Source: Wickerhamiella versatilis
Taxonomy: Eukaryota
Direction: 5' to 3'
Assembly: GCA_030867685.1 (NCBI GenBank)
Contig: JAQOWU010000007.1
Coordinates: forward strand, 434,001-498,000
DNA: 64,000 nt
The notes under the pieces: generated by a model
Told to the model about the DNA's origin: nothing
Database searches by the model: none
The model's input: only the letters and a program-made list of their open reading frames with translations
Position numbers and translations under genes: made by a program
Part shown: one piece after another, positions 1-64,000 of the stretch
Position numbering within the stretch: position 1 is the first letter of the stretch
Layout of the letters: every line of letters starts with the position of its first letter

Positions 1-943
1 GGATAGTGACGTCAGATGCATTGCCGGTGCCAATAAAGCTGCTGATAGCGAATAGCGCTGGGTCTTCAGTAATGTTATCATAACTAAATTCTTCAATAAG
101 TTTGTCAAACATATCCTGTGGCGGAAAAATATAGTTAGTAACATTTCCACCGATATAAACCTGCTTGAATCCTGCAGTCAACACTTTTTCAGCTGCTTCT
201 GGGTCAAACATAAGGTTGAAATCAGTGTTGATGTCATTGTTCGTATCCCCTCCTGTAACTTGGGCGTATTGGTTGTCAATATAACCACCCATGATCCATA
301 GTGCTTTCACATTCTTGACAAAGTCCGGCCACATACTTACAGCTTGTGCGACCGTGGTCATGAGACCTGCAGCAAAGATCTCTAGCTCGCCAGGATACTC
401 ACGGGCGGCTTGAATTAGCGCCATCGCTGCTGGGATATCTTTATTGTAGTTGACATCGCTCTGATTATACGTGTCCTTGTATCCCTCGCTCCATGCTCCT
501 TTCCACACAAATTCTCCAAAAAGCTCCTCCCAAACTTCAAACGTATTTTCATTGCGGAGAAACGGCTGAGCTGCTCCGGCGTAAAGCGGAATGCAATCCG
601 ATATGCTGTAGTTAGCCAGTACATCTGCCGCTTGTCCGAGTGCGTTAGGAAGAGAGGTATCCCCAAAACTCCCTGAGATGCCAACAACCTTCATACCGCT
701 CAGAAGAGGCAGGATCAGGTTAAGCGGTGTAAGTCCATCATTGTCTATGAAGACTTTACGCTCTTTAGGTGGTGATACGGTTGTATTCAAAGGATAAGAA
801 CAATTTGACAGGGTATAGTTGGATGTAAAATTGCCGAATTGCGTAGAGCAGTTACTAACCGTGCCGTTGCTAATTGTAAAATTGAAACTTGCAGCAGCAA
901 AGGGCAGAGCAGCCAGTGTAGCCGTGAATATGCCCATCACCAT
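1..943 (-). CDS. Secreted inosine/uridine-preferring nucleoside hydrolase family protein (3' end outside window; missing from ORF track)
   Basis: Manual translation from ATG at 943: MVMGIFTATLAALPFAAAS signal peptide, then KVFIDNDG, IPLYAGAAQP, LWIMGG and DFNLMFDPEAA motifs typical of IUNH; frame stays open to the window edge. Confidence 0.85.
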   Translation of the reverse strand, partial: MVMGIFTATLAALPFAAASFNFTISNGTVSNCSTQFGNFTSNYTLSNCSYPLNTTVSPPKERKVFIDNDGLTPLNLILPLLSGMKVVGISGSFGDTSLPNALGQAADVLANYSISDCIPLYAGAAQPFLRNENTFEVWEELFGEFVWKGAWSEGYKDTYNQSDVNYNKDIPAAMALIQAAREYPGELEIFAAGLMTTVAQAVSMWPDFVKNVKALWIMGGYIDNQYAQVTGGDTNNDINTDFNLMFDPEAAEKVLTAGFKQVYIGGNVTNYIFPPQDMFDKLIEEFSYDNITEDPALFAISSFIGTGNASDVTI

Positions 944-1241
944 TCTAGTTGTTAACTTCGATTCTTATGCAGTAGCGACCCTTATATAGGGTTGTTTCGG
1001 TAAGCTTACGAATGACTAACAATAAGTATAATGTCATGATCAACAAGCATTTTCGATCCGTGCTTGCCTAGAAGGAGAAGGAGGGAAGGCAAACAAAATA
1101 TCTTGAAATCTAAGTCTTGGAAAATGTTATACGATTAATATCCAGAAGTGCAAGTTGTAGCGTCTATAAAGATTCGAACCATGCTCAAATGCGTGATTTA
1201 CATGTTATTCCCTTTTAGGATATATATAATTAGTCAGATGG

Positions 1242-1263
1242 CCCCGGAAAGAAATTTCCGGGG
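1242..1263. promoter_or_regulatory. Inverted repeat CCCCGGAAA-gaaa-TTTCCGGGG (CGG-N10-CCG), possible Zn2Cys6 site
   Basis: Perfect 9-bp arms about 300 bp upstream of the nucleoside hydrolase ATG. Confidence 0.35.
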
Positions 1264-2450
1264 GCAGTCTGAAGGATACAGAGAGGTTAAATCTTGTATA
1301 TAGGATACCTTTAGGAAAAAAATAAAGCAAGATCTGTATCAGGCCACAATAGATACCATACAAATGCACCAAAACATTTTTTCTTTTGTTTCTTCTATGC
1401 ATATGCATTAAAATAATTACGTAACCTAGATAAACCACTTCACTACCAGAGACTGGTTCAATAAAGAAGTAAATAGTTACACGACGTGGTTAAAGTTGTC
1501 CTCCTATCCATTTACAGCATGATAGTGGGTCTGCTCGGCGAATTTAAAGTAGTAGGTACGTATAACACAGCTGTGATTGATCCATCTAACAAGTGTGTTT
1601 TTATGAAGTCAACGGGCAGATCACAAGTCTTGCTTGTTTTTCAGGTATTTTCATGGAAGATGCTTCATGTTGATAATTAGTTGTCATGCGACGACAGTAA
1701 TTTGCGAGACAAACGTTAAGCCGTCGGTTACTAAAGACCTTCGTTGCAAAGTCTTTTCGTTGTAATAGCAATTTTCCAGTAAGCTTTGTAGATAATAAGA
1801 GATGCTGCACCAAAGTATGGAACAGAGTTGCATTTCACGCAGAGTTCCTGCCTCAGCGATTGAACGACTCAGTCCAAAAATTTTCCACGTCCTCGAGGGC
1901 CTTATTTGAGACAGAAATGATCTTTCAAGCTGTCAAGAAGTACTGTAGTCCATTACATGTCATTGGTTTCGCTGACGCCATTTGCTGCTTTCTGTTTAAA
2001 CAAAATTGCTACCCAACTGACAAGTCTAATACTGCCGTAGGACAATGCTTAAGAGACATAGCGGGAAATTTACAGATAATTTCCCCTTTTCATCAATGAG
2101 AAAGCATCCTGTGTCTGGAATTTGGGAGTTCATGGTAGAAATCATAGGCCGGCTTTTAGACATGAACGGCTACGATCGTTATGAGGAGGGTGATAGCAAC
2201 GTCGCACTTGATGGTATCACGGTGAATGATGACTATTGTATCATCTTGTGAAGCTATGCTCACCGAAAGAGGGGTTGGCAATAAGCCTTACTGTATGTGT
2301 CTTTCATTGTTAATGGATTACAGACCCCTTTTCTAGCGTTGCCGCGTATTTACGAACAGAGGAGTACTAGAGGACATTGATTCGAGATGTATATAATATG
2401 CCTGACTTAGATTTATATTTAGTAGAAAAAAAAAGACATGCTCTATATAA

Positions 2451-3059
2451 TCACTTAGAGTGATTGGTCTGCTGAATCCGAGGTAGGTGGTACTCCCAGC
2501 TATTGGGAGCTTCAGCACGGAGTTTGGCGAGCTGCTCTTCTTTAGACTTCAATGCGCTAGGCGAGAGCAGTAGTGCCGGCATAAGGAGTAGAAGTGTTAT
2601 ACCTTGAGCAAGTACACGTGCTTGCACGATCTTTTGAGCCTTGCTAAATATGCCGTTCCTATTAATCAGGTGAAGACATCCAGCAAATGAAGCAGCCCAT
2701 CCTGCTACTACGAGTTTGTGCTTATGAGCACACAGAAAATCGGAGATAGCGCTTGTAGAATGATTGCTGCTTGAAGCCGAATTGACAGGTTCTATCCCCT
2801 GAGCACTACTACGCTTGCTAATTCCGAACCTATGACCGTCAATTTCTGCCCTTGTAAAGGCGCCAAATGCAGCAGGAGATACGCAAATAAGAAACAGTGC
2901 CAGTCCACTTCTCAAATGAGTTGATATTTTATTTCGAAGCAATCGATAGGCACCAACAGATGCGAGCCCACCAACGGAAGCACCCTTCAATGCACCAAGG
3001 TTCATAGCCCTGACATATTCGCGTAGTTCTCGGTTACCAGAAATTGAAGCAGATGACAT
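2451..3059 (-). CDS. RCF2: HIG1-domain mitochondrial respiratory supercomplex factor (Rcf2-like)
   Basis: KLVVAGWAAS and AQKIVQARVLAQGITL (HIG1 QRRQ-type motif); two TM hairpins; first ATG at 3059. Confidence 0.8.
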   Translation of the reverse strand: MSSASISGNRELREYVRAMNLGALKGASVGGLASVGAYRLLRNKISTHLRSGLALFLICVSPAAFGAFTRAEIDGHRFGISKRSSAQGIEPVNSASSSNHSTSAISDFLCAHKHKLVVAGWAASFAGCLHLINRNGIFSKAQKIVQARVLAQGITLLLLMPALLLSPSALKSKEEQLAKLRAEAPNSWEYHLPRIQQTNHSK

Positions 3060-5413
3060 TTTCGTTCTATCTAACAATTAGTTCAAGCCAGTCGTAATAT
3101 ATGGACATAATTACATAATTTATTTCTCGGTATGAACCACTTAGTCGTGAATACGATGTGGTGGGTCCACTGTGCCCTAGTTAATTTGGGTAAGGGCGAA
3201 GATCGCCTCATAAAAAGTTCTATTTCGAAAAAACACGGGGAAGCCTCACATGGATCCAGTATGCACATATTAATAGTCCTTATACCAGTATCGTCTCATT
3301 TAGCAGGTTTGAGTCGCGACCGGTAAGGTCTGCAGTCTTGAAACGTAAAAACACGAAGTTTCAGGCTGCCCAGTGCCTATCTGACAGGTTAGGGTAATCG
3401 AGTCTATTTCTTGACCAGAATGTAGGACAGAGTAGGAAGCAGACATGGGAATGATTTAGATATTTATTCACGCGTCACGCTTGAATGACAATTGTGTTGC
3501 TACGCAATTTAATTAGCCTAGGTATAGGATGGGTCTAGTTATCTAAGCAATCTCTACCTCGTATCCCTACCTTCAGAGTCGTTGGGGTAACCCATGTTGT
3601 GCTCAGCTGCGGATAGGATACAAGACAATTACTGTACTAGAGATCTCTCGTATCGCATTAATACGCTGCTGGATGTTTGGCGTGAGTTAGAACCTTCAAT
3701 AATACCATATGTCTGTACTACAAGCAATAAGCCTACCACTAGTGCACATACTTCTTCAATGTTGACCAAGTAACCTGCTGTAATTATTCTAGAGTTTTAA
3801 GTTTCGGCTTTTACAATTTAGCTGGGCCTAAATTGAATTTGATAGAATTCTGTTTGACTAGAAAAAAAGTTTGAAAATCTGCAGATAGTGATGATTGCGT
3901 GCTTGATGTAAGAGGCTCCTGATTAGCAATAGCAATTCGATTCTAATCTGAATACGATCGTGCTCAATACTATCCTGACCCAAAGGAGGAAAAGTAATTA
4001 TATCCTGCGCTTCTGGGTACCACCGAATAAAATTTTCCGATTTTCCGTTACTATGTGGTAACGTCACTTCTATTTTGGGCCGTAAGTTCTGAGTGGCTTC
4101 CTCCTTGGTTGCTGCCGGTGCGGTTGGCTTAAGAGTGGTAGATGTTATGGGATAGTTTACTATACTATTGTGTGGCACCTCCCACAACCACCTTTTGGCG
4201 CGCATAGATAGTGAGTTTCAGTGATAGGTTGTTTTCCGTGACCTCATATCATTCAAAAAATAACATATGTGATATTTTCAACATCTATGGTCTCTTCTAG
4301 ATGGTTCAGGACGTAGTCACCAACCACAAGGTCAAGCATCATCTTGGTTTCACCAGAAGCCGCTCGCACTTGCTGGGCTGCTCAATACCAGAGCATAGGG
4401 GGAGGGTCAAAATACTCAGTTTAAAAGTTATTCTCATGGTCCCCTCTACGCCTGTCGTGGAAAGAGTTTAGAGTATCACTCTTCAGGTACCTTAGCCTCG
4501 TACTCATTTGATTCATCGGAAAGAAACGAATAAATGTCGTGATTATTGAACACTTAAGTAGGGCTGTCAGGACAAAAATCTTCATTGCTAATGTAGTCAA
4601 TATCTAGAGCTCTGGTAGAACTCCATAATGGTCCTCTGGCTCGGACTCAGGCTCTATGCGGATGCGTAGGGCATATCGTTGTTCACCTTTTGGGACGACC
4701 TGAGATCCTTGTGGGCGACATATTTGCTTGGATTGATATAGTTGAACATATAAGTCTGATTTCACTGCATGTTGACTAGGAAAAATGACGTCAGGTTCGC
4801 GTTGACTGGTACCACTAGAAGTTAGGGTTAAACATCACTCTGTGAACGACACCATAACTTTAGGCTTAGCCAGTGGGTATTTGTATAGTGGGAAACAGTT
4901 GCCACATCATTTCAGATAATCTTAACTCCTAAATAAAGTCTAAACAAGCTAATTTTAAAAAAAACCCACTCAATTCATTTAGTTGCATAGTAATTGATGG
5001 TGAGTACCGAGACAATACATGATTTTTGTCACAGAAAGACTAAGTGTGCAATATTAGATATTATATTGGGTATATATCAACTTCCAACGCTTTAACTTGC
5101 AGCAATTATAAACTGGATATTGGTGCTCCGTAGGCTGCACAAACTGCAATATTTCTAAACGACAAAATACGATTCCGAGGGACAGAAAAAAACAATGCTT
5201 TGCTTCTCATAAATATAAAGTTCTTCACCCACAAATATCGATAGGGACTCATATTTAATTACAGTACGCTACAACATCGAGTTGTGCTGACTTCTGAAAG
5301 TATATTGTTAGATATCTGCCTAGACCACTGTGACAATTAAGATGTGGATGCATTAGGTTATTCTAGATTAGTTCATGTAAGAGTAATGTATTTTCATACA
5401 GGGAGTATACCAA

Positions 5414-7204
5414 TCAGACCGCAATACCCTCTGAATGTGACCTGTCACTTTCTGAGGCCCTTCTTTCAATCGTACTCGCCGTATCCTCATAGTCCTTATT
5501 CGGCATGAGCTCAAGTTGTTTATCAGCGGCCAGGGATTGGGCAAATCTAGACTTCTTGCGGATATAAGGCCCTTTCCAGTAGAATAAGTAGATTGGTATC
5601 ACAACGAGCACAGCAATGCAGCCCAAAATTGTTGAGGCATACTCATAATTTAGTCCTTCTCCAGGATGGCCCGGAACAGGATCAATGTTGTCATATAATG
5701 GATTGGCATACATAACCGAGATACCCGCCAGAAGGTCCCGGGCAAACCCATTACCACCCGTGGCGGAGGCCGAATATGGACCATACGCCGCAATCATATA
5801 GTCAATTGTTGCCTCATAAATTGAAAAGTTTGCTATGCCAATACAGGCGAAGAACAACGCAGGTGCTATCCAGGGAATATTGTGAGATCCCTGGTTGCCG
5901 AAACTCGTCCATGCAAAACCAAACAGACCTATCGGTTCCAATGGGGCAAGGAATAAAAGGAGCAAAAGGCGCCGCTCCGCAAACCGCGCCGAGTCTCCAA
6001 GCCTTTTCATGACGCTGATCTGCCGCCATGTATCCAAATAGTGTAATGCATAGGCAATGAGGTATCCAATCAAAACAACAACGTAAAACGCACCTGACGT
6101 TTCTGTTGTAAAACCAAAGTTATTACCCAGGATGTCTCCCAGAGAGTTCATGAACATGAAGATTAGAGCATCCGAGAAACCAGACAACAGCGATAGGCAC
6201 AACACAATGGGCTCACGAAGAAACATCTCGAATGGTCTTCGCCAAATAATCAACATCTCATTGAAAGTTAGCTTTTTCTTGTGAATTTCTCCGGGACCCC
6301 AAATGTTAGTGTCCTCCCCACTCTCTCGCCTACGCTTCGCTTCTCGGTCCATTAGGATTGAGTTACGTGTTTCACGGGCAAGTAGCAGGTGAACTAACTG
6401 CGCGAATCCCCCGACTATCAGTTGAATCCAGAAATTCCAACGCCAACTAAGATGTACCGTTGCAATGGGGGCGAAAATCGGAGCGATTACCGATCCCACC
6501 ACACTCGAAAAAACCACGAATAACACGCCAAAGCCTTGATCGTGGGCTTCCCACATGTCTGCAACAACTGCGAGAGTGACAGAGCCCCCTGCACTGGACA
6601 AACCTGTCAGGGCACGGGCAACGCACACAGAGCCGTAATTGGGGGCAAGTGCCCCCAGGATCTGCCAGATGTTCACGAAGAACAGGGAGACCTGCATAAC
6701 CCAGTACCGTCCGAACTCCTCTGACCATGGGGCCCATAGCTCACACCCAAACGCGTAGCACACCATCATTAGCATCTGGGAGACACGGGTTTTGGGAAGC
6801 GAGACTTTGAAATGCTTGGATACGATACTGAGGGCACCGGGATAGAACCCAGCATTGAAGTTCATGGATACCTGGACCATAAACACCGCGAGTAGGATGG
6901 TCCATTTTTTCCACCAGGGGAAACTGAATCCGAGCTTATCATAGCAGTTGCGTTCACGGATTTCGCGACGACCATCCTTGTGCAGTACACCGTCGAGCTT
7001 CTTTTTTATCTTTTTTCCGTTCTCGTCCGTTGTCCAGACCTCTAGTTCAGCACCCACATCTTCGACGTAGTTGGCGGTTGATTTTTGGTGATCAGCAGAG
7101 GGCTGATCAGGGTTACGCGTCTGCTCCACAATGTCAGGGTGGCTCATGTGCGATACACTGTCCTTATGCTCACCGCTAATCTCGTCCTTTAAGGATTCCG
7201 ACAT
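5414..7204 (-). CDS. MFS transporter, DHA1 drug:H+ antiporter-like
   Basis: About 12 TM segments, WAPWSEEFGR motif A, RPFEMFLREPIV. Start placed at MSESLKD (7204); an upstream in-frame ATG at 7333 is possible. Confidence 0.88.
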   Translation of the reverse strand: MSESLKDEISGEHKDSVSHMSHPDIVEQTRNPDQPSADHQKSTANYVEDVGAELEVWTTDENGKKIKKKLDGVLHKDGRREIRERNCYDKLGFSFPWWKKWTILLAVFMVQVSMNFNAGFYPGALSIVSKHFKVSLPKTRVSQMLMMVCYAFGCELWAPWSEEFGRYWVMQVSLFFVNIWQILGALAPNYGSVCVARALTGLSSAGGSVTLAVVADMWEAHDQGFGVLFVVFSSVVGSVIAPIFAPIATVHLSWRWNFWIQLIVGGFAQLVHLLLARETRNSILMDREAKRRRESGEDTNIWGPGEIHKKKLTFNEMLIIWRRPFEMFLREPIVLCLSLLSGFSDALIFMFMNSLGDILGNNFGFTTETSGAFYVVVLIGYLIAYALHYLDTWRQISVMKRLGDSARFAERRLLLLLFLAPLEPIGLFGFAWTSFGNQGSHNIPWIAPALFFACIGIANFSIYEATIDYMIAAYGPYSASATGGNGFARDLLAGISVMYANPLYDNIDPVPGHPGEGLNYEYASTILGCIAVLVVIPIYLFYWKGPYIRKKSRFAQSLAADKQLELMPNKDYEDTASTIERRASESDRSHSEGIAV

Positions 7205-8365
7205 GGCAAAGCTCTGAGATGCTTTGGGAAAATTTGTGTAATGTGGGGGCGGGGGGTGGGGATGGTGGTGGAGGTTTATGGGGATTTGGGCTGGGGTTGT
7301 TATGTACGTCAGCCAAGATCCGAATTTTTCCATGCGAGCTGCGAGCTGGCGAGCAGGCTGGGTGAGCTTTGTGATGATAGCCTACTTTAGATTGGTGCCT
7401 AAGTTTAGATTTTAAGGTTGATGCAGGTTTAAACCCGCATGACTCTCCATTGCCACCGCGAAAAAAAGGTTTGTAAAATACACAGATGTATGAATGAGCA
7501 GCACACTCTCTACATAGCACCTAGAGACATGCAATTCACTAAGTTCTCCCAGAACTTCAACAGGAAGTGTCTCAAACACATAACGATTATTAATATGACG
7601 TTTTGCGGATTTTCCCGGGGTTCCTGCTTCGCGGATCTCTAACTTTGTGCAAGGTCTTTTTGGCGAGAAATAAAGTTATAGACCACGATTACCTGTGAAT
7701 CTGCGAATCTAAGCCAATCGCCGTTTGAAAAGTCGTTGTAGATGGATAGTTTCGGATCCCCTGGCCCACGGGGTGAGGGGTAGGAGGCCAGCGGAGCGAC
7801 TCTAGAAAATTCTTTGAGCTTGTGCAGACGACGTAAGACGACACAGGCGGCATTCAGCATCATAATTGAATCCACTATTTCGAATTTGCTAATAATCCAG
7901 GCATTTTCAAGCGCCAAAACGTCATTATACACGAATAATTTAGGGCCTCTGCTTAAGTGGTGAGTGCAGCCTGGAAAGGATCCTCCAGCTTGCGTTTGCA
8001 ATAATGGCATAAATAGCAATCCTTTATTATTAGTTTTTACTTGCTAGTTCTCTACATTTGCTCTCGGATAATTGGTGCATCTGGTCTAGGTTACGAGGCC
8101 CCTAGGGGCTCCGGAGTCGAGAATGGTTTAGCTGCCTAGATTTAAATTTCAAATGCATTTGCTCCCCTAATAACCAGATGGTCCAGTTTAACCTGCAAAC
8201 AGTTCTATCCTTCTTGCCACATTTGTCGGTAACTCGTATTATGACATGATAGTTGCGTCGGATAATTTAGGGGGGTTTCTTTTAGAGCGGCATAGGGCCG
8301 GTAAAAGCGTTAGGTACAGCGTGCTCCAGATCTGCCGGTCACCATAATAGGCTGTGGCTAGATAC

Positions 8366-9196
8366 TTATGTTGGAGAGACAAACAGTCTTATGTCCTCTG
8401 CCACTTTCATCGGACATTCCCAGAACATGTTATGCCCATAACCGTCATATGAAATGAATTCTGCCTTGGCAACCACGTTTTTGATGCAGCACTGGGTATC
8501 CTCGCCAAATATCGGGTCCTCGGTGCCCCAAAGAATCAAAGTGGGCTGAGGAATTCGTTTTGCCACGTAGGTCCAGTTGGTTAATGACATGGTTCGCAAG
8601 ACAGATATCCACGTGGACAATGGGACCTGTGCACACTGCTTATACTGGTATGTCATAAAAGTGCTATCAACAGCCGTAGGATTTGCGAACCATTCCTTCA
8701 CAAAGTCGCTGTCGGGATTTTGAGCAATATCTGACGTCTTCACGACGTTTTCTTCCAGCGTACTCATTGTAGGATCAGGAATCGCAGTAGCCGTCGATAT
8801 AAGGACCAACCTCTCCGAGCGATGGGGGTAGTACACCGAGAAGATGCCTGCAATGATTGACCCAAGCGAATGGCCAACGACGATGGCTGAGGTGAGGCCG
8901 ATTCTATCCATCAATTCATTCAGGTCTTTAGCAACCCCCCAAAGGCAGTAGCAGGAGAGCTCGTCGACCTGCGAGGAGTCCCCGTGTCCAGGGAGGTCAA
9001 TCATCGTTATAGAGAAGTCCAATAGATATGGGGCTATTAGCGACCACGATCTCGAGCTATCCGTGAACCCATGAATCAATAATAGGGGCTTCCCTGACAT
9101 ATTGCCTCCCCTGAGATAGGCCAATTTCACCCCACTGGAGAGGCAAATGAATTTCTTTTTAAGGTTCCAATCTTGCTGGTCGGGAAAAGCTGTCAT
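8366..9196 (-). CDS. Alpha/beta hydrolase (Abhydrolase_1/6), bacterial-like esterase/lactonase
   Basis: LLIHGFTDS oxyanion loop, DLPGHG, GHSLG nucleophile elbow, WGTED acid, GYGH His. Confidence 0.88.
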   Translation of the reverse strand: MTAFPDQQDWNLKKKFICLSSGVKLAYLRGGNMSGKPLLLIHGFTDSSRSWSLIAPYLLDFSITMIDLPGHGDSSQVDELSCYCLWGVAKDLNELMDRIGLTSAIVVGHSLGSIIAGIFSVYYPHRSERLVLISTATAIPDPTMSTLEENVVKTSDIAQNPDSDFVKEWFANPTAVDSTFMTYQYKQCAQVPLSTWISVLRTMSLTNWTYVAKRIPQPTLILWGTEDPIFGEDTQCCIKNVVAKAEFISYDGYGHNMFWECPMKVAEDIRLFVSPT

Positions 9197-9392
9197 CTGG
9201 AAAAAAGTTGTAACGATTTCGCAAGGCGCGCAGTGCTGGCTGCTCGCCCGGCCAAAGCAAGGATAACCTAATAGGCTAAGCTAAGTAATATTGTGGGTGT
9301 CTGTTATTGTTTCACTTGGACGTAAGATTTTGGCTCATGGACTTAAGGTGGTGCGAATTATGGTATTTTCTAATTATTAGGCTGTATCAGGC

Positions 9393-11426
9393 TTAGCAAA
9401 ACGGGTTGTCCATCCAGTCCAGATTAATAAATATATCATCAAATGTACTTGTATCGATTGGCAGCGACTCTTCACTCTCTCTAGGAGCAGCTGGCGAAGC
9501 AGCATTTTCGGGAACATCCTGAATTGGGACCGCGCAGGACTTTGGTTTCGTTGAATTGGGCTGCTCAGGCTCAACCTCAGGATCGGGTTTAAGCTTAAGC
9601 TTGAGTTGCTGCGTGGCCTCGAAGAGCAGCCCTGCCTCGATAGAGGGATCATTAAAAGAGATGTTGCACTCATCGACGAGGTAGCGCATGAATGAGTCGT
9701 AATGAGCCAGCAGAAGTTTCAGCGTCAGCGAGTAGGACAACGCGTTATTATCAATAGGATATTTCAGGGCGAGTGTGTTGAATCGTGTGATGATGCTGGT
9801 CACTGTTTGTAGGGAGTCTTGAGGAGTGGCGGGGATTTGAGCGAAGCACTTATTTGTTAGGGTTAGTGCCCGGCAATTCAATAAAATGGAAGTTAGCATG
9901 ACAATAGTGGATAGAAGTGGGGAAATGGCAGATACGGCGTCATGGTCGTTAAACTCGTTAAGAAAGATTTTCAGACCTATATTTGCCCCTGTATAGAGCT
10001 TTCGGAAGAACATAACTTGGACCTCACTGAGGTCATTGGCGTGAACATTGAGACTGAGACTTGTGAACGGAGATCTACCTACCTTGTCTGAATATTCGCA
10101 GTACAAAACATCCTGATACAATGCGCTTTTTAACGCCAGATAGTATATTCGCACTGAAGGGGACATAGATGAAATGGCTTTTTCGTACAAGTATTCAATA
10201 TGAGTTTCAAATTTATGAATCACATCCCTACCCAGCGGCTCAGTTGATCTCTCTTTATCGAGGTCAGAAAATATTCTTGTCGCGCCAGCAAGGAACCAGA
10301 TTGGTAGGTAACCCGGAGGACGAGATACGACAAAGTCTTCTTGAGACAACGAATCTAGCTTCTCCTCCTCGTAAAAAGTCCAATCAAAAGTGCGTCCAAC
10401 TTTCTTATTATTGGAGATAAGCGGCTGGAACTGCATTGAGAGTGCAGCGAGCCAGGCTAGACTGCATTCCTTTTCATTTCCTACTCCGAGGGCTTCTGGC
10501 TGTGGGTTCACCATTTCAGGAAATGCTATGCCACGGCTCATGCCAGCCATCTGTGGTCCCGCCACTCCGATGTCTGAGCCGACAGATAAGGATGTGTCGC
10601 TTAAGAGCTGAATCTGACAAGCGTCAAATGTGAGAGGCTGATTATACCAGTACATTAGTAGAACTAGGCATTGGAGAAGCTCCAGGCTTCTGCTACCAGC
10701 AATAAATATCTCCGAAAGAACTGAGCTAAAGGCTATTTCTTGAAGTAGGAGAGAGGTCTCTAATTGACAACTGTCGCCGACAAAATGAGAGGCGACTGCA
10801 ATCACACAATGAAATAGCAATGGCGTACTCTTCATTATTGCGTCCATAGGAACAGGTGGTAACGGTACCACAGGAAAGCTTTTGGAAACGAGATCGCGGT
10901 ACATGTCTAGCCTTTGCATTGCAGCATCCTCCGTGAGAATTCCTTGAGAAATCACGTTGTCATCATAATCTCTTACGAGCCGGTATGGATACTGCTTGGA
11001 AACATTTTGCTGAACGTTTTTTCGCTTGTGAAGGGCATTATGGGTCTCTTCGACGAGGTCTTTGGTGCTGGCCATTTCCTGAAAAGGTATATCCAGCGTA
11101 ATTGGCCACCAGGGAATATGGTTATTGCATACCGGTTCAATGCTCTTTGGCTGGTCACGTCCCTCTGCGTAGGGCGTTTCGATCAAGCTAAGCGGTATCG
11201 AGCCTTGTCCCGGAGTAGCACCAGGTGTCCATTCCAATGACTTTGAGTCCCCCTTACGAGTTGTCTGTCGGCGTTGCCTTTTAGATATCTCAGATATGCA
11301 ATCTATCCCATTCTTGATGCATTTTTTACAAGGTGCTGACGGAGCAATTCTATCGCATTTGACTTTGGCCCGCCGACAACTCAAGCAAGACTTTGTTGTT
11401 TTAAGGGGCTGCTTTGAAAAAAGCAT
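9393..11426 (-). CDS. Zn(II)2Cys6 transcription factor
   Basis: CLSCRRAKVKCD...CKKCIKNGIDC binuclear cluster, fungal middle-homology region (SLELLQCLVLL), acidic C-terminal tail. Confidence 0.92.
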   Translation of the reverse strand: MLFSKQPLKTTKSCLSCRRAKVKCDRIAPSAPCKKCIKNGIDCISEISKRQRRQTTRKGDSKSLEWTPGATPGQGSIPLSLIETPYAEGRDQPKSIEPVCNNHIPWWPITLDIPFQEMASTKDLVEETHNALHKRKNVQQNVSKQYPYRLVRDYDDNVISQGILTEDAAMQRLDMYRDLVSKSFPVVPLPPVPMDAIMKSTPLLFHCVIAVASHFVGDSCQLETSLLLQEIAFSSVLSEIFIAGSRSLELLQCLVLLMYWYNQPLTFDACQIQLLSDTSLSVGSDIGVAGPQMAGMSRGIAFPEMVNPQPEALGVGNEKECSLAWLAALSMQFQPLISNNKKVGRTFDWTFYEEEKLDSLSQEDFVVSRPPGYLPIWFLAGATRIFSDLDKERSTEPLGRDVIHKFETHIEYLYEKAISSMSPSVRIYYLALKSALYQDVLYCEYSDKVGRSPFTSLSLNVHANDLSEVQVMFFRKLYTGANIGLKIFLNEFNDHDAVSAISPLLSTIVMLTSILLNCRALTLTNKCFAQIPATPQDSLQTVTSIITRFNTLALKYPIDNNALSYSLTLKLLLAHYDSFMRYLVDECNISFNDPSIEAGLLFEATQQLKLKLKPDPEVEPEQPNSTKPKSCAVPIQDVPENAASPAAPRESEESLPIDTSTFDDIFINLDWMDNPFC

Positions 11427-11639
11427 TATCTATAAGGTGTAGGGACGAGAAAAAAATCCTACAGATACGCTCCGGCTTGACGTTTTGATTATTAATACAT
11501 CTTGTCCAGTCGCTGCTCCAACTAGAAAAGAAAGCAAAGAAAAAGAAGAAACTCTTGACACTATAAAAAAATTAATCTCTAGCTATCCAAGAATCTTAGA
11601 GTATGTATGCGCAAAGGCCGGTCACCGGAGGGGGGATGC

Positions 11640-13460
11640 TCACCCAATTAGAGGAAAGACCTGGCTGCCAATTACTTGACTCAATGCATCTAATGTCGGT
11701 AGGAATGGAGAGCCATCAGTATCGCAACGTGTTCCAGCGTCTGGAAGCTGTCCAGAGATAAAATAGTCACGGACTATTCGTTTTACGCACTCGCTTGGCA
11801 TTGAGCTGCTACAATGGCCGTAACCACCACGGCGAACACTCACAGAGCCAGAAAATCGCTGGGCCGCTTCATCTGCAAATTCTGCTGGAGTAACCGGGTC
11901 ATAGTCGTTACCAAGAGTCAACAGGGGGAACCTTGGTGTGGATGTTAAATTGCCATAGTAGCGCTCTGCAGCACGGACTGACCATGCACCGCGGCACATG
12001 GGTCCCAGATCCGCGAAAAATCTGGCGAATGTCGAGGAGTCGTCTAAAACAGAGAGATAGTGCTCTCGGTATTCCTCGATTGTGTACCCGCCGCTGGGAT
12101 CGAGCAGCGTATCACCGCAGGCTATGGCGAAAATCGCCGGTTCCAGGTTTTGGACTGAGAATGGTGCTGCTCTCGAGACGATCCCTGAGATATTTCCGAG
12201 CCCTATGGCCTCATAAAGATCCTCAGCCAGCTTGGGCCATGTCGCAACCTTATACATTGCAGTGAATATACTACTCATTACCATGCTCCAGGTAACAATC
12301 CGCGGGTGATTCACATCTACGGCCGACAATGGATAGAGCTTCAGATTTTCTAGCCAGCTCGTCACTTGATGCTGCAGGTCATCAGCGTTAGTGAAGTTCA
12401 AAGCAGCGAGCCGGCAATGCTCAGGACCAGCTTTTTCGCATTCAACAAAGAACCCCTGCCACTCTTCTTCCGTGTTGCGCATATTATGGGACCAGAGCCC
12501 TTGCAGATAATTTGGCACATCCACTACACCGTCCAGCACAACACGCCCCACGTCATCAGGAAACATGTCGGTGTAGACACTTCCTATTACAGTGCCGTAG
12601 CTGAATCCCCAGTAGTTTAAGTAGGGATCATCAAGAGCTTCATGTAGCGTATGGAGGTCCCGACAAACTGAAACTGTTCCCATATATTTTAGAATATCGG
12701 AGTTATTACCATGCGTGCTGCAAACATCGGCGAGAAAGTTGCTCTCAACAATTTTGGCCCCAAATTCGGGATCTTGGACTTTATTTGCAGCATGCGACCC
12801 TAGCACGCCATTGATCTGATCAAAAGACTGGAATGAGCGGTCATCCTCTGTGCTATCAAAGCATTTTGCCAGTGGAGTTGTTTGACCGACCCCGCGCGGA
12901 TCAAATGATACAATGTCGAACAAGCCTTCAAAAAAATTATCATAATACTCGCCGTTGGTAAGATTTGTCGATCCAGTCAGCCCGGTAAGTAATGAAATAC
13001 CAGAGCCACCTGGTCCACCGGGGTTCATTATAATGCTGCCCTTCACATCACTTCGGGGTGTTGTACCATTTCCAGCCCTGTAGCGTATCAGGGCAATAGA
13101 GGCGTTTCTACTGTCCTCCGGGTTTGTGTAATCCAAAGGCACAACTAGACGGCCACAGTCGAAGTCTTTCAGCTTTGCATCTGAACAAGCATACCATGCA
13201 ATAGCACCCCGATCCACGTCACGCCAGTCAATCTCTCCCTCCAATGGTAAACGATCCAGCTGGGGTCCAGAGTGCTGGTGGCACCGGAATAATCCTAATT
13301 GAGCATTAGGGGCTTGCGTCATGAGAACCCAAACACATGCGCTTAAACAGAGAGCCACAGTCACCAGGACCTTAGACGAGCGCCGATGAGTGCTCTGGCT
13401 TTTCTGAGCATAAACTGGAAGAATAGCCGTCTTAGAGCTCTTCTGCCTGTCCTCCTCCAT
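11640..13460 (-). CDS. Membrane-anchored TAP-like alpha/beta hydrolase (peptidase S33/Abhydrolase_4)
   Basis: N-terminal TM, CGRLVVPLDY, NPGGPGGSG, FDPRGVG, WGFSYG nucleophile, DPVTP, GYGH. Confidence 0.88.
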   Translation of the reverse strand: MEEDRQKSSKTAILPVYAQKSQSTHRRSSKVLVTVALCLSACVWVLMTQAPNAQLGLFRCHQHSGPQLDRLPLEGEIDWRDVDRGAIAWYACSDAKLKDFDCGRLVVPLDYTNPEDSRNASIALIRYRAGNGTTPRSDVKGSIIMNPGGPGGSGISLLTGLTGSTNLTNGEYYDNFFEGLFDIVSFDPRGVGQTTPLAKCFDSTEDDRSFQSFDQINGVLGSHAANKVQDPEFGAKIVESNFLADVCSTHGNNSDILKYMGTVSVCRDLHTLHEALDDPYLNYWGFSYGTVIGSVYTDMFPDDVGRVVLDGVVDVPNYLQGLWSHNMRNTEEEWQGFFVECEKAGPEHCRLAALNFTNADDLQHQVTSWLENLKLYPLSAVDVNHPRIVTWSMVMSSIFTAMYKVATWPKLAEDLYEAIGLGNISGIVSRAAPFSVQNLEPAIFAIACGDTLLDPSGGYTIEEYREHYLSVLDDSSTFARFFADLGPMCRGAWSVRAAERYYGNLTSTPRFPLLTLGNDYDPVTPAEFADEAAQRFSGSVSVRRGGYGHCSSSMPSECVKRIVRDYFISGQLPDAGTRCDTDGSPFLPTLDALSQVIGSQVFPLIG

Positions 13461-13590
13461 ATCGGTTAAGCAATATATTGTTACCCTAGCCCTTGATTTA
13501 TCTATTTAGGAAGTATTATGATTATGATGGTTGAGAGAAAGAAACATTAGCTTTTCATTTGTTAGGGCCGAAGTGAGATAATAAGCTTTA

Positions 13591-14886
13591 TTAAACAATG
13601 GACGTGCTCATAGCATCTACTCCCTTGATGGCATTAGCGACTTGTGTAGGTGTGATACGCGGATCTAAGTTGTGAAGCGTGTCACTTTCCGAGCATGCAA
13701 GAGTGCCAATTTTCAGGAGAGATTCCCAGCTTGCGTTTTCGAGGTGAAGATCCTCAAGCGTTGTTGGCATCTTGATCGCACGATAGAACCGCACAAAGCG
13801 TGCGAATTCCTCGTAGGGACGCTGCTCGAGGACCAACTGGCAAAGGGTACCGTAGGCAACTTTCTCACCATGGGTCAACGTGTGGATATCTCCAGGTACT
13901 GCAGTAAACCCATCATGAATGGCGTGTGCAGCAGAGAGACCGCCATTCTCGAACCCAAGGCCCGAAAGTAGAGTGTTAGCCTCCACAACAGCCTCCACTG
14001 CTGGCGTTACAATTTTCTTCTCAACTGCTCGAAGCGCACTGAGACCGTGAGTGAACAAGGTGTCTTGACAAGCACGAGCTATGGCAAGGCCTGCTATGGT
14101 TGGTCGCCACCCCATCATGGAATTAGCATGTCCCCGCACCACGGAGTCCGCCTCGATAAACGTGGCAAGACCATCCGCCATGCCAGAGGCGAAAAATCGA
14201 GCCGGAGCATTGGCACAGAGCCAGGTGTCCACAATGACCATATCCGGGTTTCTGTCGTAGAACCGGTATTTGGAGAAAGCGCCATTCTCGTCGTAGATCA
14301 CAGAAATAGCACTGCAAGGAGCATCCGTGGATGCCAGGGTCGGCGCAACAACCACAAGCTGTTTAAGCTCATCAGCAACAGCCTTGACGGTGTCAATTGT
14401 CTTTCCTCCACCCACGCCAACGACAACATCAGTCTTGACAGTACGGGCTATGTCAACCAGGCGCTTAATCTCATGCTCAGATGCCTCACCACCAAATATT
14501 TCCTTGTGATGAGAAAGATCCACCGTGGCAAATGACTTTACAAGGCGACCTTCGTAGGATTCCCATACTATGCCGTCCACCACAACCAGAGGATAGTGCC
14601 CAATTGCGGCTACATAACGACCCAGGTCTCCCAGTGCACCAGATCCCTGGATATATTTCCCGGGTGATCCAAAAACGTAGTTATTTAACTCCGAAACCTC
14701 GCCCTTAGGATTCAGCGGTACATGATTTTCATCGGGCTCCAACGCCTTTGTCGTGGATCCTGCCTGAAATTGAGCGCGATGTCCTGAGAAAATGCTGCGG
14801 GAAGTATTTGCATTCTTAGCAGCACGGAGAACCCTGGTGCTAGCCCTCGGAATAGCCCTAAATGAGGCCCTGTAAAGGACGAACAT
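13591..14886 (-). CDS. gldA: NAD-dependent glycerol dehydrogenase (iron-ADH family, GldA type) with mitochondrial-type presequence
   Basis: SPGKYIQG, GGGKTIDTVK, PTLASTDAPCS, GFENGGLSAAHAIH, HGEKVAYG; Arg/Ser/Ala-rich N-terminal extension. Confidence 0.92.
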   Translation of the reverse strand: MFVLYRASFRAIPRASTRVLRAAKNANTSRSIFSGHRAQFQAGSTTKALEPDENHVPLNPKGEVSELNNYVFGSPGKYIQGSGALGDLGRYVAAIGHYPLVVVDGIVWESYEGRLVKSFATVDLSHHKEIFGGEASEHEIKRLVDIARTVKTDVVVGVGGGKTIDTVKAVADELKQLVVVAPTLASTDAPCSAISVIYDENGAFSKYRFYDRNPDMVIVDTWLCANAPARFFASGMADGLATFIEADSVVRGHANSMMGWRPTIAGLAIARACQDTLFTHGLSALRAVEKKIVTPAVEAVVEANTLLSGLGFENGGLSAAHAIHDGFTAVPGDIHTLTHGEKVAYGTLCQLVLEQRPYEEFARFVRFYRAIKMPTTLEDLHLENASWESLLKIGTLACSESDTLHNLDPRITPTQVANAIKGVDAMSTSIV

Positions 14887-15364
14887 GTTGTTTTGGAAGA
14901 AGGAAAATTCTAATTCGTTCCTGAATAATTTCCGGGGAATTTATGTCAGCCAAGCATATTTATAGTAGCTAAACAAGGCTCACCTTCGATTCTGGTGGGC
15001 ATAGTAACTATTTATGCCGTGAGAAGATATTGTGTATTACATTAAAATACAAGAAGCTAGACACTATCAAACAGCAAATAGGGTGATATGGGCCTTACTG
15101 CTCGGACCTTTTTCCTTTGTTTCTTAAGTCGTGGCTTTTTCCTTTCTCCGCATTGGGAGATTGATGTAAGGGTTTTTATCGGTCAATGTCCGTTAACACC
15201 GCCCCTGTATATTTTTATCCCTTTGTAGTATGATGAAGAATATTTACTTGTAGAATTTGGCAGGAAATCTAGTAACTTGCCGATTTTGCATAATTTAGGG
15301 AATTGGCAATGTTTTCCCCTCCCACCTTTTTCATTTTTTATATGGTGATTAAGGCTATGAGACA

Positions 15365-15426
15365 GCGAGAGCAATAGCAGCAACAGCAACAGAAGCAGCG
15401 ACAGCAGCAATAACAACAATAGTAAC
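15365..15426 (+). repeat. Imperfect (CAG/CAA)n trinucleotide tract
   Basis: gcaatagcagcaacagcaacagaagcagcgacagcagcaataacaacaatagtaac in the gldA/acetyltransferase divergent intergenic region. Confidence 0.7.
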
Positions 15427-15953
15427 GGGAAAACAGCAGAACAAGATCAGGCACACACTCCGATAAGCCGATGTTTCCCGTTTGATTCCGAAAAGAAAAC
15501 TAGCCAGAAAAATTCCTATCACACACTACAAGCTTTCAAAAGATATTTCATTTCTATATTTTTATGTTCATGACTATCCCAATCGAGTCTGATATCCTCA
15601 ATGTCAACCAAGAATAAGGTGTGCGGCTGGTGATATATCGGTGCCTAAATATTACAAGTTGCTCCTATCTTGCATTGTCCAACCAAACCCGGGAGCGATC
15701 CGATGCTAATAATTTCTTTGCTTCTACTTGACGCGGTCTGTCACTGGTCATACCATCTAAGTAACAATTTGCTACCGTTGTCTCAATAGCTGCACAAGGT
15801 TAGGAACAGGCCACATATGCTAGACTCACCTAAGATTTGGTATGCGTTTATGTGCGTCTTGCTATATAGATGATTATGGAGTTAGTCATATAAAGATTTA
15901 CGAGCTCGGCATCCCCCTTCTTCCCTTCCTGGTAAACCAAGTAAGGCGATCAG

Positions 15954-16625
15954 ATGAGCGTTATGGGCAAGCAAGAGAAGATAGACCATGAACTCTTGTC
16001 GTGGGCCCGCGAAAACCTGCGATATACTGTCGATAACGATAACTACGCCCGCATGATCAGCGGCTTGAGTTACGACTATGATGACCCTAAGCTTGTTAAT
16101 GCCCGTTTAATTACTAGTGAGATGACAACAAACCTCAGAAATCTGCGCCTAGAGGATTTTCCGGGTCCAGTTGAGTATCACACCCGTCGGCAAAATGATG
16201 TTAGAAAGATTCTCGGAAAGTACGGCGAAGAAGTTTTTGCCGAACCATTTATCGCAGAATATGGCTTCAACATAAGTGTTGGATACAATTTCTATTCCAA
16301 TGTCGATGCATTATACTTAGATAGCTCGTTGATCCTTATAGGTGATGACGTTGTCCTGGCACCAGGTGTGACGCTCAATACCCATAGGCATCCTGCTGAA
16401 GGTAAGTTGGATGGGAACGACGCAGAAGGAGCATCGTCTCCGCGCGCTCTTCCAATCAGAATTGGTGATCGCGTGTGGATTGGAGCCAATGCTACAGTAA
16501 TAGGAGGCGTGACCATAGGTGATCGGGCAGTAATTGCTGCCTCCGCCGTTGTGACCGAAGATGTTCCGCCAGATGTAATTTATGGTGGCAGGCCTGGTAG
16601 AGTGCTTCGACATATTGATAATTAA
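15954..16625 (+). CDS. at: LbH O-acetyltransferase (maltose/galactoside acetyltransferase family), sophorolipid At-like, copy 1
   Basis: IDHELLSWARENL..NYARMISG N-terminus as recalled for S. bombicola At; EYGFNISVG, THRHP (catalytic His), VWIGANATVIGGVTIG hexapeptides, GGRPGRVLRHI. Confidence 0.88.
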   Translation: MSVMGKQEKIDHELLSWARENLRYTVDNDNYARMISGLSYDYDDPKLVNARLITSEMTTNLRNLRLEDFPGPVEYHTRRQNDVRKILGKYGEEVFAEPFIAEYGFNISVGYNFYSNVDALYLDSSLILIGDDVVLAPGVTLNTHRHPAEGKLDGNDAEGASSPRALPIRIGDRVWIGANATVIGGVTIGDRAVIAASAVVTEDVPPDVIYGGRPGRVLRHIDN

Positions 16626-16818
16626 GGGAGCTCCTGTATGTTTGAAGTCTTTAGTTTGACGTTTCAATCCGTCAGTGAAATTCATCCCCCCCTCGTGACT
16701 TTAGTAAACCATTTTATTTCAACGCTATAAATTTGGATTTCATTGGGTCTGCTAGCCACTGTCCATAATATACTAAGTGTTGGTGGGTTAAACATTCATG
16801 CACGCACGAATAATTCTT

Positions 16819-18135
16819 TTAACTTTGACGCAGTTGATCATAGCGAAGTACAGAGCTTAATAGCACCTGAAATCCATCCAAAACCTGCTCCGGCGTGCTA
16901 AACTCCTCTGGGTTGTGGGATATACCATCGCGCGACGGTATGAATATCATTGTGGTAGGACAAACCAGCGCCGTATGTGCACTATCATGACCAGCACCAC
17001 TAGTGAGTTTTATGGAGGCATCAGGACCAAAAAGTTCGTCTGAGGATGTCTTAACACATTCCTTGGCCAATTCGTCAAAGTGGCACGCAGGCTGGTCGGT
17101 GAGAACTTCAATATTTGAAGAGATGTCTTTTCCGGTGTGTTTTGTGGTCAGCTTGATAGTGTCCTCCAAGTTATTAACCATCTCTTTTAGTCCTTCATCG
17201 TTGGGATGACGCATGTCAACAACAAAGCTAACTGACTGAGGAATAACATTTACCACCGCCGGCTCAAGCTCGATAATTCCAACACTTGATAAGCCTCCTC
17301 TATCACTGGCAATTCTATTAGCCTCTGTAATGATTCTAGAGGCTGTAAGCAGGGGATCACTGCGCGACCCAAGCGGTGTCGTGCCTGTGTGCTGTGCACG
17401 ACCCCTGAGATTCACTCTCAGCCATTTATAAGCTTGAATGCCCTGAACCAGGCCAATTCGTTTGTTCTGCTCCTCAAGAATAGGACCTTGTTCAATGTGG
17501 AGTTCAAAATGGGCAGCTATAGGCGTCTCCTCAAAGCTACACGGTGTACTCGCATTGTGATATCCAATGCGTTCAAGTTCATTTTTAACTGTCTTCGGCT
17601 CTTTGTCAGTAACAGATTTCAAATTATGAATCTCCTCCACAGAGTGTACACCTGCCCAAACTGAAGAAGACATCATGGACACTGGAAACCGCGCACCCTC
17701 TTCATTAGTCCAATTTATCACCGCAATAGGATACTGGGGCGTATAATTATTTTCCTTGAGAGTACGAATTACTTCAAGGCCTCCCAGGACTCCAAGAACA
17801 CCGTCATAGCGACCACCAGTCGGCTGTGTGTCAAGGTGGGAGCCGATAGCTGTTGGTGGGCCTTGATGTTTCCCCGGATAAACGGCAAAAATATTTCCCA
17901 GCTCATCAATTCGGACATTGCAGCCCAGATCTTTTGTTTGCTTGACAAACCAGTCCCTCACGTTCTTATCCTCGTCGGACAGCGCCAATCTGCAAACACC
18001 AGTTTCTGTTGCTCCTGAGCCCCACCGATTCTTCATACCAAACTTTAAAGCAGTTTCATGGATAGTATCAACGAGACGATGCCTTTGCAGAGTCAATTGT
18101 GGAGTCCGTAGCAACACGTTCGCTAGTCTCTGCAT
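16819..18135 (-). CDS. PYD3: Beta-ureidopropionase / beta-alanine synthase (M20 amidohydrolase)
   Basis: GSHLDTQPTGGRYDG, WTNEEGARF, HFELHIEQGP, SGAGHD, GISHNPEE. Confidence 0.85.
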   Translation of the reverse strand: MQRLANVLLRTPQLTLQRHRLVDTIHETALKFGMKNRWGSGATETGVCRLALSDEDKNVRDWFVKQTKDLGCNVRIDELGNIFAVYPGKHQGPPTAIGSHLDTQPTGGRYDGVLGVLGGLEVIRTLKENNYTPQYPIAVINWTNEEGARFPVSMMSSSVWAGVHSVEEIHNLKSVTDKEPKTVKNELERIGYHNASTPCSFEETPIAAHFELHIEQGPILEEQNKRIGLVQGIQAYKWLRVNLRGRAQHTGTTPLGSRSDPLLTASRIITEANRIASDRGGLSSVGIIELEPAVVNVIPQSVSFVVDMRHPNDEGLKEMVNNLEDTIKLTTKHTGKDISSNIEVLTDQPACHFDELAKECVKTSSDELFGPDASIKLTSGAGHDSAHTALVCPTTMIFIPSRDGISHNPEEFSTPEQVLDGFQVLLSSVLRYDQLRQS

Positions 18136-18528
18136 TTCGCTCTATTTCGCTGGATCGTGCTTAAAGTTTACGTGATGGCTATCACTTATTAGGCCTATAC
18201 ACCCCGCTCCGCTCCGCCAGCTAGCTTGAGTCTACGATTTGTAATTTTGGTAAATAACATTGATTTGACCTTTAGATGCTTACCTTATATGTGATATAAG
18301 CATACATTCTTCACGACTATTGCATAACCTGTTTCAAGACACAGCATATTTTGATAACGCTTCATGCATACGCAAGTCATTTGAGAACTTGAGGTTCTGC
18401 GGTTCCAGAATAAGAACGGTCGAGAGTTCTCACTCTTCTGAATAGGGATATACTATATGCTGCAGATCAGAGATATAGTGATAGGGTTTCAATGCCTTAC
18501 TAACGACTACGACAACCGAGCAAATACC

Positions 18529-19152
18529 ATGAGTGATCGTCCTGTGGAAGCGAAGGAGGTCGACCATAGTTTGCTCAACTGGGCCCGTGAGAATCTAACT
18601 GGGATTCTAGATGATGATAATTATGCAAAAATGATTAGTGGAGTACGTTATGATCCGTCCGTGGATGAGTATGAAGAAGCTCGCCTAAAGTCCAATGATA
18701 TTGCCTATGAGTATTTCAATACCTTGTTGTCAAACTTCTCTAGTCCCGAGGAATTGCTGGAGCATCGAAACAAGCTAATCCAGAAGCTTCTTGGAAAGTC
18801 TGGCAAGGACACTCGCATAGAAGCCCCATTCCATATTAACTACGGGTTTAACATGAGTGTGGGAGAAAATTTTCTTGTTAAACCCAGCTCGTTTTTCGAG
18901 GACGATTCCATTATACGTATTGGAAATAACGTCTCGATCGGTCCTAATGCAAAGATCACTACTGTCACTCGGCTGTTGGGTCCAGATGGAGAACATATTG
19001 TTAATGCACATCCTATTACGATAGGCAATAATGTGTGGATAGGCGCATCGTGTACTATAGAGGGAGGAGTGACCATTGGCGATAATGTAGTAGTTGTATC
19101 CGGATCTTCTATATCGAAGGATGTTCCAGCTAACACTGTAGTGGGAAAATAA
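18529..19152 (+). CDS. LbH O-acetyltransferase At-like, copy 2 (catalytic His apparently lost, C-terminus short)
   Basis: VDHSLLNWARENL..NYAKMISG paralogous to copy 1; YGFNMSVG; VWIG hexapeptides; TTVTRL where the family has T.THP; ends VVGK*. Confidence 0.82.
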   Translation: MSDRPVEAKEVDHSLLNWARENLTGILDDDNYAKMISGVRYDPSVDEYEEARLKSNDIAYEYFNTLLSNFSSPEELLEHRNKLIQKLLGKSGKDTRIEAPFHINYGFNMSVGENFLVKPSSFFEDDSIIRIGNNVSIGPNAKITTVTRLLGPDGEHIVNAHPITIGNNVWIGASCTIEGGVTIGDNVVVVSGSSISKDVPANTVVGK

Positions 19153-19405
19153 TTAAGCGCGATAGTAATTATTTAACTTAGGATCAATCTATATATAATA
19201 CAGTGCCAATGCAGCCATTTTCAGCAAAGGAATGTGGTCTATGTTACAAGTCAAGAGCAACTTATATTGTACATATTAACCACTTCTAGATTCTTCTGAC
19301 TACAGAAAGTGCCCTATAACAGTCTCATCGTTTTAAATTCTAGTATCTCTATAGACTAATACAGCTGGCAATACCTTGTGGAACTTAAACTGAAGTAGAA
19401 ATGCT

Positions 19406-20680
19406 CTACTCGCCTAGTATCTCGGCGATAGACTGTTCCAGAATAACGTCCGATGTATACTTCTCAAGATCCTTTTGGACTACCTCACTCCGTTCCTTGT
19501 AACTCTTGTCATTGAGTATCTTGAACACTGATTCCCTAATTAGTTCTAGACTGGGTGTGGCAGTCTTGAGATCGATTCCTACTCCAGCGTACTCAGCTCT
19601 CCAAGCTACAGCAGGTTTATCTACAGCCTTCCCTCCTATTATTACCGGAACAGCATGTGATAAACTGTGTTGCAAGCCACCATATCCTCCGTTGTACACT
19701 AATGCATCTGTGTGCTCGAAGATATCGTCATAGGGAAGGTAATCGATGACGCGAGCATTTGCGGGGATCTTTACATCCTCAGGAAGGCTATAGCCTTTAT
19801 ATCCAAGAATTGCAACAACCAAAATATCTTTTTCGTCCTTCAAAGCTTCCATGGTGGGAATCAGTAGCTCGTTGTAGTCAATCGAGGACGTGCCTTGGGT
19901 TACTGTGACCACTCGCTTAGCCTTCAATACATCATCCCACCAAGATGGAGGAGTGAAGGGAGCATGTGCGTGAGGCACGCTACCGGCGAATCGGAGATTG
20001 GGCGGTGTTTCCTTCAATGGATATTCAATTGAAGGGGGGCACAGCTGTAGGAAACGGTCGCAGCCATAGTATTGCTGTTCATGAATGAATTTTCGTGGTT
20101 CCTTTGTAGCTCTCAGATCTTGCAAAATCTCCTTAAGTGAGTTTGTTGCCTTAGTGAAAATTGCGTTCACTATCATCTCATAAAGAGCAGGGTTCGCCGA
20201 TGGACCCTCACTAGATTGTAGTAAAACTGGAATAATTCCCAGCGTTATATATGCATCCGCTTTGAGCCCTGGAGCACCCAAGTATAACGGCTGCCCGCCC
20301 ATAAACATGGTTTCTGCAACAAGAACAACGGGAAGCTTGGTGCTGGAAAGTAGCTTTAAGGCCTTCTGCACTGCTTCGAACTGATCAGGGATGGCTTTTG
20401 TGAAAATCTCGTCATAACTGTAACCGGTTTGCTCCACGCCTTCAGGTATCTTCTTCAGAAGCGGAGCAACTCTCTCCAAAGTATCATCAAAAAAGTCACC
20501 TCTACCTCCAACGGGTACAAAGTCTGCTCCTGCGTTTAGAACCTTGTCACGGTAGCTTGGGCCAGTAACAAAAGTTACCTTGTACCCCCTCGCCATCAAC
20601 GGCTTGACAACACTGAGAACAGGGCCCACATGGCCAGCAAGAGGATTAGCACAAGCAAGAATCAACGGTTTGTTGCCCAT
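19406..20680 (-). CDS. ugtB1: GT1 UDP-glucosyltransferase, UGTB1-like (second glucosylation)
   Basis: PLAGHVGP catalytic His, EQTGYS, ETMFMG, VTQGT, YNGGYGGLQHSL, VDKPAVA match recalled S. bombicola UGTB1 features; start MGNKPL at 20680. Confidence 0.88.
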   Translation of the reverse strand: MGNKPLILACANPLAGHVGPVLSVVKPLMARGYKVTFVTGPSYRDKVLNAGADFVPVGGRGDFFDDTLERVAPLLKKIPEGVEQTGYSYDEIFTKAIPDQFEAVQKALKLLSSTKLPVVLVAETMFMGGQPLYLGAPGLKADAYITLGIIPVLLQSSEGPSANPALYEMIVNAIFTKATNSLKEILQDLRATKEPRKFIHEQQYYGCDRFLQLCPPSIEYPLKETPPNLRFAGSVPHAHAPFTPPSWWDDVLKAKRVVTVTQGTSSIDYNELLIPTMEALKDEKDILVVAILGYKGYSLPEDVKIPANARVIDYLPYDDIFEHTDALVYNGGYGGLQHSLSHAVPVIIGGKAVDKPAVAWRAEYAGVGIDLKTATPSLELIRESVFKILNDKSYKERSEVVQKDLEKYTSDVILEQSIAEILGE

Positions 20681-20909
20681 GGTAGAAACAAAACTTAGTG
20701 ACACAGAAGCCTCCCGGTTCGAACCGATCTGCTACAGTCGATCAGATAAGCGGGCGTCTCCGTATTAAATCAGGGTTAGGTTATACCATCATGTGCTCGT
20801 GATAAACCCAACCACCTACGCGGGTGAGTTAGGGTTGGGCTACTATAGGAATCCTGCAAATCTATTCTTGTCCTGTACATACAAAGTTTAACATATCTAG
20901 CTTCTTAAG

Positions 20910-22247
20910 TTAGGCGGCAGTCACCTCCTGAATTGCTTGGTTTAGTATTTCAAGTGAATCATACTGCTCAAGCTCTGACCTGATTTCAGCGCTACGCTTT
21001 TTGTATTTATCATGAGCCAAGACCTCGTCAATAGCTTTCTTAAGCTGCTCCGGGGTAGGCTCACCCGTTTCAAGGTCGATTCCCACCCCGGACCAAGCGG
21101 TGCGCTTTGCAACTTCGGGTTTCTCCTCTGAACCGCCTGCCATGACCATTGGTACGGCAAAATTCAGACTATGCTGAACACCACCATAGCCAGCATTTGT
21201 CACGAAGACATCGGCATGTTGTAATACCTGGTCGTAAGGAAAGTAGTCTAAAAGATGAGCATTCTCGGGCACTTTGTAGTCCTCGGGAAGCGATGCCCCG
21301 CGGCGGCCAAGGATGGCAACAACAAACGTTTCGGGTTCAGTCTTCAAGGCCTCCAAAGTGGGGATTATCAGGTGAGTGTAATCAACTGAATAAGTACCTT
21401 GCGTAACAAAAACTACTTTCTTCGCTGAAAGCATTTCCGGCCACCATTCAGGAGTATCAAAATCCTTTACATGGGAATGAGGCAGCGAACCTGCAAATCT
21501 AACTGGAGGGGGCATGTCAGACCGTGGGTACTCCAGGGATGGAGGACATAGTTGGAGACATACATCCGGACCAAAATAGCTCTCCTCCCAAACGAAGTGG
21601 GGCTCCTCCGTAACTCCCAATTGCTTCAGCAACTCCTTGTGAGTCTTGTTGATCCCTGCAAATACAGTTTCCTCCATCCCCTTGTTGATTGCTGCTTTCC
21701 GAGCACGACCCTCAGGACTTGTGTCCATTTCATGCTGAACACCATCCTGAATACCCTTTGCACGAGGTGTATCAACACTACGGGCAAGGATAGGAAAATT
21801 TCCGATGGTAATCAACCCATCTGGCTTAATACCTGGCGCACCTAGTGAGAGCGGGTGAATACCCATGAAGAGGACCTCGGAAACCACTACTATCTTTTTA
21901 CCTTGCGTAGACAAGGTTTTCAAGGCCTTCTGCAGCGCTTCATATTCCTCAACCAGTGTTCCAGTAAATAAATATTGGAGATCAAATATCAAACGAGGGG
22001 GGCCCGCAGGAACCTTGGGGCGAACGGGATAGAACTGATCTATTGTTTCGTCTGAGTAGTCCGCTTTACCCTCTAAAGGCACCAATGTAGCACCAATTGC
22101 CTCCACTTTATCCTTAAACGCTGTTCCCGTGACAACTGTTACATCATATCCTTTCTCTATGAGGCCCTTGCTCAGGGTGAGAACTGGAGAAACGTGGCCG
22201 GATATAGGACAGGCACAAGCTACAATCAGTGGCTTTTCGGTCGTCAT
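20910..22247 (-). CDS. ugtA1: GT1 UDP-glucosyltransferase, UGTA1-like (first glucosylation of hydroxy fatty acid)
   Basis: PISGHVSP, SEVLFMG, SPEGRARKAAIN, FVWEESY, ILGRRGA, SEEKPEVA match recalled UGTA1 features. Confidence 0.88.
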   Translation of the reverse strand: MTTEKPLIVACACPISGHVSPVLTLSKGLIEKGYDVTVVTGTAFKDKVEAIGATLVPLEGKADYSDETIDQFYPVRPKVPAGPPRLIFDLQYLFTGTLVEEYEALQKALKTLSTQGKKIVVVSEVLFMGIHPLSLGAPGIKPDGLITIGNFPILARSVDTPRAKGIQDGVQHEMDTSPEGRARKAAINKGMEETVFAGINKTHKELLKQLGVTEEPHFVWEESYFGPDVCLQLCPPSLEYPRSDMPPPVRFAGSLPHSHVKDFDTPEWWPEMLSAKKVVFVTQGTYSVDYTHLIIPTLEALKTEPETFVVAILGRRGASLPEDYKVPENAHLLDYFPYDQVLQHADVFVTNAGYGGVQHSLNFAVPMVMAGGSEEKPEVAKRTAWSGVGIDLETGEPTPEQLKKAIDEVLAHDKYKKRSAEIRSELEQYDSLEILNQAIQEVTAA

Positions 22248-23390
22248 GCGTATGGATCAATATGTCTAAGCTAGCAAATTACCTTATAGGTCGTCATTAT
22301 GTAGTCATGATAGTGATCGGCAGAGTGATTAACACACAAGGGGCGCATCTAAGTATCATGAAGTCGGCTGTAGAAATTTTTTATGCTGCGTGGTTTAAAA
22401 TAGAAAAAACACTGTCTACTGCATTTGGAATGGATTCTTCTTTTCCCTAAGAGGAGCATATAATTAAAGTTACTAATGTTGTGGCTGACCGATGTTATGC
22501 AGATCATTAACGTAGGGTGACGGGGTGCCCCGTTTAGAGTGTGCATCGGCCGGAACTGTGCCGGTAAGCATAATATTCCTATGTTTGAATCACAACATAG
22601 TTATTTCACGAGTAAAAGTTGTTCCATAGAAATCTTTTAGTTATTTTAACAACACATTGGAAACACCAGGCACCGAGAGCATGAAAATCACTGTCGTCTT
22701 CCGTCAGTAGTAATAGTTAAAATATCTGCCTCAGCAAAATTGAGGATATTTCACTTTAAGGATTACTCTATGAGAGACCCTAGTTAATCTTGAGCTTGTA
22801 GACAATAGAACTAGGGCCAAGACAGGTCACATGCTTTGAGAAAATCAGATAAGAGTATTTGAGACATCGGCCCGGGATCAGAGATTCACGTGTCTTTTAA
22901 TTCACTGTAGTAATATCTACGCATGAAGATCACCGTTTATACAGACTACCGAAAATCATAATAAAGCCGGCGTACAGAATACGATATACACACTTACATA
23001 CTTTCGCTGCTTTCCGCAAATGATATATTTGAGTTAGTAGAGCTAACTAACTCGTGAAGCAAGCCCCACTAGGGGAATAATTTAAAGCACTATGAAATGC
23101 AAGCTAGGGTCATGTGGGCTAGGGTATTCGCACATATCTGATTTTCACGAGCCCAGGGTGAGATTGCATGTGATTGCTCGGAAAAAGCAGGAAGAACGTT
23201 TATCACCGGTTTAGGAATATAGATCATCCGCTTTTCACCCAATAATATGTTGCCAACTTTATTTTTTTCCCGGTTCTCCAATGTCACCCGCGGTGCACAG
23301 GATATCATGATCTTCACTTACATATACTTAGGTAATCGATCCAAAGGCTTATAGTAACTTCAAAGCCTACCCGAGATATCATATCCGTTA
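22248..23390. promoter_or_regulatory. Divergent (bidirectional) promoter region between ugtA1 and the CYP52 gene
   Basis: Head-to-head genes; contains TCACGAG/CTCGTGA at 22606, 23051, 23145 and TCACGTG at 22886. Confidence 0.65.
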
Positions 23391-24968
23391 ATGTCGGTAG
23401 TGGTAACTCTAGGGTTTTTGTTCCTGGTGACAATTGGAAGTTATCTATTGTTGCATGAATGGGTGTGGCCTATTTGGTATAAGGCTAAGGCCCGTAAGGC
23501 TAAGGCCGGCATCCCAGCATTCAAGTATTCGCACCCATTGGCAATACCACTATTAAGACAGCTGTCCGAAGCTATCAAGGCTAATGAGACCATTAATTAT
23601 TTTTTGGATGAGACTCGTAAAATAGTGAAAAGGAACACCTTCATTCGTCAATTGCCGTTTGATTACCGTATTATCACTAGTGACCCCGACAACGTCAAAA
23701 CCGTTCTGGCCACTAAGTTTAAGGATTTTTCGCTTGGAGTTCGTAGTCCTGCACTTTCTCCTGTGTTTGGTCGCGGTATTTTTACTCTGGATGGCGAGGG
23801 CTGGAAACATTCGCGGGCAATGCTTCGTCCACAATTCGCCCGTGATCAGCTTCGTCGGTTGGATCAGATTTCGGACCACGTTGAGGTACTCATCAAAAAG
23901 ATTGTGCGTGACCAGGAACATAACGGCTTTGTTGATATTCAAAGAGACTTTCATAAACTCACTATGGATACTGCGACAGAGTTTCTCCTTGGCCATTCTG
24001 TAGAATCCCTCAAATCGGACAGTCTCCATCGCGGCATTGAAGTCACTGATACGGAGACTGGGGAAAGGATTTCGGCAGAAGAGTTTATTGAATCTTACAC
24101 CTTTTTGAACGCTTATGCATTCCGTCGTAGTGTCTTCAACAAATTGTACTGGACCCAGAATTCCAAGGAGTTTAAGTCCCATCGTACTCGTGCGGAAAAG
24201 TTCCTTGAGATTTTTGTGAATGAGGCGCTTGAAGCTACTTCTAGTGATTCGGAGAAAAAGACTGAAAACTCTTCGTACATTTTTGCCCATGAGATTGCTC
24301 GGGATACACGTGATCCAATTGAAATTCGCTCGCAGATATTTAATGTCCTTATAGCTGGCCGTGATACAACTGCGTCGACGATGTCATTTATGATTTACTA
24401 TCTGGCCTCACATCCCGATGTGCTCCAGAAAATGCGTGCGGAGATCCTCGAGAACTTTGGCACCGCAGAGGAAGGACGTCAAATCACGTTCGAAATGCTT
24501 CGCCGCTCCCGTTATCTCAACCATGTTATCAACGAAGTACTTCGGCTTGCTCCTATTGTGCCGTTTAACCTCCGTACTGCGGTGCGTGACACAATTCTTC
24601 CCCGTGGTACAGGTCCAAACGGAGACCAGCCTTTATTTGTGCCGAAAGGTATGGTAGTGGCTTATTCTCCATTTATCATGCATCGTGACGAAAAGCTATG
24701 GGGCAAAGATGCGTCGGAATTTGATCCCAGCCGTTGGGAAGGACGTGTGCCATCTAATCATTGGGCTTTCTTGCCTTTTAATGGTGGACCTCGTATTTGC
24801 TTGGGCCAGCAATTTGCTCTTTCTGAAATTGCGCTGACAATGGTTCGTCTCTTCCAGAGGTTCGAAACTCTTGAGAAAGGCCCAGACTTCAGTGAGAAAA
24901 CCCCTAAGTGGGCTAATACGCTCACCCTTCACAATGCAGATCCCGGTGTGGTCGTTCGTTTCAAATAA
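23391..24968 (+). CDS. CYP52M1: Cytochrome P450 CYP52, CYP52M1-like fatty acid omega/omega-1 hydroxylase
   Basis: GIFTLDGEGWKHSRAMLRPQF, AGRDTT, EVLR, FNGGPRICLGQQFA; LLHEWVWPIWY, ISAEEFIESY and PGVVVRF resemble recalled CYP52M1. Confidence 0.9.
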   Translation: MSVVVTLGFLFLVTIGSYLLLHEWVWPIWYKAKARKAKAGIPAFKYSHPLAIPLLRQLSEAIKANETINYFLDETRKIVKRNTFIRQLPFDYRIITSDPDNVKTVLATKFKDFSLGVRSPALSPVFGRGIFTLDGEGWKHSRAMLRPQFARDQLRRLDQISDHVEVLIKKIVRDQEHNGFVDIQRDFHKLTMDTATEFLLGHSVESLKSDSLHRGIEVTDTETGERISAEEFIESYTFLNAYAFRRSVFNKLYWTQNSKEFKSHRTRAEKFLEIFVNEALEATSSDSEKKTENSSYIFAHEIARDTRDPIEIRSQIFNVLIAGRDTTASTMSFMIYYLASHPDVLQKMRAEILENFGTAEEGRQITFEMLRRSRYLNHVINEVLRLAPIVPFNLRTAVRDTILPRGTGPNGDQPLFVPKGMVVAYSPFIMHRDEKLWGKDASEFDPSRWEGRVPSNHWAFLPFNGGPRICLGQQFALSEIALTMVRLFQRFETLEKGPDFSEKTPKWANTLTLHNADPGVVVRFK

Positions 24969-25169
24969 AACCCAACGCTTTCTTCGCATTTCATTGCTGT
25001 TTTTGGATATCTATATGCTAAATAAATAATTCTAGTATTATTAAATTTTACCTCCTCGAAAAATGGTTAGATAGCATGCTTACCCACTTACAATGGAGAA
25101 TCAGCTACTAAAAGTGACATTCCATGACAATTAATACATGAACTGCTAGTTGCTCTGCTAGCCAAGCGC

Positions 25170-25206
25170 ACATATACATATATATAGATATAGATATAGA
25201 TATATC
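25170..25206 (+). repeat. (TA)/(TAGATA) microsatellite
   Basis: acatatacatatatatagatatagatatagatatatc between the convergent CYP and MDR genes. Confidence 0.7.
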
Positions 25207-25252
25207 GTTTAAGCCTTAGTCGTTTCATTAGTCTGCGGCCTCTAGTATTCAA

Positions 25253-28200
25253 TCAAGACTCGAGACCTTGAAGATTTACAAGCTCCGCATAACGTCCGCG
25301 CAACGCTAGCAACTCTTGATGAGTTCCCTGCTCCGCAATTTTTCCCCCCTCAAACACGTAAATAACATCCGCTTTCTGAATCGTTGACAGCCTATGCGCA
25401 ATAGTAACTGTCGTACGCCCCTTAGCCGCCTCATCGAGTGCAGCCTGGACGATTCGCTCACTGTCACTATCCAACGCCGCTGTACTCTCATCCAGGATTA
25501 GGATACGGGGATCACTAATTAAGGCTCGTGCAATTGCAACTCGTTGTTTCTGACCACCAGAAAGCAGAGTTGATGATCCATAGCCGCTTATTGTATCATA
25601 GCCATTTGGTAGCGACATAATAAAGTCGTGAATGTTAGCTTTTCGCGCAGCAGCCTCAATCATCTCATCTGTCAAATCCGCCACATCTCCGGCCCAGCCC
25701 ATGATAATGTTTTCTTTGATGGTACCAGAATAAAGCATGGGCTCTTGTTGCACTAATGCCATATGACTTCTGAGAGACTTGAGATTGTATTCACGAATAT
25801 CTTTGCCATCAATAAGTACATTACCTCCTAGAACATCATAGAACCTTTCGATTAAGCCAACCGATGTCGACTTACCGCATCCACTTGGTCCTACTAAGGC
25901 AATATACTGTCCTGGTTTAGCTTTGAGATTCACACCTCTAAGCACAGGAACTTCTGGCCTCGTAGGGTATCGGAAATAAACCTTACGAAACTCAAGATCT
26001 CCTTCAATAGAGTCATCGACCATTATGCCGCCCTTTGACCAGCTATCAATCCAAGGTTGTGCAGTCAATATACGGTAAATATTCTGTGCTGCCTTGAAAG
26101 CCTTGGTCAAATCGGGTGAATACGAGAATATCTGACCAGCAGACTGGCCACCCAAAATGATACTGAGGAATGCAATGAGATTCGTCTTGACAGTAGCTTG
26201 ATGGTTATGCATGACCTTGCTTCCCCACCAGAAAACGAGAGCATCCACCCATTGAGTAAGCCCCTGCGATAACCCATACATAATAGCTGAGAGCATAAGC
26301 TCGGTACGAGATCGCTTTACCTGAGCATCTATTACAGATGAATACTGGCGAACAACACCTCGTTCACGTGTCAAAGACTGGACAGTTCGTATGGCACTGA
26401 CATAAGAACTAGCGAGACTTCCACTACCTTCGTAGACTTTGCGGGCGTGTTCGCCAAGCTTGGTAATAATCCAAACTCGTAGAAAACCGCAGGCGAGAAG
26501 GATTGGAGTTGTCGCCGTAGCAACTAGACCGATGCGCCAGTTCCAAGGTATACCAGTAGCAATACCAGAGACTAAAATAACAAGGGACTGTAATATTTGA
26601 CCCATTGTTGCACCACCCATACCCTCAATTGCCTTGGATTCCTTCGCTAGGACAGAAGTGAGAGCACCTGGTGTATTACCAGGGTAATCAAAGAAAGCAA
26701 TATCCAAGCGGAGGATCTGCTTGAAAAGTTCAAGCCGTATATTACGAACCAAACGATCTGATGCCAAACTGAGTACAAAAGTCATTACTGCACATGCTAT
26801 GAACATAATGCAGCCCAGGAAAAATAGCCATCCTGTCAAGACATTCACATTATGCCTCATCATACTGATGGATTTTGTAATGTCAGTCATAAGCCCCTGA
26901 ACAATGAAACCTGTGATCATGGCTAAAGAAGGGAACGAATATCCCATAATGAATGCCGCAAAAATACCTATGCAGATGTAAATACGTTCATTCCGGTTCA
27001 AACTCCATAGTAGGCCCATGTATTTCAAGAAATATCCATCTACTGGATCCTTAATTCCAGGAACATTTTCTGAACCAAGCTTCCCCTTTTCAGGACTAGA
27101 CGCAATGATAAACGACTCCCTATTACCTGCGTCAGCGGAAGCGATGGCATCTTCTTGTACAATAAGACCTTGTCCTTCATCCCCACTGTCACTTCCATCA
27201 TCATCCTCTTCTTCGCCATCATCGTTTCTGCGCTTTAGCTTGGTCACCTGCTGGGCAGCTACAAGCTGCGAATATGTGCCATTACGGCTCAAAAGTTCGC
27301 TATGCGTTCCTTGTTCCACTATTTGACCTGATGAAAGCACAACAATTTTATCTGCATTTTTAACCGTTGAGAGTCTGTGCGCAATTACTATGGTCGTACG
27401 GTTATGACTAGCACGGTCCAATGCTTCTTGCACAATGCCCTCGGACTTAGTATCTAGTGCAGATGTAGCCTCGTCAAGCAGCAATATGGGAGGATCCGAG
27501 ACAATGGCGCGTGCAATACAGATTCTCTGCTTCTGTCCTCCACTTAGAAGGAAGCCTCTATCACCGACATTGGTTTCGAATCCATCTGTCAAGGTTTGAA
27601 TAAAGTCGTACGCATTTGCATTTTTACAAGCAGCAATGACCTTCTCACGTTTGTCTTCCTCAGCTGCATTCTCCCATGGGGAACCAATCAAGCCATAGGC
27701 GACATTTTCGAATATAGTATCGGCAAATAGAGTCGGTTCCTGTTGCACATAGCCTATCTGTTGCCGTAACCACCTGAGGTTCAATTTATCAATACTAACG
27801 CCATCAATCAGGATCTCGCCCCGTATCGGAGTATAAAAACGTTCCAATAGGCCTACAATAGTCGACTTACCTCCTCCAGATGCACCCACCAAGGCTACCA
27901 TCTTTCCCGCTGGTATGTCCAGAGAAAAATCGGGCAGTATAAGGGCCTCGGGGCGTGATGGATACCGAAAACGTATATTTTTAAGGACGATGTGACCTTT
28001 CACCAGTTCAGGGGAGATTATTTCTCCATTATCATCCTGACTATCCACAACAGGTCTCCGATTAATTACGCGAGCTAGTGACTTGACAGCAGAAATACCC
28101 TTCACAATGAAACGTATACTGGGTGCAATATTACCGAGCTGAAATGAACCGATTAGCATTGCCAGGATTACGCCGAATATGCTACCAATGACGTTTGTAT

Positions 28201-29251
28201 TCGTGGAATCACTCTCTAGAGACCAACCAAGAATACGGGAACCTTCCCAAAATCCCAATGAGTAGGTAAACATCACCACGGCCCATATCACCGCCAGCAT
28301 ACCACTCAAAGCTATTCCTGCATGGTAACTATGGCCTGCGGCGACCACCAGTGCGCGATCAAACTTCTTTGTGAGTACTTCCTGGGAGTTGAAAGCCACT
28401 GTCGTCCGGATAGCACTAAACGCTTCCTCTGCAATAGTAGATCCCTGCTGGAATGCAGATTCACTGGCAGCTTGGAATTTACCCATGGTGCCTCCTCCTA
28501 TAGCCATAGCACAAAAATTCACGAATACCGCACTTAGAAGAATGAGCGCGATTTTCCACTGTAAAATAAGGGAAATCACTATCGCAGCAACAAAGGTGGA
28601 TAGACCCTGTACAACAGTTGCTGTATGGTGAAATGCCTCTTGAATTGAAGTGGTGTCATTTGTGATACTCGTAGTTATTTGGCCAGAACCGAGCCGGTCG
28701 AAAAATGCTATGTTCTGACTGATTACAGCAGAAAGGAAATTCTTTCGCCATCGGCCAGAGATCAATTCACCTCGGTCCTCTAGGAGGTATGATTCTATGG
28801 CTGACGAGCCAATAATACCAACACCAATGTACACAAAATATTTAGCGAGATGTCCAATATCACTCATAAAATTTGGCGGGTCTCCTTGAGTCTCCGTAGT
28901 GAACTTGTTGATGATGGCCTTAACCACAAACGTTAAACATGGTAGTGCGACACCGTGCACAATGGCGAAGAATATGCCAACGCAGAGAACAAACTTATCA
29001 AACGCATTAGTGGGCTTCACTATGGTGAAAAGGTTTGCACTAACTTCGTCATATTGGATTTGTCTTCTCAGAGGTTCAGCCTCCTCAGGGTCCAGTTCCC
29101 GAAGTTTTCTCTCAAGATCACTGATTTCTTCGCCATCACCCTTCTCGTCATCATCGTAATGTACATCCCGCTTCTGCTTCTCCGGATTTGAACCGTCCAA
29201 TCCCCTCTTCTCGTCCCTCATGCTACCAGCCGGAGAGGAGAAATCCGTCAT
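25253..29251 (-). CDS. mdr: ABCB/MDR full-length ABC exporter (sophorolipid transporter-like)
   Basis: TMD-NBD-TMD-NBD; GASGGGKST and GPSGCGKST Walker A, LSGGQKQR twice, DEATSALD/DESTAALD; first ATG at 29251. Confidence 0.92.
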   Translation of the reverse strand: MTDFSSPAGSMRDEKRGLDGSNPEKQKRDVHYDDDEKGDGEEISDLERKLRELDPEEAEPLRRQIQYDEVSANLFTIVKPTNAFDKFVLCVGIFFAIVHGVALPCLTFVVKAIINKFTTETQGDPPNFMSDIGHLAKYFVYIGVGIIGSSAIESYLLEDRGELISGRWRKNFLSAVISQNIAFFDRLGSGQITTSITNDTTSIQEAFHHTATVVQGLSTFVAAIVISLILQWKIALILLSAVFVNFCAMAIGGGTMGKFQAASESAFQQGSTIAEEAFSAIRTTVAFNSQEVLTKKFDRALVVAAGHSYHAGIALSGMLAVIWAVVMFTYSLGFWEGSRILGWSLESDSTNTNVIGSIFGVILAMLIGSFQLGNIAPSIRFIVKGISAVKSLARVINRRPVVDSQDDNGEIISPELVKGHIVLKNIRFRYPSRPEALILPDFSLDIPAGKMVALVGASGGGKSTIVGLLERFYTPIRGEILIDGVSIDKLNLRWLRQQIGYVQQEPTLFADTIFENVAYGLIGSPWENAAEEDKREKVIAACKNANAYDFIQTLTDGFETNVGDRGFLLSGGQKQRICIARAIVSDPPILLLDEATSALDTKSEGIVQEALDRASHNRTTIVIAHRLSTVKNADKIVVLSSGQIVEQGTHSELLSRNGTYSQLVAAQQVTKLKRRNDDGEEEDDDGSDSGDEGQGLIVQEDAIASADAGNRESFIIASSPEKGKLGSENVPGIKDPVDGYFLKYMGLLWSLNRNERIYICIGIFAAFIMGYSFPSLAMITGFIVQGLMTDITKSISMMRHNVNVLTGWLFFLGCIMFIACAVMTFVLSLASDRLVRNIRLELFKQILRLDIAFFDYPGNTPGALTSVLAKESKAIEGMGGATMGQILQSLVILVSGIATGIPWNWRIGLVATATTPILLACGFLRVWIITKLGEHARKVYEGSGSLASSYVSAIRTVQSLTRERGVVRQYSSVIDAQVKRSRTELMLSAIMYGLSQGLTQWVDALVFWWGSKVMHNHQATVKTNLIAFLSIILGGQSAGQIFSYSPDLTKAFKAAQNIYRILTAQPWIDSWSKGGIMVDDSIEGDLEFRKVYFRYPTRPEVPVLRGVNLKAKPGQYIALVGPSGCGKSTSVGLIERFYDVLGGNVLIDGKDIREYNLKSLRSHMALVQQEPMLYSGTIKENIIMGWAGDVADLTDEMIEAAARKANIHDFIMSLPNGYDTISGYGSSTLLSGGQKQRVAIARALISDPRILILDESTAALDSDSERIVQAALDEAAKGRTTVTIAHRLSTIQKADVIYVFEGGKIAEQGTHQELLALRGRYAELVNLQGLES

Positions 29252-29855
29252 ACACGACGACAATCTAGCGGTATCGCGGCAATGCTCTAGGTTATTAATA
29301 TGTTTTCTCAGACGGCGCAGATCACACGTGACGTGGGCATGTAATATCACAAGAAGTTCAAGTCTATTTCGTTGGTCTCTTATAGAAACTTACTTATCAA
29401 AATCAAAACCGTCCTCGACCGTGGAACAAGGTCGTGGTCGTTTGGCGATATTTCGTGGGTTAGGTGATGTGTAGCTTCCAATTAGGGTTAGGTTACTTCT
29501 TACTAGGCTGGTATTACGGATATTCGCCGACGATTAAACTAGGGTACAGGTGTAAGATTAGTTTTGTTAATCTCATCTTACCCTTTTGCTAATGGTCTCT
29601 TTATTTACATGAGCGACTTTTTTTCTCTCTTTTCTTTAGGTGAAGGTATTGATTTGTAGTAAACTGCCGGGGTCTGCTTATCTTGGGCCTTTTCCATATC
29701 TAAATGTCGTGCTCTAACGTCCGTAATATTTCGACCTATCTCCGGATTAATCTTCATCGTCTGTCCTATATTGACAATTATGTTTATGCACATGCCTTAT
29801 TGATGGTAACTTCTATCTCTTGAACAGTACTGCTGCGTAAGGTCTCTGCTCTGGA

Positions 29856-31379
29856 CTATATTGCCTCACGATTATCCTGCAGCCATTTGACATGTAAACT
29901 TAAAAATTCACAATACTGATCAACAGGCTCCGAGCTCCAGTCTTTGGGAACAAAATTTTGTTTCTCACCCCAGTCACAGGCGACATCTCGCATTGTTGTC
30001 CAGATTTTTAACTCGATGTCATCCTCACGACCCAATTTATCTTGTACGCTCGAAAGTGGCCCAAAGAAGCGTTTGAGTGGTTTACCATTACCGATTGTTC
30101 TCAAGTTAAGTTTCAATACCTGACAATGTATAGCCATATACTTTGGACGAAGATCTTCTTGACTTCCGTAATGTATTTGATGATCCTGTTCAAAATCAGG
30201 CTGAACCATTGCGAAGCCCTGTATGTCACCTTTTTTATAATAACCTAATTCTAGAGGCATTCCATGTGTCTGATACCATGCCTCATTCAGTACATGAGCA
30301 GCTGCGGCCCAAACTTCCTTGTCCCCTTCACCAGGAGCAGATTGCGTCAAAAGCGGCCACCAAATATTCGAATGCACATTGTAGTAGAGCGAGAGAGCCA
30401 GTGACCTGAAATGCTGTGATTTTTTAATAAACATCTGCCCACTCTCAGTGGCTCGACCTGTAATAGCATTATCGCGATCAACTTGTAACAATGTAATGCC
30501 GTTCTCGTTGAGTTCAGGGCCAAGTTGAATGTCCATAATATCGTAAAAGTAGGGTGATGTTGTCCTTGGCCAGAAATCAGAATTCAAAATAAAGCCATTC
30601 TGTTCATAGGTTGGCGTCGTAAAATATTGCTCGATGTCCACCAGAGGTAACGAATCTGGGTCAGTATAGTATATATTATCAAACTTTGACCCCAGCAATG
30701 CCAGTGCCTTGTTCACGTATGTTCCATCGCCCTTGAATTTCGGATACAAAGCACCATACATGACTTCTAAACAAATGCATTGGACGTTTATCGTTGGGAA
30801 AAGTATATCACAATAATAAGGTTCCCAGAGACCTATATCAGATATAAATATCTCTATTGGGATATTTGGGTTAATGCTCCGTATCCACCTAATGCATACC
30901 AATGCTGAGGGAAACAAATAGCCATCTGCTGTCATGACAACCCCATTGCCCTCTACCTGCCCCGATACCAGCTTGTCAGGCAGAATATTAAGTATGTGTC
31001 TGTGCACATTTCGAAGTGTTTCAACTTCTTGGCGATTAACTTTCAAGTATTTGCCGAGCTGCCGTGTAGTCGCTGGCTTCCTTCCACCATAGCCGAATTT
31101 TTTCATGTCAGGGCCAATCTTCCGCTTGTATTTCTGGAGTGCAGAGACTTCACAGGGTACATCGAGCATATGTGAGACCGCATGTGCTAAGTCGCCCAAA
31201 GTTGCTTCTCTTGGACCAGGTTTTATTTCTGGCAGTAAAGTCTGGTTATTTTCTTTCAGGAATACCTCTCTATCACTAGATAATCCCGAATCTTGGAGAC
31301 CGAAGCTGTAAAGCAATAGGAGAGCACAGGACAGAATTAAACAACTTGATATCCGTCTCGTCCTCCTTATTGCTGACAT
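29856..31379 (-). CDS. GT71 alpha-1,2-mannosyltransferase (MNN2/MNN5 family)
   Basis: Type II TM, KALALLGSKFDNIYYTDPD, DFWPRTTSPYFYDI, TESGQM, GEGDKE. Confidence 0.88.
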   Translation of the reverse strand: MSAIRRTRRISSCLILSCALLLLYSFGLQDSGLSSDREVFLKENNQTLLPEIKPGPREATLGDLAHAVSHMLDVPCEVSALQKYKRKIGPDMKKFGYGGRKPATTRQLGKYLKVNRQEVETLRNVHRHILNILPDKLVSGQVEGNGVVMTADGYLFPSALVCIRWIRSINPNIPIEIFISDIGLWEPYYCDILFPTINVQCICLEVMYGALYPKFKGDGTYVNKALALLGSKFDNIYYTDPDSLPLVDIEQYFTTPTYEQNGFILNSDFWPRTTSPYFYDIMDIQLGPELNENGITLLQVDRDNAITGRATESGQMFIKKSQHFRSLALSLYYNVHSNIWWPLLTQSAPGEGDKEVWAAAAHVLNEAWYQTHGMPLELGYYKKGDIQGFAMVQPDFEQDHQIHYGSQEDLRPKYMAIHCQVLKLNLRTIGNGKPLKRFFGPLSSVQDKLGREDDIELKIWTTMRDVACDWGEKQNFVPKDWSSEPVDQYCEFLSLHVKWLQDNREAI

Positions 31380-32407
31380 ATCAAACCAATTCGGAGCCTG
31401 TGAATAGTACACATAACGAAGTCTCCGATAGGGATCATGCTAGATATTAATTCTGATACCTGTATCTCTTGATGAAGATAAGGCTTTATCCACTGTGCCA
31501 CGACAAATTTCTTATATACTAAGTCCTTTAGCTCCATTCCAGTTCGCGCCAGTGAATATTACGGTCTAATATTTACGAGTATATATATTTATTCATTTAT
31601 TAATATAGATATTAAATATTCATCGTATAAGTTTTAGCCTGAACGATCTCGCTTGGAGCTTAAGTGCGTGAGGGGGTGCGCTCAACAAATCACAGTTATG
31701 ATTCAGAATTTGAGATCATAATTTGTTGCTTTGTACTGTTCACAAGTCGCCATCAGATATCTCTAAAATGACGATCTTCACTCAATTTAATCTCTTTGAG
31801 ACGCATTTACTCTAAATAACAAGGTTATTTAATTTATTGTTTTTATCAGCTTATGAAATTTGTCGTCGAAGAGTATGCTTATATGTAGAACTATATTATT
31901 TAGCCCCAATCAGTCAGTATGCAGAGATATTAAATCTGCTTCCTTTTGCTTAACACATCGAGAAGAGACGAAAAGAAACATAGAATTTAATCTAATATAA
32001 GGACGTTTTATCATCTCAACGTTTTCTTATATGTGCCGCGTCACTTTTTGAAACAAATCACAATTATATAATAAAACATTGTCCAACCAGTCTCAGCTAT
32101 TACAGCAGAGATGGAGGGTTTGAAAGGAGCCGGGAGGTGTGCCCTAACCCCAAATGTTGAATTCTGCATCATTTGTGAAGGATCCCCTGCTCGAGTTTAA
32201 GATGGATCAGGCCGATAAATCCTGAATTTAAAGAAGTAGGATACATATAGATATATATTTGTAGGGTTTTATAACCATGATATGCCAGGATCGCTCGCTT
32301 TCTGTCTTATAGCCAGCGATCCGTATCTACTGGGAAACTGGAGATCCTCAACGAGTCGTGTGACTAAGTTAAGCTGATCAAGGTATAGTGATCTGTGGGT
32401 GTGAGCT

Positions 32408-35400
32408 ATGGTTGTGGGACAATATGACCATTCAACGCTTCCAGCGCACTTCCTAGGTTTGAACAGCGTCAAGACTGCGCCGGAATCTGCTGTGCGGAGC
32501 TTTGTGGCTGAGAAGTACGGCCATACTGTGATTACCTCCGTTCTTATAGCAAATAACGGTATTGCTGCTGTGAAGGAAATTCGCAGTGTCCGACGTTGGG
32601 CCTACCAACAGTTTGGAAATGAGAGAGCAATCTCATTTACTGTTATGGCTACCCCCGAGGATCTTGCAGCTAATGCAGAGTATATTCGCATGGCAGATCA
32701 AGTAGTTCAAGTTCCAGGGGGTACTAACAACAACAACTACGCTAATGTAGATCTTATCGTCGATGTTGCAGAGCAAGCTGGTGTTCAGGCAGTTTGGGCA
32801 GGCTGGGGCCATGCCTCGGAGAATCCCACGCTGCCCGAAGCGCTGGCTGCTTCACCCAAGAGGATTGTGTTTATTGGTCCTCCAGGGTCAGCTATGCGTT
32901 CTCTTGGTGACAAAATCAGCTCTACAATTGTCGCTCAACACGCTAAAGTCCCATGTATTCCATGGTCGGGGACTGGTGTTGACGATGTATATCTGGACGA
33001 AGAGACAGGTCTGGTTAGTGTCAAAGATGAGGTATATGCGCAGGGGTGTGTTTCGGATGCGGAAGAAGCATTGGAGAAGGCACGTGCCATAGGACTGCCA
33101 GTTATGATCAAAGCTTCTGAAGGTGGAGGAGGAAAAGGTATCCGCAAAGTAGATGACGAGAAAGATTTTATTAGCCTATTCCACCAGGTGAAATCTGAGA
33201 TCCCTGGCTCTCCAATATTCGTTATGAAGCTGGCCGGATCAGCTCGTCACTTAGAAGTCCAACTATTGGCAGATCAATACGGCAACAATATTTCGCTATT
33301 TGGCCGGGACTGTTCGGTTCAGCGCCGTCATCAGAAAATTATTGAGGAGGCACCGGTGGAAAGTAATGTTGCACCAACTGCCACTTTCGAGGAAATGGAA
33401 AAAGCAGCGGTTCGACTAGGCAGGCTTGTGGGATATGCTAGTGCGGGAACAGTTGAATACCTGTATTCGGCCGAAGATGACAAGTTTTATTTTCTGGAAC
33501 TGAACCCCCGTCTACAAGTGGAGCATCCTACTACGGAGATGGTGTCAAATGTCAATCTTCCAGCCGCACAATTGCAGATTGCCATGGGAATTCCATTAGA
33601 TTTCATAACCGACATTCGAATGATGTACGGTGCTGATCCTCTATCCGATCGCCCGCTTAATTTTGACGGTTCTAGGCCGGAACTTGACCAATACCAGCGA
33701 CGACCGAAACCACATGGACACACCACAGCATGCCGAATCACCTCGGAAGACCCTGGTGAAGGATTTAAACCTTCTGGTGGTGTCCTGAGTGAATTGAACT
33801 TCCGATCATCGAAAAATGTTTGGGGCTATTTTAGTGTGTCGAGCAGTGGTAATATTCATAGCTTCTCAGATTCACAGTTTGGACATGTATTTGCATTTGG
33901 TGATACACGGGAAGAATCACGGCGATCTATGATTGTGGCTCTAAAAGAGCTTAGCATTCGTGGTGATTTTCGTACAACTGTTGAGTACCTTATTTCTTTG
34001 CTCGAGTCCGAAGCATTTGAGAAGAATGAGATAACAACTAGTTGGCTCGATGGACTCATCGCCAAGAAGGTTTCAACGGCCGAGAAACCGGATCCTATCG
34101 TTGCCATCCTGAGTGGTGCTGCTACGAGATCATGCGTAGAGGCAACTGCGACGATGAGAGAGTACAAAGCGGCGTTGGAACGTGGACAGGCACCACCTAA
34201 AGATATGTTGAAGTCTTTGAATGAGATTGACTTTATATACGATGGCGAGCATTATCGCTTTACAACGACACAGGCGGGTCCCATAACGGTTCGCGTATTC
34301 CTAAATGGTTCGCGTGTAGATGTGGGTGTTCGATCTCTCACTGACGGCGGTTTCCTGGTTTCAATCGACGGAAAAACACATGTGGCCTACTACCAAAGCG
34401 AATCTGCGGGTGGTACTAGACTAAACATTGACGGTAAAACTTGTCATCTTGAAGTGGAAAACGACCCTACACAACTCCGAACCCCCTCGCCAGGCAAGCT
34501 TGTCCGTTTTCTGGTAGAAGCAGGCGACCACATATCTTCCGGTCAGCCCTATGCGGAGGTGGAGGTAATGAAGATGTTTATGCCTCTTGTTGCACAGGAG
34601 GATGGTATTGTGCAGCCAGTTAAGCAACCGGGGAGCCAGCTGGTAGCCGGAGATATTCTTGGTATACTTGCACTTGACGATCCATCAAAAGTGAAACATG
34701 CTAAAACTCATGATGGCCAACTACCGGCGTATGGTCCACCGCGTATGATCAGTTCAAAGCTAGACCAGCAGTTCGCGGCCAAGTATGAGGTGCTCCAGAA
34801 TATCATGGCTGGTTATGACAATCGTGTTGTACTCTCAGCTACCTTCCGTCAACTTATCGAGACTCTTCGTGATCCTAGGCTGCCATATGCACAATGGAAT
34901 TCACGATTTTCTGCCCTTCATTCACGGTTGCCTCCTGGGTTTGACTCAACACTTCGAGAAATCGTGGATAGAGCTGGTAACAAGCACACAGAATTCCCCT
35001 CTAAACAAATTTTAAAGGCTATCACAAAATCAGCACCTACTAATTCTTCTGATCTACAAATATGGGAGGAATTAATTGAGCCTTTAAGAACTATCGCACA
35101 GGATTACTCGTATGGTATTAAAGGACATGAGCTTCAGGTGGTAGCTAATTTGCTCGCGGAGTATTACGATGTTGAAAAACTGTTTAGCGGTGAGCGCGAA
35201 GAAGATGTTATACTCAAGCTCCGTGAAGCTCATAAGGATGAACTTGATCGTGTAATTGCCATCTCATTGTCTCACTTTCATTATGGCAATAAAGAAGATT
35301 TGGTCATGATGATATTGGGCGAGTATACCGAGGATGCGTCTTCCTCCTCTATGGTAGCCCAGTACCTGCGTCCTGTTCTGAAGTCTATTGTCGAGCTTGA

Positions 35401-38400
35401 TGATACCACATACTCAAAGGTCGTTCTGAAAGCCCGCGAAGTTCTAATTAAGTGCTCACTACCTTCTTTGGAGGAACAAACAGATCAAATGGAGCATGTA
35501 CTGAGGTCCAGCGTTATGGGCTCGGCATATGGATCGGTTGTAGATCGTCAGCGCACAATCCCTAACTCCGAGGTTCTTAAACAACTTTGGGCATCGAAAT
35601 TCTCTGTATTTGATGTCCTTTTCCAGTTTTTCCGCCACCCTGATATGTATGTGGTTGGTGCTGCAATGGAGGTATACGCCAGAAGAATCAATAGGGCTGC
35701 TCGTATTGAGAACCTCCAGCACCATTTGAGTGACCAAAGTATTCCTGCGGTTACGTATGACTTTGAGCCTACAGAGCTGTCTAGTCCATATGTTACTTTT
35801 TCGGACACTGCTGATGGCTCGTTGAGACATGGGATAGTCTGCCCAGCTGATTACGAGGAATTGGATGAGGCTGTGTTACGAGTGGTACAATTATTGCCGC
35901 GAAACCAAAGGCGTCGTCTTTCAAGTGATACCACGTTGCCAAATTTGATTGTAGAGTTGGGTAATACTGTTAATCTCGTCATATTCAGTGACCCAAATGA
36001 ATTTGACACTTCAGTTTCTGATGAAGAAATATCTGAATATCTTCAGCAAGTTGTCCAAGAACAGAAAGACCAGCTCTTTTGCTGCTCTGTTAGACGACTG
36101 ACAGTCATGATACAAATAGGAGTGGGCACTAAGCCGAAGTATTTCACATATCAGGGGCCAGATTATCAAGAAAATAAAATGCTTCGCCACGTGAACCCTC
36201 CTTTGGCCTTCGAACTTGAGCTTTCACGCCTTTCGAACTTCGAAATTACACCTATATTCCGTGGTAATCGCCTCATACATATGTTCGAAGCACATGCTCG
36301 ATCAGATCCCGCGGACAAGAGGTTCTTTGTGAGAACAACGATCTCACCAGAACGCTTAGCCGCAAATCAGGAAGTCTCAACATTAGAGTATATGCTTTCT
36401 GAAGCCCATAAATTGATAAATGATGTTGTTGACCTGTTGGAAGCTACTGACACATCTGGATCAGATCTGAACCACATATTCGTCAATTTTACGGCAGTTT
36501 TCAACCTGGATTATGATGTTTTGAAGAGAGTATTCCAAGACTTTGTAGACAACTTTGGGCGTAGACTGTGGCGCTTGAGGGTGGAGTCTGCCGAGATACG
36601 GTTGCTTGCCAAAGACTCATCGAAACCAGATCAAGTCATACCTGTCAGAGCTATTGTTGGTAATGTTTCAGGATTTGTAGCAACGACAGACTTCTACACT
36701 GAAGTACGAGTAGATTCAGGAGAGTGGGTTTATAAGACGTTAACAGGGAAGCCCGGCAATCTTCATATGACACCTCTCCGTACACCGTACCCTACTAAGG
36801 AATCGCTTCAGTTGAGGCGTTATGAAGCCCACGTTAAAGGCACATCCTTTGTGTATGACTATCCTGCGCTATTCGAAGGTGCCGTAAATGCATCCTGGCA
36901 AGATGCTAGCCTCGATGTACCTACCAACAGCTTCAACGCAGCAGAGCTGATCCTTGACGAGAACAACTCTGTCACTGAGGTTCAGCGCGAACCAGGCGCA
37001 AACAGCTGTGGCATGGTTGCTTGGATTTGTACTGCCAAAACGAGGGAGTGTCCTTATGGGCGTAAATTCATTCTGATTGCAAATGACATCACGTACAAGA
37101 TAGGTTCTTTTGGTCCATCTGAGGATAGTTTCTTCAACCTAGTGACGGAGTTCGCTCGGTCTCAAGGCTTACCCCGCATATATGCTGCCGCGAATTCTGG
37201 TGCTCGGCTTGGTATCGCCGAGGAGCTACTCCCATATATTCGTGTTGAGTGGCGAGATGAACAGAACCCTGATCTGGGCTTTGAATACTTATATCTCGAT
37301 CCTGAAGACTATGAGCACTTGTCTGATGAAACAATATCGTGCACTCGAGTTGTTGAAAACGGCAAAACCCGGTATCGCATTAACTACGTTGTCGGGAGTT
37401 CAGAAGGTCTAGGTGTCGAGTCACTTAGAGGCAGTGGCCTCATAGCAGGTGCCACGTCTCGAGCATACAAGGATATTTTTACAGCCACGCTTGTAACTTG
37501 TCGCTCTGTTGGAATCGGTGCCTATTTGGTGAGGCTTGGACAACGTGCTATTCAAGTTGAGGGTAAGCCTCTGCTGTTAACTGGTGCAGAGGCAATCAAT
37601 AAACTTCTGGCAAGAAAGGTCTACTCATCCAATTTGCAACTTGGTGGAACGCAAATAATGTATAAGAATGGTGTCAGTCACCTGGTTGCTCAGGATGATT
37701 ATGACAGCGTTGCTAAAGTCATGAACTGGCTTGCATACGTGCCCTCTTATCGCGATGGCCCTCTACCCATATTGGTAAACCCTACTGATCCTTGGGATCG
37801 TGATGTTGAATTTGCACCGGTAAGAGACCAAGTTTATGATGTTCGTGAGTTGATTGCAGGCTCTGAGACAGAACGCGGGTTATTCGATCAAGGAAGCTGG
37901 GTTGAGACTCTTGGAGGTTGGGCTCGGGGTGTAGTTACCGGTAGAGCTCGTCTTGGTGGTATTCCATTTGGTGTAATTGGTGTGGAGACACGCCCAACTG
38001 AATCAATATATCCTGCGGATCCGGCAAATCCATCCAGCACCGAGCAAGTCATCGGTGAAGCCGGCCAAGTCTGGTATCCGAATTCGGCCTATAAAACTGC
38101 TCAAGCCATCCAAGACTTCACCAATGGCGAGCAATTACCAATTATGATCCTTGCTAATTGGCGCGGATTCAGTGGTGGCCAACGTGATATGTTCTTTGAA
38201 GTATTGAAGTATGGATCTTATATTGTTGATGCTCTAACTGAATGTCGCCGCCCAGTATTCGTTTATATCCCACCATTGGGCGAGCTTCGTGGCGGCTCTT
38301 GGGTGGTTGTAGATCCAACCATAAACCCGAAATACATGGAGATGTACTGCGACACAGATGCTCGTGCTGGAGTTCTCGAACCTGAGGGTCTTGTTGGCGT

Positions 38401-38941
38401 TCGGATGCGTCGACCTAAGCTTCTTGCTATGATGCAGAGATTGGATCGTCCTTACGCTGACCTTTGCGAGAAGGAGGCAGATGCGGTTTCTGGAGAAGAT
38501 CCAGAACTGCAGCAAATCAGAGCTACAAGGATGAAACGGGAGGACCAGCTACTTCCAGTATATCATCAAATTGCGGTCCAGTTTGCTGAACTACATGACC
38601 GTCCTGGTCGTATGAAGAGTAAGGGATGCATCAATGGAATAGTATCCTGGACGAATGCTCGTCGCTTCTTCTACTGGCGTGCACTTCGTCGGCTGGAAGA
38701 AGTAAGCATTGCCGCAAAGGGTGTAGATCCTGTTGACGTTATTCCCAGCGAACTCACAACGGATCGCGAGATCGCTGAGTGGTTTCATAATTCGGAAGAT
38801 GAAGTTGCTAGAGCCATATCAGTTGCGAAAGCAGCTAAATCTGCTGCCACAATATCGGAAGCTATTGCTGATATAGATTTGGCCGAACTTGCAAAATTCC
38901 TTTCGGCTGAGGCTCGTGCTAATCTCGCTAGTCTAAAGTAG
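32408..38941 (+). CDS. ACC1: Acetyl-CoA carboxylase (BC-BCCP-central-CT)
   Basis: VLIANNGIAAVKEIRS, KASEGGGGKGIR, RDCSVQRRHQK, EVMKM biotinylation motif, CT motifs NSGARLG and ANWRGFSGGQ; 2177 aa. Confidence 0.97.
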   Translation: MVVGQYDHSTLPAHFLGLNSVKTAPESAVRSFVAEKYGHTVITSVLIANNGIAAVKEIRSVRRWAYQQFGNERAISFTVMATPEDLAANAEYIRMADQVVQVPGGTNNNNYANVDLIVDVAEQAGVQAVWAGWGHASENPTLPEALAASPKRIVFIGPPGSAMRSLGDKISSTIVAQHAKVPCIPWSGTGVDDVYLDEETGLVSVKDEVYAQGCVSDAEEALEKARAIGLPVMIKASEGGGGKGIRKVDDEKDFISLFHQVKSEIPGSPIFVMKLAGSARHLEVQLLADQYGNNISLFGRDCSVQRRHQKIIEEAPVESNVAPTATFEEMEKAAVRLGRLVGYASAGTVEYLYSAEDDKFYFLELNPRLQVEHPTTEMVSNVNLPAAQLQIAMGIPLDFITDIRMMYGADPLSDRPLNFDGSRPELDQYQRRPKPHGHTTACRITSEDPGEGFKPSGGVLSELNFRSSKNVWGYFSVSSSGNIHSFSDSQFGHVFAFGDTREESRRSMIVALKELSIRGDFRTTVEYLISLLESEAFEKNEITTSWLDGLIAKKVSTAEKPDPIVAILSGAATRSCVEATATMREYKAALERGQAPPKDMLKSLNEIDFIYDGEHYRFTTTQAGPITVRVFLNGSRVDVGVRSLTDGGFLVSIDGKTHVAYYQSESAGGTRLNIDGKTCHLEVENDPTQLRTPSPGKLVRFLVEAGDHISSGQPYAEVEVMKMFMPLVAQEDGIVQPVKQPGSQLVAGDILGILALDDPSKVKHAKTHDGQLPAYGPPRMISSKLDQQFAAKYEVLQNIMAGYDNRVVLSATFRQLIETLRDPRLPYAQWNSRFSALHSRLPPGFDSTLREIVDRAGNKHTEFPSKQILKAITKSAPTNSSDLQIWEELIEPLRTIAQDYSYGIKGHELQVVANLLAEYYDVEKLFSGEREEDVILKLREAHKDELDRVIAISLSHFHYGNKEDLVMMILGEYTEDASSSSMVAQYLRPVLKSIVELDDTTYSKVVLKAREVLIKCSLPSLEEQTDQMEHVLRSSVMGSAYGSVVDRQRTIPNSEVLKQLWASKFSVFDVLFQFFRHPDMYVVGAAMEVYARRINRAARIENLQHHLSDQSIPAVTYDFEPTELSSPYVTFSDTADGSLRHGIVCPADYEELDEAVLRVVQLLPRNQRRRLSSDTTLPNLIVELGNTVNLVIFSDPNEFDTSVSDEEISEYLQQVVQEQKDQLFCCSVRRLTVMIQIGVGTKPKYFTYQGPDYQENKMLRHVNPPLAFELELSRLSNFEITPIFRGNRLIHMFEAHARSDPADKRFFVRTTISPERLAANQEVSTLEYMLSEAHKLINDVVDLLEATDTSGSDLNHIFVNFTAVFNLDYDVLKRVFQDFVDNFGRRLWRLRVESAEIRLLAKDSSKPDQVIPVRAIVGNVSGFVATTDFYTEVRVDSGEWVYKTLTGKPGNLHMTPLRTPYPTKESLQLRRYEAHVKGTSFVYDYPALFEGAVNASWQDASLDVPTNSFNAAELILDENNSVTEVQREPGANSCGMVAWICTAKTRECPYGRKFILIANDITYKIGSFGPSEDSFFNLVTEFARSQGLPRIYAAANSGARLGIAEELLPYIRVEWRDEQNPDLGFEYLYLDPEDYEHLSDETISCTRVVENGKTRYRINYVVGSSEGLGVESLRGSGLIAGATSRAYKDIFTATLVTCRSVGIGAYLVRLGQRAIQVEGKPLLLTGAEAINKLLARKVYSSNLQLGGTQIMYKNGVSHLVAQDDYDSVAKVMNWLAYVPSYRDGPLPILVNPTDPWDRDVEFAPVRDQVYDVRELIAGSETERGLFDQGSWVETLGGWARGVVTGRARLGGIPFGVIGVETRPTESIYPADPANPSSTEQVIGEAGQVWYPNSAYKTAQAIQDFTNGEQLPIMILANWRGFSGGQRDMFFEVLKYGSYIVDALTECRRPVFVYIPPLGELRGGSWVVVDPTINPKYMEMYCDTDARAGVLEPEGLVGVRMRRPKLLAMMQRLDRPYADLCEKEADAVSGEDPELQQIRATRMKREDQLLPVYHQIAVQFAELHDRPGRMKSKGCINGIVSWTNARRFFYWRALRRLEEVSIAAKGVDPVDVIPSELTTDREIAEWFHNSEDEVARAISVAKAAKSAATISEAIADIDLAELAKFLSAEARANLASLK

Positions 38942-39114
38942 ACGAACTACAAACACTTGTAATTTTACTTTGGATTCATTATTCTGATGAATCTAGCCCC
39001 TATAATACTTTAGTCTTTTCTTTCATTTAGAAATATGTTAGATAAAAATGCTGATAAAGACACTGTGGATAGTGCATGAGGCAGAGGTAGTTGATTCAAT
39101 TCATTAATAGGTAC

Positions 39115-40734
39115 TTATGCATTAGTATAGAGATGCTTCATATAGTCATGTTCATCACAGTACAACCTTATAACCTTACCGAAATGATAAATGGGGATGG
39201 CAAGGAGGCAGATCCCAAGCTCTATACATCCGTACACCACATAAGATGTACGAGGGCCAGATCTTTCAAGGAAAGTCGGGACAAATATGGAGAACACGAG
39301 TCCTAGGGTGTTTTTTAGAAAATTCAAACTGACAAGGGCTTCTGCTGCATGAATACGATAACAATCCACACAGTATGTTATGGATACCGTTGAAGCTAAT
39401 GAAGTTCCAAAACCCAGGAAGCCCAGGAATACAGTGGGTACAATCCAGAGATCACTATTAAAGGTCGACCATCCGAATCCCATAAGCCCAATTGAGATCG
39501 TTATGGCTACGGGAATAATCATTACCAACCGAAACTCCGGCTCATAAACACCATTATTCCTGCGGGACATCCATTGAACAATCAGATCACTACACTTCCC
39601 CGCTACGGCACTACCTAAGCAGCCGCCTATAAAAGTACCAAGATAAAGTAGGCCTATAGTCGTTTGCGGAAAATTGTAGGGATCGTTTCGAAATATTGTC
39701 GATATGGTCTCGGCAATGACCGAGAGCCAGACAACAGCAAGGGAATAATGGAGAGATGAAAAAAGTACGGGTGGATATAAAAATAATAAAAACGGTCGTA
39801 AGAAAATGTGGATCCACTTGTCTTTGCTTTTGAGCCCACTATATAGGGCTAAATTTTTGAAATATGGCTTCCGTTCTTTTGGCTTCTCTGAAATAAGGTC
39901 ATCAACATGATGTTCACCTTCAAAAGAAGGCCGTCCAAGTTTGAGCCTAACCAACTTCGCGGCTGCAGTCTCCGTCTGACTTTGTTTGTCAGGTATCGGT
40001 GTGCGATCCCACCAAGTTTCATGCACAAACAAAAAAGTTGCAAGGCAAAGCACACCGGTTATAATGCATACTACTCCAAAAATCCAATTCCAATTATCAG
40101 TACCATTGGCAATAAAACCTGATACCATCGGGACAAGATTCTTACCTCCTAGAAGGAGAAGAGTGTAAATACCGGTGCGATATGCCCTTTCATGAGCGAA
40201 GTATATTTCAGCAATTGTGGCGCTAGGCAAAGCTTCCGCAGGTGAGCCTGCGATACCAGAAAGTATTCGGGCACCAAGAAGCGACCCAAAGCTCTTAGAG
40301 CCAGCAGCCCATCCTAGACTCGCCACGAGAATTACTTGCGACAAAATATATACAGGCCTTTTACCAAAAAGCACTGCTGTGGGTGCAAAAAAAATTGCAC
40401 CCACTCCAAGTGCGAACATAAAAGCTCCAACGAGATAAGTCAAGTCTTTCAATGGACGAGAGAATTCCACCTCCAACGTGGACATTACCGGCGCCAGGAT
40501 AGGTGTCATACCTCCAATGATAAAAGAATACAAACCAATGACTAGCAGCGCTAGGTCCCGACGCCACAATGGCCAATTTAGCGGGTCATCCGGGTCGTCG
40601 TGTGGTTGAGGCTGAAGTATAACACCATCCTTTGTTTTTAACATTCGGTCATCGCCTGACTCTAGTAGCATTCGAACCGTTCCTGTTATATCATCTCCGG
40701 TGACATTTTTGGGTTCACGGACCCAGAAATGCAT
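39115..40734 (-). CDS. MFS transporter (HOL1/DHA1-like)
   Basis: PQPHDDPDDPLNW, FGKRPVY, YFAHERA, YEPEFRL; about 12 TM; first ATG at 40734. Confidence 0.87.
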   Translation of the reverse strand: MHFWVREPKNVTGDDITGTVRMLLESGDDRMLKTKDGVILQPQPHDDPDDPLNWPLWRRDLALLVIGLYSFIIGGMTPILAPVMSTLEVEFSRPLKDLTYLVGAFMFALGVGAIFFAPTAVLFGKRPVYILSQVILVASLGWAAGSKSFGSLLGARILSGIAGSPAEALPSATIAEIYFAHERAYRTGIYTLLLLGGKNLVPMVSGFIANGTDNWNWIFGVVCIITGVLCLATFLFVHETWWDRTPIPDKQSQTETAAAKLVRLKLGRPSFEGEHHVDDLISEKPKERKPYFKNLALYSGLKSKDKWIHIFLRPFLLFLYPPVLFSSLHYSLAVVWLSVIAETISTIFRNDPYNFPQTTIGLLYLGTFIGGCLGSAVAGKCSDLIVQWMSRRNNGVYEPEFRLVMIIPVAITISIGLMGFGWSTFNSDLWIVPTVFLGFLGFGTSLASTVSITYCVDCYRIHAAEALVSLNFLKNTLGLVFSIFVPTFLERSGPRTSYVVYGCIELGICLLAIPIYHFGKVIRLYCDEHDYMKHLYTNA

Positions 40735-40993
40735 CCGTTGAAGCCAGGTAACTGCTGCCAATTTGACGGTTGAAAGGATGACGTAATAATATAAAATCTC
40801 TTACAAGTATGTTTTTTAAGGCCTTGCCGTTTTGGGATGGAATGTTCGGTTTTGCATAACTCATGAATTAACTATGTACACATAGTGATGATGGTAAGAA
40901 TTATGTATCTTCGACAATTACCACGGAATTGTGAGTAAACATTGGTGACCTGCAATTACATCCAATACCATCCTTTTTTTTCGGATATTAGTA

Positions 40994-41983
40994 TTAGACA
41001 GCATTTAGCACTATTCCTGTCTTGAGGACTTGGCGAACATTGGCTAAGGTTTCCAATTCCATCTTCTTCCGAGCCACAGCAGTATGGGTACCGGCATGTG
41101 GTAGTAGAACAGTGTTTGGGTTATTCACAAGACCTGGATGAATTTTGGGCTCATTTTCGAAAACATCAAGACCCACACTTCTTATACGGCCCTCATCCAA
41201 GGCAGCAACAAGGGCATCTTCATCAATAAGTGGGCCGCGTGCGATATTAACAATAATGGCACTATTCTTCATCTTACGGATCGCTTCTGCATTGATGATA
41301 TGATGGGTATGTGATGTCAAAGGAAGGGCGAGAAGCAAGACGTCCGAAGTGCGAAGAAGGGTGTCGAAGTCAACGAACTCAGCACCATCCTCGATCTCCG
41401 GAGCGGCCCTTCCACGATTACTATATTGGAATTTTCCAAATTCAAGAGAGCCTCTCACCTTTCTCAAAACGTCGCTTCCAATTCCACCCAGTCCCAAGAT
41501 GCCCAATGTCTTGCCATCAGCTTCGTCGCAGTCGTTCACGGGGATACCATCCAAGAATTTTCCAGCACGAAGGTTCGACTCCAAGCGATAATAATTACGC
41601 AAAGTCGATAATATTAGATATAATGCGGTATCTGCGGCAGCTTGTCTAACACCAGAGGGAGTATTGGATACCTGAATGCCCCGGTCAGACCACGCTTTCA
41701 AGTCACCGAGAATATCAACGCCTGCACCGAAATTGCAGATAGCCTTAACATGGGATGGTAGTTGCTGGACGAGTTCAGCATCATAGCCACCAAATCGCAA
41801 GCACGTTGAATGCTTATTCGCAATTACTACCACATCGTTATTGGAGAAATATTCAAGAAGTTCTTTGCGGCTATTCGCGGTGCATTCTACCAAGTCTACA
41901 CCGTATTCTTTTGCCATCTCATCCCATTTCTCTGGGGCAAATTCTCGTACACCTTCTAGTACAAGAACTTTTGGCACTGACAT
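40994..41983 (-). CDS. D-isomer-specific 2-hydroxyacid dehydrogenase (glyoxylate/hydroxypyruvate reductase-like)
   Basis: GILGLGGIG, VNIARG, LDVFENEP, LLPHAG. Confidence 0.9.
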   Translation of the reverse strand: MSVPKVLVLEGVREFAPEKWDEMAKEYGVDLVECTANSRKELLEYFSNNDVVVIANKHSTCLRFGGYDAELVQQLPSHVKAICNFGAGVDILGDLKAWSDRGIQVSNTPSGVRQAAADTALYLILSTLRNYYRLESNLRAGKFLDGIPVNDCDEADGKTLGILGLGGIGSDVLRKVRGSLEFGKFQYSNRGRAAPEIEDGAEFVDFDTLLRTSDVLLLALPLTSHTHHIINAEAIRKMKNSAIIVNIARGPLIDEDALVAALDEGRIRSVGLDVFENEPKIHPGLVNNPNTVLLPHAGTHTAVARKKMELETLANVRQVLKTGIVLNAV

Positions 41984-42178
41984 GTCCTCTAATTAGTCAC
42001 TCCTGCGTCATTGCAGGCACTGAAAGGGATAATGTAACGTGACTTAAAAATGATATAAGTCATTGTGGAGATAAAAAGTGATCTATGGATGTGAACCTCG
42101 TGAATATCTATTCTTTAATTTTTGTTCAGGCTATTGCTGCGAACACGTTTCGACTGAATGGGTGGAATATTAATGAAT

Positions 42179-43249
42179 TCAAAGATCGTTTTGACCCACG
42201 TCAGCCCTAGGGTTGTCCATTAATTTTTTTATGCGAGACTGCCAAGAGTGGGCATTCTCGAATCCGTTTTGCTCCATCGAGTAGTCGGCAAAGGCTTTTT
42301 GAATGTTCGATTGAGAGTCAGCCACAAACGGACCATATTGGTAAATAGGTTGATCAAGTGGCTCACCCGCAACTAAGATGAGGCGAGAATTTGGTGTCTT
42401 TGAAACAATAAGGACTCCTTCTTCTGATGGCTCATTTGACAACACAGATGTGTGGTACGGCTTAATCTTCATTTCGTCAACCTGTACCTCACCTTCAAGA
42501 GTATAGAAGAATGCATTCCAGCCTTTAGGAATATGCTGGAATACAGTGGCGCTCTCGGAGCTTAACTGGATGTCAAAGAACCAGCATCCGCCCAGTGGGC
42601 GAACTGGAGATTCTACGAGGCCCTGGGAGTCATCTCCCTGAGACTCACCACAAATCACCTTAATGGCAACATCTTTACTTGGATTGGCGGAAGGTACCTC
42701 ATATGCCTTTTTATCTTGGTACGAAGCATCTACATTTTTCTTGTTGCTTGGCAGGTCTATCCAGAGTTGTAAACCTTCAGGAGAAACACCACCATCTTCG
42801 AATAGAGGAATTTCCGAATGAACTATACCTTTTCCAGCTATCATAAACTGCAAATCACCTGGGCCTAGTTTTCCTCGGTTACCAAGAATATCTTCATGGA
42901 GAAAACTTCCCCTCAGTAAATACGTTAATGTGGTCATGCCACGGTGAGGGTGGTCCGGGAACCCGGCACCTTCAGTAAGCTTGAAGTGATCAAGCATTAA
43001 GAACGGGCTGAAATTCCGAAGTTCACGAGTTCCAATTGACCTACGGACTCGGGCTCCGACCCCTTCACCCTGCTCGATATTGAGGACCGTCTTCACGATT
43101 CTTCTACTTGTTGGCGCTGACATACTGGATAATGTCTTGTTTGCTTGTGATTCAATTTCGTTAGGATCCACGTGGAATCGATAAGACACTATAAGCACAA
43201 CAAGTGCAGTAAGCAGTACAACCGGAAAAAATAAACTGGGCTTAAGCAT
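42179..43249 (-). CDS. Pirin family bicupin protein
   Basis: GEGVGARVRRSIG, PFLMLDHF, GFPDHPHRG, GIVHSE, LQLWIDLP, QYGPFV; alternative start at 43123. Confidence 0.92.
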   Translation of the reverse strand: MLKPSLFFPVVLLTALVVLIVSYRFHVDPNEIESQANKTLSSMSAPTSRRIVKTVLNIEQGEGVGARVRRSIGTRELRNFSPFLMLDHFKLTEGAGFPDHPHRGMTTLTYLLRGSFLHEDILGNRGKLGPGDLQFMIAGKGIVHSEIPLFEDGGVSPEGLQLWIDLPSNKKNVDASYQDKKAYEVPSANPSKDVAIKVICGESQGDDSQGLVESPVRPLGGCWFFDIQLSSESATVFQHIPKGWNAFFYTLEGEVQVDEMKIKPYHTSVLSNEPSEEGVLIVSKTPNSRLILVAGEPLDQPIYQYGPFVADSQSNIQKAFADYSMEQNGFENAHSWQSRIKKLMDNPRADVGQNDL

Positions 43250-43501
43250 TATTCTGGGGGTGAACCCAATTACATATATACTTGCTCGGCATACCGATAA
43301 CTCACAGCAACATTTATAATCGACAGATCCTAACGAACAATATACTTATATATTGGAGTTCGAAGCTGGCCAATAAGCGACTAGCGCATTGGTTGCCACC
43401 TGTCGAAGTATTTCTTAGAGTGAATGCTCTCCAGAACTAAACAGAAACAAGTCAGGTGCGAAGCTAGCGTTAAATCTTATTTATAATCATTGACGACCGG
43501 T

Positions 43502-44116
43502 ATGGTTCATTTCTACCGTCCAAAAGACGGCCATGGCCTGGCCCATAATCCGCTTAAGGCAATTATAGCACCTCGTCCTATTGGCTGGATAGGATCCAGA
43601 GATGGTGATGGTATTCTTAATTTAGCGCCTTATAGCTTTTTCAATGCTGTCAACGAAAGTCCACCTATCATAGCTTTTTGCAGCAGCTCTCGAAAGGACA
43701 CATTGAATAATGTTGAAACTACTGGTGAGTTTGTCTGGAATCTTGCCACAAGAAGTTTAGCAGATCAGATGAATATCTCCTGTAAATCAGTTGCACCTGA
43801 GGTGGATGAGTTCGAGCTCTCTGGGTTGAAAACCGAGCCGTCTGTTGAAGTTAACGTTCCCCGTGTAAAGGAGTCACCAGTATCATTTGAATGCCGTCTA
43901 ATTCAAATCGTACAGTTGAAGACATCAGGTGGAGAACAGCTCAATAGCTGGCTGGTTTTGGGTGAAGTTGTTGGCGTCCATATCAAAGAGGACCTAATAA
44001 AAAATGGTGTTTACGACACGCTTGCCGGTGATCCAATCATGCGAGGTGGTGGATTAGGCGATTATTTTACTCTAGGCGACAGCCAAAAGTTCTCTATGCC
44101 AAGACCAAAGGATTGA
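43502..44116 (+). CDS. Flavin reductase-like FMN-binding protein (DIM6/NTAB family), bacterial-like
   Basis: HFYRPKDGHGLAHNPLKAIIAPRPIGWI, NLAPYSFFN, KDTLNNVETTGEFVWN, PRVKESPVSFEC. Confidence 0.88.
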   Translation: MVHFYRPKDGHGLAHNPLKAIIAPRPIGWIGSRDGDGILNLAPYSFFNAVNESPPIIAFCSSSRKDTLNNVETTGEFVWNLATRSLADQMNISCKSVAPEVDEFELSGLKTEPSVEVNVPRVKESPVSFECRLIQIVQLKTSGGEQLNSWLVLGEVVGVHIKEDLIKNGVYDTLAGDPIMRGGGLGDYFTLGDSQKFSMPRPKD

Positions 44117-44286
44117 AGCAGCATAGGATAATTAATTATAATGGATACTGGAGGGCGTAGGATAAAACCTTAAAATAGACAGATTTAAACTCAATACTAT
44201 ATTTTTCAAAACTTATCGCGCTTAACGATTTTACTGGGATAAACCTAAATGATTGGCGCTTATGCATGAGGTAAGACCTCCCGATT

Positions 44287-45315
44287 ATGCCTGAGATTGT
44301 TGTTGTTGGTGCTGGTGTGACAGGGCTTTATACGGCATTTGTTCTAGCTCGACAGGGCAAAGCTCAAGATGTTAAAGTTTATTCTCGTCATCTACCAGGT
44401 GACCTGTCTATAGACTACACAAGTCCTCGTGCCGGCGGAAACTATAGCCTCGGAGTCATATCCGACTCACCACTTATCATGGAATTGAGCAGACGTTCGT
44501 GGCAGGGCCTGGAAAGGCTCTGTAATGAGTATCCAGAGGACCGGTCTTACCTTGGTCGCAGGCCTATCTTTGAGCTATGGGACGCGGAGACCGCTCCAAA
44601 ATCACTGGTCTCTAAAGTCAAAAAATTTATTCCCGATCTTGAGGTGATTACTGACGATGAGCTACTTAAGTCAAGAGGTGCTGATTTTGGGGTAAGCTTT
44701 ACCTCATTCAACTTCTATGGCCCGATGTTCATTCAATTTCTGAAAGACCAGTTAGAGAGTCTTGGTGTGCAGTTCGTCCGACGTGATCTTAAGAGCCTAG
44801 ATGAGGCCTTTGACCCTGACACAAAGGTTGTGTTTAATTGTACTGGTGTCACGGTGGACCGTCTTTCTGATGTGAATGATAGTAACGTGAAACCCATTCG
44901 AGGTGCCGTCGTAGTTGTCAGGGCACCACACATCCAAGAAAATTGGGCACTTTCTGAAAGTGAAAAGCCTCCAACATACCTGATTCCACGTCCTAATAGT
45001 GGTGGAAGGGTGATATTGGGTGGTTACTACCAATACGGAAATGCCTCAGGTCAGACGACTGGAATGGAGGTAGCATCGATTCTAGATCGTACCTCTCGCT
45101 TATTTCCGGATCTCTATAAATATGGTCAGCCTGAGATCATAGATGTGCGAGCAGGACTTCGTCCTGGGCGGTCTGGTGGGCCTCGCATCGAACGGGAAAG
45201 TCGTAATGGGCGTACAGTTATCCACAACTATGGCGCTGCAGGCGCTGGCTATCAAATGGGTCTTGGTATGGCGCTGAAGGCGGTTGAGCTCTACATTCCT
45301 AAAGTCAAACTTTGA
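44287..45315 (+). CDS. D-amino acid oxidase / D-aspartate oxidase family flavoenzyme
   Basis: VVGAGVTG, YTSPRAG, NCTG, PIRG, GLRPGR, HNYGAAGAGYQ; C-terminal -VKL resembles PTS1. Confidence 0.9.
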   Translation: MPEIVVVGAGVTGLYTAFVLARQGKAQDVKVYSRHLPGDLSIDYTSPRAGGNYSLGVISDSPLIMELSRRSWQGLERLCNEYPEDRSYLGRRPIFELWDAETAPKSLVSKVKKFIPDLEVITDDELLKSRGADFGVSFTSFNFYGPMFIQFLKDQLESLGVQFVRRDLKSLDEAFDPDTKVVFNCTGVTVDRLSDVNDSNVKPIRGAVVVVRAPHIQENWALSESEKPPTYLIPRPNSGGRVILGGYYQYGNASGQTTGMEVASILDRTSRLFPDLYKYGQPEIIDVRAGLRPGRSGGPRIERESRNGRTVIHNYGAAGAGYQMGLGMALKAVELYIPKVKL

Positions 45316-45561
45316 ACGACAGGTGGGCTAGGCTCAGTAAATATTTCGTGTAGCTAAATATATTTTCGCATTGTGACTTTTTTCATGGCAAAGAAGATTC
45401 CGCTAATGAGGAAAACAGAGGCGTACAATTCAATGAAACTTTATAGATTTATCCCGCATCAAGTTAAATGCAGGAAGACAAATTAGGCATGTCATGTCAC
45501 GTGCTATGACGGTATTGAGGATTTTATAGTCTCCGCAATCCGGGGATATCCAAGATCGTAT

Positions 45562-47292
45562 ATGGGAAAATTTAGTGAGATTTGTGGTCGCTTAAGGTGG
45601 GGTGTCTTTCCTGTTCGTCGTGAAGTTAAGGTGGTGCACGACACGAAGGAATATTCAGAGAATCTTCCATACGACGAAGATAAACTAACTCAGACAGATG
45701 TCGAGGGACCAATTGAATATCGAAATGAAGCCGGTCGTAAATGGTATAAATTTTTTGATGAATATGAATATCGTATGAACAAATATGATCGAGCAAAACA
45801 CAAATGGTGGAAGTGGTTCGACGATGATGATACAACAGAGGTTAGAAAAGCTTTGACGAAACTTGATATTCTTCTTGTCCTATATTCCTTTTGTGCTTAT
45901 TTCGTGAAGTATTTATCACAGACAAATCTCAATAATGCATATATAATTGACGATTTCACGAAAGATCTTGGTATGGGGGGTAATGATCTGGTTGATACAC
46001 AAGTCCTATTTAATGTAGGAAATATCGTTTTCCAAATTCCATTCTTATACGTGTTGTATTCCATGCCGTTAAATTATGTCCTTCCAGCTCTTGATATTGC
46101 TTGGTCCATTCTTACTTTCGGTATCAGTGCTGTTCGAAGTGTTCAGGGGTTGAAAACTCTTCGCTTCTTCATCGGTGCGATGGAGGCGCCAAGCTACATG
46201 GCTTATCATTTTTTGTTCGCTTCATGGTATAAACCCAGTGAGATCAATCGGCGTGCGGGAATTTACTATATGGGCCAATACCTAGGAATAATGATTTCGT
46301 CTCTCATATCAAGCGCCTGTGTCACTACACTCAATGGAAAGCTTGGCCATCCAGGCTGGTCCTGGATTTTTATAATTGATGGAATAATATCGCTTGCCAT
46401 TGGTATCATTGGGATCTACATGATTCCCAATACGCCGAACGATTGCTACTCCATTTTCTTGTCTGACAGAGAAATTCTGCTTTTCCGCGAGCGAATGAAG
46501 GAAAATCACACCTCGGGACACCCGAAACCAAAAGAGGCTTTCAAAACCCTATTTAGTGTTCGTCTTTGGCGCGAATTGCTTTGTAGCTGGGAGTTCTACG
46601 TGGTGTCCATTTGGAACCTATTGTGCTGGAATAACAACAATGGAACCTCTGGTGCGTATAACCTCTGGGTCAAGTCTCTAAATCATTATTCTCAAGGAAA
46701 ACTACAGCAGATGACTGCGTTAACTCCTGGTCTTGGTATTGTGTGGATAGCGATCACGTCATGGATAGCAGATGCTTTTGAATCCCGCTGGTTTGCTATA
46801 GTCTTTAGTCAAGCATTCAATATCACGGGCAACGTTATTCTAGCTGTATGGAATGTTCCAGAGCGTGCTAAGTGGTTTGCTTGGTGTCTACAGTACTTTG
46901 GCTGGGCCATGGCTCCGAGTCTGTATTCCTGGGAAGGGGATCTGATGCGTCGTGATACCCAAAAACGAGGAATATTGCTAGTTTGGATGAATATGCTAGC
47001 TCAGGCATCAACTGCATGGATGGCAGTTATTGTTTGGCGTACCGTAGAACAACCGCGGTACCTGAAGGGATACTCATGGACTGCAGCCTGCGCATTTGGT
47101 GTGAGTGTTTGGACGTTCCTTGTGCTGGCCTTGTATAAGCGGAATGAGCGGCGGAATGCTCTACAGAATGGTATCGTTCTTTACAATCGTGTAAATACGG
47201 ATTCCGAGAATGATTCGGAGACAGAAACTTCGGAGATTAAACAGGAAATAGACAAGGCTGAGGGGAGGAAAAAAAGTCTTTCAATTGATTAA
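45562..47292 (+). CDS. SEO1: Allantoate-family (ACS) MFS permease, SEO1-like
   Basis: EYRNEAGRKWYKFFDEYEYR N-terminal motif, QTNLNNAY, LCWNNNNG. Confidence 0.82.
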   Translation: MGKFSEICGRLRWGVFPVRREVKVVHDTKEYSENLPYDEDKLTQTDVEGPIEYRNEAGRKWYKFFDEYEYRMNKYDRAKHKWWKWFDDDDTTEVRKALTKLDILLVLYSFCAYFVKYLSQTNLNNAYIIDDFTKDLGMGGNDLVDTQVLFNVGNIVFQIPFLYVLYSMPLNYVLPALDIAWSILTFGISAVRSVQGLKTLRFFIGAMEAPSYMAYHFLFASWYKPSEINRRAGIYYMGQYLGIMISSLISSACVTTLNGKLGHPGWSWIFIIDGIISLAIGIIGIYMIPNTPNDCYSIFLSDREILLFRERMKENHTSGHPKPKEAFKTLFSVRLWRELLCSWEFYVVSIWNLLCWNNNNGTSGAYNLWVKSLNHYSQGKLQQMTALTPGLGIVWIAITSWIADAFESRWFAIVFSQAFNITGNVILAVWNVPERAKWFAWCLQYFGWAMAPSLYSWEGDLMRRDTQKRGILLVWMNMLAQASTAWMAVIVWRTVEQPRYLKGYSWTAACAFGVSVWTFLVLALYKRNERRNALQNGIVLYNRVNTDSENDSETETSEIKQEIDKAEGRKKSLSID

Positions 47293-47590
47293 ATATTGGA
47301 ATAAAACTATTGCAATAGATCATATCCACCAAAATAATATTGAACAGAAACAATATCATCAACTACTATACGGATAACGAATTTATCAGTAAGAGAAGCG
47401 CATATCCACGCGCGCTTGTTCCCACTACCTTTAGTACTAGCCGTGAAGAAACATAGAAGATAGGTAGTGGAGAGACACAGAGAATTATATTCAATCAAAA
47501 GAGTTGTATATGATCAGCAAATATTACGCTTGTTAGAATCTAGCATATTATACCACATCACTAGCTGCTGCAGGAAGCTGCTGTGCCAGT

Positions 47591-48583
47591 TCAAACACGT
47601 TGTTCGGATACCTGACTGATGACTTTCCCAGACTTTAAAACAGAGTCAACATTACTTCTTACTTCTCTATCAAGGTCATCACGGGTTTCCCATGTAGCCG
47701 TAGCTACATGTGGTGTGAGAAGAGCACGACTCGAGGCCAAAAGTTTGGGGTTGATTTCAGGCTCATGTTCGTAAACATCCATCCCCACAGAACCTAATTT
47801 CCCTTCCTCCAAGAGATCAGCTAGAGCAGACTCGTCAATTAGGGCACCGCGACCAACATTGACCAAACAGGCTTTATCCGGGAGTAAGGCCAGCTTTTCA
47901 CGATTTAATAAGTGGTGGGTAAGTGAATTTAAGGGCAAAACACACACTACCGCATTGCACTGCTTAAGAAAAGCGTCTAGATCCGGTTCATACTTGGTAT
48001 CCTGCTCGGTATCGGGCGAAAGTTGTCTTCTTGAATGGTACAATATTTCCTTGAAACCATAGGCGCGACACCTGTCACGAATCAACTGGCCAATATTTCC
48101 CATCCCTAAGATTCCCAGAGTTATTCCCCGGGGATCATGTCCGAGCTCCTCAGATCCCAACCAGTTACCAGCTCTCAGGCTAACTAGATATGGATAGAGC
48201 ATTCTTATAGAACCAATTAAAAGCCACACAGCATGATCTGCTGTGGCACGAGAGTTTGATTTCGGGGCATGTGCTACTTGAACACCCCACTTGGTCCATT
48301 CATCTACGGGGCCGACCTTCTCATAACCAGCACCAGCATGACATATGGCCTTACAACCCTTTTCTGCAGCGGCCTTGATGATTTTTTCCGTATACCCACC
48401 CATGTTCATTGAGCCATAATATGTATTCGCGATTGCATCGACTGTGTCGACACTATTAATGATAGCTAGCATCTCACCCTCGTTCTTGGGACTAATAGTG
48501 ATAAGTTCAATACCATTGTCCTCAGCCCATGCATTCCATTCATTCTGCAGCCACATACGAAATGCTAGTACCCTCTGCCGCAT
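47591..48583 (-). CDS. Second D-isomer-specific 2-hydroxyacid dehydrogenase
   Basis: HAGAGY, GHDPRG, GILGMGNIG, VNVGRG, DVYEHEP, TPHVAT. Confidence 0.9.
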   Translation of the reverse strand: MRQRVLAFRMWLQNEWNAWAEDNGIELITISPKNEGEMLAIINSVDTVDAIANTYYGSMNMGGYTEKIIKAAAEKGCKAICHAGAGYEKVGPVDEWTKWGVQVAHAPKSNSRATADHAVWLLIGSIRMLYPYLVSLRAGNWLGSEELGHDPRGITLGILGMGNIGQLIRDRCRAYGFKEILYHSRRQLSPDTEQDTKYEPDLDAFLKQCNAVVCVLPLNSLTHHLLNREKLALLPDKACLVNVGRGALIDESALADLLEEGKLGSVGMDVYEHEPEINPKLLASSRALLTPHVATATWETRDDLDREVRSNVDSVLKSGKVISQVSEQRV

Positions 48584-49214
48584 GATGTGACGAACTAGTC
48601 AGGTGACTAATGATATCAGTGAGCTCAGCGACAAGAAGCAGTCGACCCCTTGGCATCTTCTTCAGGATAAGCTAGATATCTAAAGACTCAATTTTAAAAG
48701 CAAAAATATGCCTGAAATTCGCAAACCAGAAATTATATAATGTTTCTCGACAAGCCAGGCTCAAGGTCAACTAGGCTGAACAGATTTCTGATTACATATA
48801 TATTTAAACTAATTCCAGCATACATGTAACAGATGGGTATTATACAGGTGCATCTAGTTCAGTGGCTGAAATAAAAAGTAGGTTCTGAAAAATTTCATTT
48901 TTCCACCAATTGAATTCATATTAATAAAGTTAATACGGTGCATCGTCACTTTAGAAAACTTAGCAGTTGACCAGGCACGTCAGATACCAAAGAAAGTACA
49001 GTAACACCTTATTCCCTTTATATTTTTACGCTAAACGGCACATTATGCGGGGGCAAATGTGTTGCCAGCAGGCTTGCAAGGGCTATTCAGGGGTATCCCC
49101 ATAACGTAATAATTATACCCGGTGACTGCCTATAGATAAGAATTAGTAATAGTTCGCTTTTTTAGGAAGTCCTTGATCAAAAATTTCAAGAATTCCGCGA
49201 CGCATTTTACCACG

Positions 49215-52200
49215 ATGCGCGTACTGAGTATCGAATGCCCTTTTCTAGATCCTCAGACTGAATTTGTTTCATTGTGTACGGGGCAACTGGCGGCAGCTTT
49301 AGTGGCATTAGTAGTCAGTGTGCCGCTCATTTATGAGGGTTCTACGCTGCTAAAAGTAGGTCGTGCAGCACACTCAACAGCTGCAGAGCTCGTTGAAGTC
49401 ATATTGGCTTTGGCGTCGCTAGTAATATGGTTAGCGAGTCCTTTCGTGCGCCATGACGAACCGACGCTCACTGAGTGGGTAGCAATACTTGGTGCTGTTT
49501 TAGTTGTTGGAGCTCATTATTTGCAGAATGGGCGTGTACGTGTGGGAATGGGTGGACTTGGACTTTATTGGTTGGGTGAGGTATTTGTATCTATAAGTTT
49601 GACAGCTGATACTTTTCTTAGACATGATACCAGCTCTGCAAAGGTCTATGGTGCTCAGATTTTTATTTCGGCAGTACTTTTAATTCTTGAATCTACGGCT
49701 GGAACCCATACAACAGACCTCACAATGCAGTTTGGTGATAGATTTATTCGCTCATTTGAGTCCGTCACTATCTTTGATCAGATGAGTATGGCTTTTGTCA
49801 CGCCGTTGATGAAAAAGGGTACGCATGAAAAATTGGAGCGCAAAGACATCCCGCTGCCTTTTTCGGGCCTCAATGCAGCTGGAGCCCAGGAACAGCTTCA
49901 GCATGCATTAGATGAATGCAAGGGATCTCGATATTTGCTGCTATTGGGAATTTTCAAAACTCTTAAGTGGGAGCTTGCCGGGATGCTTATCATAGATATT
50001 TTTGGTGAGTTCATATGGCTTTTCAGTCCTCTCGTGTTAAGCCTAACATTCAAGTCTCTTCAGGGTTTTATTGATGGAAATGCGCCGTTGTTTCCATCGA
50101 TATTCTTTGGTACGCTTGTTGGTGTCATGCCTTTAGCTGAAGGCGCATTTTTAAAGCTAAGCCAAGTGTGGCAGGGCTACATAGATGTTATCTCGCGCGT
50201 TTCTGTTACAGGAGCTATATACCGCAAAGCATTAACTTTAGCACCTACTTCGCGTGCAGAATATGACTCCGGAAAAATCATGAACATGGTAAATGTCGAT
50301 ACTAACTTTATACTGTATATTTCTGATGTCCTAATTATGTTTGTGACCTGTCCTCTGATGCTTATTTTGGCACTATGGCAACTGTGGCTTCTTGTTGGCA
50401 TTTCTGTTGCAGGTGGTGCAGTGGTCTTGGCGTTGTTTTCTGCTTTTACAGGATACACCTCAAGATTGTCAATGCCATTGTATCCTGCCTGGATGGCAGC
50501 CATAGATAACCGGACAAAAGCATCTTCCAATGTTTTACGCAACATTAAATCCCTCAAACTATACTCTTGGGAGCAACCTTATCATGACCGTATAGTCAAT
50601 TCCCGTGATAATACTGAGTTACCACGTCTCCGTGGAACTCGAAAAATCGAGGCCCTAAATAGTGGTGTGTGGTCTGTTTCTGAGGACATCGTTGCAGTAG
50701 CTATTTTTATCGTATTTTTGTGGTGGCATCAAGGCTCACTCTCTGCCGATATAGTTTTTCCCACATTATTACTTTTGACGATTGTCTCAATCCAAACGGG
50801 ATTGCTAGCTCCTATGATTACTGATGCTATACAGATACTAACGTCGAACAAGCGTATTTCGGAATTTTTGAGTCAACCTGATCACCGGCATATAAACTAC
50901 TTTCGTCATCTGGGAGCCCCAGGAGAAGCTCCAGGGTCAATTGACTTCCAAGATGCCGTGATATCCTGGTCTGATGAGAATGCAATTGCTCTCAATGATA
51001 TATCTTTCCAGGTTGGCAGCGGTGATTTTGTTTGTGTTACTGGTCGCGTGGGTGCTGGAAAAACAGCCCTTTTAAAATCTATTTTGGGTGAATTGGCTGT
51101 TTTAAAAGGCTCAGTGAACGTTATTGGAAAGCTCGCGTATTGTGGTCAGGAACCATGGCTGCAAAATGGTACATTGCAAGAGAATGTAGTTTTTGGACAG
51201 GAGTTTGACCAAGATTGGTATAAAGAGGTCTTAGATGCTTGTGCATTGACGAAAGATATCGAGCAAATGCCTATGGGCCATGCCACAGAGGTTGGCGAGC
51301 GCGGTATTTCTTTGAGTGGTGGACAGAAAGCTCGCGTATCACTCGCAAGGGCTATATATAGTCGAGCGGATATTTATATCCTGGACGATGTTCTTAGTGC
51401 CGTTGACGAGCATGTTGCGAAGCATCTTATAAACCGTATTTTCTCTCATGATGGTCTGTTGGCGAGCCGCACAATAGTGCTTGCCACTAATTATATTAAG
51501 GTTTTGGGACATGCCTCATTGGTACTAGCCATTCAGGATAAGAGAATCATCGAACAGACAACGATTGAGAATATGCTCAAAAACCAAGAAAACTCAGATA
51601 CTTTCCGTCTCATCAAAACTTTTAACAAAGACACTATGAATTCGCTCAGAGCTCATGATCGGAAGCATCATGTTCTCAGTAATACGAAATATGTTGAAGG
51701 TAAAGGTTTCGATTTGTTAAGTGGAGAAGCACTTACGCGAAATGACGCGAAAAAAGCTGATGAAGAGAATCAGGATGAAACTAATAGAAAGACGTCAAGT
51801 CTTGCAGTGTATGGACGTTACCTTAGGGTGCTTAGTATATGGCAGCTATCTCTTGGGTTCTGTGTAACTGTATTCTCCGTTATCTGCGTAAATGCCATCA
51901 GTTACTGGTTGGGTGTGATCTCGGATCATAGGTTCACGAGCCTGGGTCCAGCACGGTGGTACATCATTGTGTATCTGGTGATAGCGCTTCTAAGCTGTGC
52001 TTTGACCATAATTGGATATCTCTGGTTTTTAGTATACTTGGCAATACAGGCGTCCAGCGAACTTCACTCTTCAATGTTGTGGCGTGTAATGCGCGCGCCA
52101 ATGGGATTCTTCGATGCCACTCCTCTTGGTCGGGTCATTAACAGGTTTACAGGTGATATTAACCAACTAGATGCATCATTACCGCAGGGAATGTACAGTT

Positions 52201-53531
52201 TCATGCGAAGCGTCCTGAACGTTGTGCTTCTATCTATATACATTGTCATCGCTTCCCCGATCACAGTTGTTGTCATGATTCCACTTGGATTTGTGATTCA
52301 GCGATATCGTTTAATGTATGTTCCTACTTCACGCCAGATTAGTCGCCTTGTCAAAGCAGCCAATAGTCCATTGTTATCTCAGATCGAAGACACACTCAGA
52401 GGAGTCTCAGTGGTTCATGGATTTGGAAGACATAATCAATTTATTGAGCTTTATGATGCTCGTCAAAACTACTGGCTTGAGTTACGCTTCCTTCAGCGTA
52501 ATATTCAGGGGTGGCTTTCATGGCGTATTCAATGTTCTACTGCCACACTACGTTTGGTGACAATTTTGTCTTCGGTTGCCCTTGTAGCGCGTGGAAAATT
52601 GTCAGTGGCAGCGGTAGGTGTTATCATGCAGTTTGTGTCAAAAATTGGTATGGTCGTGGGATCAATTATTTCTCAACTGTCAAACCTCGAGGTAGCTGCA
52701 GTAGCCCTGGATCGTATCGTTGAGTATATAGATATGGATCAAGAGGCACAGTATCACATCGAGGAAACGGCTCCACAGCCAGGCTGGCCTGAGGAGGGAG
52801 CTGTCAAGTTCTTTGGCTACAGCTGCCGGTATAAACCTGATAGCCCTGATGTTCTGAAAAAACTTGGTCTCGATATCAATCCCAGTGAGAAAATTGGAAT
52901 CGTCGGACGTACAGGATCCGGAAAATCTACATTGACTCTAGCACTTTTCAGGCTTATTGAGGCTTCTGATGGCCACATCGAGATTGATAACAAGAATACT
53001 GCGCTACTTGGTGTGCACGATCTCCGTTCGCATTTATCTATAATACCCCAAGATGCTCAGATCTTCAACGGGACGGTACGGGAAAATCTTGACCCGTTTG
53101 GAAATGTTGCAGATGCTGACCTTTGGCAGATTCTTGAGCTTTGTCACCTGAAGGCTCACTTTAAAGCGTTGGAGGGTCTTGATACAGCTCTAGTAGAAGG
53201 GGGTGAGAATCTTAGTCGCGGACAATGCCAACTGGTTTGTCTAGGTCGTGCGCTGGTACACGAAACCAAGATACTTGTTTTAGACGAGGCAACGGCATCT
53301 GTAGATGTCGAAACTGATCACGTACTGCAGCAAACTATTCGGTCTGAGTTTAGAGATCGTACCATTTTCACAGTTGCCCACCGGCTGAATACCATTATGG
53401 ATTCTGACCGTATCATTGTACTTGATCATGGCCAGCTGGTTGAATTTGACACACCAAATGCGTTGCTCAAGAAGAAAGGCGCATTCTGGTCGTTGGTCAA
53501 TGCTGAGCAACATGGTGAGTTGCAGATGTAG
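49215..53531 (+). CDS. ABCC (MRP/YCF1-like) ABC transporter
   Basis: TMD0-like N-terminus, GRVGAGKT, LSGGQKAR, GRTGSGKST, LSRGQCQ, FFDATPLGRVINRF; first ATG at 49215. Confidence 0.92.
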   Translation: MRVLSIECPFLDPQTEFVSLCTGQLAAALVALVVSVPLIYEGSTLLKVGRAAHSTAAELVEVILALASLVIWLASPFVRHDEPTLTEWVAILGAVLVVGAHYLQNGRVRVGMGGLGLYWLGEVFVSISLTADTFLRHDTSSAKVYGAQIFISAVLLILESTAGTHTTDLTMQFGDRFIRSFESVTIFDQMSMAFVTPLMKKGTHEKLERKDIPLPFSGLNAAGAQEQLQHALDECKGSRYLLLLGIFKTLKWELAGMLIIDIFGEFIWLFSPLVLSLTFKSLQGFIDGNAPLFPSIFFGTLVGVMPLAEGAFLKLSQVWQGYIDVISRVSVTGAIYRKALTLAPTSRAEYDSGKIMNMVNVDTNFILYISDVLIMFVTCPLMLILALWQLWLLVGISVAGGAVVLALFSAFTGYTSRLSMPLYPAWMAAIDNRTKASSNVLRNIKSLKLYSWEQPYHDRIVNSRDNTELPRLRGTRKIEALNSGVWSVSEDIVAVAIFIVFLWWHQGSLSADIVFPTLLLLTIVSIQTGLLAPMITDAIQILTSNKRISEFLSQPDHRHINYFRHLGAPGEAPGSIDFQDAVISWSDENAIALNDISFQVGSGDFVCVTGRVGAGKTALLKSILGELAVLKGSVNVIGKLAYCGQEPWLQNGTLQENVVFGQEFDQDWYKEVLDACALTKDIEQMPMGHATEVGERGISLSGGQKARVSLARAIYSRADIYILDDVLSAVDEHVAKHLINRIFSHDGLLASRTIVLATNYIKVLGHASLVLAIQDKRIIEQTTIENMLKNQENSDTFRLIKTFNKDTMNSLRAHDRKHHVLSNTKYVEGKGFDLLSGEALTRNDAKKADEENQDETNRKTSSLAVYGRYLRVLSIWQLSLGFCVTVFSVICVNAISYWLGVISDHRFTSLGPARWYIIVYLVIALLSCALTIIGYLWFLVYLAIQASSELHSSMLWRVMRAPMGFFDATPLGRVINRFTGDINQLDASLPQGMYSFMRSVLNVVLLSIYIVIASPITVVVMIPLGFVIQRYRLMYVPTSRQISRLVKAANSPLLSQIEDTLRGVSVVHGFGRHNQFIELYDARQNYWLELRFLQRNIQGWLSWRIQCSTATLRLVTILSSVALVARGKLSVAAVGVIMQFVSKIGMVVGSIISQLSNLEVAAVALDRIVEYIDMDQEAQYHIEETAPQPGWPEEGAVKFFGYSCRYKPDSPDVLKKLGLDINPSEKIGIVGRTGSGKSTLTLALFRLIEASDGHIEIDNKNTALLGVHDLRSHLSIIPQDAQIFNGTVRENLDPFGNVADADLWQILELCHLKAHFKALEGLDTALVEGGENLSRGQCQLVCLGRALVHETKILVLDEATASVDVETDHVLQQTIRSEFRDRTIFTVAHRLNTIMDSDRIIVLDHGQLVEFDTPNALLKKKGAFWSLVNAEQHGELQM

Positions 53532-53788
53532 CGATAATTTAATTCATTAGCCTCCAGCTCTACTCAAAATTAATTGGAAATCACGAACTATTGTCAATTT
53601 TATATGTTTATCATGTAAAGCATTTCATTTGAAATCCAACTATATAATTTGGCACTGGGTCATTAGACGTTTGCTTCCCTTCTTAAGGCTTTACGAAGCT
53701 GTACTTAACCGAGGCAAGGGTTCCAATGAACTAGTCATCATATATAAGTGCTCTGTCAGTGTCCAGTTACTACCTCAGTTTTCAGAAA

Positions 53789-54016
53789 ATGCCCCACGTC
53801 AGTGTCAAGATAATCGAAGGGAAGCCACAAGCACAACTCGACGCAATTGCAAAAGCCGTAGAAAAGGCAGTGGTTGATCAGGGTGTTAGCGATACTTATG
53901 TTTCTGTAAGGCTTGAAGAGGTGCCGCGTGCTGATTGGATGAAAGAGGTGTACAAACCCGAGATTGAGGGTGGTGCAGGAAAGCTTTACAAGAAACCTGG
54001 TTATGACAATATATAG
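53789..54016 (+). CDS. pptA: 4-oxalocrotonate tautomerase family, PptA/YdcE-like (75 aa)
   Basis: M-P-H start (catalytic Pro-1), VSVRLEEV..ADW..EVYKPEI and LYKKPGY as in bacterial PptA; TATA at about 53741. Confidence 0.8.
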   Translation: MPHVSVKIIEGKPQAQLDAIAKAVEKAVVDQGVSDTYVSVRLEEVPRADWMKEVYKPEIEGGAGKLYKKPGYDNI

Positions 54017-55097
54017 TCTGTTATATACAGCTGAACTGATAAATAGCATGTTCAACTTCAATTATGAATGAAAGCGTCTCAAGAGATAATCATCACTCCA
54101 TCTAAGGGTCTCTTAGGAATAATCCATCTGACTTGGCTCGATTTGACTAGGTTAAATACGATAGCCGTCATTGGCATGGTTCACGAAAGTGGCGTTCCAA
54201 CTACGGCGTTCCGATTATTAATAGCATGCCAGAAGAACGCTACCTGAGACACATTGGACAACGCAAAAAAGCAATTGTGGATAAGTATTGGGGAATCACT
54301 CACGTCAATATTTTAGATAGCTAGAATCATATGCAATTATTATCTGAAAAAGTCTACATCAGACCCATTCCAAATTTATGGAAAATTACGAAGACTAGGC
54401 ATTCTACTTCCCTCTTTTTTATGTTTTGATTTTTTTTTAAGATTTTCACACAGTTATTATGTAGAAAAGTAACAATATTAAAATACTCGTTAATGCGTAT
54501 TAGCTGATGCATCATAAGTCTTGTCAACAGCTTTTCCGAAGGTATCAGCGAATCATTTATCACTCTGTTGAGCTCACAAGTAACCAATGTGTGCTCAAAG
54601 GGATAAACTACAACAGTGGGGAAGGACACAAAGTGGATTTGAAACATCTATACTAACAGCGTATTATAAGAATTGGTTTTGCTCATTTTATGACCCCAAT
54701 CTCAATAATAGGATAATGCAGGTCATAAGTATGACCCTCGATATTCTGGCAATAGTAACACTGGAATTATTACCGCATAAGGTTTTCAGAGATTGGGACC
54801 AAATTATGTTGTTCAAGCTCGGAGATTTTGGTGATCTGCATTTTCTTCAATGAAATATGAACTATTTAAATTGCATAGACTTATATATCTTGCCATAATG
54901 AATTTTTTATTTTCGAGTTTTGGTGATGTCTTATAGAGTAGTAGAAGTCTGTACGTCGAGTAACCACTAGTAACACTAGCCATACTACTAATTCCCTGCT
55001 AGGAGCAGTAGTACTAGAAATACGAAAAAGACTAGCTAACTGTCGTAATCCTTTTTCTTTGTTAGCAATGGGATAAATAAATGTTCGAATAGACTAG

Positions 55098-55547
55098 TTA
55101 GTTTCGCAGATGTCCATTTCCTGCAAGATAGGCTGCCCCTGTATCAGACCATATTTCATAACTTAGTACCTTGTTGTCCTCATCAAAACCCAGCTGATAG
55201 GCAAAAACTTCATCCCACGTTTGGCCTGTCGCCAGATCAGAAAATTTAGCATGACCTCTAACAGACACTTTTCGAACCTCCGAATCTATAATATAATTAT
55301 CGAACCACATATGCTCATACTGCAGGTGTGCAGAAAGGAGTTCAAAGTATTTGCGTATGCCTTGATCTCCTTCAAACGTACGACCTAGAAAAGGCGCCAG
55401 CTGAGGCAAGCCATGCTCAAATGCGATTTTCTTGCTGGACGGACTAAAATGGCTAGCAATGACCTCATATGGGGCTTTTTCTGCGAAAGCGCTACAGAAA
55501 GATCTCGCAGCATCATGCAGGCTCTCTCTTTGCTCGGTTGGCGTCAT
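55098..55547 (-). CDS. SnoaL/NTF2-like fold protein
   Basis: FEHGLPQLAPFLGRTFEG..GIRKYFELL, VSVRGHAKF, YEIWSDT; typical small fungal NTF2-like protein. Confidence 0.65.
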   Translation of the reverse strand: MTPTEQRESLHDAARSFCSAFAEKAPYEVIASHFSPSSKKIAFEHGLPQLAPFLGRTFEGDQGIRKYFELLSAHLQYEHMWFDNYIIDSEVRKVSVRGHAKFSDLATGQTWDEVFAYQLGFDEDNKVLSYEIWSDTGAAYLAGNGHLRN

Positions 55548-55871
55548 CACGAGGATCAGCAGGATGCCTATGAATAATCAGTTCGAATGCCTCTTAGATC
55601 CCTGGTCAGAAAATAGCTTTCAAACGATAATGCGTGTGAAGTTGATATTTTGTAAATCTCCTTCGGGTATGTCAAACCAATATATAGGCCTTGTGGCTGG
55701 GCGTAGTAGTAGAGAGTCAAAAAATATTCAAAATTACATATATATTAAAAGAATGAAGTGGCATAATCAAATAAAGGAGTGTCTTTGTTAAAAATAAGTC
55801 CATGCTAAATTTCCATCGCAAAAAGGTGGATAAGAGTGAGTTCAATAGTGTTCCTTACTGTTGGTGCACAT

Positions 55872-57116
55872 TTATTGAAGAACATTTTCAGTGAACTGGC
55901 CAATATAATTGCCTCTGGGGTAGTATTCACAAACAAGGAAATCTCTACCAGGGTGTCCACATGATACTGTGGCACAGCCAATATTCGTAGAACCTTTCCA
56001 AACCATTTGAGTGAAATGTCCCGTATCCTCAGAAAACTGTCCTGCAGCAAAATTGTACTTCTTGTACTCGTTATACCACGCTTCCATTCCCACAAGGTCA
56101 CTACTGTACCCCAATGCCAAGTTCTCACCATAGGGGCCTTGGGAGTGTGCGAAAGTGCATTGAGAAGGCTGCGCAACCTTATCGAGATAATTCGACGCAT
56201 ATGTTGCAAGAGTATTATTCCATATCAATGGTCCTGCATCATGCTTCGCACGTACCTCATTGTGATAATTAAGAATAGTCTGCTGGTAGGAGTCACCACC
56301 AGTTTGGGTAGGCTCAGCAGATGAGCTTGTAGTGGTTGTAGAAGAGGTGGGCTCTGAGGAGGAAGTGGATGGAGTAATTGTGATTTCTGGGGTCGAACTG
56401 CTGGTAGTAGAGGTTACTTGTACTGGTGTTGCGCTTGTAGTAGTACTGGTAGAGGTTTCTGGTATGACAGCACTCGAAGTTGAAGTAGAACTGGGGGGCT
56501 GTGGTGTACTACTAGACGTTGACTCAATTGGGGCAGGTGCACTTGAGGTGATGGGTTCAGGTGTGCTACTAGAAGTCGACTCAATTGGTGCAGGTGCACT
56601 TGAGGTCGAACTAGTAGGCTCAGGTGTATTACTAGACGTTGATTCAATTGGAGCAGCTACACTTGAAGTTGTTGGCGAATTGGCTGAAGTCGTGGACTCA
56701 TTTTCTGGTGAATGGCTTGTTTCTGCTGGGGGAGCTTGACTCGTAATTTTCGAGCTTGTGATTATTGGTGCAGCCTCACTAGAAGTCGACTCAACAGCTG
56801 GACTTGAGGTAGTTACCGGAGCTTGACTAGTGGCCACTTCGGGGGTTTGACTTGTGGTTACCTGAGGTGTGATAGGTTCAGGGCTTGTGGTAGTCGGGGC
56901 GGCAGCATCTGTGGCAGGAGAGGATTGCTCATCAGTGGACGCAGCTGGCCACTGAGTACTGTAGTGCCAGGGACCTGATGTGTCGGTCGTAAAACTTTGA
57001 GCGCCCTCAGCATCCTGTGTAACATACGTCGGATTATTTGTGTGGGTTACCATGATCATGACAGGACTCGATGCGACAAGCGAGAGAAGTCCAAGAAAAG
57101 AAAGAAAGAAATTCAT
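55872..57116 (-). CDS. PRY: Secreted CAP/SCP (PRY-like) protein with Ser/Thr-rich stalk
   Basis: Signal peptide, S/T/P stalk, HNEVRAKH, HSQGPYGENLA, GHFTQMVWK, LVCEYYPRGN. Confidence 0.92.
   Translation of the reverse strand: MNFFLSFLGLLSLVASSPVMIMVTHTNNPTYVTQDAEGAQSFTTDTSGPWHYSTQWPAASTDEQSSPATDAAAPTTTSPEPITPQVTTSQTPEVATSQAPVTTSSPAVESTSSEAAPIITSSKITSQAPPAETSHSPENESTTSANSPTTSSVAAPIESTSSNTPEPTSSTSSAPAPIESTSSSTPEPITSSAPAPIESTSSSTPQPPSSTSTSSAVIPETSTSTTTSATPVQVTSTTSSSTPEITITPSTSSSEPTSSTTTTSSSAEPTQTGGDSYQQTILNYHNEVRAKHDAGPLIWNNTLATYASNYLDKVAQPSQCTFAHSQGPYGENLALGYSSDLVGMEAWYNEYKKYNFAAGQFSEDTGHFTQMVWKGSTNIGCATVSCGHPGRDFLVCEYYPRGNYIGQFTENVLQ
56490..56665 (-). repeat. Three intragenic repeats encoding APIESTSSxTPxP
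   Basis: Repeated ...actagaNgtYgaYtcaattgg... units within the PRY stalk. Confidence 0.7.
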
Positions 57117-60100
57117 GATATATCAACGAATGAATGTCAAAAAGAGAATGAAAAAGATAAATCAATAAAGAATGTGAGTATGTGACGCACAGGGGGACAC
57201 TCTAGCTCGAAGTGGAAAGAAAAAGTTGATCCAAAATATGCCCGATATGCCCTCCATATAAAGTATTGAAAGAATTACATCAGAATCTACGATTGTCATT
57301 CAACATTTCCTAAAGAGGAAGGATGGGACGTTCAGCCACAGCCCGACGCCGTGACACTTGACCTGCCACACGCTATGTAAGCCCAGCCACCGGTGGAAAC
57401 ATCACTATTCGTGCATTATTTCTTTCATAAGAAATCTTGAAATTGAAACAATATTCTCCATTAGTTACTATAACTAAAAAATAAAACCATCAGAAGCGTG
57501 TGGAGATACGTTTCTTTATTAGTATGGGTTAGGGGTATGCAGATTCGAACCTCACAGACAAATGCTAATATGTAAATGCTACTTGAAGTAGAAAGAAAAT
57601 TAAAATTAGTGGCGCGAGAACTTATAGCATGTCAATAATATCACTTGAATAACTAAAAATATTGTCGATTCATGCGCCACCGTGAAGTGTGTCCGAGCGG
57701 GAAGGTGCATCATACCCTAGCCCTGATCCATCTCGATCAACTATTGCTAGCGCTCAGACCACTGATATAACTTTTGTTATGTAGTTCATATCTAAGAACT
57801 ATATTAGGCTTTATTCTCGTTGGTCAATTAAACTACAACGTATCAGAATGATAGTTGAAATATATCAGTAACTTATAATCCACAATGTAGCATGACTATT
57901 AAGAATTATGGCACAATTGTATATATCAATGAGGCTAGAGGAAGCGGCGTAGTGTTCTAAGCATTGAAGGCATCTCAGACTATATGACATGGTTCTTGTT
58001 TCAATTTACATCCATTTTCACTGTGATTAGCTTACCCAGTGGCTCTTACCGCACTTTCATGACGATAAGAATCAAGGGATGCCGTAAATACAGTTGGATA
58101 GCTGTATTATTTGGCAAAACGCATCCTATGTGGTTATCTATATTCAATAAGCATATAAGTTATACTATTTAACCAGGTGGTCCTTATATACAAGGGTATT
58201 GAACTTCTGGTTATCTGAATGTAAGATAAGTTAATACATATTTGCCAAATATATTTCTAAAACGTACATAATATGTTCGCACAACGGATTGATTCAGAGA
58301 AGTAACAGTTCATCTCCCCACAATTCTAGCGACCTTGTCCGCACTATCTTTCAAAGTATACTGGGGTGAAGAGATGTACACTCCTCGATCTAATCCAGGA
58401 ATGTTACAAATAGTACGAAAAGGGTATCATCCCACATAGATATACCTGGGAGTGGCTAAGTCTACGAAAGTTCTGCTTTTCATGTAATGTTTACGTCAAA
58501 CTTTGTAAGGTCTGTCTCCAGCCACATTTCTTTGCACATTTAGTCAATACGACATAAATTTCAAGAACTTTGGAACCGTCATGTGCTTTCAGTGGAATAG
58601 CAATCACAATTCGACCATATAAGTTTCCTCAGATGGAGCTCGATTCTTGTTGCTCCAAACTGTCGATATTTAGATAAATAAGTTTGAACACTATATGAGT
58701 AAACACACCCGTCAGATTGATGGGTTAGCTTGGTAATATGAACACTGGCAAATTTGGAAATTAGCTGTATCGAAATATGGTCAAAAACAAAAAAAAACAA
58801 TAGTGATCGTTACAGTAGTCTACTAGATTTCAAGAGTAAACAAGGGAATAAAAATACTCAGAATTCAGTATTAGAGTAGAGATTCAAAGCGGATACATTT
58901 ATGAATGAAAGACATGGATACGTATTGTTTGCGACAGAAAATAACAGATGATTTGCTACCAATAGCGCTCTAGTTCCATTCCAAGGAATGCAGCTTTTTT
59001 TGTTTCTCAGATAAAGGATCTTGAAGATAGGTCATGAACGACAATCCTAGCTGCATTAAGCACTATCCATTTCTTATCAAGTATATTATACCTTACGCCA
59101 CTTTCCTAAATGTTTTGTCTAAAAGACAACCCATAAGGTTTCATTGTAAAGGGATCTCTCATGTGAAACCTACAAAACAATCGGCCTTATTATTAAAAGG
59201 CTAGAACTAGTAGATCTGTTTATGCTTTCAAGTCAAAGAGGCTCAAATTAGCTTTTTTTGATATATATAAATTCAGAAGTCTATTAAGAAATAAATCTCT
59301 TGCGGCAATCTGACGACTTCACGGGTGGCCCAACATGGAAAGCCGCATTTTACTGTCCGGGCTTAGCGATCTGCGAGTAAATTAGTATCTGTTGTCCCAG
59401 CAACTCTTATTATTAACATCCGATACAGCTCGGCTTGGATGTTAGCAAGCGCCGATTGATTTACAAATGCCCAAATAATTCAAAAATTTCCTCCAAAACA
59501 ATCAAAGCATACTACGGAAAAAGACTATATCTTTAGTTTGATTTTCCATACAATTGTTCCGACACCGACGGCTCTTCTTTAAGTACGCCTAGTGCTATCA
59601 TTACCTAAACTGAGAATCAGGATTGCAAGACTATTTATGTACTAACCATAAAAATGTAGATTAGGCTGCTATGTACTTAAAAATTGATTCCTTGCATGCC
59701 CATGTACTGGGCAGTTCAGCGAAACGGCACACTAACTCCCAACGCCTTGTTCTTTTCGGTTCCTTAGAGATCTTGTTGGCCCTAACCCTTCTATTGGTGA
59801 GATCAGGTTTCTGGGCGGTGAAGATCCGAGAGTTAATCTAACCAGAAATTCAAATAATTTTGTCAAAAGATATGAGAAAAAGTGTATTGGTAGCAGTGAG
59901 AACAGTATTATCGTATATCATTCTGTGGTAGCAAGCAGATTCATGCAGATTATTCTAGCTTGGGGTAAGGGGCACTTAGGTATATTAGTGAACAGCGGGT
60001 AGGGGCTTAGAGGCTTGAGGTTGCTATACTACTACTATACAACAGATATAAGAAGACATTGTAAACAACAAATACGTTACACAAATCAGATACTCGCTAA

Positions 60101-60505
60101 TACCTATTTTCCTCTTTAAAAAAGAGATTTTGGTCTCTAAAGGGCAGGATTCTTCTTGTGCCGCCCTATCACGTAATTAATTACCTCCGAATCAGGTAAA
60201 AGAAAAACGCAGACCTGGGTAAGTTATTTATAGTTGCATTTATGAAAATGTTCAGCTAACTAGCCAAATACTCCATTATTTTGCACCAAAAAATATATAA
60301 ACTTCTTTTATAACCTTAAGAATCTGTCTTTGATGAAAATTTTCTGTCTTAGCTGCTTCTAATGTTGTTAAGAGCTCGAAGACTTCGTGTACATCAGCCT
60401 ATTTTTGGGTTTTTGTCAGCAAATTAATTTAAGTGGCCAGGCGTGCATACGAGAAAGTATAAGAGAAAGCCTGTTACCGATTAGCAGTTCTTCAGTTAGT
60501 CTCAA

Positions 60506-61708
60506 ATGATGTACTCCACACTCATCAGCTCTAGCGTGCTTTTTAGCATTGTCGCAGCAGCACCAACCACTTCTGCTACTGCTGCTTCCATCACGAATAC
60601 TTGGCATTCATTGAGCCCTAACGGATCTGTTCCTACCGGTGCTTCTACTGACTTCTCTGGAAGCTTCGGTATTTCTATTAAGACCATCCGCAACGATAGT
60701 TCATCCACTGTCGCACCTGAGTCGGCTCAGCTCAGTGGAACAAGCATTGCCACCCCTGCAGCACAGGTTAGCGACGGCCAAATCCAGGGTCAAAGCACAC
60801 TCGCTGCCACTGCCACTGCCACTACCAGTGGTCCCGCAACACCTGCTGCCCAGATCAGTGACGGCCAGATCCAACAACAGCCCACTGCCGCTGCTGCTTC
60901 TGCTGTAGCTCAGATCAGTGACGGTCAGATCCAGCACCAGACCACTGCTGCTCCTGCCACTGCTTCTGCTGTTGCCCAGATCAGCGATGGCCAGATCCAG
61001 CACCAGACCGCTTCTGCTATTGCTCAGATCAGCGACGGTCAGATCCAGCACCAGACCGCTCCTGCTCCTGCCACTGCTTCTGCTGTTGCCCAGATCAGTG
61101 ACGGTCAGATCCAGCACCAGACTGCCGCTGCTCCTGCCACTGCTTCTGCTGTTGCCCAGATCAGCGATGGTCAGATCCAGCACCAGACCACTGCTGCTCC
61201 TGCCACTGCTTCTGCTGTTGCCCAGATCAGCGATGGTCAGATCCAGCACCAGACCACTGCTGCTCCTGCCACTGCTTCTGCTGTTGACCAGATCAGTGAT
61301 GGCCAGGTCCAGCACCAGACTAAGACCACTTCCCCAACCCCAAGCACCGCATCTGCAGCGAGCCAGATCACTGACGGCCAGATCCAGAACCGTGCTGCCT
61401 CCCCTATTCAGTACTGTGCTGCTCCTAACACCCTCACGATGACTTTGAGCGACGGTGAGCTCAGGGACTCTCATGGCCGTGTTGGTGCAATTGTAGCTAA
61501 CCACCAGTTCCAGTTTGATGGCCCTCCTCCCCAGGCAGGAACTATTTACGCCTCAGGCTGGTCCATTTACGAGGGTGTTCTTGCCCTCGGTAGCAATACC
61601 AAGTTCTACCAGTGCCAGTCTGGTGACTTCTACAACCTTTATGATGAGCCCCTTGGTGACTACTGTGAGCCAGTTCAGCTCGAGGTTTTGGAATTTGTTG
61701 ATTGCTAA
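60506..61708 (+). CDS. PIR: PIR family cell-wall protein with 10 internal repeats
   Basis: Signal peptide, FGISI, ten Q(I/V)(S/T)DGQ(I/V)Q repeats, [22 protein letters not shown] and 4-Cys C-terminal domain. Confidence 0.95.
60763..61388 (+). repeat. PIR tandem repeats (mostly 66-bp units)
   Basis: Near-identical cagatcagYgaYggYcagatccagcaccagacc...cctgccactgcttctgctgttgcc units. Confidence 0.92.
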
Positions 61709-61835
61709 ATGTCACGAATTGAAAAGAGAGACACTCCTTTGAATCCAAAAGGTACTAAAAACATGTAATGATACCGTAAGCATTTGTTAATTACTCTAAT
61801 CTGAAAATCTGATTTTGACAAGACATGCGACTTGC

Positions 61836-62333
61836 ATGACCGATGCTGATGTCTATGATAGAAAACTAGCTAATAGAGAACGAGTCGGCTTTGGTTGTGC
61901 GAGAGACGTATTATTAATAATATATCGAGGAATTGGGACTGTCGGCAGTTGGGCTTTCATGGTATCTGATCACGAGAGAGACCCTTCTGGTCCCCAGAAT
62001 GGTGATCAAATACAGCAAATTTCTTCGATAGTCCATGAAATGGGAGATTATCTTGCTGGTATTGCTTCCAAAATCGATAATATGACGGAAACCCATTCCA
62101 CGCGAAATGGTCCCTTATCTGACTATATCAACTTTGGTAGCAGATTTATGACAATGCAAGCGACGTCTTGTCGTCGATTTGAGCAAGCATGTCCGCACAG
62201 CTCTCAGACTTGTGACGATGACACGCCGTTGAAGCTTCATGAAACCCTTATTGAAGAAGTCGTTAAACTTGAGCATCAACTCTCTAAAGAATTTGCAGAA
62301 TCTACCGCCTCTACCACTTTCAATGCACCATAG
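61836..62333 (+). CDS. Hypothetical protein (start uncertain)
   Basis: Open frame of about 165 codons with a helical, charged C-terminal half; no recognisable domain. Confidence 0.3.
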   Translation: MTDADVYDRKLANRERVGFGCARDVLLIIYRGIGTVGSWAFMVSDHERDPSGPQNGDQIQQISSIVHEMGDYLAGIASKIDNMTETHSTRNGPLSDYINFGSRFMTMQATSCRRFEQACPHSSQTCDDDTPLKLHETLIEEVVKLEHQLSKEFAESTASTTFNAP

Positions 62334-62447
62334 CATACTATCTGGGATAGGTTTAGTAGGACTTTGAGCGCTACGCCGCGTTCGTATTGTCACATCAAGG
62401 ACTAAGCTAATAAGTTATTTCTGGATTTAAGATACTTAGTGACATAA

Positions 62448-64000
62448 CTACAAGTCACGAATATTTACCATGTCCAGATCTCCTTTCTCCTCCTTAAGAT
62501 TACGGAAAAACCAACCTTCAGATGTTCCATTCCTATCATTGTACACTTGCGAACCCTCGTTCCATTCAAGAGGATCACAGGGTGCTTTCGCTCGAATTTG
62601 CCTAATTCTCTCGATAATCCAACCAGAAGTCACGTCTCCATCAAAGTCTTTGTGGTATCGGTTCTGGGCCCTACCTCTCTGCACACCTTTCGTGTGTAGG
62701 TCACATGACCCTACTTTGAACCTCCAGCCTAAGCATTCGTCAAGGTTTTCGCAAGCTTTGCGACAGTCTGACTTCGAGGCATGAGGCGCAAGGTCATCTC
62801 GATGTTCCTTAATCGTTATATCACCTTCGCCAATATCCCAGCCAGAGCGCGACTCCATGAGGTAAGGCAGAATAAAATCCCTATACCAGTCATACTCAAG
62901 AACCATACCCGGTGACATCATTTGATCCCATTCCCATAGGATTTCTACATCATGAGGGCCAAGAGAATGAAAGCTAATTAGTGGTTCACACCAGGTACTT
63001 CGATACACTTGTGTTCTGTATGGTTGATTTCCTTGAAATGGACTAAAAGGATTTTCATTCAACGGATGGAAATGAGGTAAAAGCTTCTGTTTTTCCCGGA
63101 ATTCCCCAACATCGTGAATTTCAGTATCAAGAGAATCCAACACAGTCGATGTTTCTTCATAAATTATATATCCCATCATGGCATCACCGCAACATTCATC
63201 GTAATACTTATTTAGATAGTGATCAATCATCTCGGCCTTGTCTCGGCCCGCGAACAGAGCATCAGCGAGCCCTCGACTAACAACAACGCCACTACCACCA
63301 TGGCCAAACCATAGACCTGTATCTTGGTAAAATCCTTTAGCAGGGTTTCCCAAATACAGTTTTTCCTTGGGGTCATACTGCTTCAAGAATTCCAAGAGAG
63401 AACCACCCAGCAAATAGCTGTCTGCATCCATGAAAAGGAACCATTCTGTATCATCAGACGCATGCTCGTACGCATGGGCTAGCATAGGAAAATTTTTAAA
63501 CTTATCCATGGCCCAACCTTCATTGGTATCCAGGTCAGCGACGTCCCAACCCCATGCCTCGCTCTGCATCTGCTGCACTAGCTGATGCTGTTTCAAATTC
63601 TCGCTTTTTAACAAATCTGGCGGAAGAGTAGCAAGGATATCAATTACTTCATGACCTCCGATCATTCCCGATTTATCACTATATAGAGCGAACTGAGAAA
63701 AATGAGTTAAAGTGGTCCACAAATGTATCGGTAAACGGTCCCACATAACGTTTCCGCCAGTTTTGATCATAACAAAGGTTTTTGACGCAGATTCATCAGG
63801 ATAGTCAGCCGTGATTGGCCTCGAGATCTCTCCAGGAATAGCTGGCACTCTCCACAGAGGGCCTTCTGGAAGTCTTCGTTGATCACGCCAAATCTCAGCA
63901 CTTTCGAAACGCTTTCGAGTCTCCTCATCGGGAAATGCCCTTGATATAGGAGGCAGGGGTTTTTGATGCTTTCCGTTGGCGTGGCCATCCGGTGGTGGTG
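62448..64000 (-). CDS. GT31 (fringe/galactosyltransferase-like) glycosyltransferase with PAN-like C-terminal module; 5' end outside window
   Basis: MIKTG, GWAMDKFKNFPM, WFLFMDADSY (DxD), FGHGGSG, CCGDAM, WCEPLISFH; frame stays open from 63848 to the window edge (PPPDGHANGK...). Confidence 0.85.
   Translation of the reverse strand, partial: PPPDGHANGKHQKPLPPISRAFPDEETRKRFESAEIWRDQRRLPEGPLWRVPAIPGEISRPITADYPDESASKTFVMIKTGGNVMWDRLPIHLWTTLTHFSQFALYSDKSGMIGGHEVIDILATLPPDLLKSENLKQHQLVQQMQSEAWGWDVADLDTNEGWAMDKFKNFPMLAHAYEHASDDTEWFLFMDADSYLLGGSLLEFLKQYDPKEKLYLGNPAKGFYQDTGLWFGHGGSGVVVSRGLADALFAGRDKAEMIDHYLNKYYDECCGDAMMGYIIYEETSTVLDSLDTEIHDVGEFREKQKLLPHFHPLNENPFSPFQGNQPYRTQVYRSTWCEPLISFHSLGPHDVEILWEWDQMMSPGMVLEYDWYRDFILPYLMESRSGWDIGEGDITIKEHRDDLAPHASKSDCRKACENLDECLGWRFKVGSCDLHTKGVQRGRAQNRYHKDFDGDVTSGWIIERIRQIRAKAPCDPLEWNEGSQVYNDRNGTSEGWFFRNLKEEKGDLDMVNIRDL

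Follow-up and report, generated by a model that had tools for sequence, protein, structure and literature searches.

The question raised by the locus analysed here is whether seven neighbouring genes of a yeast constitute a pathway for a sophorolipid-type glycolipid, which of them act together, and whether such a system has been described before. The genes lie in the window, i.e. the whole stretch of 64,000 nucleotides that was analysed, and they had been read in the initial annotation as a complete but rearranged counterpart of the sophorolipid cluster known from Starmerella bombicola (Van Bogaert et al. 2013, as reported in the available parts of PMC6723986, PMC12461148 and PMC12983215). We consider it fairly probable (about 0.7) that the locus is an intact, conditionally expressed sophorolipid-type glycolipid cluster of a yeast from the Wickerhamiella/Starmerella clade, the same as, or orthologous to, a cluster published in 2019 (Linder, Microorganisms 7:247, PMC6723986).

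Layout of the locus and comparison with known clusters

Seven intact ORFs (standard code, ATG starts) were found across 15954-29251, a span of 13,298 bases (Table 1), which confirms the coordinates and strands given in the initial annotation, and their Pfam families match the labels assigned there. RNA reads placed over 11600-31500 show no splice junctions. The strains compared are 2-3% apart, and 12 of the 14 indels between them were listed, all of which (12/12) are intergenic, with none inside a gene. The UGTA1-like gene and the P450 gene form a divergent pair, and the region between them is presumed to serve as their shared promoter.

Table 1. Genes of the locus and the intergenic region of its divergent pair, with positions in the window
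Feature	Positions	Strand	Length	Pfam
at1, hexapeptide-repeat sugar O-acetyltransferase, maltose/galactoside acetyltransferase type	15954-16625	+	223 aa	Hexapep, Hexapep_2, Mac
PYD3-like beta-alanine synthase (M20 amidohydrolase)	16819-18135	-	438 aa	Peptidase_M20
at2, paralogous hexapeptide acetyltransferase-like protein	18457-19152	+	231 aa	Hexapep, Mac
UGTB1 ortholog, GT1 UDP-glucosyltransferase	19406-20680	-	424 aa	EryCIII-like_C/UDPGT
UGTA1-like GT1 UDP-glucosyltransferase	20910-22247	-	445 aa	GT1 family
Divergent intergenic region, UGTA1-like gene / P450	22248-23390	.	1143 bases	
CYP52M1-like cytochrome P450	23391-24968	+	525 aa	p450, E 6.4e-67
Full-size ABCB (MDR/Pmd1-type) transporter	25253-29251	-	1332 aa	two ABC_membrane + two ABC_tran

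On the left, the cluster is flanked by at least 15.9 kb of gene-dense sequence, and on the right by at least 34.7 kb. No tRNA genes were found, nor any repeats of at least 25 bases within 14800-30000, and nothing at the cluster borders points to a mobile element or a recent duplication. A sister species has relatives of at1, at2, the UGTA1-like enzyme and the P450, with 68-78% identity between the proteins; they are probably encoded on one contig there, since the protein cluster of each of the four lists a longest contig of the same length, 50,959 bases. Linder's survey, according to the accessible text of PMC6723986, found such UGTs in just three further budding-yeast species, and as two UGTs of this rare type adjoin here a P450 whose nearest named relative is CYP52M1, their co-occurrence by chance is, by informal judgement, unlikely.

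Five families are common to the S. bombicola cluster and the window: one CYP52M1-like P450, a pair of GT1 UGTs, a hexapeptide acetyltransferase and a transporter of the ABCB type. At the protein level, the P450 and the UGTs share no more than 50-54% identity with their S. bombicola counterparts. In Starmerella, as described in the available part of PMC12983215, UGTB1 and MDR form an antisense pair, and UGTA1 and CYP52M1 a divergent pair. The divergent UGT-P450 pair is kept in the window, whereas UGTB1 and the transporter are no longer paired, the latter standing tail-to-tail with the P450, in agreement with the earlier claim that the gene order differs from that in Starmerella. Further differences from S. 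bombicola include the tandem arrangement of the UGTs, the embedded PYD3 and the presence of two old acetyltransferase paralogs, one of them without the conserved His. Besides, the S. bombicola cluster is described as subtelomeric in the accessible text of PMC12461148, whereas that in the window adjoins ACC1, which lies in its right-hand neighbour region, and no chromosome end is visible.

The closest published counterpart is a putative sophorolipid cluster in Wickerhamiella versatilis, which in the available text of PMC6723986 comprises homologs of UGTA1 and UGTB1 and a CYP52 that groups with CYP52M1; its gene order is rearranged, and an additional acetyltransferase gene as well as PYD3 (beta-alanine synthase) are located inside the cluster. 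As worded there, its gene content is exactly that of the window. On the other hand, Table A1 of the same paper gives spans of 1530, 1524 and 1533 nt for the W. versatilis CYP52 genes, and the P450 gene of the window (1575 nt plus stop) fits none of them; no ATG is present at codons 15-19, where an alternative start would give these lengths. A comparison of the window with Linder's W. versatilis coordinates by gene length thus gave no match, and it is by gene content that we regard the locus as the same as Linder's cluster or its ortholog. If it is a relative of that locus, it would be another cluster of this type next to Linder's. The novelty implied by the initial annotation is not supported, because a cluster of this make-up has been in print since 2019 (PMC6723986, in the text available) and is already known; the window does not reveal a new kind of system. 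W. versatilis inhabits soy sauce and soybean paste (PMC12461148, accessible part), and DNA of the window occurs in food-fermentation metagenomes, as indicated by shares from the run index only. No report of a glycolipid from W. versatilis was found in literature titles and abstracts.

Assignment of the enzymes and the transporter

The two UGTs can be assigned with different confidence. The product of 19406-20680 forms a clade with P0124 and S. bombicola UGTB1 (P0128), with support of 100/99 (99 in a further tree), and scores better against UGTB1 (53.5%, 456 bits) than against UGTA1 (49.9%, 429 bits); at the sequence level we regard it as securely orthologous to UGTB1. The product of 20910-22247 and UGTA1 are reciprocal best matches, with 50.1% identity and 462 bits to UGTA1_STABO, as compared to 44.5% and 405 bits to UGTB1; UGTA1 was identified here as P0514, a non-representative member of the cluster of P0127, and is not among the 120 UGT matches listed. 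In the tree, the 20910-22247 protein and P0123 constitute their own lineage within a yeast-only UGT clade (9 rows, 100/99) that includes UGTA1, where their relationship to UGTA1 is a four-way polytomy. A tree with the protein and UGTA1 forced into one clade is worse by 5.8 log-likelihood units (AU p 0.187), hence such a clade is neither shown nor rejected. The name UGTA1-like is used here for this enzyme, as UGTA1 is favoured by the reciprocal scores and by the gene's divergent orientation to the P450 gene, and the tree does not resolve the point. The ugtA1 and ugtB1 labels of the initial annotation are thus both backed by reciprocal best scores, and the second of them also by the tree, but not the first. 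By analogy with S. bombicola, the UGTA1-like enzyme is predicted to carry out the first glucosylation step and the UGTB1 ortholog the second one.

The best named match of the P450, which contains the heme motif FNGGPRICLG, is CYP52M1_STABO (51%, 588 bits), as compared to 44% and 453 bits for CYP52N1. In a 22-row tree it falls outside the clade containing CYP52N (100/99) and joins CYP52M1 with weak support (76/65.7). The label CYP52M1-like is accordingly retained in the sense that CYP52M1 is the nearest named relative, with weak support for the clade itself. The enzyme is predicted, by analogy, to be a fatty-acid omega/omega-1 hydroxylase.

The two acetyltransferases are 41% identical to each other. 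In at1 the conserved His motif is intact (THRHP), and the closest solved relative, maltose O-acetyltransferase (3srt, E 4.4e-35), has its His aligned. In at2 an Arg occupies the position of the conserved His, with 'TVTRL' aligned to 'TATHP' of 2ic7; the His is kept in 13 of the 16 aligned family members, and the three rows with Arg are those of the at2 group. The C-terminus of at2 is also about 11 residues short of that in the at1 group, and other family members extend further. On these sequence features at2 may be inactive or may work differently. Both proteins fall inside a yeast-only clade of 17 rows (support 99), in which the at1 group and the at2 group are each supported at 99 and are sisters at 81; the S. 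bombicola acetyltransferase is absent among the 120 acetyltransferase matches listed from a candidate set capped at 7,999, and among the 7 acetyltransferase clusters looked up. The low identity and the presence of a separate ortholog of each protein in the sister species point to an old paralogy, and a recent tandem duplication was rejected on the same grounds. Hence, the earlier statement that the acetyltransferase gene is duplicated is correct in that there are two paralogs, but neither is a recent copy, and one of them has lost the His.

The PYD3-like protein matches yeast beta-alanine synthase (1r3n) over its full length (E 9.4e-130, query 13-436, chain 26-449). The gene, sitting between both acetyltransferase genes, probably serves housekeeping pyrimidine catabolism, and is most simply explained as a bystander in the cluster. 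The best representative match of the transporter (P0361, 56%) is unnamed and the next ones range from 45 to 41%; the comparison excludes the S. bombicola MDR, which is absent among the matches listed and the clusters looked up. A source name is given for 14 transporter representatives; it reads Pmd1, Mdr or ABCB in 8 cases and is uninformative in the others, and the neighbours of the transporter in the atlas search are generic ABCB and MDR/pmd1 clusters. An identity as STE6, the mating-pheromone exporter, is unsupported in a comparison made by names, none of the 14 source names being STE6. By analogy, the ABCB protein is a predicted exporter.

Expression in public runs and the extent of the functional unit

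In the run X18 the depth is 371 for both UGT genes and 742-931 for the P450 gene, as compared to 72 for at2, 51 for the transporter, 30 for at1 and PYD3, and 11-44 for flanking genes, so that the UGT-UGT-P450 trio reaches 10-20 times the depth of its neighbours. The contigs of X18 end at 22239 and restart at 23399, with adapter remnants on both sides of the gap that separates the UGTA1-like gene from the P450 gene. As they end at gene borders with such remnants, and as the depth varies from 9 to 931, X18 behaves as RNA; this is a guess, however. None of the listed runs containing window DNA is recorded as RNA in the run index, and depth taken from contigs reflects expression poorly. X21 and X22, which come from the same study, contain almost none of the sampled words of the window, and X19 contributed 4 short pieces of low depth, on which no conclusion is based.

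A different picture is provided by X23/X24, which are raw RNA-seq data. Here the depth of the trio is 0-1.6, while that of flanking genes is 20-84; at1 has about 30-38 per column, PYD3 about 5-8 and the transporter 10-20. The two runs represent one sample of a strain that differs by about 3% (237 reads at 99+% versus 4111 at 95-99%), and since reads under 95% likeness were discarded, the zero depth could partly reflect divergence. Taken as they stand, the data suggest an on/off switch of the UGT-UGT-P450 core. Co-regulation appears to involve three genes rather than seven, because at1 and the transporter are on when the trio is silent and rise little when it is high; PYD3 does not go along with the trio either.

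The same data are the main argument for a narrower reading, according to which only the trio is a functional unit, while both acetyltransferase genes, PYD3 and the transporter gene would be neighbours with separate regulation and roles, which would make the 'seven-gene cluster' partly an accident of position. This reading agrees with the depths of the trio and of the other genes in both data sets, with the full-length match of PYD3 to a housekeeping enzyme, with the missing His of at2, and with the placement of the acetyltransferases and the transporter by family, in comparisons that lacked their S. bombicola counterparts. However, the same families are present in the S. bombicola cluster (PMC6723986, available part), and at1, at2, a UGT and the P450 are apparently together in the sister species, too. 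In X18 the depth of at2 is also about twice that of adjoining genes, again a value read from contigs, with the reservation made above. We regard the narrower reading as possible, though clearly less probable than the reading as an intact sophorolipid-type cluster.

Proposed pathway and its product

The Starmerella bombicola pathway, outlined in the available text of PMC12461148, serves as the model for the scheme proposed here, so that every chemical step and the product itself are predictions. [quoted passage not shown] The sugar would then be acetylated by at1, in which the conserved His is kept, and the product would be exported by the ABCB transporter. In such a scheme at2, with Arg for His, would be inactive or have a changed role, and the PYD3-like gene would be a bystander.

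A comparable arrangement is present in the basidiomycete Ustilago maydis, whose cluster for a cellobiose lipid (ustilagic acid) comprises fatty-acid P450 hydroxylases, a glycosyltransferase, acyl/acetyltransferases and an ABC exporter, in this case from different enzyme lineages and with a cluster-specific zinc-finger regulator. The likeness is one of logic.

The product or the acceptor could be other than in the classical sophorolipid pathway: the cluster might make a glucolipid, a bola-type or differently linked diglucoside, or it might hydroxylate, glycosylate and export a hydrophobic compound from salty food fermentations. We find this rather unlikely, somewhat more so than the trio as the sole functional unit. 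The UGTA1-like lineage separate from UGTA1, the limited identity to the S. bombicola enzymes, the different acetyltransferase set with one member lacking the His, and the food-fermentation metagenomes (index shares only) would all agree with it; however, the UGTB1 ortholog and the P450 nearest to CYP52M1 point to the same chemistry as in S. bombicola, and nothing found here indicates a different acceptor. That the cluster is a decaying relic from which no product is made any more is very improbable: the near silence of the trio in X23/X24, the loss of the His in at2 and the failure to find a product in literature titles and abstracts would fit it, but all seven ORFs are intact, strains 2-3% apart have no within-gene indels among the 12 listed, the depth of the trio is very high in X18, and the genes are conserved in the sister species.

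The reading we prefer, an intact and conditionally expressed sophorolipid-type cluster, concerns a published prediction (PMC6723986, in its available text), to which the present analysis adds the orthology of UGTB1, the status of CYP52M1 as nearest relative of the P450, and the recognition of a second acetyltransferase without the His. Sophorolipids are commercial biosurfactants whose structural variants are wanted, and natural variants of the cluster are one route to new chain or acetylation patterns. As the RNA data suggest an on/off switch of the UGT-UGT-P450 core, there are conditions worth testing. Tentatively, and with rather low confidence, we propose that a salt-tolerant yeast of food fermentations, with no reported biosurfactant, may, under some condition, switch the trio on to very high levels and make a glycolipid unlike classical sophorolipids, the differences possibly residing in the attachment of the first sugar, by a UGT of a lineage other than UGTA1, and in acetylation, by one active acetyltransferase and a His-less, maybe modulating, paralog.

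Gene content and order of the cluster

The initial annotation had listed seven genes in 15954-29251, and its gene list, strands and coordinates are correct, as follows from seven ORFs without overlap (standard code, ATG starts), their Pfam families and the heme-binding motif FNGGPRICLG of the P450 (see table). A 245-aa ORF antisense within the P450 gene is regarded as spurious. Since no joints were reported in reads or contigs over 11600-31500, introns are not indicated, and the 12 between-strain indels listed, of 14 in total, are all intergenic.

Features of the cluster and its surroundings, with read depth per column in raw RNA-seq (X23/X24) and contig pieces and depth in X18
Feature	Coordinates	Strand	X23/X24 depth	X18 piece	X18 depth
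Zn2Cys6 transcription factor	9393-11426				
Left hydrolase			15-40	11602-13455	33.5
Iron alcohol dehydrogenase			44-84	13466-14907	43.9
at1, hexapeptide/Mac acetyltransferase, 223 aa	15954-16625	+	25-39	15237-18253 (with PYD3-like)	30.3
PYD3-like, Peptidase_M20, 438 aa	16819-18135	-	2-8	15237-18253 (with at1)	30.3
at2, hexapeptide/Mac acetyltransferase, 231 aa	18457-19152	+	3-6	18530-19188	71.6
UGTB1 ortholog, GT1 glycosyltransferase, 424 aa	19406-20680	-	about 0-1.7	19161-22239 (both UGTs)	370.7
A1-like UGT, GT1 glycosyltransferase, 445 aa	20910-22247	-	0	19161-22239 (both UGTs)	370.7
Cytochrome P450, 525 aa	23391-24968	+	0-1.6	23399-24403	741.8 (later bin 931)
Full-size ABC transporter, two membrane and two ATPase domains, 1332 aa	25253-29251	-	6-20	25215-29247	51.2
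Mannosyltransferase			20-36	29550-31421	11.5
Acetyl-CoA carboxylase (ACC1), all ACC domains, 2177 aa	32408-38941				
D-2-hydroxyacid dehydrogenase paralog	40994-41983				
D-2-hydroxyacid dehydrogenase paralog	47591-48583				
Second large ABC transporter, 1438 aa	49215-53531				

The reading as a sophorolipid-type cluster appears largely right, judging from the families, the UGTB1 clade and the proximity of the P450 to CYP52M1. The cluster is not novel: in the part of the paper available to us, Linder 2019 (PMC6723986) describes a W. versatilis cluster with rearranged gene order and the same gene content, including a second acetyltransferase gene, a putative PYD3 and a CYP52 that groups with CYP52M1. 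The W. versatilis CYP52 genes in its Table A1 span 1530, 1524 and 1533 nt versus 1575 nt for the P450 in the window, in which no alternative ATG gives any of these lengths. Gene content and habitat favour W. versatilis as the source of the window; if it came from a close relative, the cluster would be an additional example of this published type. In the available part of a 2025 review, W. versatilis is missing from the species for which retention or use of the cluster has been demonstrated (PMC12461148), and among the papers listed in literature searches no title or beginning of an abstract reports sophorolipid, biosurfactant or glycolipid production by W. versatilis.

The order differs from that in Starmerella, as claimed. 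According to the available part of a 2026 paper, antisense pairing of UGTA1 with CYP52M1 and of UGTB1 with MDR is conserved in Starmerella genomes (PMC12983215). In the window the first pairing is preserved, since the A1-like UGT and the P450 adjoin each other in divergent orientation with 1143 bases between them, but the UGTB1 ortholog and the transporter are no longer paired.

Relationships of the glucosyltransferases, P450 and transporter

Identity between the two window UGTs is 47%. A profile search recovered S. bombicola UGTB1 (P0128) among the 120 matches listed, from which UGTA1 was absent; the latter (P0514, Swiss-Prot UGTA1_STABO) is a non-representative member of the P0127 cluster. 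In pairwise BLASTP, the A1-like UGT scored 50.1% and 462 bits against UGTA1 versus 44.5% and 405 bits against UGTB1, and the other UGT 49.9% and 429 bits versus 53.5% and 456 bits, a reciprocal-best pattern that agrees with the labels of the initial annotation. Phylogeny bore out one of the two pairings. In a careful tree of 21 rows, nine yeast UGTs form a clade (100/99) apart from the other rows, whose named members are from filamentous fungi. There UGTB1 joins the window protein and its homolog P0124 at 100/99, and on this tree its orthology is regarded as secure, but the A1-like UGT stays in a four-way polytomy of the UGTB1 lineage, the A1-like UGT with P0123, P0125 with P0126, and UGTA1 with P0129. 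A tree constrained to unite the A1-like and UGTA1 pairs is worse by 5.8 log-likelihood units (AU p 0.187), which neither establishes nor rejects that grouping, and further trees were similar. The unnamed proteins P0125 and P0126 (429-430 aa, from outside the window) make up a lineage of their own at 100/100. The exact sequence of S. bombicola UGTA1 also occurs under an NCBI accession as a hypothetical protein on a 1632-base contig of a Macrococcus assembly, apparently a case of yeast contamination in bacterial data.

The best named homolog of the P450 among the 120 matches listed is S. bombicola CYP52M1 (P0003; 51% identity, 588 bits), compared with 44% and 453 bits for CYP52N1, while the unnamed P0002 is 78% identical. 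A careful 22-row tree unites the window P450, P0002, CYP52M1, P0006 and a 12-row clade holding the CYP52N proteins (itself 100/99) at 100/100, and within this group the window P450 and P0002 join CYP52M1 at 76/65.7; a quick tree of 49 rows gave the same polytomy. Among the matches listed, CYP52M1 is thus the closest characterised relative, and orthology to it is plausible, though weakly supported.

An exhaustive search with residues 1-1200 of the transporter gave as its top match an unnamed protein of 1304 aa (P0361, 56% identity); P0362, an 894-aa fragment, is 64% identical, and the subsequent full-length matches fall to 45-41%. Among 14 named representatives, eight carry Pmd1, Mdr or ABCB in their source names, six have uninformative names (including a Komagataella protein at 45%) and none is called STE6. 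Because of these names and the MDR/pmd1-type clusters returned by an Atlas search, the transporter is assigned to the MDR-type ABCB proteins. The PYD3-like protein aligns from end to end with yeast beta-alanine synthase (1r3n; E 9.4e-130), and on the simplest reading it would be a working pyrimidine-catabolism gene that lies between the acetyltransferases by chance; Linder 2019 assigned it no definite role either.

The two acetyltransferases

The at1 and at2 proteins share 41% identity, and in a quick tree of 61 rows both belong to a clade of 17 exclusively yeast rows (support 99), separate from bacterial maltose/galactoside acetyltransferases. S. bombicola AT was absent among the 120 matches listed, drawn from candidates limited to 7,999, and in the seven acetyltransferase clusters checked. 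The at1 group (window, P0242, P0243, P0244) and the at2 group (window, P0241, P0245), each supported at 99, are sisters at 81. For P0002, P0123, P0243 and P0245, homologs of the P450, A1-like UGT, at1 and at2, respectively, the longest contig listed is in each case one of 50,959 bases, hence one sister species probably carries all four together, and the duplication therefore probably predates the split from that species.

THRHP of at1 aligns with TAYHP of the solved maltose acetyltransferase 3srt, and TVTRL of at2 with TATHP of another, 2ic7. In a 16-row alignment the His of the TxxHP motif is present in 13 rows and replaced by Arg in three, which are all the at2-group rows; from the LacA/Maa literature we take this His to be the catalytic base of the family. 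The at2 group is also shorter at its end than the at1 group by about 11 residues, and other family members extend further. The N-terminal extension of at2 shares a short 'GF.C' stretch with P0245 of the sister species.

Surroundings and expression

Gene-dense DNA flanks the cluster for at least 15.9 kb on the left and 34.7 kb on the right, away from any visible chromosome end, whereas the S. bombicola cluster is subtelomeric, according to the available part of the review (PMC12461148). The window has no tRNA genes, and a repeat of at least 25 bases is absent from 14800-30000. To the left of at1 (5414-14886) lie genes for an MFS transporter, a 276-aa alpha/beta hydrolase, the Zn2Cys6 factor, a 606-aa TAP-like alpha/beta hydrolase and the iron alcohol dehydrogenase. 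ACC1 lies about 3 kb past the transporter, with a single mannosyltransferase gene in between; that a gene for fatty-acid supply adjoins a cluster for a fatty-acid glycolipid is probably a coincidence. Farther right are the two dehydrogenase paralogs and the second ABC transporter, and G+C drops to 0.37-0.38 in the 2-kb bins 54001-56000 and 58001-60000, versus about 0.44 elsewhere.

At least 18 rows of an index of public sequencing runs hold half or more of the sampled words of 19300-29290; the 20 rows with any match to it, drawn from 11 studies, are for the most part food or food-fermentation metagenomes and isolates that share one coded species label, and none of these 20 is on record as RNA. 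Four runs were mapped on 11600-31500, reads below 95% likeness being dropped. X23 and X24 are raw RNA-seq of one sample, whose strain diverges by about 3% (in X23, 237 reads at 99% likeness or more versus 4111 at 95-99%). At 15847, 15889 and 15948, directly upstream of at1, 28-126 of their reads per site turn unlike the window, and precisely at this left edge of the cluster the strain differs in structure. X18 consists of contigs whose RNA nature was only guessed; its pieces stop at gene borders, with adapter remnants, and it fits RNA rather than genomic DNA because of the intergenic breaks and an 80-fold range of depth between adjacent genes.

The contig depth of X18, a poor measure of expression, set against the single X23/X24 sample suggests that the core of two UGTs and P450 is switched on and off. 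The depth of at1, PYD3 and the transporter tracks the core only loosely, and in both data sets the left-flank genes show ordinary expression without tracking it.

Beyond Linder 2019, the analysis thus contributes the UGTB1 orthology, taken as secure, and, for the A1-like UGT, a place in a polytomy of four yeast UGT lineages; a probable origin of the at1/at2 duplication before the split from the sister species, and the replacement of His by Arg in at2; the predicted MDR/Pmd1 type of the transporter and the ACC1-adjacent position with no visible chromosome end; and public RNA evidence suggestive of an on/off UGT-UGT-P450 core.
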